Origin: an uncultured Candidatus Saccharibacteria bacterium
Lineage (GTDB): Bacteria; Patescibacteriota; Saccharimonadia; CAILAD01; CAZGYV01
Assembly: GCA_964530725.1 (NCBI GenBank)
Contig: CAZGYV010000001.1
Span: 15,829-79,828 of the forward strand
Direction: 5' to 3'
Length of the DNA stretch: 64,000 nt
Shown here: positions 1-64,000 of the stretch, piece after piece
How positions within the stretch are numbered: position 1 is the first letter of the stretch
How the letters are laid out: every line of letters begins with the position of its first letter
Translations under genes and position numbers: made by a program
The notes under the pieces: model-generated
Seen by the model: the letters and a program-made list of their open reading frames with translations, nothing else
Told to the model about the DNA's origin: nothing
Database searches by the model: none

Positions 1-384
1 AACCCAAAAAATAAACACTTTATTGAGCGGCGATGAGCTGCTGTTGGCAAACGTCAAGATCACAAGTGAAATACCGGTAGTCACGAACAGTGACCAGACT
101 ATAAGCGTGCGGTCTCTGTTTTTTAAGCGCGGCCAGATTAATAAATTATAGCTCAATCCGATAAGCGACAAAGCGATGACAGCGATATTGTCAGGCGGAA
201 AAGTACCAAAACCATGCGTCAATACAATATGAATACTAACAATGGCCACCAGCGCTACCTGGGTGATCGAAGATAAATACATCAGCCAGCGATTAAAGCG
301 GCTATCATCGCTGATGCCAGATTGCACTACGCCAGTCGGCAGCGGCGACGACTGGTTGGGTGGTTGAACGTTCTGCATCGTCAT
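1..384 (-). CDS. Partial CDS (N-terminal part, runs off window start): polytopic membrane protein of unknown function
   Basis: Minus-strand translation from ATG at 384/378 gives MTMQNVQPPNQSSP... followed by several hydrophobic helices; open to position 1. Not in supplied ORF track because truncated. Confidence 0.4.
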   Translation of the reverse strand, partial: MTMQNVQPPNQSSPLPTGVVQSGISDDSRFNRWLMYLSSITQVALVAIVSIHIVLTHGFGTFPPDNIAVIALSLIGLSYNLLIWPRLKNRDRTLIVWSLFVTTGISLVILTFANSSSSPLNKVFIFWV

Positions 385-460
385 AACTAAATTGTAGCAT
401 AAGCAAATTAGCCAGTGTTGCTTTTGAGTTTCGCCATTTGAGCTATAATTATCAACGAGT

Positions 461-1468
461 ATGCAAGCGGCAAATAAAATACCCATTACCGTCTTAACTG
501 GCTTTCTCGGCGCCGGCAAGACAACCGTGTTGAATTACATCCTTGTCAGTGGCCAGGGGCGTAAATTTGGCGCGATCGTCAACGATTTTGGTGATATTGG
601 CATAGATGGCAAGCTGGTGGAGAAAAAAACCGACAAGCAGCTCGAGCTAAGCAATGGCTGCATTTGCTGCAATCTGAACAATATGGACCTCACAGAGGCG
701 ATCGATCAGTTCACTCACCCTGCTTCACCGATGGATGAGATCTTGATAGAAGCTTCGGGCTTGGCCGCGCCCAAGGAGCTGCTGCTCACCTTGCGTGAGG
801 TGTTGAGTGAGCGAGTCGCATTGAGTGCCATCATTTGCGTCTTGGACGGCGAAAATTTCCTATCACTTGATAGTAATGAGGCTAAAATGGCTCGCGACCA
901 GATTAAATACGCTGATTTTGTACTGATCAATAAGTGCGATCTGATTGGTCAGAAAACCCGCCGCGAAATAGAGCAAATTGTCTTGGAGGCCAATCCCAAG
1001 GCGCGCCTGTTTGACATCGAGTACGGACGGGTTGATATTAATATTTTGCTCGGCAGTGGCCTGTCGAGCGCGTCAGATAAGTTACCGGATGGTACCAAGG
1101 CCGATCACGCGGCCCATCTTCACGGGCAATATCAAAGCCTTAGCTTTACTAGTGATAAACCGCTCCACCCGCTGGCCTTTCAGGAGTTTGTTAATAAAAA
1201 AATCCCCCGCCAGATCTATCGTGCCAAGGGCATAGTTGACTTGGGTGGCAAGGGCCACGATCGCAAATATATTTTTCAACTGGTGGGCGCGCGGGCTAAT
1301 CTGTCTTGGGAGGATTGGGCTGGTACAGCGCCAAAGACGGAGCTGGTATTTATTGGCCGAGATTTCGATGAGGATACGCTCAAGCGTGACCTCGAGGCTT
1401 GTGTGGACAGTGATCCGGCGAGTCAGCTTGAGGGCATGACGGTGCGCCTGCCTCGGCGTAATACTTAA
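461..1468 (+). CDS. CobW/YjiA/COG0523 family G3E P-loop GTPase (putative zinc metallochaperone)
   Basis: N-terminal Walker A GFLGAGKTT, CxCC metal motif (GCICCNL), NKCD-like guanine specificity motif (INKCDL), typical C-terminal CobW domain. Confidence 0.8.
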   Translation: MQAANKIPITVLTGFLGAGKTTVLNYILVSGQGRKFGAIVNDFGDIGIDGKLVEKKTDKQLELSNGCICCNLNNMDLTEAIDQFTHPASPMDEILIEASGLAAPKELLLTLREVLSERVALSAIICVLDGENFLSLDSNEAKMARDQIKYADFVLINKCDLIGQKTRREIEQIVLEANPKARLFDIEYGRVDINILLGSGLSSASDKLPDGTKADHAAHLHGQYQSLSFTSDKPLHPLAFQEFVNKKIPRQIYRAKGIVDLGGKGHDRKYIFQLVGARANLSWEDWAGTAPKTELVFIGRDFDEDTLKRDLEACVDSDPASQLEGMTVRLPRRNT

Positions 1469-1474
1469 GTGTTT

Positions 1475-1666
1475 TTAGCCCGAACAAAATAGTCGATTTA
1501 TTATCAACTGCTTTGATCGGTCTTGCTGCTTAGCAGGTAGCCAAGCAGCAAGAGGCGGATTGGTAGGTTGTCGTCCCTTAGCAGATGACTGCCAGTAGAG
1601 CAGCATCACCAGAGCGAGCAAGATGATCACAGCGGTGACTAGGTGGCTGTAAAAGCGTTCCTTCAT
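1475..1666 (-). CDS. Small membrane protein (63 aa), translationally coupled to cmk
   Basis: ATG at 1666 overlaps the cmk TGA stop (ATGA); AAGGAGGT 7 nt upstream; single TM helix (VTAVIILLALVMLLY). Track ORF 1475..1738 trimmed to this internal Met. Confidence 0.4.
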   Translation of the reverse strand: MKERFYSHLVTAVIILLALVMLLYWQSSAKGRQPTNPPLAAWLPAKQQDRSKQLIINRLFCSG

Positions 1667-2517
1667 CCTGTACCTCCTTGTCTTGAGAGACAGCTGTAAG
1701 TTCTCACGATTAAGCGAGTGACAGCTTCTAGCGAACAATCAGTGTTGTCAATGTAGATCTGCAGTTTGGGATTCTCATGGCATTTTCTAGCCAAATCTAC
1801 CGCCATGCGGTTGATATCTTCGGCCCGTGAGGAGCTATGACTTTCTGACCAACGGATGTTTTTCCTATTCTTGCGATCTGCCGGTCTGAGCGGCGCGACC
1901 TCTCGGGTGGCATCGAGCATATCGCGCTCGGCTATTTGAGCGACGATGGCCTGAAACGCGCCGTAGTCATCAACATCTTCACCCGATTCCATCATCCTGC
2001 GACGGGCTCGCTCGCGCGGGTCGGTATCGAGAAAGACGGCTAGCTTGAAGTCCCCGCGGTGCTCCCAGTAGCTGGATCTGCCATCGACGATTGCCACTTC
2101 TCCCCTGTCGCCGCATTGGCGCGCGAGGTGTCTGGTGCTTGCAATAACCCATGCACGCACTTCTGGCAAGCTAGAAACTAGCGAAACGTTTTTCTCGACT
2201 TCTCTACTACGAATGAACCGACTAATATCATCACTTTCGTAGTAAACGGTATCATCTCCTGCATCCATATGGACAAAGCGCCCGTACTCAAGAGCATTTT
2301 CGATAATAGCTCGTTGGGCAGCTATACTATGAGGATGATCAGATGAAGTAAGAAGCCTCTGGGTCGCTCTGCCGCCGAGTGCCGCGTAGGTGATGCCGCG
2401 ATAAAGCGCGCCGGTGTTGATGACCCAGCCATTGAGCTGCTCGGCTACCCGGCGAGCTGTCGTACTGCAGCCCGTGCCGGCCGGCCCGTCGATCACGATC
2501 ATGTTGAGCGCTGTCAT
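1663..2517 (-). CDS. cmk: Cytidylate kinase (CMP kinase), with ~40-aa insertion near C-terminus
   Basis: IVIDGPAGTGCST P-loop, NTGALYRG, IVDGRS...FLDTDPRERARRR and ERD...REVAPLRPA motifs collinear with E. coli Cmk; 284 aa vs ~225 typical. Confidence 0.75.
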   Translation of the reverse strand: MTALNMIVIDGPAGTGCSTTARRVAEQLNGWVINTGALYRGITYAALGGRATQRLLTSSDHPHSIAAQRAIIENALEYGRFVHMDAGDDTVYYESDDISRFIRSREVEKNVSLVSSLPEVRAWVIASTRHLARQCGDRGEVAIVDGRSSYWEHRGDFKLAVFLDTDPRERARRRMMESGEDVDDYGAFQAIVAQIAERDMLDATREVAPLRPADRKNRKNIRWSESHSSSRAEDINRMAVDLARKCHENPKLQIYIDNTDCSLEAVTRLIVRTYSCLSRQGGTG

Positions 2518-2756
2518 TTGTTACCCCAATCTGGAAAAGAACGAAAAACCATCTCCGCTTATAGAGATGGCCTACCTTCCATTATTATATAATTATGTGC
2601 TGATAAGTCAATGGTGAAGTGCCACGTTACGAATCGGCACCTTATCAAGAAGGATCAGCCTCCTACTATCGACTACCAGTGTGGGGTGAAACTAGCGGCA
2701 TAAACGTGCGAGCCCCCGGAGAGACCCGCAGTATTGCAGGTGTCACGGGGGCGTGA

Positions 2757-3116
2757 TTAGCCGACTATGTTGAGGTGGGCTTGGGTGTGTGGGACGCTCT
2801 CGATGGCAACGCCACGCGAGGTGAAGAAATTGTTGAGAGCACGACTGATAGCGGCGTGCAGACGTACCTCGTACAGCTCGCGGCTCTCGGTGAACCAGGC
2901 TAGAATCACCAATTCGATGTCGACTGGCAAACTCTGGCTCTCGAAAATACCGTCGGTCTTGACGGTTCTGCCGGGAAAGAGGTCCTCGCCGAGCTCATCG
3001 TTGAATACCCTGGCGACGATGGCTTCGGCTTCTGAGGCGAATTGCTCGACCGTGAGGTTGAGGTTGGCCAGGGTATCGCGCCCTGCCTGCTTGGTGTAAA
3101 TGACATGGTGCGGCAC
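2757..3116 (-). CDS. Hypothetical protein (119 aa)
   Basis: Long ORF with protein-like composition on minus strand; opposite-strand ORF 2767..3099 is Arg/Ser-rich shadow. No recognisable motif. Confidence 0.4.
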   Translation of the reverse strand: MPHHVIYTKQAGRDTLANLNLTVEQFASEAEAIVARVFNDELGEDLFPGRTVKTDGIFESQSLPVDIELVILAWFTESRELYEVRLHAAISRALNNFFTSRGVAIESVPHTQAHLNIVG

Positions 3117-3249
3117 AGTTGCCCCTTTCAGAGCGGATCTGGTTGTTAAGATGGTCTTATCGACCCCACAGCCTGCAAATTACTTTGTAAACTCTGAGGT
3201 CGACCGGGGTGCTCTATGCGCACCCCGGAGCGATCCTTACTGAATGGAG

Positions 3250-3741
3250 CTAGTTCGCGGTCGTCGGCCAGGGGTCTCCCTCGGTAAGGTGTCTGATGAG
3301 CTTGTCATGCCAGTCGTCACGAACCACGTTGATGAACGTGGTGCCGCCTCCGACGCTCTCGTTGAGGGACTCGTTGCTGGTGCAGATCACCATAATGCAA
3401 TCAAGCCAACTGGCTCCGTAGCGAGCACCGCAGACGTGCTTGGTCAGGACGGAAAATGTATTGCCGTCAAGCTGAACCGACAGGAATGCACCGGTGGCCA
3501 AGTCGGCAGTCGTGGGGTAAATGCCGGCGTGGGGCTGGGAGCGCTCCAAGACGGAGATATCCTCGTCGCTAACATCGAGAGCCTGTTGGTAGGCCTGCGC
3601 GTGGCTGACGAATCGCTGCCACATGCTGGCCTCACGGCTGGTGGTTTCGTCGATGATCGAGCGTACCGCATTTCGAAAGCCCATAGGGCTCCTTTCACTT
3701 GAAGGATCGTCATTCACCGCGGATGCGGCAAATGTGTTCAT
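3250..3741 (-). CDS. Hypothetical protein (163 aa; alternative start at Met20, coordinate 3684)
   Basis: Minus-strand ORF with balanced composition; antisense ORF 3244..3702 is Gly/Val/Ala-rich shadow. No recognisable family. Confidence 0.4.
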   Translation of the reverse strand: MNTFAASAVNDDPSSERSPMGFRNAVRSIIDETTSREASMWQRFVSHAQAYQQALDVSDEDISVLERSQPHAGIYPTTADLATGAFLSVQLDGNTFSVLTKHVCGARYGASWLDCIMVICTSNESLNESVGGGTTFINVVRDDWHDKLIRHLTEGDPWPTTAN

Positions 3742-3869
3742 TGCGCGAACCTGTAGATATTAGCACAACTATTGCTTTTTATCAAGGTTTGTGGTGTGAT
3801 TTCGTTTATTCTTCTTAGGACAATTGGCCGGGAGAAAATGCTCGAGGGCGCTGCTTGTTCCGGCATGAA

Positions 3870-3900
3870 AAAACCCGAGACTTAGACTCGGGTTTTTTCA
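3870..3900. terminator. Orphan bidirectional intrinsic terminator-like hairpin (AAAAAACCCGAG-ACTTAGAC-TCGGGTTTTTT)
   Basis: Perfect 7-bp GC stem flanked by A6 and T6 runs; sits at left edge of the AT-rich islet with no adjacent convergent gene. Confidence 0.5.
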
Positions 3901-4044
3901 TGGTGAACGTGGTTGAATCGAATTGGAACGATATCCTTATGGAGTTCAGGCGACTCCATCACCTTATCAGGGGATTATCTCTGGCATAATCCATTCGCTA
4001 CGGTGATAGAACTAGTTTATGCTTGACACATAATGCTAATGCTT

Positions 4045-4071
4045 TTGTTATAGGCTTCTGAACCCTATAAT
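4045..4071 (+). promoter_or_regulatory. Putative promoter of KAP NTPase gene (TTGTTA-15-TATAAT; additional TTGACA at 4023-4028), near-leaderless
   Basis: TATAAT at 4066-4071 only 10 nt before ATG 4082; upstream TTGTTA/TTGACA -35-like hexamers. Confidence 0.3.
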
Positions 4072-4081
4072 ACAGTGTAAT

Positions 4082-7000
4082 ATGTCTACATTACATAAAA
4101 GAGTATGGGGTAAAATCAAAAGCTACTTTGTAAGGGATGAAGCCGAGAAGCAAACACACCCCCTAAAGTCTCTCAGGCCAGCAAAGAATATTGATGGTCA
4201 CTCCGCTTATGTTGACGACATCGCTGAAGCGGTTGCAAATGATGACATTCTGAATATAGCCCTTACTGGCAGCTACGGTTCTGGTAAAAGTAGTATCCTC
4301 AGAGTCTTCAAGGATTCAACAAAGAAGAATAAAGTAGTCCAAATATCGTTCTCAAGCCTAGGGGCGAATATACAGGGTTATATCAATAAGTCTGAAGATG
4401 ATGAACACGAGAAGCTAAACAATCTCACAAACCTAATCCAAAAAGAGATAGTCAAACAGATACTCTTCAAGGAAAAGTACAAGAATATACCGTATTCAAA
4501 GTACAAGAGAGTCTCCAGCCCACGCTTGCCCCTAGTTTTTCTTAACGCATCATTAATATCTATAGTTCTGTTGGCCGTATCATTCGCAAACGGGTGGCTG
4601 GCTCAATTGTTTAAAGTTGCAGCCATTTCGGATTTCTGGTGGCAGGTAGCACTCTGTGCAGACCTATTCATTATCAGTACCTCGCTTATTGCTATCTTCG
4701 TGCTTACGCTATCTGGCAAAATACGGATAGATAAAATTGGTGCATCTTCAATATCATTATCACTCTCGGGAAGTGCAAGTTATTTTGACGAATACTTAGA
4801 TGAGATTATCTACTTCTTTGAAGCTGGACGATACAACGTGGTTATCTTTGAAGATATTGATAGGTTTGAGAGCCTTTATATTTTCGAGACCCTTCGACAG
4901 CTCAACACCATTCTGAATAACTCAGAGCAGATAAAACAACCCGTGACTTTCATCTACGCAATTAAAGACAGTATTTTCGCCAAAGAAGTTGTTGATGCTA
5001 AGAACGACCACAAAGAGCGAAGTGCAAACAGAACCAAGTTCTTTGACCTCATCATTCCTGTAGTTCCTTTCATTACTAATGTGAACTCACAAGACCACAT
5101 ACTTCAGGTTTTTGATAGCGAGTACCGAGACATCATCAGAGAGCCAGCCTCAGTAGTGGCAAAGCATATTACTGATATGCGTCTTGTGGTTAACATCTAT
5201 AACGAGTTTCTAATATTCAAGGATAAAGTTGTACTCCCCGACTCAGGCTTATCTCTGGATAAGTTATTTGCAGTTGTTGCTTACAAAAACTGGAATCTGG
5301 ATGAGTTTGAAAAAGTTAAAGATGGTGATAGTTCAATCGATAAGGTTATTGCTGCACACAGCAAATATGTTGACGATAGAATACGTACCATTAACTCTGA
5401 GATACGAAGCAAAGAAAGTGCCCTAAAGACTATCAATGCCATTGCTGAACGGTCACAGAGCTTAGGTAAGGTTCTTACCGACTATATAGCCGATGTATTG
5501 CGACAGGTGCAAGGTTCTGCTCAGTCCTATAGCCTTAACAGCACTTCTTATGACTTAGAAGATTTCACAACCGAAGATTTTTGGAGCGATATCATCAAAG
5601 GGGGTGAGACCAGTACTCTTATTGTCACCTATCGAGCATCAACTGGCTACACACAAAACCTTACACTGACGGCAGCCGACATCAGTAGTATTTGTAGCGA
5701 CAGCCTTGATAAAACCCAGTGGGATACAAAAGCAGCAGAAGCTATTGAAGACGAAATAGGAGTACTACGAGCCGAAGCTAATAAACTCCCATACCAAAGT
5801 ATCAAGGAACTCATTCAGGAATCACCAGAGTTTCTCGCTAAATTAAAGGAGCTCGATGGCGGTAAGGTTGTTGCTGACGAGGTAGGATGGCAACTCATTA
5901 AGGCTGGCTATATCGATACCGAATTCGTACACTACACCTCGCTATACTACAGCACCAGCATGAGCCTCAAAGCTCGTAGCTTCTTGCTAAATAATGTCCG
6001 ACTGAACAAACAGTCTTTGCATCACAAGTTTGAAAACGATGATGACATACAAGCACTTCTAGAAAAAATGGGCAGTACCTATCTTAATGATAAGAGCATG
6101 TACAACATCTCAATAGTTGATTACTTGCTCAGGAAGGATGACTCAAGAGTAGATAAGATAATAGCTAACTTGGCAGGCGGTGACGCTGACGACCTTCAAT
6201 TTATCAATGCATATGTGAAGGAGGGTTCTGAAGTAACCAAGTTTATCCAACAGCTTGCTGCACGATGGGATGGAATCTTTACGTATATTACAGGTGATAA
6301 CGAAATGGATGATAAAAAGAAGGGTCGTTTCATTAGCCTTGCATTAACTGCTGGTTCTGAGAGTATCAAGTATAAAACCAATCCATCCGTTAAAGGTTTT
6401 ATTGAGGCCAATAAAACAAACGTCCAGATACTTACAAACGATAACCAAGATAGCTCAGCCGTTGATGATGCTTGCCGATTGCTCATGCAGTTTGGAATTG
6501 AATTCGATACTCTTGATAATCTGAACGAGCAAGCAAAGGAAGCCGTAAAAGATTATGGTCTCTATACGGTCAATGAGCAGAACATGACATCTATCCTTGG
6601 AAGTCCAAGAGTGCCTTTGGATACAATCAAACGCACAAATGAATATGTCTACTCTCACTTGCTAGGGCATCTTGGTGAGTACGCAGACCTATTCCAGAAT
6701 CGAGCAGGCTCAGAATATGCACTTGCAGGCGAAGACGGATTTGAAGCAGTAATTGATGAGGTGTCAAAGATTTCGATGGATGACTTAGGATTAATTCTGG
6801 CTAATGCTGACCTGTCGAACTGTATCGTTCAAGATATTAATAAACTTGGTTCAGACACATGGCCTCTACTGGTTGAGAATGTCATTCTGTCCAACACTCT
6901 AAGTAACGTTCTGACATACTTTGAGCTGTCACATGCCGATGACAAGACAGTAATCAATGACCTGCTGGCTACATACCTTACTGAGGCTGAAACGGTTGTA

Positions 7001-7753
7001 CTTGATAAAGACTTTGCGGAGTATACTGCAGAAAATGTAAAGACCTTTGTTTTGGCCGTAGTAAATAGTTCAAAAATCGATGTGGAGACCACGGTTAATA
7101 TTGTCCATGATTGCTACACCGAAGACTACATTGACATATCAGATATTAAACCCCAAAACGGTAGCCTCTACGGTGCGTTGCTATCAAAGGACTGCATCGA
7201 AGATACGCAGGCGAACTTCGAGGCAATTAGAAACCTTTCTTGGGAAACGAAAAGCTCATACATAGCAAACTCCAAGAAGTTCTTAGAGTACATTGCAGCC
7301 CTCGCTCTCACTACGGACGAGCTAAACTCTATTGCTGAAGACGGCTCAATTCCTGATGCCGTTAACGAGTATATAGTCGATAACATCGTTGCTTATTCTG
7401 CTGAGTTATCTATCATGTCAGCTGCACACTTTGCCGAGTTTGCATTACGTAAGTCGAAGGTACTCAGTGCTGATTCACTTAAGGTTATTCTTGACGGAGC
7501 GGATAAGGAAACTAGCATTAAGCTCATAGGTCTAGCTTTAAATAATCTCGACTTTTCAAATATGCTCACACTCATGCCAGTTGTTGGTGGAGAGTATAAG
7601 AAGCTATCCGAGAAAAACAAACGACCATTATTTGAGAATACCGACTACAACTTAAACCTCATTGCCCGACTTAAAGAACTGGGCTTGGTGAGTAGTTATG
7701 AATTAAAAGATAATGAAACAAAAATAAAAGTAGTTATGAAGTCACGATGGTAG
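4082..7753 (+). CDS. KAP-family / YobI-like P-loop NTPase with transmembrane helices inserted in the NTPase domain (1223 aa)
   Basis: Walker A LTGSYGSGKSSIL at residues ~60-72. Two to four hydrophobic helices (LVFLNASLISIVLLAVSF..., LCADLFIISTSLIAIFVLTL) lie between Walker A and Walker B (VVIFEDIDRF). This matches the KAP NTPase architecture. The long C-terminal alpha-rich region and overall size are similar to B. subtilis YobI (~1200 aa). Confidence 0.65.
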   Translation: MSTLHKRVWGKIKSYFVRDEAEKQTHPLKSLRPAKNIDGHSAYVDDIAEAVANDDILNIALTGSYGSGKSSILRVFKDSTKKNKVVQISFSSLGANIQGYINKSEDDEHEKLNNLTNLIQKEIVKQILFKEKYKNIPYSKYKRVSSPRLPLVFLNASLISIVLLAVSFANGWLAQLFKVAAISDFWWQVALCADLFIISTSLIAIFVLTLSGKIRIDKIGASSISLSLSGSASYFDEYLDEIIYFFEAGRYNVVIFEDIDRFESLYIFETLRQLNTILNNSEQIKQPVTFIYAIKDSIFAKEVVDAKNDHKERSANRTKFFDLIIPVVPFITNVNSQDHILQVFDSEYRDIIREPASVVAKHITDMRLVVNIYNEFLIFKDKVVLPDSGLSLDKLFAVVAYKNWNLDEFEKVKDGDSSIDKVIAAHSKYVDDRIRTINSEIRSKESALKTINAIAERSQSLGKVLTDYIADVLRQVQGSAQSYSLNSTSYDLEDFTTEDFWSDIIKGGETSTLIVTYRASTGYTQNLTLTAADISSICSDSLDKTQWDTKAAEAIEDEIGVLRAEANKLPYQSIKELIQESPEFLAKLKELDGGKVVADEVGWQLIKAGYIDTEFVHYTSLYYSTSMSLKARSFLLNNVRLNKQSLHHKFENDDDIQALLEKMGSTYLNDKSMYNISIVDYLLRKDDSRVDKIIANLAGGDADDLQFINAYVKEGSEVTKFIQQLAARWDGIFTYITGDNEMDDKKKGRFISLALTAGSESIKYKTNPSVKGFIEANKTNVQILTNDNQDSSAVDDACRLLMQFGIEFDTLDNLNEQAKEAVKDYGLYTVNEQNMTSILGSPRVPLDTIKRTNEYVYSHLLGHLGEYADLFQNRAGSEYALAGEDGFEAVIDEVSKISMDDLGLILANADLSNCIVQDINKLGSDTWPLLVENVILSNTLSNVLTYFELSHADDKTVINDLLATYLTEAETVVLDKDFAEYTAENVKTFVLAVVNSSKIDVETTVNIVHDCYTEDYIDISDIKPQNGSLYGALLSKDCIEDTQANFEAIRNLSWETKSSYIANSKKFLEYIAALALTTDELNSIAEDGSIPDAVNEYIVDNIVAYSAELSIMSAAHFAEFALRKSKVLSADSLKVILDGADKETSIKLIGLALNNLDFSNMLTLMPVVGGEYKKLSEKNKRPLFENTDYNLNLIARLKELGLVSSYELKDNETKIKVVMKSRW

Positions 7754-7919
7754 ACGTGGGGTGCGGTAGGGCTCGCCAAGCGTAGCGGCACAAGTCCTGT
7801 TTAGCGGGATACTACTTTATAGCATAAGCATGCCATAAGCAAAAAACGAAAACTCCATACCTCTGCATCTGTAAATTGGCGGATTTCTAGTAGTTTTTGG
7901 CTATGACTAACTATACGTA

Positions 7920-8414
7920 TTAGTAGCTTTTAGGAATAGCCTTACAAACTTCATCAAGAAGCTCATCAGGACTCATGTTGAGGTTTTGGTTTAAGTCTTT
8001 AAACTCCATAGTTATCATCACATAGACCATAGTCTGGAAGTTATTTGGGTGTTCTAGCTTCTCTGCAACTTGGGTTGTATATGCAGTTAGTCGTAATAGT
8101 TCGTCTGGCTTTTTGAATCCAGTTCTTGCAGAGACTGTCATAAGTCGCAACTCTTCCTTACTGGCATTAGGATTCTGGCGTTTATGCATGTCATACATCT
8201 TCTTTTGCGTCTTGGCTATTGAAACAGGACTACCTGCTTTTTTGAATAGTCCACCAATCCACTTGAAGATAGCAACAACCCAAAAGAACAGACCAAACCA
8301 TACAAGGATACCCGCAAACATTGAGGGTAGTAAATGGAATATACTAGGCAGCATTAAAGCTAACCCGATAAGGAACAGTTGATAAGGCTTAATACTTTTT
8401 CTTTGCTTCGACAT
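7920..8414 (-). CDS. Small 2-TM membrane protein with cytoplasmic C-terminal domain (164 aa from Met at 8414)
   Basis: AAGGAG 6 nt upstream of ATG 8414 (MSKQRK...); track start at 8510 lacks RBS. Convergent with KAP NTPase gene. Confidence 0.45.
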   Translation of the reverse strand: MSKQRKSIKPYQLFLIGLALMLPSIFHLLPSMFAGILVWFGLFFWVVAIFKWIGGLFKKAGSPVSIAKTQKKMYDMHKRQNPNASKEELRLMTVSARTGFKKPDELLRLTAYTTQVAEKLEHPNNFQTMVYVMITMEFKDLNQNLNMSPDELLDEVCKAIPKSY

Positions 8415-8455
8415 GTTTTTCTCCTTAAAAATAAAAACGACACCACGCTTGGTGT

Positions 8456-8558
8456 CTAAACCAGTAACAGAGTTTTTAAGCCCGATTACTTCGCATGGTG
8501 CCGTTTTCAAGGCTTAAAACCACGCAAAATTACTTGCGGTACTCTATAACTGGTTTAG
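8456..8558. ncRNA. Structured intergenic element: nested inverted repeats (outer 17-bp IR 8456-8472/8542-8558, 15/17 match; inner perfect 9-bp IR 8474-8482/8511-8519)
   Basis: CTAAACCAGTAACAGAG ... CTCTATAACTGGTTTAG and TTTTAAGCC...GGCTTAAAA read directly from sequence; lies between membrane-protein gene and recombinase promoter. Confidence 0.35.
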
Positions 8559-8856
8559 ACTATTTCATTATATAACAAAAACACCCCCATGTTGCTCAAA
8601 TCACCCCTGAGCCCAAACGATATTTTGCGTTTAAAATCAAAAGTTGATGTTATGCCCATCTCGTAGATAAAAGTGCGTGTTTTGACGGTTTATTTACAGT
8701 ATGTTGGTCGATTATTTTGCTTCCAAAATTAAAAGATGAGCATAAGTCCACCTCACAAATATGAGCGAAAAAAATGAAGCAAGTTCAGCGGTATTTCCGA
8801 CCACTATGGAGTTTTTGGTTATCCACAGACACTTGTCAAAATAAACATAAAAGGTA

Positions 8857-8885
8857 TTGACTTTTTGGGCAAAGTTTGATATAAT
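8857..8885 (+). promoter_or_regulatory. Consensus sigma70-type promoter TTGACT-17 nt-TATAAT directed toward small ORF and serine recombinase
   Basis: TTGACT 8857-8862, 17-nt spacer, TATAAT 8880-8885; ~270 nt upstream of ORF 9155. Confidence 0.5.
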
Positions 8886-9154
8886 ACCAACAGTTAATGA
8901 CGTGGTACACATGTTAAATCTCTTAGCTAAATCATACACAGAACCGACACGGCGTGGTGTTTAGCTAGTTATTTGATAGTCCTATAGTCACTACTCTTGT
9001 TGGAAGCAATAAAGAGAGAGCATCAGAGTTTCGCCTTCGTGAAAATATGCCCATTCTCCTACGTTGTCCTACTAAATAATTAGTAAGATAACAGGCTGAT
9101 TTAGTACGCCCTCGGACGGGTGTTTTTTATATCTGCCAAAGAATAAGGGTTAAC

Positions 9155-9376
9155 ATGCCACGACAAAGAACATGGAGCGGTCAGATGCTCACAATATCAG
9201 ATAAACCTATCATTACCACAGGAGAAGCTCGCAAGATACTAGGCAAGGGTTACGAAGAGCTTTCAGATGAACACCTAATGGGAGTAATTGTTTCACTTTC
9301 TAAGATAGCAGACTATTTCCTGACTAGGATTAGTGTTCCAGAAAACTATAAGGTATGTGGTAAAATGGGGATATGA
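9155..9376 (+). CDS. Small hypothetical protein (73 aa) immediately upstream of, and overlapping, the recombinase (possible accessory/directionality factor - speculative)
   Basis: ATGA overlap with recombinase start (9373-9376); no recognisable motif. Confidence 0.35.
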   Translation: MPRQRTWSGQMLTISDKPIITTGEARKILGKGYEELSDEHLMGVIVSLSKIADYFLTRISVPENYKVCGKMGI

Positions 9377-10971
9377 ATACGATGGATAAAAAAGAGCCAA
9401 TCAAAGTTTATGGTTATAAGCGTGTGTCTACTGAGGAGCAAGTTGATGGGATGTCTTTACATACTCAAGAGCTTGCAATTCAAGCCTACGCAGAGCAGCA
9501 CAATCTTGAGGTGGTGCATATCTTTCATGACGATGGAATATCCGCCAAAACAGCCAAGCGCCCGCAACTTCAAGAGATGCTCGCAAAACTCACAGCCAAA
9601 GATAACGAGGTGCGTGGTGTAGTTGTTTACAATCTCAGTCGTATCTCTCGTGATTTAGAGTCATACAGTCGTGATATAGGCTATCATCTTTCGGCAAAAG
9701 GCGTTCGTCTGTACTCTACAGTTGAAAACATTGACGATACACCAGAGGGTCGTTTGATGCGTAATATTGCACTCTCTATCCACCAGTACGATAACGATAC
9801 AAAAAGTCGAACAGTTAAAGACAATATGAAACAAGTTGCTCTTGAGGGTTGGTGGCAAGGCAATATCCCCTACGGATATAGCCGTGTTAAAGTACCGATT
9901 GGCATTAAGGACAAAGACGGTAAAACTAAGGAGCGTCTCACTCTCGAACCTGATAGCAATAACGACTTGAGCGACAAGATGCGTATGATGCTAGAGCGGT
10001 TCAGTGAGGGTGATTTGAAACAGTCCGAGCTTACTGATTATGCTGAGAGTATCGGCCTATACAGCCCAAAGGGTGAACGTTTTGCACCTCAGTCAATGAA
10101 TAACATTCTAAGAAATATTACCTATGCGGGCTTTGTGTGTAATAAGATGACAGACTTTGAACCTGTAAAGGCTAAACACGTAGGTCTTATCTCGCTTGAG
10201 ACATATTTACGTAATCAGGCTGTTCTTGATGGTCGTAAGCCTGATGAGGCGATGCCTCGCTTTACTGCTAGCTACCCTCTCAAGCACTCTCTGTTATGTA
10301 TTAACTGTCATAAACCCTTAACAGGTAGTGCACCTACTGGAGGTTCTGGTAAGAGCTCACCTCGCTATCACTGCACAAGATGTACGGGTACTGGCTCAAA
10401 AGGTCTTGATAGAACGAATGAGCTATTTGAAGCATTCTTAAACGATGTTACGCCTACAGATAAGATGATTAAGCTCTTTGATGTGATTGTACGCCGTATC
10501 GCCAAAGACAAGCTCTCAAACGTGAATAAGGCTATCAGCGATGTTAGAGACGATATGACCAAGATAGACACTGATATGCAGAAAGCACTTCAGTCTATGC
10601 TCGATGGCGATATCAGTAAGCAAGAGAAAGAAGACTACCAGTCGTCATTACGTATTAAGCGACTCAACCTAGAGGACGAACTTAATAAGCTACGAGACAT
10701 ACAGAGCCTCAATGAGTCTACTATTACCTATGTTTGTAACTTTATGGACGCTCCTGCTCGTATGTGGCAAGATGCAGACGCAGAGACAAAAGTCATCTTC
10801 CAACAGATGGTTACAGAGAACGGTATTGTATTCGACCTCAAGAACGAAAAGTTTGGAACGGACGGTTTGAGTATGTTTTACAGATTGAAAGACAACAAAA
10901 AAGACCCATCAAAGGCTGATGAGTCCCTTATGGTGATCCCACGGGGAATCGAACCCCGGTTACCAGGATGA
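9373..10971 (+). CDS. Large serine recombinase (resolvase/invertase catalytic domain + recombinase domain + zinc ribbon + coiled coil)
   Basis: N-terminal YGYKRVSTEEQ (catalytic Ser), VVVYNLSRISRD, C-terminal Cys cluster CINCH...HCTRCTG, 532 aa. Last ~13 codons are antisense to tRNA-Glu 3' end. Confidence 0.85.
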   Translation: MNTMDKKEPIKVYGYKRVSTEEQVDGMSLHTQELAIQAYAEQHNLEVVHIFHDDGISAKTAKRPQLQEMLAKLTAKDNEVRGVVVYNLSRISRDLESYSRDIGYHLSAKGVRLYSTVENIDDTPEGRLMRNIALSIHQYDNDTKSRTVKDNMKQVALEGWWQGNIPYGYSRVKVPIGIKDKDGKTKERLTLEPDSNNDLSDKMRMMLERFSEGDLKQSELTDYAESIGLYSPKGERFAPQSMNNILRNITYAGFVCNKMTDFEPVKAKHVGLISLETYLRNQAVLDGRKPDEAMPRFTASYPLKHSLLCINCHKPLTGSAPTGGSGKSSPRYHCTRCTGTGSKGLDRTNELFEAFLNDVTPTDKMIKLFDVIVRRIAKDKLSNVNKAISDVRDDMTKIDTDMQKALQSMLDGDISKQEKEDYQSSLRIKRLNLEDELNKLRDIQSLNESTITYVCNFMDAPARMWQDADAETKVIFQQMVTENGIVFDLKNEKFGTDGLSMFYRLKDNKKDPSKADESLMVIPRGIEPRLPG

Positions 10972-11005
10972 GAACCTGGCGTCCTAACCGCTAGACGATG
11001 GGACC
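10931..11005 (-). tRNA. tRNA-Glu (anticodon CUC)
   Basis: GGTCCCATCGTCTAGCGGTTAGGACGCCAGGTTCTCATCCTGGTAACCGGGGTTCGATTCCCCGTGGGATCACCA: 7-bp acceptor, anticodon loop TTCTCAT, T-loop TTCGATT, encoded CCA. Confidence 0.85.
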
Positions 11006-11122
11006 ATTGTCATATTATATACATTATACCATATTTACACTACTTTTTCTAGTCCTAGGGTTCAGGCAGTTTAGGTAATAATATCTCATTGTACTTGTGC
11101 TAAAATAGTATTAAAGAAGTAT

Positions 11123-12358
11123 ATGGCAAACAAAAAACAACTCCCAAAAAGTTTTGATATCTCGGTACGGCGTCGATCGGTTAAAACGACTGATAAGAAT
11201 GACTCGAGCCTAGCCGCCAGTCAGGCTGAAGAGTCCGGCAAGGGCTTGTCGACCACGAAAAGTGATGATGACAAGCTACTCTCCTCGCCTGCTAAAAAAC
11301 GCCTATCGAAAAAAGCCAAAATCATCATAGCTGTCGTGGCCGGCGTATTTGTGGTGGTGGCCATCGTGGCGACTATCTACTTTTTAAATAAGAGTAAGCC
11401 CCAGGCAAGTCGCACTCAGACTGGTGTCAAGGTCTCGCAACCACCGGCCAAGCCACCAACCGCACCCAGCCCCTTGACTGGCGTTGAAGTTGATCCAGCC
11501 GCTGCTAAGCAGCCGGTTGTGGCTGTGGTGGTAGAGAATCTCTACCCTAGCGCTCGTCCGCAATCCGGGCTATCCGATGCTGGCGTGGTTTACGAGGCTC
11601 TAGCTGAGGGCGGCATCACCCGCTATCTGGCCTTGTTTCAAGATCACCTGGCAGCTGATATCGGTCCGGTGCGCTCTTTGCGGACTTATTTTGTCGACTG
11701 GGGCTTGGAGCACAACGCGCCAGTGGCTCATGTTGGCGGCAATGCCGACGCGCTTGATCTCATTAAGCCGCTGGGCATGAAAAACCTCGATCAGTTTCAT
11801 AATGGCAGTTATTTCCGGCGCATAAATACCCGTGCCGCGCCGCATAATGTTTATATCAAAAGCGAGCAGATGAAAAAGCTGCTGAATGATCGCGGCTTTG
11901 GCGGACCGCCAGATTTTAAGCCGTGGCCGCGCAAAGACGACACTAAGTCGCAGAGCTTAACCGCCTCGACTATTGAAGTTAATTTCTCCGGTCCGGACTA
12001 TAAAGCCCGCTTCGACTACGATCCGGCCACCAACAGCTACACTCGCTTTATTCGCAATGCGGCTGATATCGATGCTAACACTAAGGCGCCGATTAAAACT
12101 AAGAACATCATCGCGATGTATATGCCGACGCAATTCGGCGTTACTCGAATCGGCGAGTCGACTGTCGTCATGCAGACGGTCGGCAGCGGCAAGGCGGTGA
12201 TTTTCACAGATGGCGTGGCGACCGAAGCTACCTGGAAAAAAACTGACCACAAGGCACGTACTCAATTTTTAGACGCTAACGGCGCCGAGATCAAGCTCAA
12301 TCGAGGCCAAACCTGGGTGTCGGTGGTACCGGTCGGTAAAAGCGTTAGCTATAAATAA
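11123..12358 (+). CDS. DUF3048 (YerB-like) family membrane-anchored protein
   Basis: N-terminal basic tail + TM helix, Pro-rich linker, then PLTGVEVDP...RPQSGLSDAGVVYEALAEGGITRYLALFQ block typical of DUF3048. Confidence 0.65.
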   Translation: MANKKQLPKSFDISVRRRSVKTTDKNDSSLAASQAEESGKGLSTTKSDDDKLLSSPAKKRLSKKAKIIIAVVAGVFVVVAIVATIYFLNKSKPQASRTQTGVKVSQPPAKPPTAPSPLTGVEVDPAAAKQPVVAVVVENLYPSARPQSGLSDAGVVYEALAEGGITRYLALFQDHLAADIGPVRSLRTYFVDWGLEHNAPVAHVGGNADALDLIKPLGMKNLDQFHNGSYFRRINTRAAPHNVYIKSEQMKKLLNDRGFGGPPDFKPWPRKDDTKSQSLTASTIEVNFSGPDYKARFDYDPATNSYTRFIRNAADIDANTKAPIKTKNIIAMYMPTQFGVTRIGESTVVMQTVGSGKAVIFTDGVATEATWKKTDHKARTQFLDANGAEIKLNRGQTWVSVVPVGKSVSYK

Positions 12359-12787
12359 TTAATTACTGATATTGACAGTCGTGGTAGTGGAGTTGGTCAC
12401 AGCAGCGTTACCACCATTGCCTGATTGAGCTGACTGACTGGAATTATTGCTGACTGAGACATTGGTCGAGCCGTCTTCGTGCTGAACAGTCGAGCTGTGC
12501 GTCGAGGAGACGGCACCCTCACCTGTTTCGCTCTGCTCACTTTTTTGCTCGATAGTGACTACCGGGTCTTGGCTTGGTTGCTCCATTTGCGGGTTCTCCT
12601 TTGTATCCGGTAGTTTAACGGCGGGCTTGATGGTGGTCTGTGTCGCAACTAGGCTCTGCGTGGCGGCCAGACTCACTCCGCCAAGAATGGCGAGTACAAA
12701 AAATACAGCGCCAATCTTGGTCCATAGTTGATAGGTTGGATTAGAGTGAATCACTATCGAACTCCTCCCCTGAATAATATTGTACAC
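12359..12787 (-). CDS. Small membrane-anchored Ser/Thr/Asn-rich secreted protein; paralogous to C-terminal extension of SipW
   Basis: TM helix GAVFFVLAILGGVSLAA then low-complexity ending ...TNSTTTTVNISN; 3' ~30 nt share ~75% identity with 3' end of ORF 12821..13744 (TTGACAGTCGT core). Confidence 0.45.
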   Translation of the reverse strand: MYNIIQGRSSIVIHSNPTYQLWTKIGAVFFVLAILGGVSLAATQSLVATQTTIKPAVKLPDTKENPQMEQPSQDPVVTIEQKSEQSETGEGAVSSTHSSTVQHEDGSTNVSVSNNSSQSAQSGNGGNAAVTNSTTTTVNISN

Positions 12788-12820
12788 GATAAAAATTGTC
12801 TGTAAGAAATCTTGGATTGT

Positions 12821-13744
12821 TTACGGCTGAATGTTGACAGTCGTATTGGTGTTGTTCGAATTTGTCGCCTCTCCGCCGCTGCTGGTTTGCTGATTATTGT
12901 TGATAATATTGATATTATTGGTGTTTTCCTCATAAATCGAGCAGTTGTCATTAAATGTAATTTCATTAATCGAGCCCGGGCCGGTATTAGTGATTGTGGC
13001 GCTATTTTCTCCTTGCCCGCAAGGATTGTTACCGCCCTGCGAGTTGACTGATATCGTGTTGCCAATCAGGCTAGCCTGCGAAAAAAGAGCTGCCCAGCCT
13101 ACGCCGCTAGCGGCTATAAAGATGAAAAACACAAAGACGGCGCGTTTTATCAGCCCATCTATACTGGAAGGATGCTTCCTGGGGCTTGCTTGGTCGGACG
13201 GGTGGTTCTGCGGAGGTTTATTGTCGTGATCGTTTTTTTGATTTTTCGGCTCAACCTCGGGGTGCTGAAGTGATCGCCGCAGCAGCCTAATTTCATCAAA
13301 AATTATAAACGCGGCCGGTATAAAGACAAAAATGATTAGTAGCGGCCAACCTCGGGCATAGCTGAACGCTTGGCCGATTTTTGGATAATGCCAAATTACT
13401 TTACCGACAACATTGCCGCCCATGATCTCTTGATCGGCTACTTGATTTGCGTCACCCTTGGTGATGAGAGTTGGCAAGCCATTGCTTTTTATTTCGACGA
13501 CGCGGTGAGTAATGGTTTGTTTCGGATTATTGGGGTTGATATAGGTAACGACATCACCGGATTTTAGTTGCCTAATCGGCTCGCGCTTGATGACTATCAG
13601 CGAGCCTTGCGGGATGGCGGGGTCCATACTGCCGGTTAGTACCGACATGGCTTTGAGGCCGGTTACAGGCAACAGAAAGACCGCGAGTATGGCCCCGCTG
13701 ACAACACAGATCGCAGCGGCTATAATTTTGATAGCTTTGATCAT
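12821..13744 (-). CDS. sipW: Signal peptidase I, archaeal/ER type (SipW-like), with C-terminal TM + Asn/Thr-rich extension
   Basis: SVLTGSMDPAIPQGSLIVI (SGSMEP-type Ser box) and ITHRVVEI His box, N-terminal TM; 307 aa vs ~190 for SipW, extra ~120 aa contain second TM and NxT-rich tail ending TTVNIQP. Confidence 0.7.
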   Translation of the reverse strand: MIKAIKIIAAAICVVSGAILAVFLLPVTGLKAMSVLTGSMDPAIPQGSLIVIKREPIRQLKSGDVVTYINPNNPKQTITHRVVEIKSNGLPTLITKGDANQVADQEIMGGNVVGKVIWHYPKIGQAFSYARGWPLLIIFVFIPAAFIIFDEIRLLRRSLQHPEVEPKNQKNDHDNKPPQNHPSDQASPRKHPSSIDGLIKRAVFVFFIFIAASGVGWAALFSQASLIGNTISVNSQGGNNPCGQGENSATITNTGPGSINEITFNDNCSIYEENTNNINIINNNQQTSSGGEATNSNNTNTTVNIQP

Positions 13745-13796
13745 GGTTTAAATTCCGCTCATACTTTATAAATTTATTATTAAGGTTTTATTTTAT

Positions 13797-14333
13797 TTAA
13801 GGTTGTGTGCCGGTAAACACGACATCAAAATTGTCAATGGTCGCCTGCGTGCCAGTAACAGCATCAGTGTCCACCTTGATTACGAGCTTGTAATTACTTG
13901 TCACACCAGCGTTGATCGTTTCTACTGCCACATTGCTGTTAATTAGATTGGCTAGTGTTGTGGTAACGACATTGCTGTCGTCTAGCCGGTTGATTTTAAC
14001 GTGAACTTTAGCAAAGTCAGTGAAGTTCGAGTAAGTTGGCACTACTGGTACATGAGCGGTTACGCCAAGATTGACGCCGCCGTTGTTTTTGAGGTCAAAC
14101 AGGAATGGCAGAGTATCATTTCCAGGTACAACATTGGTCCAGCTATTACCTTGGGCAGTCGAACCAAAAGTGCCAGTTGTATTGATCTGCAAGTCGGCCG
14201 AAGCGGTCGACAGCGTGTTGCTCGTCAAAGTAGCAGTTGAGCCTAGGTTCGCGAAGGTCACGCCTACTACCAGCGCCATAGTAGCACCAATAGAAACGAT
14301 TGCTCGCGAGATAGCCGCGCGCTTAGTCACCAT
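13797..14333 (-). CDS. TasA/camelysin-like secreted protein with SipW-cognate-type signal peptide
   Basis: MVTKRAAISRAIVSIGATMALVVGVTFANLGSTATL... resembles TasA-family N-terminus (basic n-region, h-region, A-F-N), directly upstream of sipW. GGGGG RBS 8 nt before ATG 14333. Confidence 0.55.
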   Translation of the reverse strand: MVTKRAAISRAIVSIGATMALVVGVTFANLGSTATLTSNTLSTASADLQINTTGTFGSTAQGNSWTNVVPGNDTLPFLFDLKNNGGVNLGVTAHVPVVPTYSNFTDFAKVHVKINRLDDSNVVTTTLANLINSNVAVETINAGVTSNYKLVIKVDTDAVTGTQATIDNFDVVFTGTQP

Positions 14334-14506
14334 ACATATCACCCCCTTCCTATATAGATTAGCCTCACAAAAGCTTAAGCTTTATTATACACCTTTCACA
14401 ATAATTACAATGAATTTTTGTACAGACTTATATAAATGCTAAAAAACATACTTTGCGCTATAATTGTAGTTAGAATGATTGTTATGCTATCTCAAGGATC
14501 ACTCCC

Positions 14507-15862
14507 ATTAAAAAGCCAGCACAAACCGGCTCCACTTTAGTCGAAATTGTTATTAGTTTGAGCATCGTGTCGGTGGTTATTTTGGCTGTCTTGTCGGTGA
14601 TGGTGTTTAATATGCAGATCATATCAAGCGGCAAATCAAGAGCTCTGGCGATGGCTTTGGCAAACGAAAAATTGGAAAATCTGCGCAATATGCCCTATGA
14701 CAGCTTGGCTACAGTGCATGGTCCGATCTATCCAGGAGGCTCTATCGTTGACGACGAGGATGTGACTGTTGGCGGTATCGCCATGGTTGTGCACACCGAT
14801 ATAAGTTATAACGACGATCCATTTGATGGCAATTTTGCCGGTACTATCGCCGGTAAGCCGCAGGATTTTTATCCCTATGACTACAAGAAAGTTACCATCA
14901 CGATCTACCTGAAGTCAGGCAATCGCAAACTGGCCAATATTAGTACCGACGTGGCCGGCAAAGTAGCCGAGACAGCCACGAACACCGGCATCATCTTGAT
15001 TAAAGTAATAGACGCCAATGGCAATCCGGTCGATGGCGCTTCCGTTCACCTAACAAACCCTACTCCAAGTCCGGCAGTTAATATCACGACCACGACCGAT
15101 AATCAGGGCCAGGTATTGATTCCCAAGATGCCACCGGACAGTGGCAACGGCTATCATCTGACAGCGACGAAAGCGGGCTTTTCGACTGATCAGACCTATC
15201 CCGTTTCCGTTCAAACACCCTCTCCGACTCAGCCCGATTTTAGTGTTCAGGCTCAACAGGTCGTAACCCAGACGTTGGCTATTGATCAGCTGGCTAATAC
15301 TCTAACAGTTAAAGCTATTGATATCAGTGGTAATCCAATTAGCGGGGCTGCTGTTAATATCCATGGTCAAAAAACTATTAATTCTAGCCCGATAGTCTAT
15401 AAGTATAGTTCGGTGCAGACGACAAATGGCAGCGGCGAGATCAGCCTGACAGCTTTGGAGTGGGATTCTTATGACTTGAGTGTTAGTGGGCACAGTATTC
15501 TCGCCTCCTCCCCTTACAAGCCCTTCGCTCTCAATCCTAGCGCTAGTCTGACTGTTACATTGACACTGGACACCCCGTCGACAAGCCGACCAATTATCGA
15601 AGCGGTCACGCCGAGTAGCGCGGTCTCCGGCAGCCCTAATGTCCAAATTGATATCACCGGACAGAACTTAAATGGTGCAACCTTTTTACTGCGCAAATCG
15701 GGTAGCGCTGATATTGTAGCGGGCAACCTGTCTTCACCCGATTCCAGTACGCTTTCTGGCACTCTTGATCTATCCGGCGCGGCAGTTGGCAACTGGGACA
15801 TTGTGGTGACAAAAAGTGGCCAATCAACCACTCAGTCAGGAGGATTTAATGTCGCTAACTAA
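14507..15862 (+). CDS. Type IV prepilin-like (minor pilin/pseudopilin) protein with C-terminal Ig/carboxypeptidase-regulatory-like repeats; apparent ATT initiation codon
   Basis: In-frame upstream of the track TTG start is (ATT)KKPAQTG|STLVEIVISLSIVSVVILAV = classic short basic prepilin leader + G|xTLxE; AAGGAT 8 nt before ATT; no ATG/GTG/TTG in frame. Repeats GNPVDGASVHL / GNPISGAAVNI. Confidence 0.55.
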   Translation: MKKPAQTGSTLVEIVISLSIVSVVILAVLSVMVFNMQIISSGKSRALAMALANEKLENLRNMPYDSLATVHGPIYPGGSIVDDEDVTVGGIAMVVHTDISYNDDPFDGNFAGTIAGKPQDFYPYDYKKVTITIYLKSGNRKLANISTDVAGKVAETATNTGIILIKVIDANGNPVDGASVHLTNPTPSPAVNITTTTDNQGQVLIPKMPPDSGNGYHLTATKAGFSTDQTYPVSVQTPSPTQPDFSVQAQQVVTQTLAIDQLANTLTVKAIDISGNPISGAAVNIHGQKTINSSPIVYKYSSVQTTNGSGEISLTALEWDSYDLSVSGHSILASSPYKPFALNPSASLTVTLTLDTPSTSRPIIEAVTPSSAVSGSPNVQIDITGQNLNGATFLLRKSGSADIVAGNLSSPDSSTLSGTLDLSGAAVGNWDIVVTKSGQSTTQSGGFNVAN

Positions 15863-16454
15863 ATCGATCAACCCTTCCGCCCCGCGCGGATTGTCGCTGA
15901 TTGAGCTACTTATCGCAATGTCGATGGGGTTAGTTATCGGCATCGTGTTGACAAGCTTAATCGTTAATACCAGTCGCTCATATCGGTTCGCGCAGCTGCA
16001 ATCACAAACGGCCACCCAGATATCCACCTACTTGGAGCGCATGAGCCGGGTTTTACGCGGCTCGACTGATGTAGTTAGTGCCAGCTCGACAAGCCTAACT
16101 GTCTACGCATATTTTTCGCCGCGTGATAATGTGCCCGACAAGGTGCGTTATTTCGTGGACACCGATAATGCGCTTAAGGTGGGTGTCATCAAGGCGACGG
16201 GCAGTGCCCCCAACTACACCTATAACAGCTCCGATGAGACCGTGCAAACATTACTTTCTGACCTAAGACACGGCTCAACGCCGGTTTTTACCTACTATGA
16301 TGACAATAATAACCAGCTAACCGGCACCATTACGCCTGCTACAGTTAAGGAGATCGGCATTCGCCTGGAGCTCAACCCTGATCAGAGCATTTTAAAACAG
16401 AATGTAACGGGACAGACTAGGATAAATTTGCGCAATAGAAAGACTAACTTATGA
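15849..16454 (+). CDS. Type IV prepilin-like protein (minor pilin)
   Basis: AGGAGG 5 nt upstream of ATG 15849; MSLTKSINPSAPRG|LSLIELLIAMSMGLVIGIV prepilin cleavage/methylation motif. Track start 15816 is GTG without RBS. Confidence 0.65.
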   Translation: MSLTKSINPSAPRGLSLIELLIAMSMGLVIGIVLTSLIVNTSRSYRFAQLQSQTATQISTYLERMSRVLRGSTDVVSASSTSLTVYAYFSPRDNVPDKVRYFVDTDNALKVGVIKATGSAPNYTYNSSDETVQTLLSDLRHGSTPVFTYYDDNNNQLTGTITPATVKEIGIRLELNPDQSILKQNVTGQTRINLRNRKTNL

Positions 16455-17866
16455 AGTATCAATTAGGTCGTCTAAAAAATAACCGCCGTGGCTTCTCGAT
16501 GGTGCAAGTCATTATCACATCGGTATTCTTGATGAGTATCGCGCTTATTATGGCAACTTCAGCGGTGGTGAATTTAAAATATACCAGCTACGTAGAAAAA
16601 TCTTATGATGCCAACTCGGTTGCTGAGGCCGGTATAAATTATTATCTATGGCATTTGGCACACAACATCAGCGATTACTGTGACGGTCAGGCTTGTGGCA
16701 CGCAAGGGCCTGACGGCTACGGGCCGTTCACACATCAATACAAAGACAGTAGCGGTAAAGTAGTTGGTACTTACGAGCTATATATCAAGCCGCCGCCGGC
16801 CTATTCGAGCATGACGACAGTCAAGTCAATCGGTCGGATCAATGGCTTAAACAAATCCCGCGTCTTGCAGGCGCAGCTGGCTGTCCCATCGTTCGCGCAG
16901 TATGCTTTGCTGACCGGTACGGAGATTTGGATTGGCCCAAGCGAGCGAGTTAATGGCCCGCTGCACTCCAATGTCGGCGTCCACTTTGACGGTATCGCCG
17001 ATGGTCCGGTAACGGCTGCTAACGCGACTTACCGGCCAACTGCTCAGTTTGGCGGTGACGGGCAGATGCATAATGGTGTTTGGGGTAATGGCGGACCTCA
17101 GTCATATTGGAGCTTTCCGGTGCCGCCAGTTGACTTTAACGCTGTCACGGCGGACTTGCAAAAAATCAAAACCGACGCCCAGAGCAATGGCGTCTACCTG
17201 CCACCGACCAATCCCGGCAATCCCAGCTCAAAGCTAGGCTATTACCTAGAATTAAAATCAAACAAGTCAATTGATGTTTATCGTGTCACCCAAGAACGTT
17301 GCACTAGCCTATCGAGAACCTTCGTTGCCAACTACGCCAAGCCGGCCAATGGCTTGCTCTACGTTGAGGATAATGTCTGGGTGCAGTCTAAGTCTGGTGA
17401 TAGGTACAACGACCGCCTGACGATTGCGGCTGCCTACCTGCCCAGTAGCGCCGCGCGTGATAAATCGATTACTATCACCGGCGATATTTTATACAGTGCT
17501 AAAGACGGCACGGCCGCAATTGGCTTAATTGCTCAGAAAGACGTCAAGGTGAATAATGTAGCGCCATATAATCTAGAAATCGACGCTGCCCTGCTCGCTC
17601 AAAAAGGCCATACATTTTTTGAAAGCAGCACCCTTTCGGCCAATTGTAGCAATCAAGTCAAGGGTACGATAACTGTGCACGGCGCGATCAGCAGCTATCT
17701 ATTTTGGACCTGGACTTATGTTACGGGTGGCAACAATGTGATCGATGGCTACGCCACGACTCTCTCGACCTATGATAGTTATTTGAAGTTTAACCCGCCG
17801 CCGAGCTTTCCGACCACCGGCACTTTTTCGGTATTAAACTTTAGAGAATTACTAGAAAATCCTTGA
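16451..17866 (+). CDS. Large pseudopilin-like protein (PilX/minor pilin-like, lacks Glu5)
   Basis: MKYQLGRLKNNRRG|FSMVQVIITSVFLMSIALIMA leader + hydrophobic segment; ATGA overlap with upstream pilin. Confidence 0.55.
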   Translation: MKYQLGRLKNNRRGFSMVQVIITSVFLMSIALIMATSAVVNLKYTSYVEKSYDANSVAEAGINYYLWHLAHNISDYCDGQACGTQGPDGYGPFTHQYKDSSGKVVGTYELYIKPPPAYSSMTTVKSIGRINGLNKSRVLQAQLAVPSFAQYALLTGTEIWIGPSERVNGPLHSNVGVHFDGIADGPVTAANATYRPTAQFGGDGQMHNGVWGNGGPQSYWSFPVPPVDFNAVTADLQKIKTDAQSNGVYLPPTNPGNPSSKLGYYLELKSNKSIDVYRVTQERCTSLSRTFVANYAKPANGLLYVEDNVWVQSKSGDRYNDRLTIAAAYLPSSAARDKSITITGDILYSAKDGTAAIGLIAQKDVKVNNVAPYNLEIDAALLAQKGHTFFESSTLSANCSNQVKGTITVHGAISSYLFWTWTYVTGGNNVIDGYATTLSTYDSYLKFNPPPSFPTTGTFSVLNFRELLENP

Positions 17867-17875
17867 AATATTTGC

Positions 17876-19327
17876 CTATTTAAGCTTGGCGATGACACTG
17901 TTTAGGCGGCTGATTGTCTCATCAGTGCCAAGAACTGCGATTGTCTCAAACAGGCCTGGGGCGGCCGTCTTGCCGGTGATAGCGACTCGTATCGGGTAGA
18001 ATAGCTGGCCGGCTCCTACACCAAGCTCTTCGGCTAGTTGGCGCAAACAAGTCTCGATGGCGGTAGTGGTTTTGCTCTTGCATTCGCTTAGAGTAGCAAC
18101 GGTGCTAGATAATATATTCAACGTCCCTGGTTGGTCGCTTTTAGCGCAAACTAGCTCGATCATCTTTGATTTCACCTTCGGAGCTTTAAAGAAAAACTCC
18201 AATGCGTCGGGGCTTTGAGAAAAAGTTTTGATGCGCTCGCGCTCTAGAGCGGCTGCTCTCTTGATGTAGTCTTGGTTATGACTGGCGACATCAATATTAG
18301 CCTTTTCGAGCTGCTCAATAATTTTTTCCAAATAAGCTTGGTCGCTAATGACCTCGCGAATATAAACGCCATTCATCCAGTTAAGTCGGTCGCGGTCAAA
18401 TACTGCCGGACTTTTTTGAATTCTATCAACTGCGAATTTGCTTATTAGTTGGTCGAGTGAGTATATTTCTTGCTCGCTGCCATCGTTCCAGCCGAGGAGG
18501 GCTAAAAAGTTAATCAAAGCCTCCGGCAAGTAGCCTGCTTGCCGGTAATCCAATACATCGGTGTCGCCGCTGCGTTTAGATAATTTCTTGCCATCACTGC
18601 CATTGATGACCGGCAAATGAATCCACTCCGGTCGCTGCCAACCAAGCAAGTCATAGAGCATCGCGTGTTTGGGTGTGCTGGCGATAAATTCATCGCCGCG
18701 AATAACGTGACTAATCTTCATCTGATGATCATCGACCACGTTAGCAAAGTTGTAAGTCGGGAATCCATCGGCTTTGACAATAATAAAATCGTCAATGATG
18801 TCGTTATTAACCTTGAATTCTCCCCTGACCTCATCGCGCCAAACAGTACTGCCGGGGCCTACTTTGAGCCGGATGGGCAGATTGCCGCCTGATTGCTGAC
18901 TACTTGTCGGCTCCATCGCATGACGATAGACAAATGGCTTGCCAGCTGCAATGGCAGCTTGGCGTTTTTTGTCAAAATCTTCTGACGTAATTCGCGAATA
19001 ATATGCCTGGCCGCTATCCACCAATTGCTCGGCAATCTGCCGGTAGTTACCGAGGCGTTCGGACTGGACATAAGGGCCATGGGCGCCTTTATGGTCGCCA
19101 AGCCAATAGCCCTCGTCTGGCACGAGGCCGAGCCATTGCAGGCTGTGCTGGATTTGTTCAACTCCCGCTTCGACGAATCGTTCCCGATCGGTGTCTTCGA
19201 GGCGTAAAATAAATTCCCCGTCGTGATGACGGGCAAACAAATAGTTAAATAAGGCCGTGCGGGCAGAGCCGACGTGCATCATGCCGGTCGGGCTGGGTGC
19301 GAAACGAACTCGAACCTTTTGCTTCAT
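17876..19327 (-). CDS. gltX: Glutamyl-tRNA synthetase
   Basis: RFAPSPTGMMHVGSARTALFN (HIGH region), KLSKR (KMSKS-type) motif, 483 aa. Confidence 0.9.
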   Translation of the reverse strand: MKQKVRVRFAPSPTGMMHVGSARTALFNYLFARHHDGEFILRLEDTDRERFVEAGVEQIQHSLQWLGLVPDEGYWLGDHKGAHGPYVQSERLGNYRQIAEQLVDSGQAYYSRITSEDFDKKRQAAIAAGKPFVYRHAMEPTSSQQSGGNLPIRLKVGPGSTVWRDEVRGEFKVNNDIIDDFIIVKADGFPTYNFANVVDDHQMKISHVIRGDEFIASTPKHAMLYDLLGWQRPEWIHLPVINGSDGKKLSKRSGDTDVLDYRQAGYLPEALINFLALLGWNDGSEQEIYSLDQLISKFAVDRIQKSPAVFDRDRLNWMNGVYIREVISDQAYLEKIIEQLEKANIDVASHNQDYIKRAAALERERIKTFSQSPDALEFFFKAPKVKSKMIELVCAKSDQPGTLNILSSTVATLSECKSKTTTAIETCLRQLAEELGVGAGQLFYPIRVAITGKTAAPGLFETIAVLGTDETISRLNSVIAKLK

Positions 19328-19355
19328 TCAATTATTATAGCCGATAATAGTAATT

Positions 19356-19685
19356 TTACAGAATGCCAGTTGGCTCTATTTCCAGCCAAGTGCCGCCTTC
19401 TTTGCGAAAAAGCAGCACCTTACTGGTCGTCTCAGTTGGGTCGTAAATATTTTCAATTCGCTGGGCGCCGCCACTGCGATGGTAATGGGTTTTTTTGTCG
19501 GCAACCCGTGGCCTAGTAACGCGTTCAAACTTATATTCCGTGCCGCTGCGCTCAAAAACTACGCAAGTCACGGTCTCTTCTAGTTCGTGAGCGTCAGACA
19601 AGGCGTGTTTATCAACTTTGTGTGATAGAATACCGTATTTTTGATCAATGACGTCAAGCAGCTCTTCCCAGGCGCGGTCGCTCAT
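19356..19685 (-). CDS. Hypothetical protein (109 aa), start overlaps stop of upstream gene (ATGA)
   Basis: Coupled to 19682..22225; no recognisable motif. Confidence 0.45.
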   Translation of the reverse strand: MSDRAWEELLDVIDQKYGILSHKVDKHALSDAHELEETVTCVVFERSGTEYKFERVTRPRVADKKTHYHRSGGAQRIENIYDPTETTSKVLLFRKEGGTWLEIEPTGIL

Positions 19686-22216
19686 AAGCTCGTGGCGATC
19701 TTGATTATTTGGTCTTGAGTTAGGCCGTGCTGATTGCCCTCTAAGCGGTACCAGTTGCCATTATTAATCCAGCTAGCTTGATTGTTGCCATACATGTAAA
19801 TTGTAAGCCCTTGGGCCTGCAGAGCTAAATACTTACTGGATTTTGGCGTAACGTAGTTTTCGGCCAGAGCTTGGGAGTCCCAGTCTGTCTTGGTGGTTAC
19901 GACGTCAATTTTACGCTTGTTGTTGTCGCCTTTAAGGCTGTAGCTAACGAGCCCAGGCGAGGTTTTGATATTGCTACCTAGCTGCCAGCCGCTTGGAATA
20001 TAGCCTGGCATACTGGCATTGATACCTGCTTTGCCGGCTGCCACTTTAAACGCCAGATTAGGGTAATTTACTTGCCAGACATAGACGCCGACCAAAACTA
20101 GCCCGACGACGCTGAGCAACGCGCTGCTGGCTGTAAAGCTGTGGCCGATTTTAGCTGGCGACGTTTTGGATTTTTCGGCCGCGCGCTCATGCACTAGCTT
20201 GAGGGCTTCTTCTTCGGTCAGCGGCTTATTTTCGAAATCAACTTCTTCTTTGGGTGGCTCGACTACCGGGTAGTTAATTTGATGGCTTGGCTTGTAGGCC
20301 GCGCCAGGAGTAATGCCATCGGGTGAAGTTGGCAGTACGAATGGTGTTGAAGCCTTGGGCGCGTTGCTTGCCTGGTTCGCCGGAGCTGGTTGTTCGACAG
20401 GCTTAGCTGGAATAATGTCTAGTGATCGCAAACCGCCCGATGGACCTGATACAGGCATTGGCTGTGGACTTGGCTTTGGCTGGGCGGGCTTGAGCGCAAT
20501 TGATTCTTGAGGCTTGCCTGGCTCTGCTTGCGATTGAGGTTTTTGGTTGATAGTGTCAACCGAGCCTGTGCCAGGCTTACTGACTACCTTAGTGGATTCA
20601 AGCTGTTTAAACTCTTCGTCGCTAAATACTGGCTCATCGTCAACATCAAGCGATGCTATTTCACTGCCAATATTCTCATGTGATTCCTTGGCTTGGGTAT
20701 CAGCTGCTGTCGGACTGGGTGCGGTAGCAGCATCGAGCGCGTTGATCTTTGCTGGCTCTAATTCTTTGGTATCCTTAACGCTAGCTTGACTCGGCGAAAC
20801 ATTTTGCGCGCCCGTGATATCGGACTTGGGTTGTACTTGGGATCCAGATTGTGTTGGCGTAGTTTGCTTTGAGCTTACCGGCTTGGCCGTGCTAGTTTCG
20901 ATTATTTTCGCTAAGTCATCAAGAGCTTCCTTGGCACTTTGGGCTGCAGGCAAGCTAACTGGTTTAGTGGTGGCTACAGGCGAAGAAGCTGCAGGCATTG
21001 GCATTGGGTTGTCCGTAGGTTTAGGTGCTGTTTGTGGTCGCGAATCAATCTTAATCGGCTCGGCGGACTGAATGGGGGTGGAGCTAGCTAAGTCACTAAA
21101 GGTAGTCGACGCCGGGCCATTGTTTTTAGTTGGTACTGTTTTTGTTGCCGGGCTAGCTAGTGGTGGCGAGGAGGTTACTTCGGTTTTTGGTGTGTCACTC
21201 GCTTTCGTTTCAATAGCTTGGGCTTGCGGAGCCGTGGTGCGAAATTTATTGACGAGCTCTGATTGAGGGACGGCGGCAGCTTTTTCTAGGCGCTGTTGGC
21301 GGGAGGGCACTGTAATTTGAAAATCTCGCCGCTCCAAATGTTTAGCTTGTTCTGGTGGCTGGCTAATGTTGACTGTGCCGCTGGCTACTGGTTTAGAGTT
21401 CGGTTCGATTGACTTTTTGCCACTGGCAACCTCTTCGACGACTCGTGAGATGCGCTCGCTCGGAATTGGCTTGACTGCTTCTATCACAGCACTTTCTATT
21501 AGAGCACGGTCATCAATGGTGTTAGGGGATTTTTTAGCCGGCTCTTTTGCCACACTTTCCTGGGTATCGCCGGAAACGTCACTTCGTCGCGTTTCAATAT
21601 CTCCTATTGGTGAATGCGGAATTATTGGCACCAAGGGCTTATTATCATCCGGCACTGGCAGGTTACTGGCTAGCTCTCGCGTAGTTTTCTGAGCTAGTTT
21701 CTCGGCGATTTCTTTGACTATGCGATCGTTTTTCTTGTGGCTGGCAATGACAGCTTGATCAATATTTTTAAACGTCTCAAGTTTATCATTGAGGTTGTCA
21801 ATTTTTTGCATGTTACTAGTTTGCGTGGCTTTAGCTGGAGTAGCTATGCCGGACTTTGGCTGGACAATAGGCTTACTTATCGGTGTGACGGGCTTAGGTG
21901 GAATCGGAGCGGCTTGATGATGGACGGGGTTAACCGGCGGCTTTACGGGCGGCGGAGGCGGCGGTACCGTGGCTTTTTGCGGCAACGGAATCTCTACTTT
22001 GGACGGATTGGGTTGAGTAACTAGAGGTATATTGTGTGTCGGCTGTTGCGGCACTTTTGCCACAGGTAAAACTGATGAGACCGGCTTAGCCTCTTCTTTG
22101 ACCTCTGGACTTGGTTTTATACCACCTGGCTGCCAGGGGGTGCCGCAATTAGCACAAAAAACCTTGCCAGCAATTACAATCCTATCTTTTTCTTCGCAGT
22201 CTGGACATTGAACCAT
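19682..22216 (-). CDS. Zinc-ribbon membrane protein with ~600-aa Pro/Thr/Ser-rich disordered region and C-terminal extracytoplasmic domain
   Basis: N-terminal CPDCEE...CANCG zinc ribbon, long PxP low-complexity, TM helix LLSVVGLVLVGVYVW near C-terminus followed by ~150-aa globular domain; first ATG at 22216 (track GTG at 22225). Confidence 0.55.
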   Translation of the reverse strand: MVQCPDCEEKDRIVIAGKVFCANCGTPWQPGGIKPSPEVKEEAKPVSSVLPVAKVPQQPTHNIPLVTQPNPSKVEIPLPQKATVPPPPPPVKPPVNPVHHQAAPIPPKPVTPISKPIVQPKSGIATPAKATQTSNMQKIDNLNDKLETFKNIDQAVIASHKKNDRIVKEIAEKLAQKTTRELASNLPVPDDNKPLVPIIPHSPIGDIETRRSDVSGDTQESVAKEPAKKSPNTIDDRALIESAVIEAVKPIPSERISRVVEEVASGKKSIEPNSKPVASGTVNISQPPEQAKHLERRDFQITVPSRQQRLEKAAAVPQSELVNKFRTTAPQAQAIETKASDTPKTEVTSSPPLASPATKTVPTKNNGPASTTFSDLASSTPIQSAEPIKIDSRPQTAPKPTDNPMPMPAASSPVATTKPVSLPAAQSAKEALDDLAKIIETSTAKPVSSKQTTPTQSGSQVQPKSDITGAQNVSPSQASVKDTKELEPAKINALDAATAPSPTAADTQAKESHENIGSEIASLDVDDEPVFSDEEFKQLESTKVVSKPGTGSVDTINQKPQSQAEPGKPQESIALKPAQPKPSPQPMPVSGPSGGLRSLDIIPAKPVEQPAPANQASNAPKASTPFVLPTSPDGITPGAAYKPSHQINYPVVEPPKEEVDFENKPLTEEEALKLVHERAAEKSKTSPAKIGHSFTASSALLSVVGLVLVGVYVWQVNYPNLAFKVAAGKAGINASMPGYIPSGWQLGSNIKTSPGLVSYSLKGDNNKRKIDVVTTKTDWDSQALAENYVTPKSSKYLALQAQGLTIYMYGNNQASWINNGNWYRLEGNQHGLTQDQIIKIATSL

Positions 22217-22274
22217 ATGAAACACGCTTATGTATGCACTTTTATTATAGAAGGAAAAGTTGTAAGCGTAAAGA

Positions 22275-23117
22275 TTATTTTTGCCGCTTGGCTGCTAAAT
22301 AAACCAGCCAAATAAATCGCGGTATAGCAAACATGCGAGTGATTCGTCTAGGCTGGATCATAAACCGCCATAGCCACTCCAATCCACTCCGGCGCATAAA
22401 AACCGGCGCTCTTTTGATACTACCGCCGAGTTGGTCATAATCAAAGCTGCCGCCCTCACCTATCATGATTCGAGCTAGTCCCGCGTCTTTGTGTTGGAAA
22501 ATAAATTTTTCTTGAATCGGGAAACCGCGAGCGACGAAGAGAATATCGAGTTTCGACTCAGCTACTTTCTTGATAATATTTTCTTCTTCGGCCTTATCGA
22601 AAAATCCTGGCCAGACATCAATTAAATTTAACCGCGGAAAAATTTGCCCTAAAGCTTGCGCAACAGCTGGCGTTCGCTCGGGTTTGCCAGTGATGATGCC
22701 AACGCGCCATTTTTTGTCGCTAGCCAGCGCGAGCAGCTTTTTTGTCACGTCCACACCCGCGCCGCGCTCAACGATAATTTGTTCGCGCCATTTTTTATTT
22801 TGTATGTCAATCAAAAGACTCTTAATTAAGCTAAAGATTGTTTTTTTCGTCTTCGGCGCACCATACAAAAAGCTAGCCGCCCACTGCAGTGAGACGCCAT
22901 CCGCTAGGCATAAATCAGCTTGATTGATGATATGCGCTAGGCCATGGTTGTCACTGGCAGCCGTCATGAATTCGACATAGGGCTTAATTACATAGATAGT
23001 TTTTTTATTATTAGACTGCAAGTGGTTTTCAAAATATTCAAAAGTATCGCGGACAGTCATCAGGTCGCACTCGATCCCTAAAATATTGACCTTGTCGTAT
23101 TTATTTTGCTTTGACAT
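22275..23117 (-). CDS. tagA: WecB/TagA/CpsF family glycosyltransferase (N-acetylmannosaminyltransferase-like)
   Basis: C-terminal RAPVFMRRSGLEWLWRFMIQPRR motif and overall ~280 aa size characteristic of the family. Confidence 0.7.
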   Translation of the reverse strand: MSKQNKYDKVNILGIECDLMTVRDTFEYFENHLQSNNKKTIYVIKPYVEFMTAASDNHGLAHIINQADLCLADGVSLQWAASFLYGAPKTKKTIFSLIKSLLIDIQNKKWREQIIVERGAGVDVTKKLLALASDKKWRVGIITGKPERTPAVAQALGQIFPRLNLIDVWPGFFDKAEEENIIKKVAESKLDILFVARGFPIQEKFIFQHKDAGLARIMIGEGGSFDYDQLGGSIKRAPVFMRRSGLEWLWRFMIQPRRITRMFAIPRFIWLVYLAAKRQK

Positions 23118-24237
23118 CTTGGCTCGCTACTCGTTCACAATGTTTTTTCAGCTCTTTAGCAAATATTTTTTGGTCGAATTTTTTCGCTTGTTTGACGAAA
23201 ACTTTTTTATCAAACGCAATGCCCTCAGCTTTTTCAATCGCCCAATTTAGGGCCTCAGCTGTCGCATTGTCAAAAAATACACCGGTTTTCATGTCAATAA
23301 CAGTCTCTCGAACACCACCTTCATTCAAGGCAATTACGGGCGTACCGGCAGCCATCGCTTCGACCGGCGTAATACCGAAATCTTCCACGCCTGGAAAAAT
23401 AAAGCTCTTAGCAAGGCGCAATAACTCAACTTTGCGAGACTGGCTGACACGGCCGACAAAAGATATATTTGGGGCTTTTTTTGCTAACTCGCGTAGCCTT
23501 AGCTCGTCCGGGCCACTGCCGGCGATGACGAGCGGCTTTTTATTGTGAGCAAAAGCTTCGATTGCCAGCTCAATATTTTTGTACTGGCTTAAAACTGACA
23601 ATATTAAGTAAAAATCTTGCTTGATAGTTTTGTATTGGCCATCAAAAAGTTCGGTCGCGACTGGCGGATAGACCACTACCGCTTCGCGCCGGTAGTATTT
23701 TTTTATTCTGCCGGCGATGTACTTGCTATTAGCAATAAATAAATCAACATTCTTCGAGGCCCGATAGTCCCATAGCCGCAGGTCCGACACTAGTTTGCTA
23801 ACAAAATATTTACCAATCGGACCGAGCTTAAAGCGACCGACCGATTGCGTATCAAGATATTTTGGCCAACTGTCCCAAAGCATGCGCGCCGGACTGTGGC
23901 AGTAGCAAACGTGCTTGGTGTTTTTACCGACATTAACGTTCTTAACCCAAGCGGTTGAGCTGGAAATTACCAAATCGTAGCTGCTTAAATCGATTCTATT
24001 GACGGCTCGCTTAATAAACGGCAGTAGTAGTTTAGGCTGTCGCTTCAAAAAGTCAGGTAGGTTTTGCAAGCTACTCGTCCTAACCCGCCGGCCGCCTAAA
24101 AAGTTACCAAATTTCTGATAATCACAAATTAGCGCGTACAGATCTGCTTCGGGGTAAATTTGCGCTAGTTCAAAAAAAACTGCCTCCGCACCGCCTATCT
24201 TGGTATTTAGCCAGTCATGGATGATAGCTACCTTCAT
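23101..24237 (-). CDS. Glycosyltransferase family 4 (GT-B, retaining)
   Basis: EDFGITPVEAMAAGTPVIALNEGG (E-x7-E region), N-terminal KVAIIHDWL. Confidence 0.8.
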   Translation of the reverse strand: MKVAIIHDWLNTKIGGAEAVFFELAQIYPEADLYALICDYQKFGNFLGGRRVRTSSLQNLPDFLKRQPKLLLPFIKRAVNRIDLSSYDLVISSSTAWVKNVNVGKNTKHVCYCHSPARMLWDSWPKYLDTQSVGRFKLGPIGKYFVSKLVSDLRLWDYRASKNVDLFIANSKYIAGRIKKYYRREAVVVYPPVATELFDGQYKTIKQDFYLILSVLSQYKNIELAIEAFAHNKKPLVIAGSGPDELRLRELAKKAPNISFVGRVSQSRKVELLRLAKSFIFPGVEDFGITPVEAMAAGTPVIALNEGGVRETVIDMKTGVFFDNATAEALNWAIEKAEGIAFDKKVFVKQAKKFDQKIFAKELKKHCERVASQDVKAK

Positions 24238-25523
24238 GCCCGCCTGCCATGGTGAATGCCCAAGATCGCAAATAGCACGATCGCTAGCGTACTGTCGCTA
24301 AAACTATGCAAAAACATGTTGGTTGAAGCCAGGCCAACTATACTGGCGAATAAACTAATGCTAGCCAGATTTTGGCTGCTTAGGCCCTCGCGTAGCAACG
24401 AAATCGCATTAAATCCTAAAAAGGCCAGGAACAGTATTAAGCCAACCAGCCCAATCTCGATCGCGATCTGCAAGTACCAGTTCTCGGTAATGAGTGATTT
24501 AGCGGCGTAATAACTCGCCGGACCGGCGGCGCCCAGCCCCTTGCCTAAGGGGTTTTCGACTACTGTGGCGACTCCGCCCTCGAGTGACTTAAGCCTAATC
24601 TGGTCAGAACCTTTGAGCGTGTTATCGCTGCAGCTGCCGTGCAATAAGTAATATTGGACGATGTTATTGGGGTTGCAGAAATTGCGGCTTGTCACAAATA
24701 GCAAGCCTCCAGTCAGGGCTATCACGACAGCAATGATTATTTTTGGCCGCCAAGATTTCTTAACGCCTAAAAATACAGTTACAAGGATGGCCAAGGCCGC
24801 TCCCAGCCAAGCGCTACGTGAATAGGTCAAATACAAACCGGTAATTAAAGTAGCTAAAATCATGGCTTTTTTCGTATCAAATTTATCGACTAATCGCCCC
24901 GTCACCAAAGTTATTGGTAATATCAGATAGGCACCGAGCTGGTTTGGCCCTCCGAGGGAGGAAAAAGCCCGTCTTACCATGGTGGCGGAATCGACATATT
25001 GAGCCGGTATAATGGTGGTTTCGTTGTAGCCAAGTGTCCTTAACATTTCAGGCGTGATCGCGAAGCTTTGTAAAATAGCTAGTAGGGCCACGATTAAGGC
25101 CGGCCAGACCACCAAATTATATACTTTTTGATCATTGAATCTTGAAGCGACGACCTGTGCCACCACGAATATTACTAGTGGCATTAAGTCTGTTTTGATA
25201 CCAAAAATAAAGGCTGTCAGCGAGCCGAACCTTATCAGGCTGACAGCTAGTGCCAGGACAATGATAGCTGCCACTAGGTAATTGACGCGGTCGAGCTTTG
25301 GCCTATTGCCTGGGTGTTTAAAGATGTAGAAGGCGCCCACCGCGGCTATTACTAGAGCCACTATCTCCTTCCAGGCCTGCCAGACAGGACCCATGCGCGA
25401 AAGACTGCCCAGGTAAGTCGTAAAGAAAGCATGAAAAGGCATCAGAGCTATCAAAACGACTAAGCCGCCGTAGATGATTTGTTCGGCGGATATTTTTTTT
25501 GTCATGATTGATCTAATTTTCAT
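24234..25523 (-). CDS. O-antigen ligase/polymerase (Wzy_C) family membrane protein
   Basis: ~12 TM helices with central periplasmic loop containing TYSRSAWLGAALA motif typical of O-antigen ligase-like proteins. Confidence 0.6.
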   Translation of the reverse strand: MKIRSIMTKKISAEQIIYGGLVVLIALMPFHAFFTTYLGSLSRMGPVWQAWKEIVALVIAAVGAFYIFKHPGNRPKLDRVNYLVAAIIVLALAVSLIRFGSLTAFIFGIKTDLMPLVIFVVAQVVASRFNDQKVYNLVVWPALIVALLAILQSFAITPEMLRTLGYNETTIIPAQYVDSATMVRRAFSSLGGPNQLGAYLILPITLVTGRLVDKFDTKKAMILATLITGLYLTYSRSAWLGAALAILVTVFLGVKKSWRPKIIIAVVIALTGGLLFVTSRNFCNPNNIVQYYLLHGSCSDNTLKGSDQIRLKSLEGGVATVVENPLGKGLGAAGPASYYAAKSLITENWYLQIAIEIGLVGLILFLAFLGFNAISLLREGLSSQNLASISLFASIVGLASTNMFLHSFSDSTLAIVLFAILGIHHGRRA

Positions 25524-26533
25524 CGGTTTGAGATAACGCTGCGCATGTATTCGTCTAGGTTTTCCAGGGCGATGCCGGTACCCTTGGCCACGCAGAGCAG
25601 CGGCTCCTCGGCCACATAAGCCGGTACACCAGTCACCTTGGTCATCAGTTTGTCGATGTTGCGCAGCAAGCTACCGCCACCTGTCATCACCATGCCGCGG
25701 TCAATAATGTCGCTTGAGAGCTCAGGCGGAGTCTGCTCTAAGACCACCTTGACGGCCATGATGATCTCATCTAGCCGATCGTTGATCGCCTCGGTCACCT
25801 CGGATGAATCAAGGCTGACTGTCTTGGGAAGACCGGCAATCATATCGCGGCCGCGAATTTGCATTTGCATCGGCTTATCAAGCGGCATGGCCGAGCCAAT
25901 TTTAATTTTAATCTCCTCGGCTGTCTGATCGCCGATTACGAGGCCGTACTTGCGGCGAATATAGTCGCTAATGGCCTGATCTATCTTGTTGCCACCCACC
26001 CGCACGCTATTTTGAGCCACAATCCCGCCCAGCGAGATAATTGCTACTTCGGTCGTGCCGCCACCGATATCAACGATTAAGTTGCCTGCTGGAGCGGCGA
26101 TTGGCACGTTGGCGCCGATCGCGGCGGCCAGTGGCTCGCGAATAATGTGAGCCTTTTTAGCACCAGCGGCCATAGCCGCATCGATGACAGCCCTTCTCTC
26201 GGTGGAGGTGACACCGGCCGGTATGCTGATCATTAACTCCGGCCTACTTAAGCGAAAGCTGCCCGACACTTTGTTAATAAAATGCTTCAACATGGCTTGG
26301 GTGATACGGTAATCAGCAATCACGCCGTCGCGCAGCGGCCGGTTGGCAGTAATAATATCAGGTGTGCGACCGAGCATTTCTTTAGCTTCATTGCCAATCG
26401 CTACAATCCGATTATCATCGACACTAATAGCCACCACGCTCGGCTCATTAGCTACAATCCCTTTTTTCGGCAAGTAAACCAAAATATGAGCGGTTCCTAG
26501 GTCAATTGCGATTTGTTTTTTGAACATCGACAT
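25520..26533 (-). CDS. mreB: Rod shape-determining actin homologue MreB/Mbl paralogue
   Basis: IAIDLGTAHILVY, VDIGGGTTEVAI, MVMTGGGSLLRNIDKL actin-fold motifs. Confidence 0.85.
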   Translation of the reverse strand: MSMFKKQIAIDLGTAHILVYLPKKGIVANEPSVVAISVDDNRIVAIGNEAKEMLGRTPDIITANRPLRDGVIADYRITQAMLKHFINKVSGSFRLSRPELMISIPAGVTSTERRAVIDAAMAAGAKKAHIIREPLAAAIGANVPIAAPAGNLIVDIGGGTTEVAIISLGGIVAQNSVRVGGNKIDQAISDYIRRKYGLVIGDQTAEEIKIKIGSAMPLDKPMQMQIRGRDMIAGLPKTVSLDSSEVTEAINDRLDEIIMAVKVVLEQTPPELSSDIIDRGMVMTGGGSLLRNIDKLMTKVTGVPAYVAEEPLLCVAKGTGIALENLDEYMRSVISNR

Positions 26534-26570
26534 TACTAAATATTACCAATTTATTGCTGTTTTCTCTATC

Positions 26571-27842
26571 TTAAACTAAGACTGGCGCACTTTCGCGGTA
26601 CATATTAGCGCCCAGTAAGCGCAATCTCTCGTCGAAGTTCTCATAGCCTCGATCGACGTGCTCAACTCGGTCGATGATAGTTTTGCCCTCAGCGATCATG
26701 GCGGCGATCAAAATAGTGGCCCCGGCTCTGATGTCAAAGCTAATTAGCTCAGCACCAAATAATGGCGTCGGGCCAGATATTACGCCAGTATGAGCGTCTT
26801 TGATAGCGACATGCGCCCCCATGCGCTGCAATTCAAACAAGTATTGCAATCTACCCTCGTACAGAGTCTCAAAAATCTCCGAACTGCCGTTGGCTTGAGT
26901 TAGCAAAACAGCTAGTGGTGCCTGTAAGTCACTAGGGAAGTTGGGATAAGGCTGGACTTTAATTTTAACTGGTCGCAACGGCCCCTTTTTGGGCTTGATG
27001 TGGATAGTTTTGCTATCTGGCAGGTTAAAATTAACACCAATTTCAGCAAATTTTGTCAATAAAGCGTCGTGATCATCGGCTATAAAATCGTCAATCACTA
27101 CATCGCCGTCACTAGCCGCGGCGGCAATCGCTAGCGTGCCGGCTTCAAGCTGATCTGGGCAAATTGTCCACTCGCCGCCACGCAGCTTTTTCACGCCTTC
27201 AATCGTCAGAACGTGACTGCCAATACCGGATATTTTAGCGCCGATATGATTGAGAAAATTGCACAAATCTACGATATGAGGCTCGGTTGCCGCCATCCGC
27301 AGTTCGGTTGTGCCGCTGGCGAGTACTGCTGCCATAATAATGTTTTCAGTGGCTGTGACCGAGAGATCGTCCAGTACCACGCGGCTAGCTTTTGGTGCGC
27401 CCAGTAGTGCAACCAAGCCTTCCTTGTGCGTCACTTTTACCCCCAGCGCTTCGAAGGCATGAAAGTGAGTATCAAGCGGACGAGCACCGATAATATCACC
27501 CCCTGGCTCGGCTACTTTTATCTTGTGTAGTCGACCAATTGCCGCTCCCATTATCAAGACTGAAGCTCGCAGCTTGGAGGTTAGCTTGCGGTCGATTGTG
27601 GAGGCTGATACTGAGCGAGCCGTGATGTTCAACATGCCATTCTCATAGGCGATGTCGGCCCCTAGTTCCTTTAATATATCAACCATCACCCAAACATCGG
27701 TGATTTCTGGAACATTTTTTAAGTATACTGGTCGCTCGGATAATAAGCAGGCGGCAATAATCGGCAGAGCCGCATTTTTACTGCCTGCCACCCTAATTCG
27801 TCCCTCGAGCCGAGTTGGCCCCTCGACGATTAATTTAGCCAT
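26571..27842 (-). CDS. murA: UDP-N-acetylglucosamine 1-carboxyvinyltransferase
   Basis: MAKLIVEGPTRLEGRIRVAGSKNAALPII..., conserved EPSP-synthase fold length 423 aa. Confidence 0.9.
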   Translation of the reverse strand: MAKLIVEGPTRLEGRIRVAGSKNAALPIIAACLLSERPVYLKNVPEITDVWVMVDILKELGADIAYENGMLNITARSVSASTIDRKLTSKLRASVLIMGAAIGRLHKIKVAEPGGDIIGARPLDTHFHAFEALGVKVTHKEGLVALLGAPKASRVVLDDLSVTATENIIMAAVLASGTTELRMAATEPHIVDLCNFLNHIGAKISGIGSHVLTIEGVKKLRGGEWTICPDQLEAGTLAIAAAASDGDVVIDDFIADDHDALLTKFAEIGVNFNLPDSKTIHIKPKKGPLRPVKIKVQPYPNFPSDLQAPLAVLLTQANGSSEIFETLYEGRLQYLFELQRMGAHVAIKDAHTGVISGPTPLFGAELISFDIRAGATILIAAMIAEGKTIIDRVEHVDRGYENFDERLRLLGANMYRESAPVLV

Positions 27843-27918
27843 ATTTTCGTATCAATACCTATGTTTATTTAATGTTGTGTTAACAAATATCTTACAAATC
27901 ATTATAATCTAATGAAGT

Positions 27919-29316
27919 ATGATTTCAAAGCAAACAAGGACGGCACTAGTCTATATCGCCAGTATTATCGCGACGGTCTTGGGCACTATAATTTTAGTCG
28001 CTTTAGCTCGTGGCTATAGCTACGATTTTTTTAGCGGCCAAATCAAAGAGACCGGCCTCGTTATTATTAATTCGCAGCCCTCGGGAGCTTCCATCACTCT
28101 CAATGGCGCTTCCACCAAGCATAAGACGCCATTCCGCCTAGTAAATGCCGAGCCAGGCAATTTAACAGTTGGCCTCAAGAGAGATGAATACCGTGATTGG
28201 CAAAGACAGCTCGTAGTCGAAGCGCAGGAGGTTAGCTTTGCCGACCGCGCGCTGTTAATACCTAAAACTATCCTCTATGACAACTTGTACGGCGACTTTC
28301 GCGCGACATCTGTTGTCCAGTCCAATGATAATCGCCGAGTCGCTTTTGTGACTACTTCGCCCACTCTATCGATCTGGGTATCGGACAATGAGAAGCCGCC
28401 GGTAAGGATATACCAGCCGCCGACACCGACCACGCCAGAAGAAACCGTTACCGCTATCAGCGACCTGCAGCTATCGGCCAATAACGGCAATCAATTACTT
28501 TTTAAGACTACGAGTAATGCCAAGACTCACTTTTTTACTACTCCAACCACTGGCAATCAGATAGCTACCGATATAAATGCTAGCTTTGCGATCGGCGGTG
28601 GCACGCTGACGTTCAATCCTGCCAACGATCGAGAGCTCTTCTGGCTGTACGAGGGCAAGTTGCGCAAGCTCAATCTTGACTCAAAGGCAACCGGCAGCGT
28701 AATGGCTGAAAACATCGCCTACATGAAGATCAAAAGTGATCGAATTTTCTACATCTCAGCCCTCACCCCGACCAACTTAAGTCATGAATTGTGGGGTATG
28801 GATCTGAACGGTGTGCGTAAAATTAAAATTTTAAGCTCAGTCGTTGATAGTCCGGAGTATAAACTCGATTTTGCTCGTGTTCAAAGCCAGGATTACTTGA
28901 TGCTGCTAGCCTCGAAAGACAAGACGGCGGTGCTGTACAGTAATATTTACGACAAGCCTGTTAGCTCGGTTCTTAGCAAAGACGCGACCGATTTTACTTT
29001 TTCGCCCAATGGTACGTATCTGGTCATCAATCATGCCCAGACGGTCAAGGCGTACAACTTGGAGCTGACCGATCGCTTTAATCACAAAACTAGCCTCGCT
29101 GGCCTCACCAGCTGGCGTTGGCTTGATGACTATCATTTGCTTGTCATTACCAATGGTCAGCTGCGGATCATGGACTTTGATGGTCAAAATGACCAGCTTA
29201 TTAGCTCACCGGCCGATCAGGTTGCAACAGTACTGCCAAATAACAACGTCGAGTCAATCAACTACCTGGTGGCTGGACAGGTCAAAAAACTCTACCTTAC
29301 GCTTGAGAAAAAATAG
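27919..29316 (+). CDS. Membrane-anchored PEGA-domain protein with C-terminal beta-rich (propeller-like) region
   Basis: N-terminal TM, then SQPSGASITLNGASTKHKTPFRL...GLKRDEYRDWQRQLVV (PEGA-like). Confidence 0.5.
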   Translation: MISKQTRTALVYIASIIATVLGTIILVALARGYSYDFFSGQIKETGLVIINSQPSGASITLNGASTKHKTPFRLVNAEPGNLTVGLKRDEYRDWQRQLVVEAQEVSFADRALLIPKTILYDNLYGDFRATSVVQSNDNRRVAFVTTSPTLSIWVSDNEKPPVRIYQPPTPTTPEETVTAISDLQLSANNGNQLLFKTTSNAKTHFFTTPTTGNQIATDINASFAIGGGTLTFNPANDRELFWLYEGKLRKLNLDSKATGSVMAENIAYMKIKSDRIFYISALTPTNLSHELWGMDLNGVRKIKILSSVVDSPEYKLDFARVQSQDYLMLLASKDKTAVLYSNIYDKPVSSVLSKDATDFTFSPNGTYLVINHAQTVKAYNLELTDRFNHKTSLAGLTSWRWLDDYHLLVITNGQLRIMDFDGQNDQLISSPADQVATVLPNNNVESINYLVAGQVKKLYLTLEKK

Positions 29317-30441
29317 CTAGCTAACTTCTGGCAGCCGCGGCCGGCTGTCGTTTTTTGGTGTACTCTGCGGACTGGCCGGGTCATTTGCATCTTCACCCGG
29401 TGTGAAAAAGGCAATAATTTTACCAAAGAATGTTCGAATTTGCTCGCCAAAGCTCGGTACTTGACCGGGCAGACTGACTGATTCTACTGCCTTACTGTCG
29501 GTTAGCTGCGGCTGAACCTTAGCCGAGGGCAGCGGCTCGATCTGTTTGGCCACGACTATCAATCGCTTCCAACTGGTGCCCGGTGGCGTACAGGTGATAA
29601 GAGTTAGGGTTGGTTCGCTGGTCTGATTTAGTACCGATAAATCATTTGGCAGCACTACTTTTGTTTCGGTCACTTCGTAGACATATTTTTTGGAAGAATA
29701 ATTGATCTGCACTTTGTCGCCGACAGCCATTTTATCGAGCAAGGCAAAGACGAACTTGTAGTTACCCGGCTCCCACCAGTCATTGCTAGAGTGCCCGACA
29801 ATCACCACGTTGCCGACTTCTCCAGGGACGGCGGTACCGGCATAGTGCACGACACCGTTTTGAAGGGCTTTTTGAATATTACTCTCCTGCTGGCTTGGCT
29901 CCATGACGAGTGGCGCGCTGGAGTTGATTTTGGGAATTGTGACGATATTTTCGGGGGGCACGATTTCCACAGGTGTTGGCGTAGTGTTAACTTCTTGCGC
30001 TTCGGTCGGTAGGTTGACGCTCTCGCTGACCTGCGGTGGATTGAAGAGGTAGTTAATCTGCGAGATGATCATCGGCGCGTTAAATACCAGCGCGAATACG
30101 ACAAAGCTAGCCAGGCCAATGCTAATAAACTTGAGCCGGCTTTTGGTGAAAATCTTTTTAAGCTTCAGTCTGTCCGCTATTACCCCCAAGCGAGTACTAA
30201 TAGGATGATTTCTTATGTGATATGTCACTCGGTGGCGCATGCGTTCGGGTATCTTACTAGGCTCGGGAACGTCCGCTGATAGTGGCATGGGCTCGGCTTT
30301 TTTTGGTGGTGGCGGCGGTGGCGGAGCTATCTGAGTCCCGCGACCAAACAAAATAGCCTGGGCTTCCAATTCAGCCTTGGTTGGTTTATGCTTGTGAGAA
30401 GCCGATCCGTCGGTCTCGTGACTAGGATGTATTGTAGACAT
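29317..30441 (-). CDS. Sortase (class A/E-like transpeptidase) with cytoplasmic poly-Pro tail and TM anchor
   Basis: GNVVIVGHSS (His), TLITCTP (TLxTC catalytic Cys) motifs; first ATG with sensible context at 30441 (track start 30534 lies in promoter-like AT-rich region). Confidence 0.75.
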   Translation of the reverse strand: MSTIHPSHETDGSASHKHKPTKAELEAQAILFGRGTQIAPPPPPPPKKAEPMPLSADVPEPSKIPERMRHRVTYHIRNHPISTRLGVIADRLKLKKIFTKSRLKFISIGLASFVVFALVFNAPMIISQINYLFNPPQVSESVNLPTEAQEVNTTPTPVEIVPPENIVTIPKINSSAPLVMEPSQQESNIQKALQNGVVHYAGTAVPGEVGNVVIVGHSSNDWWEPGNYKFVFALLDKMAVGDKVQINYSSKKYVYEVTETKVVLPNDLSVLNQTSEPTLTLITCTPPGTSWKRLIVVAKQIEPLPSAKVQPQLTDSKAVESVSLPGQVPSFGEQIRTFFGKIIAFFTPGEDANDPASPQSTPKNDSRPRLPEVS

Positions 30442-30504
30442 AATTATACTTTTACAACTCTGATATAATCTATTATAATACAGGAGTTTTGTTAGAACTT
30501 CCAA

Positions 30505-30591
30505 GCCAGAGTGGTGGAATTGGTATACACGCACGACTCAAAATCGTGTGGAGGCAACTCCTTGTGGGTTCGAGTCCCACCTCTGGCACCA
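30505..30591 (+). tRNA. tRNA-Leu (anticodon CAA), long variable arm
   Basis: GCCAGAGTGGTGGAATTGGTATACACGCACGACTCAAAATCGTG...GTGGGTTCGAGTCCCACCTCTGGCACCA; anticodon loop CTCAAAA. Confidence 0.85.
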
Positions 30592-30627
30592 ACCAAAGTC
30601 CCACGTTAGTGGGGTTTTTGAATATGC

Positions 30628-31476
30628 CTATCCTAACTCCGCCAAAGTACTTTTCAAATTGACCAATGTCTCAGGTGTTTGCAAAGATTGCCTAAAAATA
30701 TAGCTAGCGGTCATAGCTTTGGGCAAAAATTGATCAATATCATTATCATATTGGGCCACTAAGCCCGCCAGTAGGCCGATCAAATAGCCACGGCAATGAT
30801 CAATATCTTCCATCTCAAGGCTGGTAACACCGACTTTATCACCATCTTCGCTGACGATAATATTGTTATTGTCATAAATTACAAAACCTGCCCTTAAACT
30901 GGTTCGCAGAGTATTGATGATATCTATAATGTTAAATATGCCCCGATCCGGCTTGATATCAACGCCGATTTTCAAGTGATTAGCAAGCGTGATAAGCCCC
31001 TTCGTGCTTAAACAGAAAATCGCTTGAGTGTCACTAAAAATGGTCGGATTAATTGATACGACCGACAATGCTTCATCACTCACTAAAATTACGGCTTTAG
31101 CGTCAGTCAACATGTACTCTAGCGCCATTTGGGTCGAGGCACTTTCGGCCAGGCCGGGTGCTAAAACAAGCAAATTGCAGTTCGCACCAGCGTCTTGCAA
31201 AGAGCTTACTTTAAGCATTTTATTTTTATCAAGTTCTATATAGGCAGCGACAGGTAGCCCATGGGTAAACTCGGCAATTTGCGCCGGCACGATCAATTCC
31301 GTTGTTGCGCCAAGAGCACCAGCTGCTTGATAGCAATCACTTAGGGTTTTTAGGCCTTTCACACTACCACCCACGATTGTCAGCCGCGGCCGCAACACTG
31401 GATTGATCGGTCGATTAAACAACACGTCCCCGAATAATAATTCGTCTTTTTGTCGTATGATGGCGGGAGTTGACAC
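30628..31476 (-). CDS. YjeF C-terminal domain protein: ADP-dependent (S)-NAD(P)H-hydrate dehydratase-like carbohydrate kinase
   Basis: LVLAPGLAES..., VILVSDEALS..., DHCRGYLIGLLAGLVAQ matching YjeF_C G-x-GD-x-L-x-G motif region. Confidence 0.5.
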   Translation of the reverse strand: MSTPAIIRQKDELLFGDVLFNRPINPVLRPRLTIVGGSVKGLKTLSDCYQAAGALGATTELIVPAQIAEFTHGLPVAAYIELDKNKMLKVSSLQDAGANCNLLVLAPGLAESASTQMALEYMLTDAKAVILVSDEALSVVSINPTIFSDTQAIFCLSTKGLITLANHLKIGVDIKPDRGIFNIIDIINTLRTSLRAGFVIYDNNNIIVSEDGDKVGVTSLEMEDIDHCRGYLIGLLAGLVAQYDNDIDQFLPKAMTASYIFRQSLQTPETLVNLKSTLAELG

Positions 31477-31488
31477 GAGTTTTAAAAT

Positions 31489-31887
31489 TTAAGATTTAAT
31501 GTAGAGCTGATTTAGCTCAGGCGGTAAAACACGCGCTAGTTTGATTTTGGAGTGAGGGTCTGCCACCGTTTTCACTGCCCTAAAGTAGGCTTTGAGCAAG
31601 TTAGTAACCTCAGTATTATCCGTTAGCTGAAGACTGATTTTAAGCCTTTCAACAATGGTAGCATGGCGGTAGCGCGGCTGGAGACCACCTAAGCGTACGA
31701 AAAACTTTTGCCGGCTGGGTTGCAAGTAGCCAGGAAGTATGGCAAACAAACGCTCCGAGCGCTTGGCTTCAATCGTGGCATCGAGCGCGCTGGTGACGGC
31801 TCGCGTGGCACGCTCGGCATCACTATTGCTTAATAGATTGGCGTGCTGCTTGACAAGTGCTAAAAAATAATCTGGAATAGGCTTCAT
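31489..31887 (-). CDS. Hypothetical protein (132 aa)
   Basis: ORF only. Confidence 0.4.
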   Translation of the reverse strand: MKPIPDYFLALVKQHANLLSNSDAERATRAVTSALDATIEAKRSERLFAILPGYLQPSRQKFFVRLGGLQPRYRHATIVERLKISLQLTDNTEVTNLLKAYFRAVKTVADPHSKIKLARVLPPELNQLYIKS

Positions 31888-31926
31888 AATTGCCTACTCT
31901 ACCATAAAAAGCTGGTTTTTACCAGA

Positions 31927-32181
31927 TTAATCCTTGTCGAAATTCTGCTTGAGAGAACGGACTTTATTTTCAGCCGTCTTCAGATAAGCTTGCAAGTCTT
32001 TGGCGATCTTGACCCCGCGCTCATATTTGGCAATTGCCTGATCAATGTCAACATCGCTACCCTGCAAGTACTGCGCGATTGACTCGAGCTCTACCATCTG
32101 CGCGCCAAAATCAAAATCGGAGCTGTGTTTGGTCGGTGCTTTGTTTGCGATTGCTTCTTTTTTGTGAGCTGGCTCTGGCAC
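31927..32181 (-). CDS. xseB: Exodeoxyribonuclease VII small subunit
   Basis: FDFGAQMVELESIAQYLQGSDVDIDQAIAKYERGVKIAKDLQ matches XseB. GTG at 32181 preceded by AAGAGGA (5-nt spacing), embedded in the 3' end of xseA; gives 85 aa. Confidence 0.65.
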   Translation of the reverse strand: MPEPAHKKEAIANKAPTKHSSDFDFGAQMVELESIAQYLQGSDVDIDQAIAKYERGVKIAKDLQAYLKTAENKVRSLKQNFDKD

Positions 32182-33385
32182 TGTTTTCCTCTTTAATCCG
32201 AGCGAGTCGGGCTTTCCCTTGGTGTAATTGTAGCACAACTACGCTATTTGTTTTTATCTGGTTGGCTGAAGTCACCGTCTTGCCGTCTACTGTCGCCAAA
32301 CTATAACCGCGCGCCAATACGGCCTTAGGGTTCAAATCGTCCAAGATTTGCCGCAAAACCTCGACTCTATCAATTTGTCTCTGGAGGTGTTTTTCCATAC
32401 CATAGTGGCTCAACTCAATTATGCGAGTGAGTTTAGATTTGACGTCATGGTAGAGGCCAGCAAAATGATGGTTAATTTGCTCGATTCGCGTTTCCAGTCG
32501 CGCCAACAGCTCCATCACACGCTGATTGGAATTGGCGTGTAAATTGTTGATGGCGATGATTTGCTGGTGCTTATCGGGTACCAGCCGACGGGCAGCATCG
32601 GTCGGTGTGGCAGCCCGCACATCGGCTACCAGCTCGGCTAGGCTAACATCATCTTCATGGCCAATACCAACAACGCAAGCTATCTTGGAGCCATAGACAG
32701 CTCGCACCACGTCCTCATGATTAAAAGCCTGCAGGTCTTCGGCGCTACCGCCGCCGCGTATCAAGACTAAGGCGTCATAGTCATCGCTACTTTGATTGAA
32801 ATAATTGATCGCCCGCACGATTTGCCTTGGCGCCTCTAAGCCTTGGACTTGCACCTGAGCTTGGTCAATAACAAGCCCACCCCAGCGATCATTGATTATA
32901 GTGATAAAGTCATTAAAAGCCGCCGCCTGGCGCGACGTAATAAGGGCTACACGACGCGGATATGGTGGCAGCACTCGTTTACGATCGGGCGCGAACAAAC
33001 CTTCGCGCTCAAATTGGGCTTTCAAAAGGTCAAAAGCTCGCTTGACCGCACCCTCTCCCGATAGCTCGATTTCTTTAACGGTCAGGCTAAATTTACCCCA
33101 CTTGGTCAGATTTGGCGTGGCGACTACCCGCACCAGCATGCCATCTTCAAGAGCCACCTTCAAGTTGTATACCGTCATAAAGCAGCCGATGGTAGACGTT
33201 TCATCCTTCAGGTCAAAAAACACCCATTTACCTTGATTCACTTTAAAGCTGGCAATCTCCCCTTCGATTACGACCGAGGGATAAGCGAACTCCAGCGTCT
33301 GATTGAGGAGCGCATGAAATTGACTGACTGTTAATATTTCATTTTCCACGGTGGCTCTTCTTCGCGGGCTGGTTATTTTCATCAA
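32111..33385 (-). CDS. xseA: Exodeoxyribonuclease VII large subunit
   Basis: N-terminal OB-fold ILTVSQFHALLNQTLE...VVIEGEISNFK, central catalytic region, 424 aa. Confidence 0.85.
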   Translation of the reverse strand: MMKITSPRRRATVENEILTVSQFHALLNQTLEFAYPSVVIEGEIASFKVNQGKWVFFDLKDETSTIGCFMTVYNLKVALEDGMLVRVVATPNLTKWGKFSLTVKEIELSGEGAVKRAFDLLKAQFEREGLFAPDRKRVLPPYPRRVALITSRQAAAFNDFITIINDRWGGLVIDQAQVQVQGLEAPRQIVRAINYFNQSSDDYDALVLIRGGGSAEDLQAFNHEDVVRAVYGSKIACVVGIGHEDDVSLAELVADVRAATPTDAARRLVPDKHQQIIAINNLHANSNQRVMELLARLETRIEQINHHFAGLYHDVKSKLTRIIELSHYGMEKHLQRQIDRVEVLRQILDDLNPKAVLARGYSLATVDGKTVTSANQIKTNSVVVLQLHQGKARLARIKEENSARASSQKRSNRKQSTDQTQLRF

Positions 33386-34370
33386 TCATGGTTCTTTTGT
33401 AATAATAAAGCCCGAGCGGCACATAGAGCCACAGGGCGATCAAGCGGTAAACCGTCACCACCGACAAGCTTAGGGCGAATGGCTGGCCCAATGCCACAAA
33501 GGTTGCCACCATTGTCGCCTCATAGACCCCAATGCCGCCAGTGAAAATTGAAGCCAGTGAAAACACTAGCGCTAGAATATAGCCGGCAATCACTAGCCCT
33601 GGATTGACCGCTGTGCCAAAGGCCAGAAAAATAACGTAGATCGAGAAGATTTCAAATATAAAATAAGCTAATATCGACATAATTGGCCCTTTTAAGCGTA
33701 AGTGGTTCTTGCTGATGTAGTCCAGGGCACCGTAAAACTCATCGACAAATTTCTCGACGTTCTTGATCGACAAAGTACTATGTTTAAACCGGGTCATGAT
33801 AGCATTAATCGGCCGGGTCGACCAGACAAGTAGTTTTTTGGTCAAATCACGCGAAAACAACAATACTGCGGCCATGACGCCAATGATTATCACGACAATT
33901 AAAAATATTAAGACAATCTTAAAGCTAATCGCGGCTACTTGATCGGATAAAAAAAGCAGCAAAAAGGCCAAGCCAGCAAAAAATAAAAAGCAGAAGAAGC
34001 TTATTGGATACCAAAATATCTGCGCGATCGTGACAGTGTGGCTATCGAGCTTATCTTCCAGCTCGCGTGACATATACGACACCCCTGATATACCGCCGCT
34101 TGGGAAAACCGTATTAACGAAATTCATCCCCATCACGACCGGAAAAAGTCGTTTGTGTTCGACATCGTGATTAAAAATTTTAAAAAAACTCTGAAAATAT
34201 TTTGTATTTGCCCAATAGCTGAGGTAGCGAACGATTAAAATCGTGCTTAGTATCCAAATATTCATGTTCTGGATTAGATTTTGCAGGTTCGCAAAGTTGT
34301 CGATATTGCGTGCGAATAAAACGCCAATCACCACAATAGCGATAAAAAACAAAAAATGGCGGGCTTTCAT
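33339..34370 (-). CDS. UPF0104/flippase-like (LPG-synthase TM region family) membrane protein
   Basis: ~8 TM helices; 3' end overlaps xseA start by 47 nt. Confidence 0.5.
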   Translation of the reverse strand: MKARHFLFFIAIVVIGVLFARNIDNFANLQNLIQNMNIWILSTILIVRYLSYWANTKYFQSFFKIFNHDVEHKRLFPVVMGMNFVNTVFPSGGISGVSYMSRELEDKLDSHTVTIAQIFWYPISFFCFLFFAGLAFLLLFLSDQVAAISFKIVLIFLIVVIIIGVMAAVLLFSRDLTKKLLVWSTRPINAIMTRFKHSTLSIKNVEKFVDEFYGALDYISKNHLRLKGPIMSILAYFIFEIFSIYVIFLAFGTAVNPGLVIAGYILALVFSLASIFTGGIGVYEATMVATFVALGQPFALSLSVVTVYRLIALWLYVPLGLYYYKRTMIDENNQPAKKSHRGK

Positions 34371-34443
34371 GGTTATTATTCTATCCCATATCGTCTCGCA
34401 GGACTAATAAATGAATTACCGTTTTTGAGGTATACTTTTAGTT

Positions 34444-35610
34444 ATGAAGATTGCGATTTTAGGACGTGTTGGCGAGCTGTGTCGGGCTGAACTCGAAAGC
34501 TTGTCGAGTTCAGAGTGCGAGCATCTGACTGATAATATCAGCCTGATTGGTGATCGTCAGGAGCTGGATATTGCCTACTTGGGCGGAGTAGTCAAGCTCG
34601 CGCAAGTTATTTATGACGGAGAACAGACTAGCGCCAATGACATACAAGATACCGTGACAAACTTTTTACGCCAAAAAAATCTTACCCATAAAGTTTCTTT
34701 TGGCCTCAGCCTATATGGGGACGTGCGAGCGCTTCAAAAGCAATCCTCGTCCAAACTTGGTATTAATATCAAAAAGCACTTAGTCAAAAATGGCATGTCA
34801 GCTCGTTTCGTGCCGGCCAAAAATCGGCAGTTTTTATCAGCCGCTCAAGTTTTGTTTAACAATCTCGCCGGTCAAGACGACAAAGGCTTTGACTTTGTCT
34901 GCCTGTTATTTAAAAAGCGCCTGATCATCGGCACTACAATGGCAGTACAAGATATCCTAAGCTATAGTAAGCGTGACTACGAGCGCCCTTGCCGCGATAT
35001 GGTCGTCGGCATGCTGCCACCGAAACTCGCGCAAATTTTGATTAATCTCGCTCGCCCCAACCCCGGCCAAGTAGTTTGTGATCCCTTTTGCGGTAGCGGC
35101 GTCGTCTTACAGGAAGCTTTGCTGGCTGGTCACCAGGTATGCGGCAGCGATATTAGCTCCAAAATGATAGATTGTAGTCAAAAAAATCTAACTTGGTTGG
35201 CAGAAAATTATCAAATTAACCAACCTTTTAAATTATCAGTTCAGGATGCAACTCAATTGACTGATTTACCACCGAATTGCGTTATCGTAAGTGAAGGTTA
35301 TCTTGGGGAGCCTCTCGACAAGTTGCCGGCCTCGAAAACTCACCAAGCGCAAATCAATAAGCTAGAAGCTTTGTACTTAAGTTTTCTTGGTAATTTAGCG
35401 AAGCTAGCAAACTCACCTGAGCGGATCGCTATTTGCCTGCCTGTTTGGCAATCGGATGGCAATATTATCACTCTTAATATCATTGACCAAATTGTTAAAA
35501 TGGGGTATACTTTAGAACAGTTTGCTGGTGCCGACAGCAAAAAAATGATCTATTTGCGACCCAAGCAAATTGTCGGCCGCCAGGTATTAGCGCTAAAAAG
35601 AAAGGTCTAG
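34444..35610 (+). CDS. Class I SAM-dependent RNA (guanine-N2-like) methyltransferase with N-terminal THUMP-like region
   Basis: DPFCGSGVVLQEA motif (RlmL/Trm11-type), LPVW..DG catalytic-like region. Confidence 0.55.
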   Translation: MKIAILGRVGELCRAELESLSSSECEHLTDNISLIGDRQELDIAYLGGVVKLAQVIYDGEQTSANDIQDTVTNFLRQKNLTHKVSFGLSLYGDVRALQKQSSSKLGINIKKHLVKNGMSARFVPAKNRQFLSAAQVLFNNLAGQDDKGFDFVCLLFKKRLIIGTTMAVQDILSYSKRDYERPCRDMVVGMLPPKLAQILINLARPNPGQVVCDPFCGSGVVLQEALLAGHQVCGSDISSKMIDCSQKNLTWLAENYQINQPFKLSVQDATQLTDLPPNCVIVSEGYLGEPLDKLPASKTHQAQINKLEALYLSFLGNLAKLANSPERIAICLPVWQSDGNIITLNIIDQIVKMGYTLEQFAGADSKKMIYLRPKQIVGRQVLALKRKV

Positions 35611-35614
35611 TTAA

Positions 35615-35887
35615 GTGTCAAAGACAAAAGCTGGTGGTTCCACAAAAAACGGCCGCGATTCACAATCCAAACGACTGGGCGTGAAGCTTTTTGGCGGTCA
35701 AATGGTCAAGCCAGGAGACATTATTGTGCGTCAACGCGGCACCAAATTCGAACCCGGTAAGAATACTGGCCTTGGCGTTGACCACACTATCTACGCCCAA
35801 ACTGCCGGTCAAGTAGTTTTCTCGAAAACTCAAAAAACGCTGTTCACCGGATCGGTTAAGCGCAAAACCCTAGTTAGCGTTGAATAA
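35615..35887 (+). CDS. rpmA: 50S ribosomal protein L27
   Basis: [44 protein letters not shown] - near-universal bL27 signature. Confidence 0.9.
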
Positions 35888-35890
35888 TAA

Positions 35891-36304
35891 TTAACTCGGC
35901 TGGTCTTTTGACTCGCCTGCTGTCTGGCCTTGAGTACCTAGTAGACGGCGGATTTTGGTTACAACTTCACCAATCGTAGTCTGCGATTTTACGCAGTATT
36001 CATTCGCGCCTAGAGCCATCGCTTTGGCAACGTCTTTTTCCTGCGACAAGGCTGATAAGACAATAATTTTTATGTGCTTCACCCCGTCAGTGTTGCGCAA
36101 AATATCAAGCGTGTCGTAGCCGGAAATCCGTGGCATCATGATATCAAGTAAAATTAAATCTGGCTTGTGCTCAGCAGTTTTGGCAAGCGCGTCCTCGCCA
36201 TTCGAGCACCAAAACACGTCAAAGCCCTCGGCCTCAAGCCTGGTTTGATAGGCCGAAGCTAGTTCTTGATCATCTTCAACAATTAATATTCTATGCTTTA
36301 CCAC
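35891..36304 (-). CDS. Stand-alone response-regulator receiver domain protein (CheY-like)
   Basis: ILIVEDD...(D)LILLDIMMP (phospho-acceptor Asp)...VLSAL...KS motifs; 137 aa. Confidence 0.7.
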   Translation of the reverse strand: MVKHRILIVEDDQELASAYQTRLEAEGFDVFWCSNGEDALAKTAEHKPDLILLDIMMPRISGYDTLDILRNTDGVKHIKIIVLSALSQEKDVAKAMALGANEYCVKSQTTIGEVVTKIRRLLGTQGQTAGESKDQPS

Positions 36305-37946
36305 CTCTTACTCCTTTACGGTTAATGATAGTAGCCTGCTGGGACTTGGCAAAATGTTTGGCAGCGCCGATAAAATCTCTAAAAAGCGGATGCGGACGGT
36401 TGGGTCGCGACAAAAATTCTGGATGGAACTGGCTGGCGATATAAAATGGATGATCTAGTAATTCGACTATTTCAACTAGCTTTTCATCCGGCGAAAGCCC
36501 GCTTAAAACCAAGCCGCATGCCCCAAGTTGCTCTCTATAGCTATTATTGAACTCGAAACGATGCCGATGCCGTTCGATGATTTTGGTCTTACCATAGGCC
36601 AAGAAAGCCCGAGAATTTTTACTTAAAACTGCCGGATAATCACCTAGGCGCATCGTGCCGCCGAGGTCAACATCAACCTGGTCGGCCATTATGTCGATAA
36701 CCGGGTACTTCGTATCAGGATCAAGTTCGGTCGAATGCGCACCCGATAGGCCAGCGACATTGCGGGCAAATTCAATCACTGCGATCTGCATGCCCAAGCA
36801 CAACCCAAGATAAGGTACTTTATTCTCGCGGCTATACTGGGCGGCTACAATCTTGCCTTCCGTACCACGATTACCGAACCCACCAGGAACTACCACGCCG
36901 TCCACGTCAGCCAGCTCGTCAGTTGAAACCTCAAGCTTCTCAGCATTAATCCACTTAATCTCAACCTGCAGGTTATGATACCAGCCGGCCGCTCGAATCG
37001 CTTCGCAAACACTCATATAAGTGTCCTCGTGGCTCAAATATTTGGCAATAACAGCAATCTTAATCGAGTCTTGGCTGTTTTTTATGCGATCAACCAGGCC
37101 GTACCAATCACTCAGCTTAGCCGTTCGCTTAGGCAACTCCAGCGTTTTTACGATATAGTCGCCGATACCACTCTCTTCCATGCGCAACGGCACCTCGTAG
37201 ACTGTCTTGGCTGTCGGCAGAGATACGATCGCTTCATTGTCAACATCGCAATACATGCTTAGTTTTTCAATCGCCGATTTAGACAGCTCATGATCGCTGC
37301 GCACGCACAAGACGTCGGCTTGGATGCCTACTTCGCGCAAATCACGGACGCTGTTTTGAGCTGGCTTTGTCTTCAGCTCCTTGCTCGCGCCCAGGTATGG
37401 TACGAAGACGAGATGGACATACAGAACGTTAGCGGTCCCGACGCGGCGCTTGAACTGTCGGATCGCCTCCATATTGGCCATCGACTCGTAGTCGCCGACC
37501 GTGCCACCGATTTCGACGATGTGAATTTGACTGTTTTTGCCGGCCTCAATAATTTTACGTTGAATTTCGTTGGTGATATGAGGAATTATCTGCACCGTCT
37601 TACCCAGAAACTTACCTTTGCGCTCAGCCGCGAATACACTGGCAAAAACCTCACCGTTCATGGTTGAGCTAGCTTTGGTCAACTCTCTATCGATAAAACG
37701 CTCGTAGTGTCCCAAGTCAAGATCAGTCTCACCGCCGTCTTTGGTCACGAAGACCTCACCGTGTTCTGCCGGGTTAAGCGTGCCGGCATCCGTGTTCAAG
37801 TACGGATCGCATTTTTGCATGCTGACAACAAATCCTCGCGCTCCGAGAATTTTACCGAGTGAAGCTGCCGTTATGCCTTTGCCGAGACCCGACATCACGC
37901 CGCCAGTCACGAAAATATACTTGGTTTTTCCTAGTTCATCCACCAT
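36291..37946 (-). CDS. pyrG: CTP synthase
   Basis: KYIFVTGGVMSGLGKGI, glutamine amidotransferase GLCLGMQ (Cys) and HPEF motifs. Confidence 0.9.
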   Translation of the reverse strand: MVDELGKTKYIFVTGGVMSGLGKGITAASLGKILGARGFVVSMQKCDPYLNTDAGTLNPAEHGEVFVTKDGGETDLDLGHYERFIDRELTKASSTMNGEVFASVFAAERKGKFLGKTVQIIPHITNEIQRKIIEAGKNSQIHIVEIGGTVGDYESMANMEAIRQFKRRVGTANVLYVHLVFVPYLGASKELKTKPAQNSVRDLREVGIQADVLCVRSDHELSKSAIEKLSMYCDVDNEAIVSLPTAKTVYEVPLRMEESGIGDYIVKTLELPKRTAKLSDWYGLVDRIKNSQDSIKIAVIAKYLSHEDTYMSVCEAIRAAGWYHNLQVEIKWINAEKLEVSTDELADVDGVVVPGGFGNRGTEGKIVAAQYSRENKVPYLGLCLGMQIAVIEFARNVAGLSGAHSTELDPDTKYPVIDIMADQVDVDLGGTMRLGDYPAVLSKNSRAFLAYGKTKIIERHRHRFEFNNSYREQLGACGLVLSGLSPDEKLVEIVELLDHPFYIASQFHPEFLSRPNRPHPLFRDFIGAAKHFAKSQQATIINRKGVRGGKA

Positions 37947-38000
37947 CTACGAAAACCTCTGTTTAAACCATAATAACCCTTATGATTTATAGCAGTCAAA

Positions 38001-39218
38001 TTATATTTTAGATTTGATCACTTCTAGAGCCCGATCGAGCTGCGGGTCACGACCGGCATTGTAGTCTTGGTCCGATTGTTTGACCTCGACATCTGGCTTA
38101 ACACCTTCTTTTGAGATATTAACGCCTTTTGGTGTATACCAGTGCGCGACAGTTATCTTGACAGCCGTACCGCCCGACAAGTCGAAAAGTTGTTGCACGC
38201 TGCCTTTACCAAAAGTCTTCTCACCTACCAATGTAGCCCGATTGTTATCACGCAGAGCGCCAGCCATAATCTCCGACGCCGAAGCACTGCCGCCGTTAAT
38301 TAGCACCACGACGGGTAAATTAGTCATCGAGCCACCTGGAATAGCTCGGTGGACGATACTATTTTCTTTGCGCGAACGTTGCTCAACGACCACGCCGTCA
38401 CTTAAGAATTCACTGGTGACATCAACTGCGCCCTGCAGATAACCACCTGGATTATTGCGTAAATCTACCACCACACCGCGGGCGCCCTGACGCATTAGCT
38501 CTCTCGCCGCCCCATCAACTCGCTCGACCGTGTCGTCGCCAAAGCGGCTGATTTTAATTAAGCCGATATTACCAGTCTTTAGCTCGGATTTCACACTCTC
38601 GACGGTGATCTCATCGCGAGTTATTTTATATTCCTTGGGGTCGCTACTACCTCGAATAATCGTTAGTTTTACCTCGGTGCCTTTTTCGCCGCGAATTTTT
38701 GACACCGCCACGTCGAGCGACATGGCCGAGGTTTCTTCGTCATTGACAGCCACGATAATATCACCGGCCTGAACGCCAGCTTTGGCCGCCGGCGCATTGT
38801 CAATCGGTGCGATCACAGTTAATTTATCGTTTTTAATGCCAACTTCGATACCAACACCCTTGAAGTTGCCCTTAAGATCGCTGGAGAGCTCTTGGGATTG
38901 CTCGGCCGACAAGAAAGCTGTGTAGGGGTCGCCCAATGATGCTACCATGCCCGCGATCGCGCCTTCGACCTGTTTGTCACTACTAATATCACCGTCAAAA
39001 TGCTTGTGCAGCAGCCCGTTGACCTTCCAGTACTCACTCATGTCATGCTTACTTTTAGTTGAATTAGTGCCAAGAGCACCAATGCTAATATTGGGGTTTA
39101 ACTTGCTAAACAAAAATCCCAACGCGAAAGTTACTATTCCAACGACAATAATTTGCGCTAAATGATTATTTTTCGGCCGCCCGTGATTGGGCGTCTGATT
39201 TGTGGCATTATCCTTCAT
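38001..39218 (-). CDS. ctpA: Carboxyl-terminal processing protease (S41 family, PDZ-containing)
   Basis: PDZ region + GGSASASEIMAGAL (Ser box) and TFGKGSVQ (Lys box). Confidence 0.8.
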   Translation of the reverse strand: MKDNATNQTPNHGRPKNNHLAQIIVVGIVTFALGFLFSKLNPNISIGALGTNSTKSKHDMSEYWKVNGLLHKHFDGDISSDKQVEGAIAGMVASLGDPYTAFLSAEQSQELSSDLKGNFKGVGIEVGIKNDKLTVIAPIDNAPAAKAGVQAGDIIVAVNDEETSAMSLDVAVSKIRGEKGTEVKLTIIRGSSDPKEYKITRDEITVESVKSELKTGNIGLIKISRFGDDTVERVDGAARELMRQGARGVVVDLRNNPGGYLQGAVDVTSEFLSDGVVVEQRSRKENSIVHRAIPGGSMTNLPVVVLINGGSASASEIMAGALRDNNRATLVGEKTFGKGSVQQLFDLSGGTAVKITVAHWYTPKGVNISKEGVKPDVEVKQSDQDYNAGRDPQLDRALEVIKSKI

Positions 39219-39252
39219 AAGTGTAAATAAATGTCAGCAATAAACCTTAAAG

Positions 39253-40362
39253 TTAGTGAATGAAAGTCACAGCCGAGGTTGGCCAATCACTTTCGCTGTA
39301 GTGTCCCGTCATATCGGCGTTATATTCTGATACATGGACAGTGGCACCATTATTTTTAATTGATTCGACAATCATCACGTGGCCATACCGCCCGCCGCCA
39401 TAGACCGCGATCGCGCCAACTTCGGGCGAGCTGTCCACCCGGTAGCCAAAATTGCGCGCCCAATTCGGCCAGGTCTTGGCATCGGCCGGCCCCATTCTAC
39501 CCCAGGCCGGAATAGGCCGACCAATATTGGCCCGCCGCCAAGCCGCGTAGCTGGTACATTCGCGGTAGTAGAAGCCCCACGGGTCAGCTCCGCTATCTTG
39601 CACCAAGTGAGCCCACGGATAGCCGCCGGTACCACCATAGACGTTATTACTTGACCGAGCGGCAATGGCAGCTGCTTGCTGAGCTTTCAGTTTCGCGACA
39701 TCAGCCTTGTCGGATGAGACCAGTTGCTGGTAAGCCGCTTCTTCGCCTTGGGTTTTTGATAGTATACTCTGCTGTTCGTCTCGCTGTCGGTCAATATTAT
39801 CGACCTGGGCTTTTTGCTGAAAAGCTAGGATATCAAGCTTATGCTTTTTCTCATCAAGCTCGCGTTTAAGCTGATCAATTTTGACTAGATTTTCATTAAC
39901 CTTCTGCCTGATAGCAGACAGGTACTCTTGTTTGGAAACATAATCGCTCAAATTATCACTCGAAGCCAATAGCTCGAGCGTGCTGATATTGCCCTGCTTG
40001 TACATGACGACCATGTTTTCTTTGAGGATCTTTTTCTGCTTCTCCAGATCCTCGTTGGCTTTTTTGAGTTGCTCATTAGTCTGGGCTATCTGCAATTTTG
40101 TCACGTTTAGCTCAGCCTGAGCGGAATTAATCTGCCCCTGCAAGACGGCCAACTTATTGTGCAAAGTATTGGCCTCGGCTTGTTTTTGATTGACGGCCGT
40201 CTGATTTTGGTTAATCTTTTCATTAAGAGCGTTGATTTTATCATCGTACTCATCGGCCAAAACCACGCTTGGGACCAAGCCCAATACCAAAACCAAGCAA
40301 CAAATACTTGCTAAAATTTTTGTTTTAAATTGAATTTTAATTAGACCCTCCGGCTTTGTCAT
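39253..40362 (-). CDS. PcsB-like secreted peptidoglycan hydrolase: coiled-coil + C-terminal CHAP domain
   Basis: Signal/TM, ~200-aa heptad coiled coil, CHAP domain with Cys (YRECTSYAAW) and His (YGHVMIVE); immediately downstream of ftsX. Confidence 0.7.
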   Translation of the reverse strand: MTKPEGLIKIQFKTKILASICCLVLVLGLVPSVVLADEYDDKINALNEKINQNQTAVNQKQAEANTLHNKLAVLQGQINSAQAELNVTKLQIAQTNEQLKKANEDLEKQKKILKENMVVMYKQGNISTLELLASSDNLSDYVSKQEYLSAIRQKVNENLVKIDQLKRELDEKKHKLDILAFQQKAQVDNIDRQRDEQQSILSKTQGEEAAYQQLVSSDKADVAKLKAQQAAAIAARSSNNVYGGTGGYPWAHLVQDSGADPWGFYYRECTSYAAWRRANIGRPIPAWGRMGPADAKTWPNWARNFGYRVDSSPEVGAIAVYGGGRYGHVMIVESIKNNGATVHVSEYNADMTGHYSESDWPTSAVTFIH

Positions 40363-40393
40363 TAGTACTAATTATAACACACCCAATCAAGTC

Positions 40394-41305
40394 CTAAAGC
40401 TTCAGATAGCGCGAGATCGCCAGCCAACTCGATATCACGCCTATCAATATACCGAGGCCAAATTCCGCCCCGACGACCAGCAGTAAACGTTGTGAAAAAA
40501 AGTTGATTACTTCGGGCGCGTTAAAGTAACTGACAAAGAATGGCCCCATCCAGCGAATAATCGGCAGTGATATCAAGACCGAAATGGTGGCTCCCAGTAC
40601 GCCATAGAGCGATCCCTCGACGATAAATGGCCCGCGGATAAACCAGTTGGTCGCGCCGACTAGCTTCATAATTTCAATCTCTTCGCGGCGGGTAAAAATC
40701 GCCATACGGATAGTATTGAAGATTATCAACAGCGAAATTACCAGGAAGGCTGTCGAGATAATAGTGCCGGCCTTGGCCACGCCATTGCTGATTTTGATGA
40801 TTTTCTCGTAGATTTTCTTGCGCGTGTCACTATCATCGTAGCTGGTAGACTTAATTATCTTCGAGTAGTCAGGTGCTTTGATAATATTGTTTATCTGATC
40901 GAGCTGACCGGCGTCCTTGGTCTTGACCTCGAGTGAGGCGGGTAGCGGATTGCCGATATCGGGCACTTTCTCGGTCAAGCTTTTACTGTCTTTGCTGATC
41001 GACTCGAAGCGCTTGAGAGCATCGGCCTTTGACACGTAGGTGACCGACTTAACATTATCAAGCGCGACTAGCTTAGCTTGCAGCTCCTTAATCTGATCGG
41101 TCGTGGCCTCGTCTTGTAAGAAAATGGCCAAATCGATTTTTTCCTTCACGGCTGTTAGCTGGGTGTGCAAAAACATGGCCGAAAAAGCGAAAAATGTCAC
41201 GATGACGAGCGTCACTACCATGATGGCGGTAGCGGCCGTCGATAACCAGGCATTGCGGAAGAGATTGCGAAAACCAGTCTTGAAAATTCGCCACAACGTT
41301 GTCAT
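40394..41305 (-). CDS. ftsX: Cell division ABC transporter permease-like protein FtsX
   Basis: N-terminal TM, large extracellular loop, C-terminal 3 TM; follows ftsE. Confidence 0.8.
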   Translation of the reverse strand: MTTLWRIFKTGFRNLFRNAWLSTAATAIMVVTLVIVTFFAFSAMFLHTQLTAVKEKIDLAIFLQDEATTDQIKELQAKLVALDNVKSVTYVSKADALKRFESISKDSKSLTEKVPDIGNPLPASLEVKTKDAGQLDQINNIIKAPDYSKIIKSTSYDDSDTRKKIYEKIIKISNGVAKAGTIISTAFLVISLLIIFNTIRMAIFTRREEIEIMKLVGATNWFIRGPFIVEGSLYGVLGATISVLISLPIIRWMGPFFVSYFNAPEVINFFSQRLLLVVGAEFGLGILIGVISSWLAISRYLKL

Positions 41306-41456
41306 AAAAACACCCCTCTAGAAATAGTCGACCCAAACTGCATCATTTGCGGCAAGTTCAAGGAAAGAACGAGCAGCACAATGAGGCGTACGCAACGGTA
41401 CGATGAACGAGCAGCGCAGTTCTTGACACAGAAATTGCCCAAAGAATTAAGCCCCA

Positions 41457-42155
41457 TCACAGCACGAACCTCCCGACCTTCTCGTCTTTAATAATCCGCC
41501 CACGGTTAATTGTCACGACTCGTTTTTTGAGGGCGTTGACGATTTCTTTGTTGTGCGTCGTCAGCAGGACGGTGGTGCCGAATTTGTTGATCTTAAGCAA
41601 TAACTCAATAATATCCCAAGCGTTTTTGGGATCAAGGTTACCGGTCGGCTCATCAGCGATTAGAATCTTGGGATTGCGCACCAAAGCTCGAGCGATGGCA
41701 GTACGCTGTTTCTCGCCGCCCGATATTTCACCCGGGTAATTGTTGGCTTTTTCTGATAAACCGACCAATTGCAGTATTTTCGGCACTGCTCGCTTAATCT
41801 CAGACGTTTTGACCCCCGATACTTCGAGCGCGAAAGCCACATTTTCATAAACCGTTAGATTGGGCAGCAGCTTAAAATCCTGAAAAACCACCCCAATACG
41901 CCGCCGCAGATGCGGAATATTTGCCTTATCGATAGTGTCATAATCAACGCTGCCGACAATAATTTTACCCGAAGTCGGCACTTCTTCCTTAATAAGTAAA
42001 CGAATCAGCGTCGATTTACCGGCCCCAGAGGCGCCAACAATCGTCACAAACTCTTTTGGGCTGATATGTAAAGATATCCCAGAAAGCGCCACTGTCTTAT
42101 TGGGATACATAACTGTAACACGATCTAATAAAATCACTCTACTATTGTAACGCAA
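41457..42155 (-). CDS. ftsE: Cell division ATP-binding protein FtsE
   Basis: GASGAGKST Walker A, LSGGEKQR ABC signature, ILIADEPTGNLD Walker B. Confidence 0.9.
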   Translation of the reverse strand: MRYNSRVILLDRVTVMYPNKTVALSGISLHISPKEFVTIVGASGAGKSTLIRLLIKEEVPTSGKIIVGSVDYDTIDKANIPHLRRRIGVVFQDFKLLPNLTVYENVAFALEVSGVKTSEIKRAVPKILQLVGLSEKANNYPGEISGGEKQRTAIARALVRNPKILIADEPTGNLDPKNAWDIIELLLKINKFGTTVLLTTHNKEIVNALKKRVVTINRGRIIKDEKVGRFVL

Positions 42156-42214
42156 ACTTAGCCGTAATTTAATAGCCGCTTGGTTTTTTTTCGAGCTATT
42201 TCGAGGTTACCAGT

Positions 42215-43297
42215 CTATCTGGCTAGTTCCTTATTCAAATAGGCTTCGATAAACGGCTCGATCGCGCCATTCAAAACAGCGGCAACGTCCGAAGTTTCGC
42301 AGTCAGTGCGATGATCTTTGACCTTGGTGTACGGTTGCATCGTATAGCTGCGAATTTGCCGGCCCCAATCAGCACTCTTTAATTGGCCGCGGATCTGCGA
42401 GATATCAGCCAGGTTTTGCTCACGGGCATAGTCGCTCAGGCGCGAAGCCAAGATCGAGAGCGCTTTTTGCTTGTTTTTGAGCTGGCTGCGCTCGTTTTGA
42501 ATCGAAACTGTTATGCCGGTCGGCAAATGAGTCAGGCGCACGGCCGAATCAGTCGTATTAACGCTTTGGCCGCCATGTCCGCCAGCCCGATAGGTATCGA
42601 CGCGCAAATCCTTGTCGTCGATTGTGATCTCTGTTGGCGGAATCTCCGGCACGATATCGATAAGAGCAAATGAAGTCTGGCGCAAATTATCAGCGTTAAA
42701 AGGTGATAATCGCACTAAGCGGTGAACGCCCTTTTCGCTTTTGAGCTTGCCGTAGGCGAATTGGCCGGCTATCTCAAGAGTGGCGCTTTTTATACCAGCT
42801 TCCTCGCCGTAAGACACATCCACCAGCTCTGCCGATAAGCCGCTTTTTTCGCAGTACTTAACATACATCTCCATTAACATTTGCGCCCAGTCCTGAGCAT
42901 CAGTACCGCCGACACCGGCTGATATTTGCATGATAGCTGGTGATTTGTCATAAGTACCGGACAGCCTTAGATCAACTAGCATCGCCTTCACGTTTGCTTC
43001 TAGCGCTTCGGCTTGCTGCCGAAATTCCTCCTCCTGATCCGCCTCTGATATTTTCGCCAGTTCAAGGGTCGTCACTAGATCGTTTTCAATATCGCGCCAA
43101 GCCGCGACCGATTTCTTAATATCACTCGCTTCACGACTGATTTTTTCAGCTGCTTCACGATCACTCCAGAGACCTGCGGCAGCCATCTTTTCTTCTAGGG
43201 CTACCAACCTGGCCTCGTCGCCGGCGATATTAAGCGATTCGATCGCCCGGCGCACTTCTTCGAGTAATTTATTTAGTTTATCAATAACTGTTTTCAT
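42215..43297 (-). CDS. prfB: Peptide chain release factor 2 (contiguous ORF, no programmed frameshift)
   Basis: SPF tripeptide (RF2-specific) and GGQ motif (RAGGHGGQSVN). Confidence 0.85.
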   Translation of the reverse strand: MKTVIDKLNKLLEEVRRAIESLNIAGDEARLVALEEKMAAAGLWSDREAAEKISREASDIKKSVAAWRDIENDLVTTLELAKISEADQEEEFRQQAEALEANVKAMLVDLRLSGTYDKSPAIMQISAGVGGTDAQDWAQMLMEMYVKYCEKSGLSAELVDVSYGEEAGIKSATLEIAGQFAYGKLKSEKGVHRLVRLSPFNADNLRQTSFALIDIVPEIPPTEITIDDKDLRVDTYRAGGHGGQSVNTTDSAVRLTHLPTGITVSIQNERSQLKNKQKALSILASRLSDYAREQNLADISQIRGQLKSADWGRQIRSYTMQPYTKVKDHRTDCETSDVAAVLNGAIEPFIEAYLNKELAR

Positions 43298-43337
43298 TAG
43301 CTTTAATTATAACTTATTTAAGTGAATAGACGTTTAC

Positions 43338-43374
43338 CAAACAAAAGACCCCGCTTGTATTTTAAGCGAGGTCA
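43338..43374 (-). terminator. Rho-independent terminator downstream of surface-protein gene
   Basis: GACCTCGCTTAAAATACAAGCGGGGTC hairpin followed by TCTTTTGTTT on minus strand. Confidence 0.55.
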
Positions 43375-43399
43375 AATGTTTTTAAGTTTTAAGTTTTAT

Positions 43400-44620
43400 T
43401 TATTTTTTCCAGCTGCGCAGGGCGTCTTTGAGGGCTTTTTTACCTTTCAGGTAAGTGTAGCCAACGTAGCTTAGACCGCTCATGCCCAGTACTCCGGCAC
43501 CGGCACTCTCAATACCAGTTTGTGGTATTTCGCCGCCGCCAGCAATCACTGGTGCGCTTGGCGTTGGGGTGATTACTTCACCAGGTGTTACAGGTGTTGG
43601 GGTTGGTGTAGGTGTAATCGATGGCGTGACTGTTGGAGTTGGAGTCGGGGTAATAGTTGGGGTTGGCGTAGGAGTCACGCTTGGAGTGGTGGTAGGAGTT
43701 GGTGTAGGCGTAACTTTCGGCTTTTTAACCTTGACGATCGCCTTGTCACAACCCTTTTGGTTGTCATTGGCAGTGAAGCAAGCTTCGTTGTCAATGTAGG
43801 TGCCACCTGGTGTGTTACCATCAACGTTGACAGTAATAGTAACGTCTTTGATTTGATTTGGAGCCACATCAGGGTAGTTGAAGTTAATTACCCGAGTGGG
43901 GTCGCCATTGGCGAGCTTCACTTCGGCTGGCAGCGGGTCGGTCATCTTAATACCGGTTAGCGCGCCAGTACCAACGTTGGTCATATAGACAACGTACTTC
44001 AGCTTGTCGCCAGCTTCGACTTCCAAGGCAGTTTCCTTGGTGTCGGCAGCGTAAGCGGTGTTGGCATCTTTACTGAGGTTGATAACACGCTTATAAATCT
44101 GGCCAAAAGGCTTGTTCATCGGCTTGATGGGGTTACCGCAAGACTTGATGATCGCCCAGTGGAAAGTACCACCTTCCATGCTAACAAAAGCTGGCAAGGA
44201 ATTGGAGTTAAACGATACGGCTGGCGGACGCATCCACAGCGAACCGTCTTTGGTCGAGTTCTGCAAGAACTCACGGCCGGAGCTAAAAACTCCAGTACCT
44301 ACTTGAGCACCGTTCACCCAGACAGAGCCGTCTTTGCGAACTTCGCCCTCGACGGTGTTCGGACTCATAATGCCGGCTTCGGTGATACCGCGGCCTTCAT
44401 TGTAATAAATCTGCTTGAGGTTGGCCGATGAATTCGCACCATCGCCACCATTAATTTTACTGATTAATTCTTGCTTATCAGCCGCGCCACATTTCATCAC
44501 AGCATTGCTGTCACAGTCGCGGGCAGCGTCAACTTTAACTAGTGGCAAGACTATCGAAGCCACCAGTAGCAAAGCGCTAACAATACCAATCAATTTGGTA
44601 CTAATTTTGCCTTTCTTCAT
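43400..44620 (-). CDS. Sortase-substrate-like surface protein: signal peptide, globular domain, (Thr-Pro)n stalk, C-terminal IPQTG-TM-KKALKDALRSWKK sorting signal
   Basis: C-terminal IPQTG + hydrophobic helix + basic tail = LPXTG-type cell-wall sorting signal; TPTPTPT repeats. Confidence 0.7.
   Translation of the reverse strand: MKKGKISTKLIGIVSALLLVASIVLPLVKVDAARDCDSNAVMKCGAADKQELISKINGGDGANSSANLKQIYYNEGRGITEAGIMSPNTVEGEVRKDGSVWVNGAQVGTGVFSSGREFLQNSTKDGSLWMRPPAVSFNSNSLPAFVSMEGGTFHWAIIKSCGNPIKPMNKPFGQIYKRVINLSKDANTAYAADTKETALEVEAGDKLKYVVYMTNVGTGALTGIKMTDPLPAEVKLANGDPTRVINFNYPDVAPNQIKDVTITVNVDGNTPGGTYIDNEACFTANDNQKGCDKAIVKVKKPKVTPTPTPTTTPSVTPTPTPTITPTPTPTVTPSITPTPTPTPVTPGEVITPTPSAPVIAGGGEIPQTGIESAGAGVLGMSGLSYVGYTYLKGKKALKDALRSWKK
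43590..43715. repeat. Imperfect tandem DNA repeats (GGTGTTGGGGTTGGTGTAGG-like) encoding the (Thr-Pro)n stalk
   Basis: Visible periodic GGNGTNGG units; coding low-complexity, not CRISPR. Confidence 0.6.
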
Positions 44621-44791
44621 ATATTCTCCTACTCACCCTCGACTTTATTATTTAACGTAACTATTATTCTACAAGACAAAAGCATTTTTGTCAATACTTT
44701 TTTGTTATGTTTAAGGTTTGAGTTTTTACGTATCCGGTTCTATTAACTACTTTTTAATTAATAGAATTAGAGACGTGAAAATGGTTGGGGT

Positions 44792-44840
44792 GGGGACCCC
44801 CTTCTAGTCGTTTTTTGATAAACGCTAGAAGAGGGTCCCC
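44792..44840. terminator. GC-rich 18-bp-stem hairpin without U-tract at left boundary of high-GC block (actinobacterial-style terminator or boundary element)
   Basis: GGGGACCCCCTTCTAGTCG-TTTTTTGATAAA-CGCTAGAAGAGGGTCCCC. Confidence 0.4.
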
Positions 44841-44865
44841 TTGAACTTGTCAGAGGTGGTCTTGG

Positions 44866-45780
44866 CTAGTCGCCAAAACCGCCAATGTTTGTCGAGCCGT
44901 CGATGCCACCGGCCCCATCAGGGGCTTGGCCGGTTTGGCCGTGCCCCGCGTCGGGGTTGCCGGTGGCCTTGGTGCCACCGCCGGCGATTGAGCCACCACC
45001 ACCATTGCCACCACTAGGTGGCGGACTGGTTGGCGGAGGACTCGTCGGGGGCGGTGGGTTGTTCGGTGGAGGCGGTTGAGCGATTGGCGGCTGAGCTACC
45101 GTACCGCCGCCGCCAGCGTTGGCTGGAGGTACCGGTGAGGCTGGGCCAGCCTGAGTGGCTGGATTGCCTTGCGGTGCTGATGCAGGGTCTGCCTGCGGCT
45201 CGCCGGCCGGAGCCGAACCAGTTGCCTGACTCTGTGCCGCGTCCGCCGCCGGCTCGCCTACTACTGACGTAGCGGCTTCCGAGCTGACAGCCGATGGCGC
45301 ATCCTGGACAACAGCTGCCGGAGTCTCGGTGGGAGCCGGTGTGACCACCGTATCTCCTCTCAAGCTCCAGTTAACCACCGCACCAGCTACCAGCAGCGCG
45401 ACTGCCAGCAAACTGACACCCACGCGGCGACGGAACTGAGACCAGTCCCGCCGATCAGTCTCGGGCACCGTCTTGGGACGGGCCTTGACTGGTCGCACCA
45501 GCGTCAGGGGCTTGACCTTGGTCGCTGGCTCTGGGATTTCCGGTAGCAGCGAGACAACGTCTACGATCACGACATCCGAAAGGATGTGCGTGGTCGTCGC
45601 TGGCGGGCTAGCTGACTCGATGACAGCCAGCGCCATACTGGTCGTCGGCGAAGCTTCCTCTTCCTTGGTCGAACCGTAGAGCACCGGCAGCGCTGTGCTG
45701 TCGGGCTTGAGGAACGATTGCAGATCGAAGACCTGCGCTTCCGCTTCCTCGAACTTCGTGGCCGTCAGTGTCTCTGCCAC
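44866..45780 (-). CDS. High-GC-block protein A: N-terminal cytoplasmic region, single TM, Pro/Ala/Gly-rich tail ending GSTNIGGFGD
   Basis: GTG 45780 with AAGGAGG 5 nt upstream, overlapping TAG stop of upstream ORF (TAGTG). TM helix VGVSLLAVALLVAGAVV; PPPTSPPPTSPPPSGGNGGGG. Confidence 0.5.
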   Translation of the reverse strand: MAETLTATKFEEAEAQVFDLQSFLKPDSTALPVLYGSTKEEEASPTTSMALAVIESASPPATTTHILSDVVIVDVVSLLPEIPEPATKVKPLTLVRPVKARPKTVPETDRRDWSQFRRRVGVSLLAVALLVAGAVVNWSLRGDTVVTPAPTETPAAVVQDAPSAVSSEAATSVVGEPAADAAQSQATGSAPAGEPQADPASAPQGNPATQAGPASPVPPANAGGGGTVAQPPIAQPPPPNNPPPPTSPPPTSPPPSGGNGGGGSIAGGGTKATGNPDAGHGQTGQAPDGAGGIDGSTNIGGFGD

Positions 45781-46082
45781 TATCCCCTCCTTCTCGTTTG
45801 GCGGCAACCAGACTTCTCGGCCCGACGCATGCTGCGCGCGAGTTTGGGATCTCGCATCAACATTCGCCGGGTGTCGGCCATGGCTTCACTCTCCCAGTGC
45901 TCTTGGCGCAACACGTCAAAGTGCTGGGTGATCTTGGCCTGACGTTCCTTGGCGGCCTTGGCGCGCTTGCTCTTTCGACGAGCCTTTTTCAGCCAGCGAG
46001 CGGCGTGAACCGCTACGACATAGCTGAAGATTAGCCCGAGTAATACGGCAGCAATCCAGAATTGAGCCGAGTTTTCACTCAT
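45780..46082 (-). CDS. High-GC-block small membrane protein (101 aa) with Arg/Lys-rich C-terminal tail
   Basis: ATG 46082 one nt after TGA of upstream ORF (TGAGATG); TM FWIAAVLLGLIFSYVVAV; tail KKARRKSKRAKAAKERQAK. Confidence 0.45.
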   Translation of the reverse strand: MSENSAQFWIAAVLLGLIFSYVVAVHAARWLKKARRKSKRAKAAKERQAKITQHFDVLRQEHWESEAMADTRRMLMRDPKLARSMRRAEKSGCRQTRRRG

Positions 46083-46083
46083 C

Positions 46084-46593
46084 TCAACCCCCAAAGCTGC
46101 CGACGTTGGTCGATGTCCCCATCTGGCCATTGCCAGATGGGCCCTGGCGAGCGCCGCCGTAATTGGCGGTCTCGCCGTGTTGGGCGTCCGAGACGTGCTG
46201 CGAGCCCTTGCTCGAAGCGCCACCCGACGAACTACCACCAGGTCCTTGCTTGGGAGTGGACGACGATTTGCCACCTCCTCCACCTGGGGCCGGTGATTCA
46301 CCACTACCGTCTCCACCACTGCCGCCACCTGGTGGTGGCTCGGCTTCTGGAGGGGGTGCCGGCGGCAGTGTGGTCGGTGACACTGTTGTTGTAGGCGGCG
46401 TGGTCGTTGTTGTCGGAGCTACCGTTGTGGTGGTGGCTTCGGTCGATGACGGCGGTGCCGCGTCGCTTGCCGACATGGGGCGGACTGCCACCATCGCCAG
46501 CACCGTAATCCCAACGATCGCGGTCGTAACGATGAGAGCGATATTACGTACCCTCATCGGGTCAATGAAGCGCAAGGGTTGCAAGCGAGCCAT
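46084..46593 (-). CDS. High-GC-block protein B: short N-term, single TM, Thr/Pro-rich then Gly-rich tail ending GTSTNVGSFGG (paralogue of protein A C-terminus)
   Basis: TM IALIVTTAIVGITVLAMVAV; TTTTVAPTTTTTPPTTTVSPTT; C-terminal motif shared with 44866..45780. Confidence 0.5.
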   Translation of the reverse strand: MARLQPLRFIDPMRVRNIALIVTTAIVGITVLAMVAVRPMSASDAAPPSSTEATTTTVAPTTTTTPPTTTVSPTTLPPAPPPEAEPPPGGGSGGDGSGESPAPGGGGGKSSSTPKQGPGGSSSGGASSKGSQHVSDAQHGETANYGGARQGPSGNGQMGTSTNVGSFGG

Positions 46594-46779
46594 TGCTTGC
46601 CCTTTCTACTAGACAATATGTTGACAAGTTTCACTGCTTTTAAGGGATTTAAAAGCAGATTCAAGCCGTCAAGCAGTATTATACTCCTATCAAAGAATGA
46701 TTGGGTGACCCCTCCCATCTCAGGTAGTGAGACGAGAGGGGTCACAGTTGGACATGGACATGGGACAAGTTAGGTTTGC

Positions 46780-47400
46780 CTAGGCAACCTGGCTGCTGGG
46801 TGGAGCGAGCTGCTCCGTCGGCCGGTCGACCTCCTGGTCAGATGAGTCGGCTACCCAGCGGCGAAGACGGATAACCGTCTTCTGTAGCTGGGCGGCTAAC
46901 GCCAAACCGAGCAGCCCACCGGCCATCACCACCCCGAGGTAGATCCCCCAGGGAACGGCAAAGTCACGTTCAGTGGCAGCCTCGATGCTGTGCTCGAAGC
47001 TTCCAGCCAGCAGCCAGAACCCAAGCCAGGAGAGAACCGCACCGCCAATGATGAACAGTGCCATCAAGGCACCGCCAACACCTTCGCGGCCAATTTCGGC
47101 CTCACCGGTGATGCGGCTGAGTGCGATCTGCTCGATCCAGTTTCGCAACTGCACCAAGTAGTCGCTGACGCCGTGGATCTGTTGGTTGACCCCGGCAAGC
47201 CCCTTGGTGGTGTTCTCGTGCTGCCACATGAAGGCATCCCGGGTGGCCGGATCGGCTACCGCGTCGAACGGACTGGCTTGGGCCTGTGGCTGATTGGTGT
47301 CGTCGGCAGCACTTCCGCCACCTTCAGCACCATTCCAGCCGGTCCTCGCCTGCTCCTGGCCGTCGAGGACAGAGTCAACAAAGTCTGGTGTTATCTGCAT
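46780..47400 (-). CDS. High-GC-block membrane protein (206 aa; soluble N-terminal half, 3 predicted TM helices in C-terminal half)
   Basis: AAGGAGG 6 nt upstream of ATG 47400; helices ALMALFIIGGAVLSWLGFWLL, WGIYLGVVMAGGLLGLALAA. Confidence 0.5.
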   Translation of the reverse strand: MQITPDFVDSVLDGQEQARTGWNGAEGGGSAADDTNQPQAQASPFDAVADPATRDAFMWQHENTTKGLAGVNQQIHGVSDYLVQLRNWIEQIALSRITGEAEIGREGVGGALMALFIIGGAVLSWLGFWLLAGSFEHSIEAATERDFAVPWGIYLGVVMAGGLLGLALAAQLQKTVIRLRRWVADSSDQEVDRPTEQLAPPSSQVA

Positions 47401-47414
47401 GATTTCCTCCTTAA

Positions 47415-47981
47415 CTACATGCCCAGATCGGCAGCGACCCTTTTGATCGTCACTCGAGCATCCTCAGGCGACAAGCCGACGTTGGCCAAGCAGGCGTAAG
47501 CCAGCCTGACTGCTCGACTGTTGGCCTCATCCTCCGCACCATCGCGAAAACGTCGAATGGCCGCCTTGGCGGCAGACTCCTCGTTTTTCGCTATCTCGCG
47601 CTGCCGCTCGCTAATGTCGAGCAAGCGCTCAAGCTCAGCAATCCGAGCTTGCAGGAGACTCAACTCCTGCTTCATGTCACCGAGCAGACGACTGTCTTGC
47701 TCGAGAAGCTTGCGTTGCTTCTCAACGTGACCCTCCAGCTTTTTGGTGTAGTCGCGCCATTTGGTATCGATGGGCTGACGCTCCTCAAGGGGGTTGTCAG
47801 GCACAGGCTGCGGAGGCTCAGGCGGAGTCACCACCTCAATCTGGTCGGTGATCTCCTCTGACTCCACTGGCACCTCTACCGGCGGAACGTATTCAGCCGA
47901 CTGCTCTTCAGCAGCTCGGGCTTCGGCCTCAGCGGCTGCTTCAGCTGCGATGGCGTCCAACTCGTCCATGTCAAAATTCAT
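47415..47981 (-). CDS. High-GC-block acidic coiled-coil protein (189 aa from ATG 47981)
   Basis: GGGAG 5 nt upstream of ATG 47981 (MNFDMDELD...); Glu/Ala-rich N-term, heptad region KQRKLLEQDSRLLGDMKQELSLLQARIAELERLLD. Confidence 0.45.
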   Translation of the reverse strand: MNFDMDELDAIAAEAAAEAEARAAEEQSAEYVPPVEVPVESEEITDQIEVVTPPEPPQPVPDNPLEERQPIDTKWRDYTKKLEGHVEKQRKLLEQDSRLLGDMKQELSLLQARIAELERLLDISERQREIAKNEESAAKAAIRRFRDGAEDEANSRAVRLAYACLANVGLSPEDARVTIKRVAADLGM

Positions 47982-48137
47982 TTTCGCTCCCAATGTAAGG
48001 AACTTCTCTTGAAGCTTTTGCCTCAGAGTCAGCCAAGGATTTTGAAAAATCCTCAAGCTGATTACTAACGCAAAATGCTAGGGCAAGGGATCGGGCACTC
48101 GATATGAGCACCCGATCCCTCACTTACCCCTCCAACT

Positions 48138-49118
48138 CTACTCGCGCACAGTCTGCCGAATGGCCGTTTTCACCAGTCTGATGGCGGCGGTTGGCGTCAC
48201 TCGCCACTTTTCGACAAACACCGGATAGTGCTCGTCGATGAGACAACGGTAACCATCTTGTCGCTCCTGGGCGTGGCGCTCGGGGTCGTCATGCAGCTTG
48301 TGCAGATCGGCCCAGAGACCCTCAGTCGCGCGGGCAACATCACGACACTCGTCGTGCATTAACGCCCATGACAGCGGCTGCGGGCCAACCTTTCGCTTGC
48401 CACGGCGCTGGCTGCGCTTGGAGTCAGGATTAGGCAAGGTCGCCCGCCCGTCGATCAGAGCATTGAGCCTACCACGATCACGTGGCGGCATAGCCTGACC
48501 GCAGAGTGCGCAGTTTGGCACAGCCAGCCAGAGCATCGAAAGATACTTCTCCAGTCGCTCCTGAGTCCGCCGCGAAATGCGGTAAAACCGAAGCTCCGGA
48601 TTGGTTGCTCGTTGCTCAGGTGTCAGCAGTGCCCGCTCCTGATACCACTCGAATGAAACGCGAATCTCTTCGCGCGGATCGAGCAGATCGCGGTAGGCGA
48701 AGTTTCGCCCCCGCTGCTCGACTTCCTCTGGTATCCAGCCCGGGCCAGCCGTCTGTAGCACACTGATAGCCTCGGATAGCTTATCGACCAGCCTGTGGTC
48801 GACATCGCGTGGCTCGGGCGCTACTTGGAAGCGCCAACGCCACTCAGCCTCACGGCTGGTGAACGTCGGCTGCGGTCGAACGATCTCGGTCGAGGTGCTC
48901 GTCACGACCTTTCCCTCCTGATCATTCGCGATCTCGGCTTGGTTTTCCAGTGCCTGCCGCAGCAACGCTGCCTCGCTTGATATCAGCATCGAGTTGTCAC
49001 GCAGATCGCGCTTGACACCAGCCGACGGAGCGAGCTTGAGCAGCTCCTTCGGCGTAATGCCGAGGTCATCGGCTACCTTGTCGAGTCGCCGACGGACCGC
49101 AACTTGAGGATTACCCAT
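48138..49118 (-). CDS. High-GC-block protein (326 aa) with N-terminal HeH/IF2-N/Rho-N-like helix-extension-helix motif and internal CxxC
   Basis: AAGGAG 8 nt upstream of ATG 49118; RLDKVADDLGITPKELLKLA motif; CALCGQ pair; otherwise no known family. Confidence 0.5.
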   Translation of the reverse strand: MGNPQVAVRRRLDKVADDLGITPKELLKLAPSAGVKRDLRDNSMLISSEAALLRQALENQAEIANDQEGKVVTSTSTEIVRPQPTFTSREAEWRWRFQVAPEPRDVDHRLVDKLSEAISVLQTAGPGWIPEEVEQRGRNFAYRDLLDPREEIRVSFEWYQERALLTPEQRATNPELRFYRISRRTQERLEKYLSMLWLAVPNCALCGQAMPPRDRGRLNALIDGRATLPNPDSKRSQRRGKRKVGPQPLSWALMHDECRDVARATEGLWADLHKLHDDPERHAQERQDGYRCLIDEHYPVFVEKWRVTPTAAIRLVKTAIRQTVRE

Positions 49119-49490
49119 TTATTTTCTCCTTATCTGGAGTTGATTCACCTGGGGGCCGGTGACGCCAAAAATTTAACGCCACAACGGGCACCGCAAGATG
49201 CCTCTATTCCATCGGAGAAAATCTGAAGAAAATCGGAAATCCGACTTGATTAAAGGGCAGAATGCTGCCGTCAATTAAGAAATAACAGCACGATTCCACC
49301 CTTCACTCTCGTCAAAATATTCCTGAGTGATATTTGAGTAGTTTTGGAGTATATTAATTTGCTAGCGTTTGTCACTCAATAACTTAGGTGAAAACGCCGA
49401 TGTTTTAATCTACTATATTTATCAATATTTGTCAAGTGTTTCTAGGGTTGTTATGTTTAGCTAAATCAGCAGCAGTGCTGCTCGCCAAAA

Positions 49491-50810
49491 CTACAACTCG
49501 CAAGCGGCTCGAAAAGCGTCGCCGCGCTGAGCGTAACCTGTGAACATATCAAAGCTGGCACAGGCTGGTGATAACAGCACCACATCGCCCGCTTGAGCGG
49601 CCTGACGCGACAGACGGACGGCCTGCTTGAGACCATCGGCTTGCTGAAAATGATGATAATTAGCCACCGCCAGGCACTTAGCAATTCTAGCTGCCATCTC
49701 GCCCATTAAAACGACTTGCTTGACATTTGACTTGGCTATGGCCGCGGCTAGCTGGGTGAAATCATGGCCCTTGTCCGAGCCGCCCAAGATTAGTATTTTT
49801 GGCTCATCGAGCGACTCGATCGCCGCGATGGCAGTGGCCGGATTGGTTGAAATTGAATCGTCGATATAGCGCACGCCAGCACTCGTTGCCACGACCTCCA
49901 GACGATGCGGCAGCGGCTTGAAGCTTTTAACGGCTCTGATAATCACCTCCTTGTCGCCGACTATCTCCCAAGTAGCAGCGATCGCAGCAGCCACATTTTG
50001 CAGGTTATGGCGGCCAAGCAAGGGGATGTCACTAACAGCGACAATCGGCTCGGCACCATACCAGATCCAACCCGCCCGCTCACTGACGCCATTTGGCAAA
50101 TAAAGCTGATTACTAAAGGGCAGCCGGCTCTCGGCCCGCGAAAACTGCACGGCGGCCTTACTAATCTCGTTGTCATCACAATAAATGGCTTTGTCAGCCG
50201 GACCTTGGTGGGCGAAAATCTGCTTTTTCGCCGCGACATACTCCTCCATATCGGCATGCGCGTCCATATGATCTTCGACGATCATTAGCATGACGGCGAT
50301 ATGCGGGCTTTTCTGAAGATCTTGGAGCTGAAAACTTGACAGCTCAAAAACCACGTAATCATCCTTCTCGATCTTGGGCAGTACATCGAGAGCTGGCTTG
50401 CCAATATTACCGACTAACCAGACCTTTTTACCAGCCGCTTCCAATATGACGGCAATTAGGCTCGATGTCGTACCCTTGCCTTTGGTACCGGTCACGCCAA
50501 TTATCTGAGCCGGACAATGATCGAAAAATTCTTGCGTCAAAGAGCTTAAGTGAGTCTTGACCTTGAGCATCGTTGGCAAAATATTGGCCGTGCGATAGAC
50601 CCGATCATAGCCCTTAAAATCTAAGCCGGCAAAGCCATTGATCGAGCCAACATTAATCGCTTCGACAGCCTTGGGCAAATGATTGATTGGCGAGCTCGCG
50701 GCGGTTTTGTTGTTTGTGTAGTAAAAAATAGTAACCTGAGACGTGCGAGCGCGAAAGTACTTGACCAGACTCTCACCCTCTATGCCATAGCCAAGAACCG
50801 CTATTTTCAT
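49491..50810 (-). CDS. murD: UDP-N-acetylmuramoylalanine--D-glutamate ligase
   Basis: N-terminal Rossmann-like IAVLGYGIEG, Mur-ligase P-loop GVTGTKGKGTT, 439 aa; ATGA overlap with secA. Confidence 0.75.
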   Translation of the reverse strand: MKIAVLGYGIEGESLVKYFRARTSQVTIFYYTNNKTAASSPINHLPKAVEAINVGSINGFAGLDFKGYDRVYRTANILPTMLKVKTHLSSLTQEFFDHCPAQIIGVTGTKGKGTTSSLIAVILEAAGKKVWLVGNIGKPALDVLPKIEKDDYVVFELSSFQLQDLQKSPHIAVMLMIVEDHMDAHADMEEYVAAKKQIFAHQGPADKAIYCDDNEISKAAVQFSRAESRLPFSNQLYLPNGVSERAGWIWYGAEPIVAVSDIPLLGRHNLQNVAAAIAATWEIVGDKEVIIRAVKSFKPLPHRLEVVATSAGVRYIDDSISTNPATAIAAIESLDEPKILILGGSDKGHDFTQLAAAIAKSNVKQVVLMGEMAARIAKCLAVANYHHFQQADGLKQAVRLSRQAAQAGDVVLLSPACASFDMFTGYAQRGDAFRAACEL

Positions 50811-53407
50811 CGTCGCTTTTTCTTCTTTGCCTTTTTACTTTTTTTGGCGGCGCGGACTGGCTTAGACGGACCGCGTTGAGTAGTACGAGTGCGAGCATTG
50901 GTCTTGCCGCTTTGTTCAGCCTCGGCCTCGTTAGCCGAAGACGAAGCAATGGCCGTTTTAGCGCCCTTGGTAATGTCTGTCTCGATTGGCGGCGGGGCGG
51001 ACTCGATATTAATCGCGACTTTGAAAATCGTCGAGGCGATCTCGGCGTTAATGCTACGCTCAAGCCGGCGAAACATAGTAAAAGCCTCGGCCTTATACTC
51101 GACTAGCGGGTCACGCTGGCCGTAGCCACGCAGGCCAATACCAGCCCGCAAGTGGTCCATCGCTTCTAGGTGATACAGCCAGGCGCTATCAATCACCTTC
51201 AAGCAAACTAATCGCTCCATGATCCGGACGCCCTCTTCGCCAAACTGCGCTTCTCGATCTTGATAAACCTTGTCAGCTATTCGCATCAGATCGTCCACGA
51301 CGTCGGCGGCGAGCTTTGACTTAGTAGTTTTTGCCCAACCTTCAGGTACAGGAATAATGTTATTAGCCGCTTCGCCAATCTTGTCGATTGCCACGTCGCC
51401 GGTTTTTTCATTCACATTAGCAGTGTAAATAGCACTAAATTCATCTTTGATGAGTCCAGTAATTTCTTGCTTGAGAGTTTTGTTGTCAAGTACGTTACGG
51501 CGCCGAACATAGATAATTTCACGGTGTGAATTCATAACGTCATCGTATTCGACTAAGTGTTTGCGAATATCAAAATTATGACCCTCGACCTTTTTCTGGG
51601 CCGCCTCGAGTGATCGCGTGATCATAGCGTTCTCAATCGGCATATCCTCTGGTAGCTTGAGGGTGTTCATGACAGACGCTATCCGCTCCGAGCCGAATAT
51701 CCGCATCAGATCATCATCTAAGCTAACGAAAAACTGGCTTGAACCCGGGTCACCCTGACGGCCGGCTCGACCGCGCAACTGGTTGTCAATGCGGCGCGAT
51801 TCGTGGCGCTCGGTACCAAGGACGTGCAGGCCACCGAGCTTATCAACACCTTCACCCAATACAATGTCCGTACCACGACCAGCAATATTGGTCGCTAGCG
51901 TAACGGCCCCGCGTTGGCCAGCCGAGGCGATAATATCTGCTTCTTGCTCGTTATTCTTAGCATTCAAAATCTGGTGCGGAATTTTAGCGCTTTTGAGCAT
52001 GCGACTTAAAAGCTCGTTTTTCTCAATGCTGACAGTTCCTATCAGTACTGGCTGACCGATTTGATGACGATGACCAACTTCGCCCACGACAGCTTCGAAT
52101 TTAGCCTGCTCGGTCTTATAGATGCGATCTTTGAGATCGTCACGCACCATCGGCATGTGGGTTGGGATCGAGGTCACCTCAAGCTTATAAATCTTGGAAA
52201 ATTCCTCGGCTTCGGTAGCGGCCGTGCCAGTCATGCCAGCAAGTTTGTCGTATAAGCGGAATAGATTTTGAAAAGTCACTGTCGCTAGGGTCTGGCTTTC
52301 CTGCTGGATCGGTACAGCTTCCTTGGCCTCAATCGCCTGGTGTAAACCCTCGCTATAACGGCGGCCAGGTAGTAAACGGCCGGTAAATTCATCGACGATT
52401 ATGATTTCGCCATCGGGATTAACAACATAGTCGCGGTCGCGCTTAAAAATTGCCTCGGCCTTGAGGGCCGCTTCGATATGATGCACTTCTTCTAGTCGGC
52501 CAGCTTCGTAAACATTATCGACGCCCAGAGCCTTCTCGATCGCCGCGATACCGTCATCGGTCAAGCTGACGGCTTTTTGCTTTTCGTCGAGCGTGTAATC
52601 TGTCTCATGTTTAAGATTTTGGGCGATCTTAGCAAAAGCGTAGTAGCGGTCGGTCGATTTGGCATGTGGCTGGGAAATAATCAACGGCGTCCGCGCTTCA
52701 TCGATCAAAATCGAGTCAACCTCATCGACAATGGCAAAATTCAACGGTCGCTGCGTCACCTGCGCCAGATCCTGCACCATGTTGTCGCGCAAATAATCAA
52801 AACCGTATTCGTTGTTCGTACCATAAGTAATATCAGCCGCGTAAGCCTGCTGACGAGTAACCGGGCGCAGATGCCGCAAGCGCTCGTCGCCATGGCTCTC
52901 ATCAGCATACTCCGGGTCATAAATAAGGCTTTGATCGTGAATGATCACGCCAGTTGATAGACCAAGAAAATGGTATATCTGTGCCATCCAACCAGCATCA
53001 CGGCGAGCTAAGTAATCGTTGACAGTGATCACATGTACACCTTTGCCAGTTAGGGCGTTAAGGTAGACCGGTGCGGTTGCTACCAGCGTTTTTCCCTCAC
53101 CAGTGCGCATTTCGGCAATTTTGCCCTGGTGCAAGACCATGCCGCCGATCAACTGGACATCAAAATGGCGCATGCCAAGCACACGGCGGCTGGCTTCGCG
53201 CGCAACAGCAAAAGCCTCGGGCAAGATGTCATCAAGACTTTTGCCTTTGTCTAGGGCAGCTTTAAAATCATCGGTTTTAGCCGCCAGCAGCTTATCGGAA
53301 AGCTTTTTTAAGTCTCCTTCGTAAGAATTAATTTGCTCGGCGACCACGCGATCTTTTTTAATCTCGCGCGCGTTCGAATCACCAAAAATACTAGTCAAAA
53401 TCGACAT
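50807..53407 (-). CDS. secA: Preprotein translocase ATPase SecA
   Basis: DEAD-motor motifs (MRTGEGKTL, DEVDSILIDEARTPLIIS), 866 aa, basic C-terminal tail. Confidence 0.9.
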   Translation of the reverse strand: MSILTSIFGDSNAREIKKDRVVAEQINSYEGDLKKLSDKLLAAKTDDFKAALDKGKSLDDILPEAFAVAREASRRVLGMRHFDVQLIGGMVLHQGKIAEMRTGEGKTLVATAPVYLNALTGKGVHVITVNDYLARRDAGWMAQIYHFLGLSTGVIIHDQSLIYDPEYADESHGDERLRHLRPVTRQQAYAADITYGTNNEYGFDYLRDNMVQDLAQVTQRPLNFAIVDEVDSILIDEARTPLIISQPHAKSTDRYYAFAKIAQNLKHETDYTLDEKQKAVSLTDDGIAAIEKALGVDNVYEAGRLEEVHHIEAALKAEAIFKRDRDYVVNPDGEIIIVDEFTGRLLPGRRYSEGLHQAIEAKEAVPIQQESQTLATVTFQNLFRLYDKLAGMTGTAATEAEEFSKIYKLEVTSIPTHMPMVRDDLKDRIYKTEQAKFEAVVGEVGHRHQIGQPVLIGTVSIEKNELLSRMLKSAKIPHQILNAKNNEQEADIIASAGQRGAVTLATNIAGRGTDIVLGEGVDKLGGLHVLGTERHESRRIDNQLRGRAGRQGDPGSSQFFVSLDDDLMRIFGSERIASVMNTLKLPEDMPIENAMITRSLEAAQKKVEGHNFDIRKHLVEYDDVMNSHREIIYVRRRNVLDNKTLKQEITGLIKDEFSAIYTANVNEKTGDVAIDKIGEAANNIIPVPEGWAKTTKSKLAADVVDDLMRIADKVYQDREAQFGEEGVRIMERLVCLKVIDSAWLYHLEAMDHLRAGIGLRGYGQRDPLVEYKAEAFTMFRRLERSINAEIASTIFKVAINIESAPPPIETDITKGAKTAIASSSANEAEAEQSGKTNARTRTTQRGPSKPVRAAKKSKKAKKKKRR

Positions 53408-53480
53408 TAAATATCTTCTCTTTCTTTTCTAATTCTGTAAAATTATAGCTCAGATTAGCTCAATCAGTCGAGGATAAGTA

Positions 53481-53849
53481 TTACTCATCATCCGACACCT
53501 GAGTGCGCTTAGCCAGCCACTCCTTAACCCGTGAGCGCTTAACACCGTGCTTATCCTTGTACTTACGGATTTGCAGCTTGAGTTTCTCCTCGACAATATC
53601 AACACCAGCATAGGGGTTGAGCGTAGCCGTATCGGCCACTATATCCGGTCCTGGCACCTCGAGATAGGCTTTGACTTTGTATTTATTGTCTTCTTTGCCG
53701 GAAGGGTCACGAAAAATCTCTACTCGCATCGCTTTGGCCTTATGCTGTCGAGGTAAATAGCGGTCGAGCCGACCGAGTTTACGCTCGACATAGGCTTCTA
53801 GGTCCGCATCAATTTCATATTGGCGGCTGGATAATTGAACTTTTATCAT
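53481..53849 (-). CDS. hpf: Ribosome hibernation-promoting factor / RaiA family (short form)
   Basis: MIKVQLSSRQYEIDADLEAYVERKLGRLDRY... typical sigma-54 modulation protein fold signature; 122 aa. Confidence 0.8.
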   Translation of the reverse strand: MIKVQLSSRQYEIDADLEAYVERKLGRLDRYLPRQHKAKAMRVEIFRDPSGKEDNKYKVKAYLEVPGPDIVADTATLNPYAGVDIVEEKLKLQIRKYKDKHGVKRSRVKEWLAKRTQVSDDE

Positions 53850-53859
53850 CTCTTCCTCC

Positions 53860-55086
53860 TTATAGATTATTTGACCCGTAGTATTTTTGCAGCGCTTGCG
53901 GAATTTTTATTTCGCCAGCTTTTGTTTGGTGGTTTTCGAGCAGAGCGATAGTGGTTCGGCTGGATGTGACGGCCGTGCCATTGAGCGTGTGCGCATAGGC
54001 CAGCTTACCATCTTCATCGCGGTAGCGAATGTTGAGGCGCCTTGCCTGATAGTCAGTACAGTCAGAGCAGCTGGTCAGCTCACGATAACTATTGTCGGCT
54101 GGCGACCAATATTCGATATCGTACTTTTCGTAAGCTGGTGCGCTCAAATCTCCAGCCGCGATTCTTACCACTCGATAAGGAATTTCTAATTGTTGGCAGA
54201 TTTCCTCCTCAAGCTGCTTGATTTTAGCAAGCATTTCGGCTGATTGGCTAGGGCCACAAAAAATATACATTTCAAGCTTGTCGAACTGGTGAACCCGGTA
54301 CAGCCCTTTTGAGAACTTGCCGTAAGCCCCGGCTTCCTTGCGATAGCAGGGTGATAGAGCCGCCAGCAGCTTGGGTGCACTCAAATCAATCGTTTCTCCG
54401 GCAAACATGCCAGTTAGGGGGATTTCGGCCGTAGCGATCAAGTGTAAGTTCTCACCCTCAATCTTATATATTTGATCTTCATCGCCGCGTGGCGAGAAAC
54501 CAGTACCCTCGGCGATCTGCTCGGTAACCATATGTGGCACCGACACCATGGTAAACCCAGCCGCCCGCAACATATCCATCGCCAAGCTATTGACCGCCCA
54601 GCTTAGGCGCACCAGCTTGTCTAGGCCGTAGTAAAACTTACTGCCCGCCACTCGAGCACCGGCTTCAAAGTCAAAAAGGCCGAGCTTTTGTGATAAAGTG
54701 ACGTGATCAAGGGGTTCAAAATCGAACTTTGGCTTTTCGCCACTAGTTTTGTCTTGGCGATTATTTTTTTCATCACCATCTGGCGTATTTGAGGCGATTA
54801 AATTCGGTACTTGAGCTAAGAGTTGCTGATAATCCTCTACCGCCCGCTGATAATTCTTGCTAGCCACCTCATAGGCGGCTTTGATTTTTTGCATTTTTTC
54901 AAGCTCTTGAGCAGTCGGCTTGCCATCTAGCTTAAGCTTGGCACGTAAATCTTCTGATTTTTGCTGCAGCTCAATACGTTCTTTGTCGAGGCCGAATAGC
55001 TTGTCTAAGTCTATTTTTAGGCCGCGGCGCTTGATACTATCCTTGACCTCATCTGGATGTTCCCGAATATATCGAATATCTAACAT
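53860..55086 (-). CDS. serS: Seryl-tRNA synthetase
   Basis: N-terminal coiled-coil arm (MLDIRYIREHPDEVK...), class II motifs 2/3 (FRKEAGAYGK, GSGLA-like), 408 aa. Confidence 0.9.
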   Translation of the reverse strand: MLDIRYIREHPDEVKDSIKRRGLKIDLDKLFGLDKERIELQQKSEDLRAKLKLDGKPTAQELEKMQKIKAAYEVASKNYQRAVEDYQQLLAQVPNLIASNTPDGDEKNNRQDKTSGEKPKFDFEPLDHVTLSQKLGLFDFEAGARVAGSKFYYGLDKLVRLSWAVNSLAMDMLRAAGFTMVSVPHMVTEQIAEGTGFSPRGDEDQIYKIEGENLHLIATAEIPLTGMFAGETIDLSAPKLLAALSPCYRKEAGAYGKFSKGLYRVHQFDKLEMYIFCGPSQSAEMLAKIKQLEEEICQQLEIPYRVVRIAAGDLSAPAYEKYDIEYWSPADNSYRELTSCSDCTDYQARRLNIRYRDEDGKLAYAHTLNGTAVTSSRTTIALLENHQTKAGEIKIPQALQKYYGSNNL

Positions 55087-55126
55087 GATTCTATTATACG
55101 CTCATTCTCTACCCATGAGCAAAAGC

Positions 55127-56698
55127 TTATGCTTGGCGCTTAAGCCGATTAATAACGAAATTTTGCTCCAAATTACTCAAAAAATAACCGATTTTGGGCC
55201 CAACCGCCTGACCTAGAAATAGCTGATAGAGCAGCGCGAAAGCTTCAGCTGGCTTAATCTGAGCCTCGATGGCACCGGCATAAACGCTATCGTGAATGGC
55301 TTGAGCAGTGAAGTCGCTCTTGGTAAGCGTAGTGGCCAATTCGTCCAAGAACCGTGCTTGGGTCTTGGACAATTCGATTACTGGACAATCTTTTTGCAGC
55401 TCAAATTTAATATTGTCAGGCGCGTATTTATCGAGCCAATTAGCCACAAAATCTAGCTCGCGCTCGATTACTGGCCAGTCCTTTTCTACTGTCGCCCCAA
55501 AACCACTACGGCGCAGTATCTCACGCAGCTGGTCTTGATTGTCACGAGCGGTTTGAGCAGCGAAGACGAGGTGATTAAACGGCACACCCGAAACGGTCCG
55601 AACCGCCGCGCCACCAAGGTCGCGAGAGAACAGCAGCGCCTCTGCAAATTCCGGCTTAGGGCTAGCATCAACTTGCCCCTCAACCACAGAATATTCTTCC
55701 AGTAAGTTATAGAGTCCACGGTGCAGGTCAAAATCAAGCTGCTTCTCGGGCCGAGACTTGATCACAAAATAGCGCAGTACTTCCGCGGGCATGACCTCCA
55801 AGACCTGGGCGGGCGTATATAGATTACCCTTGCTAGAGCTCATTTTCTTGGTGTCACCTTTGAGATGAATATTGCCATATTGCGCCCCAGGCACGGGAGG
55901 CTCGAAGCCAAAAACCTCACGGGCAATTCGCGCGCCCGTATCATAACTGCCACCAGCCGCACCATGCTCCTGATGCGAAAAGGGCTCCACCATCACACCC
56001 AGAACCTGCCAGCGAACCGGCCACTCTAAGCGCCAATTCATCTTGACACCCCCTTTAGTATAATCAACCTCATTGATAGTACGGGCCGATTTGTCCCAGC
56101 TCGACAACTGACCCTGCTCAAATTGCCCGCCAGCCGTCATCACCTGTAGCGGCGTCCAATCCGCCTCCAGCTGGCGATTGCTAATGCTTTCTAGAATTGT
56201 CCGCACCGAGTCGATTTTCTCTAGAACTTGCTCGATGGCAGACGTCATCTGGCCAGATAAATATAACTCTGAATTACGCACCACTCGGGTTGGCGCAATA
56301 CCCATCTGCCTGGCGTAGTCTTCGAAATTAGCATAAAAATGTTCAGCGTAGCTGACATGGCAATTGCCTTCTGGATCGGGCACTTTAAAAAGTGGCCAGC
56401 CAACGTATTTTTCATACTCTGGCGGTAAAAAATCATAGCGCCGGCGTAGCGGATCGAAGTCATCAATCACATGCACATGTTCGACCGTGCGACCATCTTG
56501 ACGTAGCCGCCAGCAGATCGCCTCAGCTGTCAGAATTTCGCGAAAATGACCAATATGGTAGTGCGCCGAGGGCGAGATACCGGAACTAACAATAATCTTG
56601 CCGTCAGGATGTCGCTTGGCAATATCGGCCGTCGCTATATCGAGCCAAAATTTCGATTGCGTTTTGTCTGCTTGATTCATTTTTTTATTATATACCAT
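55127..56698 (-). CDS. lysK: Lysyl-tRNA synthetase, class I (archaeal-type LysK)
   Basis: SGISPSAHYHIGHFREILTAEAI (HIGH-type), KMSSSKGN (KMSKS), ~523 aa. Confidence 0.75.
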   Translation of the reverse strand: MVYNKKMNQADKTQSKFWLDIATADIAKRHPDGKIIVSSGISPSAHYHIGHFREILTAEAICWRLRQDGRTVEHVHVIDDFDPLRRRYDFLPPEYEKYVGWPLFKVPDPEGNCHVSYAEHFYANFEDYARQMGIAPTRVVRNSELYLSGQMTSAIEQVLEKIDSVRTILESISNRQLEADWTPLQVMTAGGQFEQGQLSSWDKSARTINEVDYTKGGVKMNWRLEWPVRWQVLGVMVEPFSHQEHGAAGGSYDTGARIAREVFGFEPPVPGAQYGNIHLKGDTKKMSSSKGNLYTPAQVLEVMPAEVLRYFVIKSRPEKQLDFDLHRGLYNLLEEYSVVEGQVDASPKPEFAEALLFSRDLGGAAVRTVSGVPFNHLVFAAQTARDNQDQLREILRRSGFGATVEKDWPVIERELDFVANWLDKYAPDNIKFELQKDCPVIELSKTQARFLDELATTLTKSDFTAQAIHDSVYAGAIEAQIKPAEAFALLYQLFLGQAVGPKIGYFLSNLEQNFVINRLKRQA

Positions 56699-56703
56699 GA
56701 CAG

Positions 56704-56740
56704 ATCAAAAACCCGGCTTTTTATCACCGGGCTTTTTAAA
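56704..56740. terminator. Bidirectional intrinsic terminator between greA and lysK
   Basis: CCCGG-CTTTTTATCA-CCGGG hairpin flanked by A5 (5') and T5 (3'). Confidence 0.5.
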
Positions 56741-56757
56741 GTCTCAACTTATATTTT

Positions 56758-57225
56758 CTACTTGATCTTAATGATTTTGTACACTACTGTGCCGGTTGGG
56801 ATTTCAACTTCTATTTGCTCACCAGGCTTCTTACCGAGTAGCGCGCGGCCAATCGGTGATTCGTTGGAGATCTTGCCCGACTCCAAATCGGCTTCAGTTG
56901 ACCCTACAATCTGAAACTGTTGAGTGCCATCCTCCAGCTCGACATGCACAGTCGAGCCGACCGCAACGACGTCGCCAGTACCACTTTCCTCGATGATTTT
57001 AGCGTTTTTTAGGATATTTTCTATCTCGCTAATTCTGCCCTCAATAAAAGCCTGGCGATCTTTAGCATCATCCCAGCTCGCGTTCTCGCTCAAATCACCA
57101 AATTCGCGAGCTTCTTTAAGAGCCTTGGCGACCTCTTTGCGCTTATTCTTGACTAAGTCATCAAGCTCTTCGCGCAACTTATCCGCGCCTTCTGGCGTTA
57201 AATAAAATTCTTTTTTCTTGTTCAT
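56758..57225 (-). CDS. greA: Transcription elongation factor GreA
   Basis: N-terminal coiled-coil with EFGDLSENA (acidic tip), C-terminal FKBP-like domain; GGGAGGA 8 nt upstream of ATG 57225. Confidence 0.85.
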   Translation of the reverse strand: MNKKKEFYLTPEGADKLREELDDLVKNKRKEVAKALKEAREFGDLSENASWDDAKDRQAFIEGRISEIENILKNAKIIEESGTGDVVAVGSTVHVELEDGTQQFQIVGSTEADLESGKISNESPIGRALLGKKPGEQIEVEIPTGTVVYKIIKIK

Positions 57226-57413
57226 TTCACCCATCCTCCCCATCGCTCGCGAGATATATAATCACGACCGATCATTGAAAATTGATTAAAGTAAAAAAGG
57301 CTTTTTTACGGCCCGTACGTACGTTGGAATTGTGTTTAGTCAGTCTTTGAGAATTAAATACAGAATCATTCTCGCACCAACATTATAAGCTGTCAAGTCA
57401 CGCTTCTGATCTG

Positions 57414-59387
57414 CTAATTCGGCCGGCCGCCAAAATACCATTTCAAGCTGTTGCGCACCACCGGAGCCGCGAAATCTGCTCCTTCGCCAGAGTTTTCAAC
57501 CAATACCACCATGACGACTTTCGGGTTATCAGCTGGCGCGTAGGCCGTAAACCAGGCGTGCGGCTTAGTTCGCGGATTCTTACCATCAAAACCCTCCGAG
57601 CTTGTCTCGGCCGTACCAGTCTTACCAGCCACCGATACTGGTACTTCGCCCTTGAATTTGCAGCAAGCCGTACCTTCCTCGATCGCCCCACGCATGCCCT
57701 GCTGGACCACCCGCAAATACTCGGATTTCACAACATCCTTATCGACTATCTCCGGCTTAATCTGACGTATTACCTTGCCATCGGGCGAAACCACCTCTTT
57801 GGCCAAATGCGGCTTGTAGATGGTGCCACCGTTCGCAATCGCACTGGTCGCTATTAACATTTGGAGTGGCGTGGCTCGTAAATCGCCCTGACCAATTGAT
57901 AGGTTATAGGTATCGCCAACGAACCAGCTTTCCTTGGTGCGAGCTTTTTTTGTCTCTGGACTTGGCACCGAGCCAGCTGATTCGTCTGCTATATCGAGGC
58001 CGGTTTTACGGCCAAAGCCAAATTTATGATAATAATTCAAAAGCTTTGTAATGCCTAGGCCGCGAAACTGCTCAAAGCCGCCGCCGACCATGTAGTAAAA
58101 GATATCTGAGCTCCAAGCTATAGCTCGTACCACATTGACAACCCCCAGCCCCTCCGGCTTCCAGCCTTTAAAGGTATAAACAATCGAGGGATTGTACTGG
58201 TTCTTGACTTCCAACTTGCCCCTATCGACTACCGTTGTCGATGGACTAACTACACCTTCCTGCAGCGCCGCCGCCGAGACGATCGGCTTAATCACTGAGC
58301 CGACCGGATAACCGCCAATGGTGGCCTTGTTAAACAATGGCTTATTCGGGTCATTGAGAAGCTTTTGGTAATCTGCTTGGCTAATACCGGCCGCAAAGAG
58401 ATTATTGTCATAGCTTGGATAGTTAACTGCCGCCAGTATCTGGCCATTACTCGGATCCATCGCCACCGCCACGCCGCGGCCAGAGCCAGCCCGATCAACC
58501 TCAGCTTTGAGATATTGAGCGACTTTCTTCTCAAAGCCATTATCAACGCTCAATACCAGACTGTTGCCTGGCTTAGCGTCAGCCGAGGCCAGAGAACGAA
58601 CTTGGCGGCCGCTAGCGTCAACTTCTACCTGCTCGCTACCATCCATGCCTTTAAGGTCCTGCTCGTAAGCCTTCTCGAGGCCATTTTTACCAATATTGTC
58701 AGTCGGCTGATAATCAGGGTGGCGCTTAACCTCTTCGGCCGAAATACGGCCAATGTAGCCAATAAAATGCGATAACAAGCCGCCATCCAGATATTCACGC
58801 GAAGGATTGGTGTCGATCGAAAAGCCGATTACCTGGCGTGATTTTTCATCAAGCGCCAAAGCCTTGTCGCGCTCTACCTTGTCAGTGATTAAAATCGGCT
58901 GCGGGTAATCGAGCCCTTTGCTCTCGGCTATTTTTTTAATCTCGTCCTCGCTGCGATTGATTAACTTGGCAACCACGCCATAGGCCGCAGTCCGCTCTTC
59001 GGCCTTATTTGCCAGCTGACTCGGGACGACTACTAGATCAAAATTTGCCACATTACGAGTCAATAGCTCGTTATTACGATCATAAATCGCTCCGCGCGGC
59101 GCCCTGATCACCTTCTGCCTAATGCGATTGTCATTAGCCAGCAAAGCATTGCGCTGACCATTGACAACTTGGAGGTCAAACAACCGCCCTATTAGCACCA
59201 AGACGACGACACCGATGACAGCGACTAAGTATTTCAGATAACCCCCACCCAGCGGCTCTTCTATCTGGCCGCCTTCGCTGCCGGCCAAAATAGCCGTCGA
59301 CCAATTTTCGCTAGCACGAACCTTCTCCTCCTTCTTAGAGGTTTTATAGCTATAAGCGTCTTCCTTAAAATTGCCAAAAAGACTCAT
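57414..59387 (-). CDS. mrdA: Penicillin-binding protein 2 (elongasome transpeptidase)
   Basis: N-terminal TM + dimerisation domain, transpeptidase SxxK (GSVIKP), SxN, KTG(T) (AGKTGTAE). Confidence 0.85.
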   Translation of the reverse strand: MSLFGNFKEDAYSYKTSKKEEKVRASENWSTAILAGSEGGQIEEPLGGGYLKYLVAVIGVVVLVLIGRLFDLQVVNGQRNALLANDNRIRQKVIRAPRGAIYDRNNELLTRNVANFDLVVVPSQLANKAEERTAAYGVVAKLINRSEDEIKKIAESKGLDYPQPILITDKVERDKALALDEKSRQVIGFSIDTNPSREYLDGGLLSHFIGYIGRISAEEVKRHPDYQPTDNIGKNGLEKAYEQDLKGMDGSEQVEVDASGRQVRSLASADAKPGNSLVLSVDNGFEKKVAQYLKAEVDRAGSGRGVAVAMDPSNGQILAAVNYPSYDNNLFAAGISQADYQKLLNDPNKPLFNKATIGGYPVGSVIKPIVSAAALQEGVVSPSTTVVDRGKLEVKNQYNPSIVYTFKGWKPEGLGVVNVVRAIAWSSDIFYYMVGGGFEQFRGLGITKLLNYYHKFGFGRKTGLDIADESAGSVPSPETKKARTKESWFVGDTYNLSIGQGDLRATPLQMLIATSAIANGGTIYKPHLAKEVVSPDGKVIRQIKPEIVDKDVVKSEYLRVVQQGMRGAIEEGTACCKFKGEVPVSVAGKTGTAETSSEGFDGKNPRTKPHAWFTAYAPADNPKVVMVVLVENSGEGADFAAPVVRNSLKWYFGGRPN

Positions 59388-59899
59388 TTTAACTTACCCA
59401 GTTTATAGGTGTGGCTAGTCTTATTGCGGCCGGTGATAGTATAGATCACCCCAAAAGCCACAAAGGCCAGTACTACATTATATAACACTTCAATACCCAA
59501 AAACTTAAGCGAGTACAAGTCAAGAGACTGATTAGGAGTCCCAATCAAGCCCAGCGACATCACAATCGAATAAAAAACCGTGCCGAAGCCGATTACAATT
59601 AGCGCATAAGTATTGCGCGCCGGTGATTCGCCGAGGGAAAGAATAATTTTGATAATGATCACCAATAAAACATAAAAAGCCATATTGATACCAAAATCAT
59701 TACCACTGTATAGATCGAGAATGAAGCCGCCGCCAAGAGCTAGCCATACAAGGCTCGAATAATCCCAAAATAAACTGGCTACGACCAAATAAACCAATAA
59801 AAAGTTAGGCGTTACCCTGTTTTGACCGACCAAGCTAAGCGCTGACGCTTGAGCGAACACGGCCGCGAGCATTAAGCCGATTTGCCAGACGCGGCGCAT
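59384..59899 (-). CDS. mreD: Rod shape-determining protein MreD
   Basis: Small polytopic membrane protein directly after mreC, overlapping mrdA start. Confidence 0.65.
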   Translation of the reverse strand: MRRVWQIGLMLAAVFAQASALSLVGQNRVTPNFLLVYLVVASLFWDYSSLVWLALGGGFILDLYSGNDFGINMAFYVLLVIIIKIILSLGESPARNTYALIVIGFGTVFYSIVMSLGLIGTPNQSLDLYSLKFLGIEVLYNVVLAFVAFGVIYTITGRNKTSHTYKLGKLK

Positions 59900-60693
59900 T
59901 ACTTCTGCCCCAACACCACAAAAACAATCTCAAGCTTGGATGTATTCACGAGCGGGCGTAAATGGGCCGTTTGGAACAAGGCATTGTCACTGCGATCGAC
60001 AGCCTCGACTTGACCGATCAAGATACCGCGCGGAATGATATCCGAGCCGGCCGTAATCACAGTCTCGCCAGGCCTGATCGATTCGCTTTGGGCGATTTTT
60101 TCCATCTCATAACCTTCACCAAGCTGTCCCTTGACAACACCGCTGGCTCTGCCCTCCTGACCAAGCCCTAAAATTCTAAACTCAGGGTCATCAATTAAAA
60201 ATATTTTGGCGCTGTAATCATTCACCTCCTCAACCTCACCGACAAGAACGCCACCAGAGACGGCCGCCATGCCCTTTTTGATATTACTCGAGGCACCCCG
60301 ATCGATCGTTAGATACTTGCGCACATTGTCAGGATTGTAGCCAACCACCCTGGTTGGCACTAGGTCGAGCGACAAGCGAGCGTTGAAGCCGACTTGCTTG
60401 CGCAAAATATCGTTTTCTTTCGATATTTCCTGCATATCTGACAACTGTTTTTTGAGCTCCAGCACCTCAGCTTCGAGCTGCTTATTTTTATTACCAAGAC
60501 TTGTCAGCGAGCCAAACAATCCAACCGTGTCGCTAATATTACGAGCCGAGGCCGTGAAAAACCGACCAACCGGGCTAAAAGCCTGGTCGAATACTATGCG
60601 CAACGGCCACAAAAGCCCAGTGAGTTGCAACACGACGATAATAATACCGACGGACAACACCGTAATAGTAGTAAAGCGAATTTTCCTCTTCAT
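59899..60693 (-). CDS. mreC: Rod shape-determining protein MreC
   Basis: N-terminal TM, coiled coil, C-terminal beta domains; between mreB and mreD. Confidence 0.8.
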   Translation of the reverse strand: MKRKIRFTTITVLSVGIIIVVLQLTGLLWPLRIVFDQAFSPVGRFFTASARNISDTVGLFGSLTSLGNKNKQLEAEVLELKKQLSDMQEISKENDILRKQVGFNARLSLDLVPTRVVGYNPDNVRKYLTIDRGASSNIKKGMAAVSGGVLVGEVEEVNDYSAKIFLIDDPEFRILGLGQEGRASGVVKGQLGEGYEMEKIAQSESIRPGETVITAGSDIIPRGILIGQVEAVDRSDNALFQTAHLRPLVNTSKLEIVFVVLGQK

Positions 60694-60895
60694 GCAACCT
60701 TATTTTACCATTTATTGAGATGGGTTTGTGATAGAATTCTGATCTTAGATTCTTTATAAGAAAAATAATACCGAGACGCATTTATAAGAATGGAGTTCAA
60801 GGAAGAAATGAGAATCGTAGAGAGGCGTAGTTTGCACTACGTCGAGCGAGACTCGCAATTTCTGACGCAGAAGTACGTCTTAAAAATGTGTCGAT

Positions 60896-61948
60896 CTACC
60901 GCGGTGTTTTTTCATATTGGGTGGAGACCAGCACATCCTTCAAACTATCAATATCCTCCAAGACCAGCCCCGTACCCCGTACCACCGCAGTCAATGGATC
61001 CTCGGCAATATGAATGGGCATCTTGGTTTGTTGATTTAGTAGTTTGTCTAGTCCGCGCAGCAAAGCCCCACCGCCAGCCAAATAAATGCCCTTGTCCATG
61101 ATGTCAGCGATCAGCTCAGGCGGCGTTTCCTCGAGAGTATTTTTAACCGCGTCGACGATCGAGCGCACGCTTTTGGCTAACGCCTGACGTACCTGATCGG
61201 ACGTAATAATGATTTCCTTTGGCAGGCCGGTTACGATGTCACGACCGCGGATCGGTGCCTCGATTTCCTCATCGATCTTACAGGCTGAGCCGACATTGAT
61301 TTTAATAGCTTCTGCCGTACGCTCACCTACCTGAAGATTGAATTTCTCCTTAGCATAGTTGATGATATCCTCGGTCAGTTCATCACCAGCAATGCGAATC
61401 GAGCGACTGGCCACGATCCCGCCCAAGCTAATCACCGCCACTTCACTGGTGCCGCCACCAATATCAACTATCATCGAGCCGGCGGCCTCATGCACCGGCA
61501 GGCGACTGCCGACTGCTGCTGCCATCGGCTCCTCGATCAGGAAAGCTTGGCGCGCGCCGGCGTTAGTAGTAGCGTCTTCGACCGCTCTTTTTTCGACTTC
61601 GGTCACTCCCGAAGGAATACCAATCACGACCCGCGGGCGGGGAAAAAAGGCGAAGCTCTCTTTGTGAACCTTCTCAATAAAATACTTAAGCATTTGCTCG
61701 GTGATTTCAAAATCACTAACAACGCCGTCGACCAAAGGCCTCGAAGCGACAATGTAAGCCGGCGTCTTACCGACCATCGTCTTGGCCTCCTCGCCGATCG
61801 CTAAAATCTGCTTCGTCTTAGTATTGATCGCGACCACACTGGGCTCGTTGATAATTATCCCCTTACCACGAACATAGACCAAGGTGTTTGCCGTACCCAG
61901 GTCTATGCCAATGTCGTGCGAAAATCTTCCTAGAATTTTTTTTAACAT
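60896..61948 (-). CDS. mreB: Rod shape-determining protein MreB
   Basis: IGIDLGTANTLVYV, VDIGGGTSEVAVI, YLAGGGALLRGLDKLL. Confidence 0.9.
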   Translation of the reverse strand: MLKKILGRFSHDIGIDLGTANTLVYVRGKGIIINEPSVVAINTKTKQILAIGEEAKTMVGKTPAYIVASRPLVDGVVSDFEITEQMLKYFIEKVHKESFAFFPRPRVVIGIPSGVTEVEKRAVEDATTNAGARQAFLIEEPMAAAVGSRLPVHEAAGSMIVDIGGGTSEVAVISLGGIVASRSIRIAGDELTEDIINYAKEKFNLQVGERTAEAIKINVGSACKIDEEIEAPIRGRDIVTGLPKEIIITSDQVRQALAKSVRSIVDAVKNTLEETPPELIADIMDKGIYLAGGGALLRGLDKLLNQQTKMPIHIAEDPLTAVVRGTGLVLEDIDSLKDVLVSTQYEKTPR

Positions 61949-62011
61949 AGGCCCCGCTATTTACCTAAGTTTAACAATATTATTAGCATTGCCGCAAGAT
62001 TAGATTGGTAC

Positions 62012-62749
62012 TTAACTGTTCAAAAGTACAAAAAAAGCAATGGAATTGTTGAGCGTGTGCAGTATAATTCCTGGCCCAATCGAACGAAACCTAATATACA
62101 TAATCGACAGAATAACACCCAGTATGAATGTATAGATACCAACATTGACTTGCATGTGCATGGCGCCGAATAGCGCGCTGGAGAGAATAACACCAGCGAA
62201 ATTACCCCATTTAGCACTAAAAGGCGGCAACAAAAAACCGCGAAAATAAACTTCTTCAATAAATGGCGCGATCAATACCGATACGATGAAGCTGCCTATC
62301 AAGCCTGCTCCCCTGCGACCAAGCTCGAAACCACTTTTCTGTGTCTCATTAAGGTTAATCTGCGGCAGCAGCACACTCACCAGCAGATAAACTACAAAAA
62401 GTACGGCTACAAAAAGTACAAATAGCGTAAGAATCGTTAAGAGCGCCCGCCAAACATTGAACCGGCGTAAACCAAAATCAGCTAGCTTAAGTTTGTAACG
62501 ACGCTTTACCCCAAAAAGCAAGCCTACTTCGATTGCAATACTCATGACAATCCTCGTCAGAGCCGAGGCGACGCCATCACCTAATATAAACTTCGATACA
62601 GTAGACGGCAAAATCCCCAGCTTAGCCATCCCAATCGTCGAGAGTAAAATCATTAGCGGAATAATCACCGTCAAGGCCACCACTACAAATGCCGCCGAAG
62701 CGGACCAGCTAGTGCCGGCAAACGAGCTTTTTTTCAACCAGCCGATCAT
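62012..62749 (-). CDS. CPBP family intramembrane glutamic endopeptidase (CAAX protease/Abi-like)
   Basis: FIEEVYFRGFL (EExxxR) and FGAMHM (FxxxH) motifs in TM helices. Confidence 0.7.
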   Translation of the reverse strand: MIGWLKKSSFAGTSWSASAAFVVVALTVIIPLMILLSTIGMAKLGILPSTVSKFILGDGVASALTRIVMSIAIEVGLLFGVKRRYKLKLADFGLRRFNVWRALLTILTLFVLFVAVLFVVYLLVSVLLPQINLNETQKSGFELGRRGAGLIGSFIVSVLIAPFIEEVYFRGFLLPPFSAKWGNFAGVILSSALFGAMHMQVNVGIYTFILGVILSIMYIRFRSIGPGIILHTLNNSIAFFVLLNS

Positions 62750-63831
62750 CGCAAACGCGTAATATCAGTCACCGATACGATTATCATCAGAAGGATTAGA
62801 GCAGCAAAGCCGGCAATATGAACGAGATTCTCGACCCGCCCACTCACTTTTAAGCCCATCTTGTCCAGTACCACGATTAGCAAACGTCCGCCATCGAGAG
62901 CTGGAATGGGCAAAGCATTGATAATAGCAAGCGATAGTGAAATCGAAGCGACCAGAGCTATCAGGTAGCGCCAACCAAATTTAAACACTTCCCCGAAAAT
63001 TGCCGTAATGCCAATCGGGCCAGTCACGCCCTCACTGACTTTGGCGTGCAAAAACAAATTAGTTATAAGCCCGCCAAAAGCTGCCAAGGTCGCCCAAGTC
63101 ATTTGGCCTATCATCACAGCCGCAGCCAAGGGCGCGGCCCACCAATCGTAGCGGTAAAGCTGCTCGGGCATTGTCGCGACGCCGAATATGCCATTGCCAC
63201 TATCTTGCCCCGGCAGGCGCACAATTACGTCACGCTGGCGCTGATCACTCTCAACCACGAACCGAACTTCAGACCCAGCATGAGACTTTGTGAAATTACG
63301 AAATCCTTCGACCGTCGTGACCGCCTCGCCATTGGCAGACAATATCCAATCACCAGTCTTAAGACCAGCTTGTTGCGCCAAGGAATCTTTACTGACCTGC
63401 AATACCATCAAGTGATTTGGCCCCATGGCGTGTGGCTGGACTGGGCCGAAAGCCGGCATCGAGCCGGTAATAAGCGGCGGCATGCCAGTGGCTACTAGTA
63501 GTGTCACCAGTAAATAAGCGAAAATTAAGTTCATTGTCACGCCGGCTAGAAGAATCTTTGTCTTCACCCAGGCCCGCTGACCACTAAAACTATCCTTTGA
63601 TTTGTCGTCACCGGTTTCACCTTTGATTTTGACAAAACCGCCTAGCGGCAAAGCGTTTACGCTGTACAAAACGCCGTTCTTCTTCTTGCCCCACAGGCGC
63701 GGCGGGAAGCCGACACCAAATTCATCGACTCTCACGCCATTACGCCGAGCAACTACAAAATGACCCCATTCGTGAATCACTACTAAAAAGGTAAAAACTA
63801 AAAGAACCGCCAAAATCGTAAGTATAATCAT
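62746..63831 (-). CDS. rseP: RIP zinc metalloprotease RseP (site-2 protease) with PDZ domain
   Basis: HEWGHFVVAR (HExxH), PDZ region, C-terminal LDGG motif (ALDGGRLL). Confidence 0.85.
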   Translation of the reverse strand: MIILTILAVLLVFTFLVVIHEWGHFVVARRNGVRVDEFGVGFPPRLWGKKKNGVLYSVNALPLGGFVKIKGETGDDKSKDSFSGQRAWVKTKILLAGVTMNLIFAYLLVTLLVATGMPPLITGSMPAFGPVQPHAMGPNHLMVLQVSKDSLAQQAGLKTGDWILSANGEAVTTVEGFRNFTKSHAGSEVRFVVESDQRQRDVIVRLPGQDSGNGIFGVATMPEQLYRYDWWAAPLAAAVMIGQMTWATLAAFGGLITNLFLHAKVSEGVTGPIGITAIFGEVFKFGWRYLIALVASISLSLAIINALPIPALDGGRLLIVVLDKMGLKVSGRVENLVHIAGFAALILLMIIVSVTDITRLR

Positions 63832-63891
63832 GTGTCTATTTTAGCATAAATGCTAAAAATTAATTTTTACCCATGGCGAGCGAATTTGCCC

Positions 63892-64000
63892 TTACGCCCC
63901 GAAACGGCGCTTGCGCTTCTTGTATTCTGCCACCACTCCATCGAGCGTCTTTTCGTCAAATTCAGGCCACGATTTATCGATAAACATCAGCTCGGCATAA
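63892..64000 (-). CDS. uppS: Partial CDS (C-terminal end): undecaprenyl-diphosphate synthase-like (cis-prenyltransferase)
   Basis: C-terminus ...SWPEFDEKTLDGVVAEYKKRKRRFGA* matches UppS tail (LWPDF...RERRFGG); classical uppS-(cdsA)-rseP neighbourhood. Confidence 0.55.
   Translation of the reverse strand, partial: YAELMFIDKSWPEFDEKTLDGVVAEYKKRKRRFGA

What the first reader, a model, noticed from the sequence alone, without database searches (positions are those of the whole stretch)
4082..7753. 1223-aa KAP/YobI-like P-loop NTPase with membrane helices inside the NTPase domain, on a recombinase-bearing AT-rich islet
Walker A is GSYGSGKSS. Hydrophobic helices are inserted between Walker A and Walker B (IFEDIDRF), followed by a ~900-aa helical C-terminal region. 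This is the diagnostic KAP-NTPase topology, and the size matches Bacillus YobI-like NTPases. KAP NTPases are enriched in defence islands and mobile elements, but their mechanism is unknown. Here the gene is the sole large cargo of a ~7 kb islet with ~37% GC. The islet ends in a large serine recombinase and a tRNA gene, which is the configuration of an integrative element carrying a single anti-phage or abortive-infection effector. In a reduced epibiont genome, retaining a 3.7 kb gene of this kind is notable.
Basis: partly seen in the sequence, partly recalled or inferred. Interest (0 to 1): 0.75.

Follow-up and report, generated by a model that had tools for sequence, protein, structure and literature searches.

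The report
Tmn-like phage-defence gene on mobile islet
The 1223-residue protein is a membrane-anchored ATPase of the YobI/Tmn family, a known single-gene anti-phage system, carried as swappable cargo on a 7-kb mobile islet inserted at a tRNA-Glu gene of a Saccharibacteria genome; this is a new host and vehicle for a known defence, not a new kind of system.

Summary
ORF 4082-7753 (+) encodes 1223 aa with Walker A GSYGSGKSS (63-71), two hydrophobic helices (about 146-177 and 187-214) and Walker B VVIFED (253-258).

It matches Pfam YobI-ATPase end to end (E=7e-101) and the PADLOC Tmn model (E=1e-63). KAP, ABC and AAA models stay below their cut-offs. Eight of the ten residues tested, all of them essential in E. 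coli Tmn, are conserved. An AlphaFold2 model (pLDDT 84.7) shows the Tmn layout: P-loop core, membrane hairpin, coiled coil with an alpha/beta knob, then about 600 aa of helical repeats. dN/dS against relatives is 0.04-0.08.

The family is large (3,923 clusters at 50% identity). A 2026 preprint gives a mechanism, so "mechanism unknown" is out of date.

The islet is real: about 7.03 kb, GC 0.41 against 0.49, bounded by TGGTGA cores at the CCA end of tRNA-Glu(CUC). Sibling islets with 80-98% identical recombinases carry other genes in the same slot. Near-identical Tmn genes sit in other elements of Saccharibacteria-type contigs.

Verdict: a new member of a known kind, of moderate-to-low interest. 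The more unusual feature is the recombinase, whose reading frame crosses its own attachment site.

The parts
3864..3902 (-). Host terminator hairpin that originally followed tRNA-Glu; it now forms the left host flank of the islet
   Evidence: 19-nt arms, 95% complementary. Analogous hairpins lie just left of the TGGTGA core in L015 and directly after tRNA-Glu in the unoccupied site L003.
3901..3906 (.). attL core TGGTGA (reverse complement of the tRNA CCA end, discriminator and first acceptor bases)
   Evidence: Similarity among four independent islets starts here, and the sequence to the left differs in each.
3900..3989 (+). Segment 'X': the element-borne half of attP. It resembles tRNA-Glu DNA and is open in the recombinase's reading frame, giving MVNVVESNWNDILMEFRRLHHLIRGLSLA* if joined at the core.
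   Evidence: 83-92% identical at the left end of islets in L015, L016 and L022, and at the 3' end of another recombinase gene in L001. Variable sites by codon position are 5/3/14, and both other frames have stops.
4009..4081 (+). Conserved upstream region of the Tmn-like gene, with promoter-like hexamers (TTGACA 4023-4028, TATAAT 4066-4071, the latter 10 nt before the ATG)
   Evidence: 84-88% identical over 63-72 nt upstream of all six related genes. The hexamers were read from the sequence. The consensus scan did not call this as a promoter.
4082..7753 (+). YobI/Tmn-family transmembrane P-loop NTPase, 1223 aa
   Evidence: Pfam PF20693 E=6.9e-101, profile 1-362 of 363. PADLOC Tmn E=1.2e-63. 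25% identity to E. coli Tmn over residues 19-706, E=5e-49. AlphaFold2 pLDDT 84.7. dN/dS 0.04-0.08.
4268..4294 (+). Walker A codons (GSYGSGKSS, residues 63-71)
   Evidence: G63, G66, G68, K69, S70 and S71 are invariant in 40- and 75-sequence alignments.
4517..4723 (+). Two-helix membrane hairpin inserted in the NTPase domain (residues about 146-214)
   Evidence: Hydropathy maxima 2.41 and 2.39. Conserved position in 38 of 40 relatives. Model helices 149-179 and 185-210.
4838..4867 (+). Walker B strand and following motif (VVIFEDIDRF, residues 253-262)
   Evidence: E257, D258, R261 and F262 are invariant. D258/R261 align with the essential D276/R279 of Tmn-25 (PMC13001434).
7754..7925 (.). Recurrent 'cassette boundary' segment downstream of the cargo slot
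   Evidence: 73-81% identical copies lie after the slot in L001, L022 and L015. Related copies lie upstream of the Tmn promoter in L001, L002 and L018. Shared motifs are CGTGGGGTRCGG.AGGG and GAAAACTCCATACCT.
7920..8414 (-). 164-aa protein with two N-terminal hydrophobic helices; element backbone, function unknown
   Evidence: Translation. No Pfam, PHROG or PADLOC match. 89% identical copy at the same backbone position in L022.
9155..9376 (+). 73-aa ORF whose stop overlaps the recombinase start; backbone; candidate regulator or directionality factor (inference)
   Evidence: Conserved with the recombinase: 90% in L015, 71% in L022, 65% in L016. No family match.
9373..10971 (+). Large serine recombinase, 532 aa; its last 13 codons are encoded by tRNA-Glu antisense DNA (MVIPRGIEPRLPG*)
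   Evidence: Pfam Resolvase 2.7e-27 and Recombinase 1.3e-6. PHROG 95 integrase 3.9e-69. Homologues at 98/86/81/80% identity in L015, L016, L017 and L022.
10899..10929 (-). Terminator-like hairpin inside the recombinase's 3' coding sequence, directly downstream of tRNA-Glu; a replacement terminator supplied by the element (inference)
   Evidence: 14-pair stem followed by a T run on the minus strand.
10931..10936 (.). attR core TGGTGA
   Evidence: Recombinase-side similarity runs up to the core. Beyond it lies tRNA-Glu in the window, L016, L002 and L022, and other sequence in L015 and L017.
10931..11005 (-). tRNA-Glu(CUC) with encoded CCA; the integration target
   Evidence: ARAGORN. Rfam tRNA 61.7 bits.

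Best explanation
The gene encodes a YobI-family, Tmn-type anti-phage protein. It combines sensor and effector in a single polypeptide and is anchored in the membrane by a two-helix hairpin inserted in its P-loop NTPase domain.

By analogy with E. coli Tmn, the long cytosolic C-terminal arms would bind a phage protein made early in infection. These arms are a coiled coil carrying a small alpha/beta domain, followed by about 600 residues of ARM/HEAT-like helical repeats. Binding would switch on ATP hydrolysis in an oligomeric membrane hub. The resulting ATP drain and ion export (Mg2+ in E. coli) would arrest the infected cell and stop phage spread.

The gene is the exchangeable cargo of a 7.03-kb islet. 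A large serine recombinase inserted the islet at the CCA end of tRNA-Glu(CUC) in a Saccharibacteria chromosome.

Shown here:
- family membership and motif conservation
- membrane topology, at the level of hydropathy and the model
- predicted architecture
- purifying selection
- islet boundaries and cargo exchange

Inferred:
- anti-phage activity in this organism
- the trigger, the oligomeric state and the ion exported
For: Family assignment:
- Pfam YobI-ATPase 338.8 bits against a cut-off of 27, covering the full profile.
- PADLOC Tmn E=1.2e-63 is the only strong defence-model hit. The same model scores the E. coli F-plasmid 'anti-phage transmembrane ATPase' at 2057 bits.
- BLASTP to that E. 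coli Tmn gives E=5e-49 over residues 19-706.
- The window protein keeps the counterparts of Tmn-25 residues whose mutation abolishes defence: G68/K69, Y244, D258/R261, N279, K319/F320, R367 and the F506 equivalent (PMC13001434 section 6). Most are invariant across 40-75 relatives.

Topology and architecture:
- The membrane hairpin between Walker A and B is conserved in 38 of 40 relatives.
- The AlphaFold2 model (pLDDT 84.7) shows a P-loop core, helices 149-210, a coiled coil at 418-475 and 544-571 around an alpha/beta insert at 479-530, and an all-helical region from 600 to 1200.

Functional state and context:
- dN/dS is 0.04-0.08 in every region.
- No conserved neighbouring gene across six loci.
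- The contexts are mobile or defence-rich: an MmeI-type restriction-modification enzyme, Mrr, a Gabija-like OLD-TOPRIM + UvrD pair, and type IV secretion genes.

Islet:
- GC 0.41 against 0.49.
- X/attL and attR cores are defined by four to five sibling elements.
- The same backbone carries different cargo in L015, L016 and L022.
- An unoccupied tRNA-Glu next to DUF3048 is seen in L003.
Against: - No experiment exists in any Saccharibacterium.
- Similarity to the experimentally studied E. coli Tmn is 25% and is confined to the N-terminal roughly 700 residues. The PADLOC model is matched only over positions 17-720 of 1273.
- The proximal-arm residues Y541/R544, essential in Tmn-25, are not conserved in the pairwise alignment.
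- The Mg2+-export and plasmolysis mechanism rests on one preprint with an 11.6 A map. It may not transfer to an ultrasmall cell with a different envelope.
- No relative was found on viral contigs, and no trigger can be proposed.
- No same-species empty site or excised circle was recovered, so mobility is inferred from comparison only.
Confidence: 0.8

Rival explanations
1. The protein belongs to the same family and has the same anti-phage role, but its output differs from E. coli Tmn. For example, it could disrupt the membrane as an abortive-infection effector, deplete ATP only, or export a different ion, in response to an unrelated trigger.
For: The C-terminal 500 residues have no detectable sequence similarity to E. 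coli Tmn. Y541/R544 are not conserved. The authors themselves suggest that homologues may use other triggers or ions (PMC13001434, Discussion).
Against: The catalytic core, the hairpin and the predicted arm architecture are all conserved. Nothing in the sequence points to a separate effector domain such as a nuclease, protease or pore.
Confidence: 0.3
2. The gene serves the mobile element rather than the cell. It would exclude competing plasmids, conjugative elements or sibling islets, or act as an addiction module (PifA-like behaviour).
For: Close homologues lie beside type IV secretion and conjugation genes and within tandem arrays of competing elements. The KAP relative PifA is plasmid-borne (PMC13001434, Introduction).
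Against: All experimental data for the family concern phage (PMC13001434, PMC11846954). There is no antitoxin-like partner and no conserved neighbour.
Confidence: 0.1
3. It is a housekeeping membrane NTPase or transporter of the host, such as a Mg2+ exporter or a secretion ATPase.
For: It is membrane-anchored and under strong purifying selection.
Against: - It lies on a low-GC islet bounded by att sites.
- It is absent from sibling islets and from the related unoccupied site.
- ABC and AAA models score below their cut-offs.
- No NCBIfam housekeeping model matches.
Confidence: 0.03
4. It is a non-functional passenger, a decaying remnant.
For: None beyond its residence on a mobile element.
Against: The 3.7-kb ORF is intact, all catalytic residues are present, and dN/dS is 0.04-0.08 against four relatives.
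Confidence: 0.02

Closest known systems
Tmn anti-phage system of E. coli (PADLOC PDLC02220; e.g. WP_064055658.1 on IncF plasmids; Tmn-25 in PMC13001434)
   Same: - Single-gene system of about 1,220-1,270 aa.
- YobI-type P-loop domain with two membrane helices between Walker A and B.
- The essential NTPase residues are conserved.
- Coiled-coil proximal arm with an alpha/beta knob, and a helical-repeat distal arm.
- Carried on mobile DNA with no fixed partner gene.
   Different: - Only 25% identity, confined to the first roughly 700 residues.
- The C-terminal sensor region is unrelated in sequence.
- The host is a Saccharibacterium rather than Enterobacteriaceae. The survey in the preprint lists Pseudomonadota, Bacillota, Bacteroidota and one archaeon.
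- The vehicle is a serine-recombinase islet at a tRNA gene rather than an F-type plasmid.
- The trigger and the exported ion are unknown.
YobI family (Pfam PF20693, named after Bacillus subtilis YobI)
   Same: End-to-end domain match. About 30% identity along the whole length, in the same order, to hundreds of family members annotated 'YobI family P-loop NTPase' in Actinomycetota and Pseudomonadota.
   Different: It belongs to a sub-clade (>=44% identity, P0001-P0018) seen only in metagenome or Saccharibacteria-type contigs. NCBI annotates the member found there as a hypothetical protein.
KAP P-loop NTPases (Pfam PF07693; PifA, Kidins220, E. faecalis EF_KAP in PMC13552941)
   Same: Distantly related P-loop domain with membrane helices associated with the NTPase. 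Fused to long regions without known domains. Now shown to be anti-phage.
   Different: The Pfam KAP model is matched only below its cut-off (17.5 against 20 bits). The length and arm architecture are those of YobI/Tmn.
STAND/Avs and AAA+ initiator-type NTPases (Cdc6/ORC, TnsC, NLRs, NSF D2)
   Different: They have no membrane hairpin in the NTPase domain. Tmn lacks a separate effector domain. There is no sequence-level match to any PDB chain.
Genomic islands integrated at tRNA genes (Islander/TIGER class) and large-serine-recombinase elements
   Same: Insertion at the 3' end of a tRNA gene with the gene left intact. Recombinase at one end, low-GC cargo, tandem accretion.
   Different: Islands at tRNA genes are usually attributed to tyrosine integrases (PMC4383910), whereas the enzyme here is a large serine recombinase. 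Its ORF runs across the crossover site, so integration swaps its C-terminal tail.

Membership tests
YobI-family P-loop NTPase (Pfam PF20693) | Match to the family profile above the curated cut-off, over the whole domain | tested here: met
   338.8 bits against a cut-off of 27; residues 43-419 cover profile positions 1-362 of 363.
YobI-family P-loop NTPase (Pfam PF20693) | [quoted passage not shown] | tested here: met
   GSYGSGKSS at 63-71 and VVIFED at 253-258. G63, G66, G68, K69, S70, S71, E257 and D258 are invariant in 40- and 75-sequence alignments.
YobI-family P-loop NTPase (Pfam PF20693) | Two transmembrane helices inserted inside the P-loop domain, between Walker A and B | tested here: met
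   Hydropathy segments 146-177 and 187-214. Same position in 38 of 40 relatives. Model helices 149-179 and 185-210. No dedicated transmembrane predictor was available.
YobI-family P-loop NTPase (Pfam PF20693) | About 1,200 aa, with a long helical C-terminal region aligning in the same order as other members | tested here: met
   Full-length alignments (96-100% coverage) to more than 100 proteins of 1,175-1,350 aa. 2,077 cluster representatives at E<=1e-30, most matched over query residues about 27-1200.
Tmn anti-phage defence system | Significant match to the PADLOC Tmn model | tested here: inconclusive
   E=1.2e-63, but only profile positions 17-720 of 1273 are covered. E. coli Tmn covers 1-1273 at 2057 bits. 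I do not know whether PADLOC's own coverage rule would call it.
Tmn anti-phage defence system | NTPase-domain residues whose mutation abolishes defence in Tmn-25 (G66/K67, Y262, D276/R279, N297, K325/F326, R374) | tested here: met
   Counterparts are G68/K69, Y244, D258/R261, N279, K319/F320 and R367 in the pairwise alignment. All are invariant or nearly so in the family. Residue list from PMC13001434 section 6.
Tmn anti-phage defence system | Essential proximal-arm residues (F506, Y541/R544) | tested here: inconclusive
   F506 aligns with a Phe. Y541/R544 align with L527/T530 in a low-identity stretch that may be misaligned.
Tmn anti-phage defence system | Proximal coiled coil with an alpha/beta domain, and a distal alpha-solenoid arm | tested here: met
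   AlphaFold2 secondary structure: helices 418-449/453-475 and 544-571 around strands 479-530, then helices only from 600 to 1200, pLDDT about 90. Weak Foldseek hits to plakoglobin, beta-catenin, importin and PP2A repeats. Repeat counts were not compared.
Tmn anti-phage defence system | Self-contained single gene without a conserved operon partner | tested here: met
   The downstream and upstream genes differ in the window, L001, L002, L018, L020 and L021.
Tmn anti-phage defence system | Protects cells against phage; decameric membrane complex; trigger-stimulated ATP turnover, Mg2+ export, plasmolysis | not testable with these tools
   Experimental properties reported for E. coli Tmn only (PMC13001434).
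KAP P-loop NTPase (Pfam PF07693) | Match to the family profile above the curated cut-off | tested here: not met
   17.5 bits against a cut-off of 20, E=0.0026. Related, but not a member by this criterion.
   All are below cut-off and limited to the P-loop. No NCBIfam hit.
Integrative element mobilised by a large serine recombinase | Recombinase with Resolvase and Recombinase domains at one end | tested here: met
   Pfam 2.7e-27 and 1.3e-6. PHROG 95 'integrase' 3.9e-69.
Integrative element mobilised by a large serine recombinase | Defined ends shared by independent copies in different flanking contexts | tested here: met
   X at the left end and the recombinase at the right end in the window, L015, L016 and L022. 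Sequence outside the TGGTGA cores is unrelated.
Integrative element mobilised by a large serine recombinase | Unoccupied target site in a close relative; excised circular form | tested here: inconclusive
   Only a distant relative (DUF3048 69% identical) shows the order terminator, tRNA-Glu, DUF3048 without an element. No same-species empty site was found in genome or metagenome scans. No circular form was found.

The most novel reading that the evidence does not exclude
The vehicle, not the cargo, may be the new thing. It appears to be a family of large serine recombinases in Saccharibacteria-type genomes that target the CCA end of tRNA genes and whose own reading frame crosses the crossover point.

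Integration would replace a conserved tail of about 29 residues, encoded by the element's far end (X), with a short peptide encoded by antisense tRNA DNA. This would give the enzyme a built-in marker of integrated versus excised state that could control directionality.

These elements form small islets with a promoter-equipped slot next to attL, in which defence genes such as this Tmn homologue are exchanged. X acts as a secondary landing site, so that tandem arrays build up.
Probability: 0.3. Interest if true: 0.6.

Novelty: new member of a known kind. Interest (0 to 1): 0.35.

Why it matters
The result extends the Tmn/YobI defence family to Saccharibacteria. Their cells are tiny, they depend on a host bacterium, and their phages and immune repertoire are little known. 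The published Tmn survey does not list this phylum, and NCBI calls the protein found there hypothetical, so annotation pipelines may be missing it.

If the E. coli mechanism (ATP drain, Mg2+ export, plasmolysis) operates here, it would be acting in a cell with very little energetic reserve. That would make this clade a useful test of how general the mechanism is. Its distinct sensor arms could also help identify proteins of Saccharibacteria phages.

The islet gives a concrete, bounded example of how such genomes acquire and swap defence genes.

Tried and rejected
Searches that found nothing:
- Exact-sequence lookup of the protein in the contig index found nothing.
- Viral contigs hold no relative of the protein and no copy of X.
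- NCBIfam and PHROGs give no match for the NTPase.
- A profile search of PDB sequences gave no hit.
- Foldseek against PDB gave nothing at E<=1e-3.
- The afdb50 library was unavailable.

Search for a same-species empty site:
- I used the flanking DUF3048 gene in genome contigs and metagenome contigs. Only relatives of 72% identity or less were found, so the unoccupied site is shown only in a distant relative.

Other negative results:
- Rfam on 3700-11200 found only the tRNA.
- PADLOC on the cargo of sibling islets gave no known defence model except an HNH/REase-like hit in L015.

Ideas I dropped:
- I first read X as a decayed displaced tRNA fragment. I rejected this because X travels with the element into different flanks and is constrained as coding sequence.
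- I first took the 164-aa membrane protein to be a partner or second cargo of the NTPase. I rejected this because it stays with the backbone in L022, where the slot holds other genes.
- I first took the L001 recombinase to be the same as the window's. It is only 21% identical. A second, window-type recombinase lies further along the same contig.

Full report
**1. The observation.**
Window 4082-7753 (+) is a single open reading frame of 1223 codons with an ATG start. The protein carries Walker A GSYGSGKSS at residues 63-71. Two strongly hydrophobic stretches lie at 146-177 and 187-214 (Kyte-Doolittle 19-residue maxima 2.41 and 2.39). A Walker B strand, VVIFEDIDRF, lies at 253-262. No other stretch reaches the hydropathy threshold. 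The description is therefore accurate.

The surrounding 7 kb is AT-richer than the rest of the window: GC is 0.41 for 3907-10929 against 0.493 elsewhere, not the 37% stated. The region ends in a 532-aa large serine recombinase at 9373-10971 (Resolvase and Recombinase domains; PHROG 95 integrase). The recombinase's last 41 nt overlap tRNA-Glu(CUC) at 10931-11005 on the minus strand.

**2. What the protein is.**
- Pfam gives an end-to-end match to YobI-ATPase (PF20693): E=6.9e-101, 338.8 bits against a cut-off of 27, profile positions 1-362 of 363.
- KAP_NTPase, ABC_tran, AAA_16 and AAA_22 all stay below their cut-offs. NCBIfam has no model for it.
- In PADLOC the only strong hit is Tmn: E=1.2e-63, residues 19-696 on profile positions 17-720 of 1273.
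- tblastn against plasmids finds 634 records, 463 of them from Escherichia. They include IncF plasmids whose gene is annotated 'anti-phage transmembrane ATPase'. That E. coli protein fills the PADLOC Tmn model completely at 2057 bits. It aligns with the window protein at 25% identity over residues 19-706, E=5e-49.
- The numbering of that E. coli protein matches the Tmn-25 numbering in Wu et al. (bioRxiv 2026, PMC13001434). The residues whose mutation abolished defence there have these counterparts here: G66/K67 = G68/K69, Y262 = Y244, D276/R279 = D258/R261, N297 = N279, K325/F326 = K319/F320, R374 = R367, and F506 = a Phe near 495. Y541/R544 are not matched in the pairwise alignment.
- Most of these residues are invariant across 40 and 75 aligned relatives.
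- The two hydrophobic helices lie between Walker A and B in 38 of 40 relatives, including E. coli Tmn.

**3. Predicted structure.**
An AlphaFold2 model of residues 1-1200, built from a 75-sequence alignment, has mean pLDDT 84.7 and pTM 0.54. Its elements are:
- a five-stranded P-loop core (strands 58-62, 85-89, 253-257, 289-294, 323-326);
- helices 149-169/172-179 and 185-210, inserted between the second and third strands;
- two long helices (418-449, 453-475) and a return helix (544-571) around a small alpha/beta insert (479-530);
- only helices from about 600 to 1200, with pLDDT about 90.

This is the layout described for Tmn: NTPase hub, membrane hairpin, coiled-coil 'proximal arm' with a variable alpha/beta domain, and alpha-solenoid 'distal arm'.

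**4. Family size and state of the gene.**
The word-indexed search returned 2,683 relatives. The top 120 are all full-length proteins of about 1,175-1,350 aa. Some are named 'YobI family P-loop NTPase' in Leifsonia, Arthrobacter, Mycobacteroides, Pseudomonas and Pantoea. The exhaustive search of 50%-identity representatives found 3,923 at E<=1e-3 and 2,077 at E<=1e-30. The family is therefore large and widespread.

The nearest relatives (95-44% identity, P0001-P0018) come only from metagenome assemblies. The 90% cluster of P0001 contains MBL8121527.1, a 'hypothetical protein' of Candidatus Saccharibacteria.

Against four of these relatives, dN/dS is 0.04-0.08 overall and in the NTPase, proximal-arm and distal-arm segments; it is 0.07-0.22 in the short membrane-hairpin segment. 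The gene is under purifying selection and is not a remnant.

**5. The host.**
The DUF3048 gene next to the tRNA is 69% identical to one in a Candidatus Saccharimonadia genome assembled from a metagenome. Weaker matches are also to Patescibacteria. A recombinase homologue at 64% identity is annotated from Candidatus Saccharimonadota on an 859-kb contig. The 'reduced epibiont' context is consistent with these data.

**6. The islet and its ends.**
Recombinase homologues at 98, 86, 81 and 80% identity were traced to contigs L015, L016, L017 and L022. In L015, L016 and L022 the element's far end is marked by a 90-nt segment, here called X (window 3900-3989). X is 83-92% identical among copies, while everything to its left differs. 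The left flank is a terminator hairpin in the window and L015, and pyruvate kinase in L016.

On the other side, recombinase-coding similarity runs up to the same heptamer, (A/T)TGGTGA. Beyond it lies tRNA-Glu in the window, L016, L002 and L022. TGGTGA is the reverse complement of the tRNA's CCA, discriminator and first acceptor bases. The islet therefore spans 3907-10936 (7,030 bp), between cores at 3901-3906 and 10931-10936.

In L003, the closest genome with a DUF3048 homologue, tRNA-Glu is followed directly by a terminator hairpin and a histidine kinase/response regulator pair, with no recombinase. That is the architecture expected for the unoccupied site. I found no same-species empty site or excised circle. 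Mobility is therefore inferred from comparison and was not observed.

**7. Cargo exchange.**
L022 is the same contig as L001, read further to the right. Its tRNA-Glu site carries an element with the window's backbone:
- X;
- the segment matching window 7751-7922;
- the 164-aa two-helix membrane protein (89% identical);
- the 73-aa ORF (71%);
- the recombinase (80%).

However, the slot next to X holds 269-aa and 137-aa genes plus a 553-aa gene. L015 has a 155-aa gene in the slot and L016 has 419-aa and 148-aa genes.

The Tmn-like gene with its 63-72-nt upstream region (84-88% identical in six loci) also occurs in other settings:
- L001: an element driven by a recombinase only 21% identical, together with an MmeI-type restriction-modification enzyme and MauJ.
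- L002 and L018: beside split recombinases at tRNA-Glu.
- L020: next to Mrr, a KAP-like NTPase and a Gabija-like OLD-TOPRIM/UvrD pair.
- L021: next to type IV secretion genes.

No neighbouring gene is conserved with it. It therefore behaves as a self-contained, horizontally exchanged cassette, as described for Tmn.

**8. How it most likely works.**
Shown here: family membership, an intact catalytic core, the membrane hairpin (hydropathy, conservation and model), the arm architecture (model), selection, and the mobile context.

Inferred from E. coli Tmn (PMC13001434): the cytosolic arms bind an early phage protein (RIIB for Tmn-25). Productive binding stimulates ATP turnover in a decameric membrane hub. 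Mg2+ is exported and the cytoplasm collapses (plasmolysis) without depolarisation. [quoted passage not shown]

I put about 0.8 on 'Tmn-type anti-phage gene carried as islet cargo'. I put roughly half that on the specific Mg2+/plasmolysis output in this organism, for three reasons. The sensor half is unrelated in sequence to the studied protein. The envelope and cell size differ. The mechanism rests on a single preprint.

**9. Comparison and novelty.**
[quoted passage not shown] It matches Tmn in all features that can be tested by computation, with two exceptions: coverage of the PADLOC model and two proximal-arm residues. It is not a KAP protein by Pfam's cut-off.

No paper in the searchable library links Tmn with Saccharibacteria. 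The preprint's survey lists Pseudomonadota, Bacillota, Bacteroidota and one archaeon. This is a new member of a known kind, in a new host lineage and on a new vehicle.

**10. Side finding.**
The recombinase's ORF crosses the att core. In the integrated state it ends in tRNA antisense sequence (MVIPRGIEPRLPG*). Joined to X, as it would be in an excised circle, it would end in MVNVVESNWNDILMEFRRLHHLIRGLSLA*.

X keeps this frame open in four loci, has 5/3/14 variable sites by codon position, and has stops in both other frames. Across the recombinase family, most C-termini are antisense translations of tRNA 3' halves (…GIEP.LPG, …GFEPA…, …GVEPALSG). A few carry X-type tails: P0127, P0158 and P0197.

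In L001/L022 a distantly related recombinase has inserted at X itself, producing a tandem array. I did not test whether the tail swap has a function. It is the most novel reading that the data allow.

Noticed in passing
window 3900-3989 and 10930-10971: The serine recombinase ORF runs across the attachment core. When integrated, it ends in 13 codons of antisense tRNA-Glu. Joined to segment X, as in an excised circle, it would gain a conserved 29-residue tail. X shows a coding-type substitution pattern (5/3/14 by codon position) in four loci.
   Followed up: partly
proteins P0121-P0221 (homologues of window 9373-10971): Most members of this recombinase family end in peptides that are antisense translations of tRNA 3' halves (GIEP.LPG, GFEPA.., GVEPALSG; some read through a whole tRNA). 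This implies a family-wide preference for the CCA end of several tRNA genes, which is unusual for serine recombinases.
   Followed up: partly
window 10899-10929 (-): A terminator-like hairpin with a T run lies inside the recombinase's 3' coding sequence, directly downstream of tRNA-Glu. It seems to replace the host terminator (3864-3902) that the insertion moved 7 kb away.
   Followed up: no
window 7754-7925; L001 13712-13885 and 9800-9975; L022 6656-6835; L015 4583-4700; L002 and L018 upstream of the Tmn gene: A recurrent segment of about 110-170 nt (motifs CGTGGGGTRCGG.AGGG and GAAAACTCCATACCT) flanks the cargo slot and, in L001, both sides of the Tmn cassette. It could be a terminator, a structured RNA or a recombination hot spot. 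There is no Rfam match.
   Followed up: partly
window 8415-8588; L002 15618-15785; L018 15505-15611: The intergenic region upstream of the 164-aa gene is conserved (88% with L002). In L002 and L018 it precedes unrelated small genes, suggesting a second slot that carries its own promoter. It contains a 20-nt inverted repeat (8454-8473 / 8541-8560).
   Followed up: no
L001 19784-21403 with L022 3728-11631: A tandem array at one tRNA-Glu. An element with a recombinase only 21% identical has inserted into X of a window-type element, so X serves as a secondary landing site. That element carries the Tmn homologue, MauJ and an MmeI-type restriction-modification enzyme.
   Followed up: yes
L020 21409-23663: A Gabija-like pair (UvrD helicase plus AAA_15/OLD-TOPRIM protein) and a 414-aa KAP-like NTPase lie within 10 kb of an 86%-identical Tmn homologue. 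Tmn is reported to synergise with Gabija in E. coli.
   Followed up: no
window 4066-4081: A perfect TATAAT lies only 10 nt before the ATG of the Tmn-like gene, with no Shine-Dalgarno sequence in between. This suggests a leaderless or near-leaderless transcript.
   Followed up: no
window 2500-3900: The left flank has GC 0.53-0.57, above the window mean of 0.48. Its ORFs (2757-3116 and 3250-3741, both minus strand) have no Pfam or PHROG match. It may be another foreign segment.
   Followed up: no
window 44000-50000: A stretch with GC 0.55-0.59, the highest in the window. Its content was not examined.
   Followed up: no

What the first reader, a model, noticed from the sequence alone, without database searches (positions are those of the whole stretch)
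9373..11005. Large serine recombinase whose 3' end is antisense to tRNA-Glu(CUC); possible decayed attL at 3901-3930
The recombinase stop (10971) lies 41 nt inside the tRNA gene (10931-11005, minus strand), so the element's junction reconstitutes the tRNA 3' end. This is the hallmark of tRNA-targeting integrative elements. At the far (left) end of the AT-rich tract there is a degenerate copy of the tRNA 3'-end sequence in the same orientation: TGGTGA-9nt-GAATCGAA at 3901-3924, versus TGGTGATCCCACGGGGAATCGAA at 10931-10953. It sits directly after an orphan bidirectional terminator (3870-3900). Together these delimit a ~7.1 kb element. Large serine recombinases usually target protein-coding genes, so tRNA targeting by this class is less commonly described.
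Basis: seen in the sequence. Interest (0 to 1): 0.55.

Follow-up and report, generated by a model that had tools for sequence, protein, structure and literature searches.

The report
Serine-recombinase island at tRNA-Glu end
A 7-kb mobile island carrying an anti-phage gene sits exactly at the 3' end of a tRNA-Glu gene in a Saccharibacteria genome; its large serine recombinase belongs to a big, apparently undescribed clade whose own gene spans the attachment site, so integration swaps the enzyme's C-terminal tail and puts a built-in replacement terminator behind the tRNA.

Summary
ORF 9373-10971 is a large serine recombinase (LSR), and its last 41 nt are antisense to tRNA-Glu(CUC) at 10931-11005. 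The left-end similarity at 3901-3922 is not chance.

The interpretation needs correcting.
- The element (3900-10936, about 7.03 kb) shares only a 7-bp core, ATGGTGA, at its two ends. That core is the complement of the tRNA's last six bases plus one.
- The tRNA is host DNA. It is not reconstituted by the element.
- The left end is an intact attL, not a decayed tRNA copy. In frame with the core it encodes a 27-aa tail (NVVESNWNDILMEFRRLHHLIRGLSLA). The same tail sits at the left end of two related elements in other hosts, and analogous W-N tails occur in three distant ones.
- So attP lies inside the LSR gene, and integration swaps the native tail for tRNA-antisense residues.
- About 81% of 141 diverse family representatives end in tRNA-antisense peptides.
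- The LSR's last codons encode an antisense terminator just after the tRNA (15/28 loci versus 10/658 controls). It replaces the native terminator, which is now stranded at 3867-3899.
- The cargo is a Tmn/YobI-type defence NTPase.

No empty site or circular junction was found for this element, and the tail's function is inferred. I rate this a new variant of a known kind.

The parts
3867..3899 (.). Displaced native terminator of tRNA-Glu: an A-run, hairpin and T-run. This is host DNA, the B arm of attL.
   Evidence: RNAfold gives -19.9 kcal/mol on the minus strand and -27.3 on the plus strand. In the reconstructed attB it would sit 1 nt after the tRNA CCA end. An unoccupied tRNA-Glu in relative L005 has a terminator in the same place. 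The left junction of L009 also has a terminator hairpin.
3900..3906 (+). Core ATGGTGA at attL.
   Evidence: It is identical to 10930-10936, and the flanking bases differ on both sides.
3900..3989 (+). P' arm plus the reading frame for the native C-terminal tail of the LSR: MV + NVVESNWNDILMEFRRLHHLIRGLSLA + stop. It would be contiguous with the LSR ORF only in the excised (attP) form.
   Evidence: Translation is. The same ORF sits at the left end of L010 (position 4860) and L009 (position 3923), at 87-91% nt identity. Codon differences are mostly synonymous (8:4, 6:3, 5:3), and similarity collapses after the stop. Analogous in-frame W-N tails occur in L011, L014 and L082. A tail-like regex has only one other, stop-interrupted match in the six-frame translation of the window (36400).
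4082..7753 (+). Cargo: a 1223-aa Tmn / YobI-like transmembrane P-loop NTPase, a candidate anti-phage defence gene.
   Evidence: Pfam YobI-ATPase 6.9e-101. PADLOC Tmn 1.2e-63. Tmn is described as a YobI-family defence NTPase in PMC13001434.
7920..8510 (-). Cargo ORF of 196 aa, predicted membrane protein, function unknown.
   Evidence: The ORF list and sequence show hydrophobic stretches. There is no Pfam, PADLOC or PHROG hit.
8857..8885 (+). Promoter-like site upstream of the recombination module.
   Evidence: TTGACT-17-TATAAT matches 11 of 12 positions and has an extended TG. This is a consensus match only.
9155..9376 (+). Conserved 73-aa ORF whose stop overlaps the LSR start. It is a candidate directionality factor or regulator.
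   Evidence: It is conserved with the LSR module in L010, L009, L002 and L003, with 57-90% identity and 28 invariant columns. It has no Pfam or PHROG hit. The proposed function is inferred from position only.
9373..10971 (+). Large serine recombinase, integrated-state form (532 aa). Residues 1-521 are element-encoded. Residues 522-532 (IPRGIEPRLPG) are read from the antisense of the tRNA.
   Evidence: Supported (phrog_95 integrase, 3.9e-69). An AF2 model of homolog P0007 has the LSR fold (pLDDT 85). Its top Foldseek hits are full-length serine integrases: 9dxd, Bxb1 9iu2, PhiC31 9rah and LI 4kis.
10889..10929 (-). Intrinsic-terminator-like hairpin (10929..10899) plus T-run (10898..10889). It is embedded antisense in the last codons of the LSR and starts 1 nt after the tRNA 3' end.
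   Evidence: The terminator scan reports 14 pairs. RNAfold gives -14.8 kcal/mol with z = -3.1. Equivalent sites occur in 15/28 LSR-tRNA loci versus 10/658 control windows, Fisher p = 4e-17.
10930..10936 (+). Core ATGGTGA at attR. It is the complement of tRNA bases TCACCA plus 1 nt.
   Evidence: Among near-identical LSRs the tail peptides diverge right after 'MV'.
10931..11005 (-). tRNA-Glu(CUC), intact, with the CCA encoded. It is the host target (B' arm).
   Evidence: ARAGORN and Rfam at 61.7 bits. The sequence differs from the tRNA-Glu of L010 and L005 at host-specific positions.
11023..11051 (-). Promoter-like site for tRNA-Glu, in host DNA.
   Evidence: TAGAAA-17-TATAAT matches 10 of 12 positions with TG. 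This is a consensus match only.

Best explanation
Window 3900-10936 is a roughly 7.03-kb integrative island in a Saccharibacteria (Patescibacteria/CPR) chromosome. A large serine recombinase inserted it at the extreme 3' (CCA) end of tRNA-Glu(CUC).

Shown by the evidence:
- The two ends share only ATGGTGA.
- The tRNA body is host DNA.
- The left end carries, in frame with the core, a conserved 27-aa continuation of the LSR ORF.
- The LSR's last roughly 15 element-encoded codons form a hairpin plus T-run on the tRNA's strand.
- The tRNA's own terminator is stranded at the left junction.
- The LSR family at large ends in tRNA-antisense peptides.

Inferred from that evidence:
- attP lies inside the LSR gene. 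The excised circle would encode a 548-aa LSR (residues 1-521 plus NVVESNWNDILMEFRRLHHLIRGLSLA).
- Strand exchange occurs at a dinucleotide within TGGTGA.
- Integration replaces the native tail with 11 residues read from the tRNA antisense. All catalytic and DNA-binding domains stay intact, because the structured part ends at about residue 505.
- The embedded antisense terminator takes over termination of tRNA-Glu transcription and shields the LSR gene from convergent read-through.
- The conserved 73-aa ORF upstream is the likeliest directionality factor or regulator.
- The cargo, a Tmn-type NTPase, makes this a small mobile defence island.
For: Anatomy of the window.

Left-end tail ORF:
- It is conserved at the left end of two independent elements that have different host flanks and different cargo: L010 (LSR 86% identical) and L009 (98% identical). 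Changes are mostly synonymous.
- Elements share only the tail segment and the LSR module. The window-L009 BLASTN matches are 3894-4014 and 8916-10943.
- In-frame W-N tails, preceded by the tRNA-end core, are also found upstream of distant LSRs. These are L011 (40% identity, tRNA-His), L014 (27%, tRNA-Glu) and L082 (30%, tRNA-Met).
- Contiguous LSR+tail proteins exist: P0007, P0011, P0077, P0113 and P0144. All have W at tail codon 9.

The tRNA is host DNA:
- Near-identical LSRs have host-specific tRNA tails.

Family-wide pattern:
- 115/141 homologs and 114/141 representatives of 50%-identity clusters carry a T-arm-antisense signature in the last 45 aa. Internal control windows give 0-8/141.
- 28 fetched loci have a minus-strand tRNA at the LSR stop: Glu, His, Asp, Met, Ser, Arg, Asn, Lys.

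Terminator:
- Terminator-like sites occur in 15/28 junctions versus 10/658 controls, p = 4e-17.
- The unoccupied tRNA-Glu in L005 has a native terminator right after CCA.

Structure:
- AF2 on P0007 gives an LSR fold, a disordered linker at 506-524 and a helical tail at 525-538.
Against: - No empty attB and no circular attP junction of this particular element was found. The species seems absent from the searchable collections.
- The contigs with contiguous LSR+tail (L001-L003) are not demonstrably circular. They could be tandem arrays in which the tail belongs to a neighbouring element, as at the L009 right junction. L001 and L002 share the LSR up to the core but have unrelated tails.
- The conserved W-N codons equal a fixed DNA motif, TGGAAY, 24 nt from the TGG of the core. 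Part of the tail conservation may therefore be DNA-level half-site recognition rather than protein-level.
- AF2 confidence for the tail helix is low (pLDDT about 55).
- 13 of 28 loci lack a recognisable antisense terminator. Several of the 28 are close relatives, so the count is not fully independent.
- No clear dyad symmetry was found around the core.
Confidence: 0.8

Rival explanations
1. The first reader's model, which follows the tyrosine-integrase paradigm. The element carries its own copy of the tRNA 3' segment (at least 41 nt) and rebuilds the gene on integration. On this view 3901-3930 is the displaced, now decayed, original tRNA 3' end.
For: The ORF stop lies 41 nt inside the tRNA. 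TGGTGA...GAATCGAA is shared by both ends and is not chance.
Against: - Uninterrupted identity between the ends is only 7 bp, and the spacer differs by 1 nt.
- The left copy cannot form a T-arm, as read directly from the sequence.
- The left segment is an open 29-codon frame. It is conserved with mostly synonymous changes in L010 and L009, next to unrelated host flanks. That fits element DNA, not a decaying host fragment.
- LSRs at least 90% identical have different tRNA-derived tails.
- Element-to-element similarity ends at 10943.
Confidence: 0.05
2. The anatomy is the same as in the best explanation, but the C-terminal tail is a passenger. The open frame and the W-N motif exist only because the P' half-site (TGGAAY at +24) and compact gene packing overlap the ORF end. 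The two protein isoforms behave identically.
For: - W-N corresponds to an invariant DNA hexamer at a fixed distance from the core in every P' arm.
- The integrated-state tails are arbitrary tRNA-antisense peptides of 11-40 aa, so the enzyme tolerates any tail.
- The AF2 tail helix has low confidence and follows a disordered linker.
- L009-type junctions carry TGG->TAG, which ends the LSR ORF at the W codon (tail MVSPRILF*).
Against: - The frame stays open for 24-45 codons in at least 8 lineages. That is well beyond the roughly 25-30 bp an LSR half-site needs.
- Beyond the W-N there is a recurring amphipathic pattern, W-N-x-hydrophobic-x-x-E/x-hydrophobic-x-R/x-hydrophobic, despite unrelated DNA.
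- Synonymous changes exceed non-synonymous ones across the whole tail.
Confidence: 0.4
3. The island is a fixed, no-longer-mobile remnant. On this view the LSR-tRNA adjacency is vertically inherited synteny in this lineage rather than the product of site-specific integration.
For: No empty site or excised form was found for this genome.
Against: - The same LSR type (86-98% identity) with the same tail sits next to tRNA-Glu in genomes with different flanks and entirely different cargo.
- A relative with the same right-flank gene (DUF3048 protein, 69% identity) has tRNA-Glu with no island.
- The LSR ORF, the tail ORF and both cores are intact.
- GC content is 0.36-0.45 against a host value of about 0.48-0.57.
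Confidence: 0.05

Closest known systems
Phage and ICE large serine integrases (PhiC31, Bxb1, A118/LI, TP901-1, SPbeta SprA)
   Same: The domain order is the same: catalytic resolvase domain, recombinase domain, and a zinc ribbon with a long coiled-coil insertion. The core identity is short. The integrase gene lies next to the attachment site.
   Different: Identity to any phage integrase in GenBank phages is at most 26%. The target is the CCA end of a tRNA gene rather than a protein-coding gene. attP lies inside the recombinase ORF, so the C-terminus changes on integration. An antisense terminator is embedded in the last codons.
tRNA-targeting genomic islands with tyrosine integrases (P4-like; Islander/TIGER class)
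   Same: The element integrates at the 3' side of a tRNA gene, the integrase gene abuts the tRNA, the cargo is variable, and tandem arrays can form at one tRNA.
   Different: The enzyme family is different. There is no long direct repeat duplicating the tRNA 3' part, only 7 bp. The tRNA is left whole rather than split and restored.
Archaeal SSV-type 'suicidal' tyrosine integrases (SSV1, pTN3, pT26-2)
   Same: The att site lies inside the integrase's own gene, and the target is a tRNA gene, so integration rearranges the integrase ORF (PMC8371274).
   Different: Those are tyrosine recombinases, reported as exclusive to archaea. Their gene is split into two inactive parts. Here the enzyme is a bacterial serine recombinase, and only a 27-aa tail after the last folded domain is exchanged.
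Integration-dependent immunity of mycobacteriophages (BPs, Brujita, cluster P)
   Same: attP sits in the 3' end of a phage gene, so integration changes that protein's C-terminus and thereby its behaviour (PMC3694055).
   Different: There the affected gene is the repressor, and the removed piece is a degradation tag. The integrase is usually a tyrosine recombinase. No degron or immunity function has been shown here.
TIGER-predicted S-Int islands in t(m)RNA genes (Mageeney et al. 2020)
   Same: It is a computational prediction that some serine integrases use tRNA genes: 14 of 297, or 4.9%.
   Different: That report is an unverified handful. In the text I read there is no described clade, no att anatomy, no gene-spanning attP and no terminator.

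Membership tests
Large serine recombinase (serine integrase) | N-terminal resolvase-type catalytic domain with the nucleophilic Ser in a Y-x-R-V-S-T motif | tested here: met
   Pfam PF00239 scores 2.7e-27 over residues 12-159. The motif is YKRVSTEEQ, and R17, V18, S19 and Q23 are invariant in a 48-sequence alignment.
Large serine recombinase (serine integrase) | Recombinase domain (PF07508) following the catalytic domain | tested here: met
   PF07508 scores 1.3e-6 (29 bits, cutoff 21.1) over residues 203-288.
Large serine recombinase (serine integrase) | Zinc-ribbon domain with an inserted antiparallel coiled coil | tested here: met
   C309, C312 and C334 are invariant. The AF2 model of homolog P0007 shows short strands at 304-341 followed by helices 360-407 and 413-455. 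Foldseek matches full-length PhiC31, Bxb1 and LI integrase structures at E 1e-18 to 1e-10. Pfam PF13408 itself is hit only in distant homologs.
Large serine recombinase (serine integrase) | Recombination between short attP and attB with a 2-bp crossover, unidirectional without an RDF | not testable with these tools
   Only the 7-bp shared core and the reconstructed attP and attB are available. No activity data exist.
tRNA-integrating island of the tyrosine-integrase type | Tyrosine recombinase integrase | tested here: not met
   The only recombinase in the island is a serine recombinase.
tRNA-integrating island of the tyrosine-integrase type | Direct repeat that duplicates a substantial part of the tRNA 3' half at the distal end | tested here: not met
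   The shared uninterrupted block is 7 bp. The rest of the left arm matches the tRNA only at GAATCGAA, with a 1-nt register shift.
SSV-type ('suicidal') integrase arrangement | Attachment site located within the integrase's own coding sequence | tested here: met
   The core lies at LSR codons 520-522. The frame continues at the element's other end. Contiguous LSR+tail proteins exist.
SSV-type ('suicidal') integrase arrangement | Integration splits the integrase into non-functional fragments; enzyme is a tyrosine recombinase | tested here: not met
   The enzyme is a serine recombinase. All folded domains (up to about residue 505) remain in one ORF after integration.
Tmn / YobI-type defence NTPase (cargo gene 4082-7753) | YobI-like P-loop NTPase domain with membrane-spanning segments | tested here: met
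   Pfam PF20693 scores 6.9e-101 and PADLOC Tmn scores 1.2e-63. Hydrophobic stretches at about residues 150-210 are visible in the translation. Anti-phage activity was not tested.

The most novel reading that the evidence does not exclude
The tail swap is a built-in state switch. The free element makes an LSR with a C-terminal amphipathic helix that promotes integration or blocks excision. The integrated element makes a differently tailed enzyme with altered directionality or stability. The recombinase therefore 'knows' whether it is integrated without relying only on a separate directionality factor. This would be a bacterial, serine-recombinase counterpart of archaeal suicidal integrases and of integration-dependent immunity. 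It is combined with a dual-coded stretch that is both a protein linker and the tRNA's new terminator. It is used by a clade of more than 150 clusters at 50% identity that targets many different tRNA genes.
Probability: 0.25. Interest if true: 0.8.

Novelty: new variant of a known kind. Interest (0 to 1): 0.64.

Why it matters
Serine integrases are the main tools for inserting large DNA into genomes. They are thought to avoid tRNA genes; the one large survey I read called such use unreported and in need of proof (PMC7192596).

This finding gives comparative evidence for a deep and large clade that targets the CCA end of many tRNAs. At least 150 clusters at 50% identity score E <= 1e-100 against the family profile.

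The anatomy is specific and testable:
- a 7-bp core;
- attP inside the recombinase gene;
- tail exchange on integration;
- a terminator written antisense into the recombinase's own codons, which keeps the target tRNA properly terminated.

It also identifies how small defence islands may move among Saccharibacteria/CPR, whose mobile elements are poorly known. And it offers a set of natural recombinases whose targets are among the most conserved sequences in biology, which bears on finding integrases for hosts that lack landing pads.

Tried and rejected
(1) Empty site for this genome.
- Exact-protein look-ups of the flanking genes found nothing for the DUF3048 protein or the 3244-3702 ORF. The cmk look-up found only a 2.8-kb contig that stops short of the junction.
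- The genome-contig scan with the DUF3048 protein gave only relatives at 69% identity or less. One of them, L005, has an unoccupied tRNA-Glu, but its left flank is not syntenic.

(2) Circular form. Contigs L001-L003 have no terminal overlap, and L002 and L003 are the same sequence.

(3) Metagenome and IMG/VR scans with the LSR alignment.
- The scans used a generic catalytic-site pattern, so most of the 160 loci are unrelated LSRs.
- They were still useful as a background, and they yielded distant family members.
- No close relative occurs in viral contigs or GenBank phages, so this is not a recognisable prophage.

(4) Dyad symmetry around the core in the reconstructed attP and attB: none convincing.

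(5) An apparent 5-bp outward shift of a T(C/G)GAAC motif in P' relative to B'. This would match the textbook difference between attP and attB half-sites. I rely on memory of the LI integrase work for that comparison and did not test it, so it is only a lead.

(6) Function of the 73-aa ORF and the 196-aa ORF: no Pfam, PHROG or PADLOC hit.

(7) AF2 of a long-tail homolog to see whether the tail docks. The tail is predicted helical but at low confidence, so this is uninformative about contacts.

(8) Literature searches for prior description of CPR/Saccharibacteria LSR-tRNA elements, or of attP inside a serine integrase gene, found none. The library does not hold most subscription-journal papers.
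Full report
OBSERVATION

ORF 9373-10971 (+, 532 aa) is present. It is a large serine recombinase (LSR).
- Pfam gives Resolvase at 2.7e-27 and Recombinase at 1.3e-6. PHROG integrase phrog_95 scores 3.9e-69.
- An AlphaFold model of a 548-aa homolog has the full LSR architecture. Its best Foldseek matches are full-length serine integrase structures: 9dxd, Bxb1 9iu2, PhiC31 9rah and LI 4kis.

ARAGORN and Rfam place an intact tRNA-Glu(CUC) at 10931-11005 on the minus strand. The ORF stop is 41 nt inside it.

A low-GC tract (0.36-0.45) runs from about 3900 to about 11100, between flanks of 0.48-0.57.

- TGGTGA-N8-GAATCGAA lies at 3901-3922 and TGGTGA-N9-GAATCGAA at 10931-10953.
- These are the only two matches in the window, with none in 100 shuffles.
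- The spacer at the left site is 8 nt, not 9.
- The hairpin with A and T runs at 3867-3899 is strong on both strands.

WHAT THE TWO ENDS REALLY ARE

Uninterrupted identity between the ends is only ATGGTGA (3900-3906 and 10930-10936). This is the complement of the last six tRNA bases (TCACCA) plus one base.

Translating from 3900 in the phase that ATGGTGA has in the LSR ORF gives MVNVVESNWNDILMEFRRLHHLIRGLSLA and then a stop.

The same short frame, preceded by the same core, lies at the left end of two related elements.
- L010 position 4860: its LSR is 86% identical and also reads into a tRNA-Glu(CUC), but both host flanks are different.
- L009 position 3923: its LSR is 98% identical.

The 90-nt frame is 87-91% identical among the three elements. 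Codon differences are mostly synonymous (8:4, 6:3, 5:3), and similarity collapses right after the stop.

BLASTN shows that the window and L009 elements share only this left segment (window 3894-4014) and the recombination module (8916-10943). The cargo is unrelated.

So the left end is element DNA and an intact attL. It is not a decayed host tRNA fragment.

The tRNA body, by contrast, is host DNA. Within one 90%-identity LSR cluster the residues before 'MV' are nearly constant, while the residues after it follow different tRNA-Glu sequences: IPRGIEPRLPG, ISPGIEPGLPG, TPRRVELLLPG and others.

From this I reconstruct the two sites:
- attP = ...GCTGATGAGTCCCTT-ATGGTGA-ACGTGGTTGAATCGAATTGGAAC...
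- attB = ...GACTCGGGTTTTTTC-ATGGTGA-TCCCACGGGGAATCGAACC...

In attB the terminator hairpin at 3867-3899 would start one base after the tRNA's CCA. An unoccupied tRNA-Glu(CUC) in the relative L005, which shares the downstream DUF3048 gene at 69% identity, has exactly that layout.

attP INSIDE THE RECOMBINASE GENE IS A FAMILY TRAIT

Of 141 full-length homologs found by the first protein search and the cluster look-up, tails fall into these classes:
- 115 end in a peptide with the in-frame signature of an antisense T-arm (G-I/F/V-E-P and variants).
- 5 carry long non-tRNA tails, each with W-N at tail codons 9-10.
- 4 end in MVSPxxLF*.
- The rest are mostly outgroup LSRs.

A profile search of 1.84 billion cluster representatives returned 150 hits, all at E <= 3e-100. 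Of the 141 new full-length hits, 114 carry a strict T-arm-antisense signature in the last 45 residues. Internal control windows give 0-8 of 141.

In DNA loci fetched with a generic serine-recombinase pattern, 28 LSR ORFs stop in or at a minus-strand tRNA: Glu, His, Asp, Met, Ser, Arg, Asn, Lys.

For three distant members with enough upstream sequence, I found the tRNA-end core followed in phase by a W-N tail at a plausible left boundary:
- L011: 40% identity, tRNA-His, core at 4115 right beside a tRNA-Gly.
- L014: 27% identity, tRNA-Glu, core at 94.
- L082: 30% identity, tRNA-Met, core at 4845.

In every P' arm TGGAAY (= W-N) starts 24 nt from the first T of TGG. After it the tails share an amphipathic pattern although their DNA is unrelated.

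Part of this conservation may be DNA-level half-site recognition. However, the frames remain open for 24-45 codons.

The AF2 model places the last folded element at about residue 505. A disordered linker follows (506-524, which contains the core codons), then a low-confidence helix at 525-538. Integration therefore exchanges a tail and does not break the enzyme.

A TERMINATOR WRITTEN ANTISENSE INTO THE LSR

The terminator scan found a 14-pair hairpin plus T-run on the minus strand at 10929-10889. It starts one base after the tRNA 3' end. It folds at -14.8 kcal/mol with z = -3.1.

Its T-run is the complement of the Lys codons in the conserved 'KK' of the LSR linker.

Equivalent hairpin/T-run sites, with different sequences, follow the tRNA in 15 of 28 LSR-tRNA loci. 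They occur in only 10 of 658 antisense control windows inside the same genes (Fisher p = 4e-17). Some of the 28 loci are close relatives.

I infer that the element brings a replacement for the terminator it displaces. This would also stop tRNA transcription from running antisense through the recombinase gene.

REST OF THE ISLAND

- 4082-7753 encodes a 1223-aa YobI-like P-loop NTPase that matches the PADLOC Tmn model. Tmn is described as a YobI-family transmembrane defence NTPase (PMC13001434).
- A 196-aa membrane ORF at 7920-8510 (minus strand) has no match.
- A conserved 73-aa ORF at 9155-9376 overlaps the LSR start and travels with the LSR module in L010, L009 and L002. It has no family hit. 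It is the obvious candidate for a directionality factor or regulator, by position only.
- A strong promoter-like site lies at 8857-8885.

WHAT IS NOT SHOWN

- I found no empty site or excision junction for this element.
- The contigs with contiguous LSR+tail are not demonstrably circular. They may be tandem arrays. In L009 the LSR runs into the P'-like arm of a neighbouring T4SS-bearing element. L001 and L002 share the LSR up to the core but have unrelated tails.
- The crossover dinucleotide, the activity of either isoform, the role of the tail and the function of the terminator are all inferences.

COMPARISON WITH KNOWN SYSTEMS

The enzyme meets the sequence and fold criteria of a large serine recombinase. 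It is at most 26% identical to any integrase in GenBank phages and has no close relative in IMG/VR.

The element behaves like a tRNA-targeting island, but it fails the defining features of the tyrosine-integrase type. It has no tyrosine recombinase and no long tRNA-derived direct repeat.

Mageeney et al. 2020 found 14/297 S-Int islands at t(m)RNA genes. [quoted passage not shown]

An att site inside the integrase's own gene is known for archaeal SSV-type tyrosine integrases. A 2021 review states these are found exclusively in archaea.

A C-terminal change caused by integration is known for repressors in integration-dependent immunity.

My literature searches found no description of this LSR clade, of its gene-spanning attP, or of the embedded terminator. 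The library lacks most subscription-journal papers.

VERDICT

This is a new variant of a known kind. Interest is 0.64.

Noticed in passing
window 8886-9154: A roughly 270-nt non-coding leader lies between the promoter-like site and the 73-aa ORF. It is conserved in L009, L010 and L002, including a hairpin plus T-run at 9106-9130 (ACGCCCTCGGACGGGTGT TTTTT). It could be an attenuator controlling recombinase expression or a small RNA. There is no Rfam hit.
   Followed up: partly
L005 9666-9686 vs 9827-9847: In a relative whose tRNA-Glu(CUC) is unoccupied, an 18-nt copy of the tRNA 3' end (TGGTGATCCCACGGGGAG) lies 160 bp beyond the tRNA. It may be a scar of a different kind of integration event.
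   Followed up: no
L009 9672-19698: The 98%-identical LSR is followed directly by a second element with T4SS genes (TrbL, TraG-like, PrgI, CHAP). The LSR reads into that element's P'-like arm, where TGG is TAG, giving the tail MVSPRILF*. The same tail class recurs in P0023, P0029 and P0112, so such tandem arrays seem to be recurrent.
   Followed up: partly
L011 4030-4115 and 11595-11671: A distant family member is inserted between tRNA-His and tRNA-Gly of one tRNA cluster. With a terminator in its P arm, it would cut tRNA-Gly off from the upstream promoter unless the element supplies one.
   Followed up: no
L001 vs L002 (LSR genes and the sequence after the core): Two LSR genes are 73% identical in DNA right up to the core and unrelated after it. 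P' arms and tails therefore reassort between elements, by tandem insertion or by exchange at att sites.
   Followed up: partly
L092, L093, L098 (IMG/VR contigs): LSRs only 23-26% identical to the query, on contigs classed as viral, also stop inside a minus-strand tRNA-His at the contig or provirus edge. tRNA-end targeting may extend to prophage LSRs outside the family studied here.
   Followed up: no
window 3244-3741: Two overlapping ORFs lie on opposite strands (152 aa on +, 163 aa on -) in a stretch of GC 0.57-0.58. The minus-strand ORF, the only one of the two scanned, has no Pfam hit. Which one is real is unclear; the public gene call on a near-identical contig chose the + strand.
   Followed up: no
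window 44000-48000: This is the highest-GC block of the window (0.576). It carries several minus-strand ORFs without Pfam hits and one with a DUF11 repeat. It may be another foreign or surface-protein region.
   Followed up: partly
P0035 (JGI protein, 897 aa): One database protein is an LSR of this family fused in the gene call to UDP-N-acetylmuramate dehydrogenase (MurB). The cause is presumably read-through across the junction or a mis-call.
   Followed up: no

Follow-up and report, generated by a model that had tools for sequence, protein, structure and literature searches.

A SipW-type signal peptidase that continues in frame into a long C-terminal tail raises the question of what the tail is and how it relates to the enzyme that carries it. 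We analysed such a gene in a 64,000-nucleotide stretch of DNA from an uncultured Candidatus Saccharibacteria (TM7) bacterium, referred to here as the window. Saccharibacteria live attached to other bacteria, and we know of no surface filaments other than type IV pili that have been studied in them. The three co-directional minus-strand open reading frames listed in a sequence-only reading of the window were all present: a TasA-superfamily secreted subunit of 178 aa (14333->13797, extendable to a GTG at 14342), the 307-aa peptidase-tail fusion (13744->12821) and an ORF of 142 aa encoding a small secreted or membrane protein (12787->12359). Type IV pilin-like genes directly adjoin these genes, and a promoter and terminator scan returned counts no higher than in shuffled controls. 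For the locus as a whole we favour, by a small degree, a Saccharibacteria operon of the tapA-sipW-tasA kind, with three genes for secretion and assembly.

Peptidase domain and tail

Residues 1-156 of the fusion protein (13277..13744, minus strand) were identified as an ER/archaeal-type, SipW-like signal peptidase I. TIGR02228 scored 88.7 bits against a cut-off of 51.85, spanning residues 9-153, and Pfam Peptidase_S26 scored 27.5 against a threshold of 22.9. The best solved relatives by sequence were SEC11C/A (E 6e-7), which were also the best fold matches. A Ser/His catalytic dyad, whose absence on alignment would have counted against the sequence-only reading, was found: catalytic Ser39 (motif GSM, 13630-13628) and His80 (THR, 13507-13505) line up with the SEC11A/C motifs together with Asp98 and Asp104 (KGDAN...D), giving Ser/His and not Ser/Lys chemistry. 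S39, H80 and D104 were invariant in 60/60 sequences and D98 was present in 58, bearing out a SipW-like peptidase with an intact catalytic pair. Hydropathy and AF2 helices placed TM1 at about residues 4-28, the catalytic domain at 29-128 and TM2 at 129-156, with AF2 helices at 2-24 and 133-160 as membrane anchors on either side of the catalytic domain, which is predicted to be extracytoplasmic. Catalytic domain, Ser-His(-Asp) chemistry and membrane anchoring therefore all match SEC11/archaeal signal peptidase I (MEROPS S26B; TIGR02228). Against the Bacillus SipW equivalog model NF046067 the peptidase scored 70.3 bits, below the cut-off of 190; by sequence it appears to work like SipW and is not an orthologue by this model.

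The tail had been described as about 120 extra residues with a second TM helix and an NxT-rich segment. The extension is real but has about 147 residues, and its hydrophobic segment is present but is the third of the protein (residues 1-38, 129-156 and 193-223). The tail is not simply a TM helix with low-complexity sequence after it: we found the features of an internal TasA-type signal peptide, a predicted cleavage site, an N-terminal strand and a conserved module. Residues 157-200 (13145..13276, minus strand) form a polar Pro/Lys/His-rich linker that is predicted to be cytoplasmic, has low pLDDT and no secondary structure and differs in length between homologues. It contains 8 K+R versus 6 D+E, ends in ...IDGLIKR and is predicted to stand in for the n-region of an internal signal. 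After it, at residues 201-218 (AVFVFFIFIAASGVGWA; 13091..13144, minus strand), come h and c regions like those of a signal peptide, recognised by -1/-3 conservation and HMM matches, which lead to a predicted signal-peptidase site of the T/A-x-A type (G-W-A218) at A218/A219, between nucleotides 13091 and 13090 of the minus strand.

Across 60 sequences the junction carried Ala at P-1 in 52 and T/A/V/G at P-3 in 57, Gly or Pro was frequent at P-5/P-4, and the uncharged stretch ahead of the site had a median of 19 residues versus 18 in TasA-like pre-proteins. An HMM of TasA-like N-termini matched the junction in 29/60 fusions at E<0.01 (best 4e-9), and one of 320 background segments from the window came close (E 0.017). 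The window's own tail gave a marginal match to this HMM (E 0.007), and a broader TasA-like family profile matched fusion residues 200-236 with an E of 2.7e-4.

The predicted site is followed by a donor-strand-like segment at residues 219-234 (ALFSQASLIGNTISVN; 13043..13090, minus strand), defined by a conserved pattern and by co-variation. The pattern (L at P+2, S at P+4, A/V at P+6, L at P+8, N at P+11 and I/F/L at P+13) is in register with the mature N-terminus of the TasA-like protein. When strand segments were excised by hand from 13 genomes, the tail strand co-varied with the neighbouring TasA-like strand (permutation P ~2e-5), scoring a mean of 36.2 against the own-genome strand versus 21.4 against those of other genomes, and the own-genome neighbour ranked top in 6 of the 13. 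Gene conversion or common adaptation to the peptidase could be alternative sources of this signal. A junction that fits the -1/-3 rule, matches to TasA-like HMMs and cognate co-variation at this P value are what places the tail in a TapA-like class, with its processing predicted from them.

The rest of the tail, residues 235-307 with the stop codon (12821..13042, minus strand), is a module that we call 'NTGPGS'. It is Asn/Thr/Ser-rich, beta-strand-rich and conserved across the fusions with the motif NTGPGSxN ... NxNxQ ... SG, and most relatives have a Cys pair in it. AF2 drew strands in the module at low confidence, and pLDDT over the whole tail was ~50-69. Neither the tail nor the module matched any Pfam or NCBIfam model, and a literature search for the NTGPGS motif returned nothing relevant. 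Outside the fusions, some 200 free-standing secreted proteins carry the module, a number of them with LPxTG-type (sortase) sorting signals. SipW and TasA genes were absent near the free-standing module proteins of two loci (L086 and L087), so the module alone is no marker of this system. Being widespread in candidate-phyla-radiation surface proteins and lacking a family model, it merits one. Because the tail combines a TasA-type signal, a site, a strand and a module that is also found free-standing, it resembles a substrate or accessory protein that has become fused to the peptidase.

Proposed cleavage of the tail

The domain identities, the conserved fusion, the anatomy of the internal signal peptide, the likeness and co-variation of the strands and the split-gene relatives are results of the analysis. 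Going beyond them, we infer, with a little over even confidence, that the peptidase would cut off a TapA-like fibre primer fused to itself. After TM2 the chain would return to the cytoplasm and then re-enter the membrane through the short signal-peptide-like segment, placing the G-W-A218/A219 site on the outer face beside the catalytic domain, where the peptidase may cleave it in cis or in trans. Cleavage would free a protein of 89 residues and roughly 9 kDa, devoid of Lys and Arg, with a new N-terminus that mimics the subunit donor strand and with the small surface module as its body. The subunit encoded by gene 1, cut after T-F-A28, would have a free N-terminal strand and would probably polymerise by donor-strand exchange; by analogy with TapA, the freed tail strand could occupy the first subunit's groove, so priming or capping the fibre. 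The fusion would fix a 1:1 ratio of peptidase to primer and locate the primer where subunits are processed, and gene 3 would supply a small secreted protein bearing a degenerate module. A fuller claim, which we rate as less likely than not, is that a peptidase made in one polypeptide with its substrate cuts an internal signal peptide, and that the donor-strand primer freed in this way nucleates a chaperone-free fibre of TasA type at the surface of the epibiotic TM7 cell.

The model for these steps is B. subtilis tapA-sipW-tasA, where, as in the window, a dedicated ER-type signal peptidase gene stands beside the gene for a TasA-related subunit with a beta-sandwich, which in the window protein is predicted. 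In TasA the signal ends in G-x-T-x-A ahead of the donor strand; the predicted signal and putative donor strand of the window subunit are arranged alike, and the two sites align in register. Fibres are nucleated by the N-terminus of TapA, which is similar to the donor strand of TasA (PMC9674648, PMC10151520). The window tail likewise seems to carry an accessory N-terminus that imitates the subunit strand. TapA, like SipW, is far scarcer than TasA (PMC10151520) and is present in fibres at ~1:100 (PMC4551309). The fusion lends support to the view, taken from B. subtilis, that primer and peptidase act together at low, matched abundance. The window differs in gene order (subunit, peptidase, accessory), in having the accessory fused in frame behind an internal signal peptide, and in an accessory body formed by the 'NTGPGS' module (LTD in relatives) instead of the V-set Ig domain of TapA. 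The likeness of the tail to TapA is proposed as one of function, by analogy, with no claim of membership in the TapA sequence family.

The tail could instead stay uncut, with the third hydrophobic segment as a permanent anchor through which the peptidase displays strand and module and either tethers the fibre base or has a second, non-catalytic role. We consider this rather unlikely. AF2 did model residues 197-220 as a continuous helix, a membrane-tethered donor-like strand could hold a fibre at its assembly site, and B. subtilis SipW is reportedly bifunctional, as the title of a 2012 paper by Terra et al., cited in PMC9674648, has it. Membrane-anchored oligomers before SipW cleavage have also been proposed for C. 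perfringens BsaA (PMC11580942). Against a permanent anchor, 17-21 uncharged residues with Gly/Pro near the end and conserved small residues at -1/-3 are the anatomy of a cleavable signal peptide, which a plain anchor does not need. In split relatives, moreover, the corresponding region is encoded as a normal pre-protein, and a strand held at the membrane would lie under the cell wall.

The upstream subunit and related filaments

The 178-aa protein consists of a signal peptide at residues 1-28 (14333-14250), predicted to be cut after T-F-A28, a putative N-terminal strand at residues 29-46 (14249-14196) and a predicted beta-sandwich at residues 47-178, all on the minus strand. It had been called TasA/camelysin-like, and a remote TasA-superfamily member with a TasA/SipW-type signal peptide is what the searches support. 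The protein itself had no match to Pfam PF12389 (TasA/camelysin) at E<=0.1 and no Pfam or NCBIfam match overall, NCBIfam models including TIGR04088 did not match its N-terminal 58 residues, and phmmer and family-profile searches against PDB sequences found nothing relevant. Among its family relatives 7/81 matched PF12389 (best E 2.1e-5), and the counterpart at locus L063 scored 22.8 bits against a cut-off of 22.5. The homology to the TasA/camelysin family, as read from these matches, is remote and transitive. hhalign paired GVTFA/NL of the protein with GGTWA/AF of TasA, which puts the cleavage sites in register, and in the family signal A-1 was invariant (81/81) and T-3 was present in 77 of 81.

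It is improbable, in our estimation, that the 178-aa protein forms no fibres and stays a secreted beta-sandwich monomer, its N-terminal motif being common to the tail as a mark for peptidase recognition and the tail being further cargo. Such a protein would be consistent with fold matches that were moderate and included many non-fibre Ig-like domains, with the lack of a direct PF12389 match for the window protein and with a family in which no Lys/Glu is conserved for an isopeptide lock. Signal peptidases recognise mainly positions -3 to +1, and conservation and co-variation here reach P+13-P+16, past the positions that these enzymes chiefly read. The first 15 mature residues were disordered in the monomer model, as a donor strand would be. 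The best fold matches also included solved donor-strand filament subunits (CanX cannulae, TasA, ABP, thread, Tafi and chaperone-usher pilins). These observations count against a monomeric protein without fibres.

Set beside known filament systems, the window subunit is shorter than B. subtilis TasA (150 versus 234 mature residues) and falls below the Pfam threshold. The C. perfringens sipW-bsaA-bsaB-bsaC operon also combines SipW with remote TasA homologues, which there polymerise by donor-strand exchange, and with an accessory secreted protein, but its peptidase is unfused whereas that of the window is fused. Export in C. perfringens needs type IV pilus proteins (PMC11580942), and the window operon is adjoined by type IV pilin-like genes. 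BsaA subunits are locked together by an Asn-Glu-Lys isopeptide triad; a BsaA-like isopeptide 'lock' was ruled out for the window subunit, as conserved Lys/Glu are absent from its family. Archaeal filaments of the TasA superfamily comprise the Pyrobaculum AbpA/AbpB bundling pili, Pyrodictium cannulae, Sulfolobus threads and haloarchaeal Tafi, and sequence similarity between them and the window subunit was undetectable. Unlike the window operon, the ABP operon has no dedicated peptidase nearby (PMC9245690). Tafi use the Tat pathway for export.

If the fuller claim of a primer that nucleates a TasA-like fibre is true, Saccharibacteria would have, in addition to type IV pili, another class of surface filament, whose export type IV pili may assist and which may serve host contact or aggregation. 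A conserved TasA-like donor-strand fibre operon would provide a further candidate, after type IV pili, for an appendage used in attachment or in forming a matrix.

The module, the spread of the fusion and the downstream gene

The sequence-only reading had taken the tail for an N-x-T-rich, glycosylation-type extension. A tail that is an N-glycosylated surface appendage of the peptidase for host attachment is very improbable. The tail is 24% Asn with abundant Thr and Ser, glycosyltransferases and a Wzy_C-family protein are encoded ~10 kb off, and the module is found in sortase-anchored surface proteins too. Yet the tail has 3 N-x-S/T sites versus 4.7 +/- 1.7 expected from its composition and none of the extended bacterial D/E-x-N-x-S/T type, and conservation falls on the module motif and not on glycosylation sites. 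The check for N-glycosylation machinery, proposed for the genome, covered 37 ORFs of the window and found no STT3/PglB-type oligosaccharyltransferase in them. Any connection with attachment of the epibiont to its host is speculation.

An artefact of sequencing or assembly, in which a frameshift or lost stop would have joined two genes, has a negligible chance of explaining the fusion: some other Saccharibacteria do have split versions, but dozens of independent assemblies carry the ORF unbroken, at 30-94% identity and with the junction residues conserved. About 55 homologue clusters of 270-500 aa cover the fusion query with the same architecture. In a species scan (one genome per species, query built from 11 closer sequences) tail-bearing peptidases occurred in Saccharibacteria/Saccharimonadia loci only; the module was present in 13/15 of these loci and a TasA-like gene lay directly upstream in 14/15. 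Peptidases of other phyla in the scan were mostly 160-250 aa and none had the module. The fusion is therefore real and, as had been supposed, unusual, being conserved among homologues and clade-restricted in the scan. Two loci, L063 and L018, encode a SipW of 172-185 aa and, directly after or overlapping its gene, a pre-protein that has an extended n-region, a signal of TasA type and an LTD; the L063 pre-protein also has a PF12389-like N-terminus. The LTD of these split accessory genes also occurs in the tails of fused relatives. Since some other Saccharibacteria have a short SipW and then a separate accessory gene, the fusion probably arose by the joining of adjacent genes.

Full-text searches of the literature for SipW or TasA together with Saccharibacteria or candidate-phyla-radiation terms brought up no relevant paper, and searches of PDB, families and literature found no SEC11/S26B member with a substrate-like pre-protein at its C-terminus. 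In the literature searched we found no earlier description of the fused layout seen here, which the class conserves. Among bacteria it would be uncommon for an enzyme to be joined to a pre-protein substrate of its own that lies behind an internal signal peptide. The fused peptidase and accessory act as a natural 'Rosetta stone' linking the accessory functionally to SipW, and would be a simple system for asking about SipW-type cis cleavage and the coupling of cleavage to fibre initiation.

The downstream gene probably starts at GTG 12754, giving a protein of 131 aa and not 142. A GGAGGAG ribosome-binding site lies upstream of this codon, and at locus L001 the 132-aa orthologue begins at the corresponding codon; in both L001 and L002 the peptidase gene is followed by a counterpart of 132 aa. 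The protein has an N-terminal signal or anchor ending at S-L-A, an acidic/polar linker and a degenerate C-terminal module at ~12532-12362 (minus strand). It had been described as organised like the tail, and this is so for the module: hhalign aligned it with the module profile at 85% (E 6e-6), and it was the sole match to the module HMM in the window besides the fusion (E 1.2e-4). The likeness is visible by profile methods only, as a BLASTP comparison between the 142-aa protein and the fusion showed no similarity, and the segment after the signal has no conserved strand motif.

A recent duplication of the two tails, as had been proposed, is unsupported because the last 270 nt of the genes are 54% identical versus 51.5 +/- 1.4% in codon-shuffled controls, a background level. 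The two proteins do terminate as read earlier, in TTVNIQP (fusion) and TTVNISN (downstream protein). The DNA repeat of about 30 nt reported at both 3' ends is also real but is 26 nt long at 77% identity, with one copy at 12369..12394 and the other, at the 3' end of the peptidase-tail gene, at 12831..12856 (plus-strand coordinates). Its core, TTGACAGTCGT, is an in-frame 11-mer that encodes T-T-V-N on the minus strand. The core has exactly two copies in the 64-kb window against a chance expectation of 0.01, and both lie at the 3' ends of the fusion and downstream genes in the same reading frame.

Operon layout and the peptidase

Three minus-strand ORFs followed one another head to tail (14342/14333->13797, 13744->12821 and 12787->12359) with intergenic gaps of 52 nt and ~66 nt, and the co-directional arrangement described in the sequence-only reading was thereby confirmed. 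Homologues of gene 1 started with MTTRR or MVTKR and the ATG at 14333 was preceded by a purine-rich ribosome-binding site, so the product was assigned as 178 aa, as had been proposed. The third ORF was also present, but rather than the 142 aa first reported its real product is probably 131 aa, because an internal GTG at 12754 closely follows a GGAGGAG site and corresponds to where the 132-aa orthologue of the related genome L001 begins. Scanning for consensus promoters and terminators gave counts not above shuffled controls. Close relatives of the operon proteins all came from Saccharibacteria (TM7, class Saccharimonadia) MAGs, and the three-gene order with a convergent DUF3048 gene alongside was kept in a relative with a 59%-identical peptidase.

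Residues 9-153 of the 307-aa gene 2 product matched TIGR02228 (archaeal/ER-type signal peptidase I) with 88.7 bits (cut-off 51.85), and the same residues matched Pfam Peptidase_S26 above threshold. The Bacillus SipW equivalog model scored only 70 against its cut-off of 190, and the nearest solved proteins by both sequence and fold were the human SEC11A and SEC11C catalytic subunits. The Ser/His dyad on which the signal peptidase assignment hung was present: across 60 aligned homologues, Ser39, His80 and Asp104 were invariant and Asp98 was found in 58/60. By hydropathy and AF2 modelling, the catalytic domain, which folded confidently (pLDDT ~95), lies between an N-terminal TM helix and another TM helix at 129-156. 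As modeled, the two helices and catalytic domain make up a complete SipW layout and everything beyond about residue 160 is extra.

The fusion of peptidase and tail as one ORF was borne out by a search of 5.8 billion proteins that turned up 612 homologues. Of the 62 best clusters about 55 had lengths of 270-500 aa, and many covered >90% of the query. These fusion homologues, 30-94% identical, stem from numerous independent assemblies. An assembly artefact was excluded, as far as the comparison allows, by these independent long homologues. In a locus scan using one genome per species (80 loci kept, plus five obtained earlier) tail-bearing peptidases occurred only in Saccharibacteria/Saccharimonadia loci, of which 14/15 had a TasA-like gene as the immediate upstream neighbour in the same orientation and 13/15 had the tail module (the NTGPGS segment, residues 235-307). 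Peptidases of Clostridia, Actinomycetota and other Patescibacteria in the scanned loci were mostly 160-250 aa and none carried the module.

The TasA-like protein and the tail junction

Direct sequence searches with gene 1 against Pfam, NCBIfam and PDB gave no match. Its family comprised 695 cluster representatives at E<=1e-3; 7 of 81 sampled members matched PF12389 (camelysin/TasA), the commonest family among their matches, and the counterpart in L063, another Saccharibacteria locus, reached the Pfam threshold for it. Against B. subtilis TasA the family profile gave E 6.7e-5 and 64% probability, aligning GVTFA|NL with GGTWA|AF, the TasA cleavage site known from experiment, together with an "N-x-x-P-G ... 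F-x-x-x-N-x-G" stretch after it; the mature TasA sequence in this alignment was checked against 8AUR. The AF2 model had a confident beta-sandwich core and 43 disordered N-terminal residues. Because the scores against TasA were moderate, and comparable ones are obtained with unrelated Ig-like domains, we describe gene 1 as a putative remote relative, "TasA-superfamily-like" and not a PF12389 member. TasA homologues in Patescibacteria have already been reported from Pfam counts (PMC9245690).

Following the second TM helix, the tail of gene 2 ran through a polar, Pro/Lys/His-rich linker of variable length and a short hydrophobic stretch into a strongly conserved junction. Counted from the predicted cut A218|A219, P-1 was Ala in 52/60 fusions and Ser or Gly in 5 more, P-3 was Thr, Ala, Val or Gly in 57/60, Gly or Pro was common at P-5/P-4, and the pattern L(+2) S(+4) A/V(+6) L(+8) N(+11) I/F/L(+13) followed. 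The uncharged stretch before the site had a median of 19 residues in tails versus 18 in TasA-like pre-proteins. Judged from these features the junction has the predicted geometry of a cleavable signal peptide and not of a bilayer-spanning anchor; the main rival to cleavage, a strand left uncleaved and tethered to the membrane, appears less likely.

The residues that cleavage would expose carried the motif of the TasA-like proteins in the same register (T-F-A|N-L-G-S-T-A-T-L-T-S-N-T-L). An HMM built solely from the first 52 residues of TasA-like proteins matched the tail junction in 29/60 fusions at E<0.01 (best 4e-9; E 0.007 for the window's own fusion). It was never significant against the peptidase's own N-terminal TM helix, and only 1 of 320 background window segments came near (E 0.017). 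A broader family profile matched gene 2 residues 200-236 at E 2.7e-4. Using strand segments extracted by hand from 13 genomes, the tail strand scored a mean BLOSUM62 of 36.2 against the TasA-like strand of its own genome versus 21.4 for other genomes (permutation P ~2e-5), and the cognate ranked first in 6/13. Gene conversion is an alternative cause of this likeness; whatever the cause, the two strands are coupled as judged by this co-variation. One Saccharimonadia genome (L003, JGI Ga0376663_0000068, 4176-7805) carried two consecutive TasA-like and fused-peptidase gene pairs. Within each pair the tail strand matched the TasA-like protein encoded upstream of it (TTTN.V...G for one pair, TASLTGNTF for the other), a clear example of pairwise specificity.

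We propose that A218|A219, within the C-terminal extension, is cut by the peptidase that carries it, which would free a protein of 89 residues. With its donor-like strand this protein would occupy the acceptor groove of a TasA-like subunit and, by analogy, might start or cap a donor-strand-exchanged fibre, a role proposed for TapA (PMC9674648, PMC10151520) and AbpB (PMC9245690). The fusion would fix peptidase and primer at 1:1 and keep both together.

The tail module, gene 3 and the origin of the fusion

Residues 235-307 were conserved as I-T-N-T-G-P-G-S-x-N ... C ... N-x-T-x-V-x-V-x-N-x-N-x-Q ... S-G ... N-x-N-x-T ... V-x-I, for which no Pfam or NCBIfam model was found, and were modeled by AF2 as beta-strands at low confidence only. 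A mature-tail profile recovered ~200 short free-standing secreted proteins with one or two module copies, some ending in an LPxTG-type sorting signal; the genomic contexts of such proteins (L086, L087) contained no nearby SipW/TasA genes. The suggestion of a glycosylation-type N-x-T tail was not supported because N-x-S/T sites were not enriched (3 observed versus 4.7 +/- 1.7 expected), the tail had no extended bacterial glycosylation site, and no STT3/PglB-type enzyme was found among 37 window ORFs scanned.

In gene 3 a polar linker separates the N-terminal signal or anchor, which ends S-L-A, from a C-terminal segment matching the module profile (hhalign 85%, E 6e-6); this protein was the only other module HMM match in the window (E 1.2e-4). 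BLASTP found no similarity between gene 3 and the fusion, and the strand motif was absent from the post-signal residues of gene 3 and its L001 orthologue. A DNA repeat in the two genes had been taken to indicate recent duplication. The repeat was real, an in-frame 11-mer encoding T-T-V-N (two occurrences versus 0.01 expected), but the last 270 nt of genes 2 and 3 were at background identity, which argues for ancient paralogy of the module or, at the most, conversion over a very short tract.

Longer fused relatives also had a lamin-tail domain in the tail. In L004 (5001-6311) and P0015, two such relatives, the module appeared between the first lamin-tail strand (HLLINRVFIG) and the remainder (WIELHNP...), and may be an insertion into that domain. 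In two other Saccharibacteria loci (L063, L018) the SipW was 172-185 aa long, and the next gene, adjacent or overlapping, encoded a pre-protein. This pre-protein combined an n-region of ~40 residues with a hydrophobic stretch, a TasA-type site of canonical form (T-L-A|Y-F-S-D in L063, T-F-A|A-W in L018) and a lamin-tail domain; in L063 it additionally had a PF12389-like N-terminus. From these comparisons the fused tail is best explained as an accessory gene joined to sipW through loss of the intervening stop codon, which the window lineage would then have reduced to strand and module. We place the system with the SipW/TasA/TapA kind, with an accessory pre-protein fused to the peptidase, so far confined to Saccharibacteria. 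We found no description of such a fusion in the literature searched. Overall the earlier observation was largely right and its interpretation partly so.

Neighbourhood and other features of the window

Divergent from the operon were three type IV pilin-like genes (14558-17866, +) with prepilin-type N-termini, pilin/pseudopilin-like, one of them with CarboxypepD_reg/Big_1 domains. These neighbours are notable because in C. perfringens the SipW/TasA-like Bsa proteins need type IV pilus components for their secretion (PMC11580942). In L001 the pilin-like genes were ~4.5 kb further from the operon.

A low-GC island (2500-11005, ~0.40) carried a gene for a YobI-like P-loop NTPase (4082-7753, +). 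It also carried a large serine recombinase gene (9373-10971, +) that overlapped tRNA-Glu(ctc) (10931-11005, -) at its 3' end. The island is apparently a mobile or defence element that has integrated beside the operon, since in L001 the cytidylate kinase gene directly adjoins the DUF3048 gene.

An 847-aa ORF without a Pfam match (19682-22225, -) had a CxxC...CxxC motif at the N-terminus and a globular part at the C-terminus. It also had one TM segment and a very long stretch rich in Pro/Ser/Thr/Lys/Ala, and accounted for the strong skew, in both GC and AT, at 20-22 kb. An envelope glycan cluster (22275-25523, -) encoded a WecG/TagA-family transferase, a GT4/GT1 glycosyltransferase and a Wzy_C-family protein, a family that includes O-antigen ligases and protein O-oligosaccharyltransferases, and adjoined mreB and murA-like genes. 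A sortase was encoded at 29317-30534 (-) and, at 43400-44620 (-), a DUF11 surface protein whose linker reads TPTPTP; the latter protein ended in IPQTG, a hydrophobic segment and KK and is likely a sortase substrate. Between 44000 and 50000 GC was raised (0.55-0.59 versus ~0.48 elsewhere) and several ORFs had no Pfam match, among them one for a Pro/Gly/Ala-rich 313-aa protein at 44866-45807 and some that overlapped on opposite strands; this region may be foreign or fast-evolving DNA.
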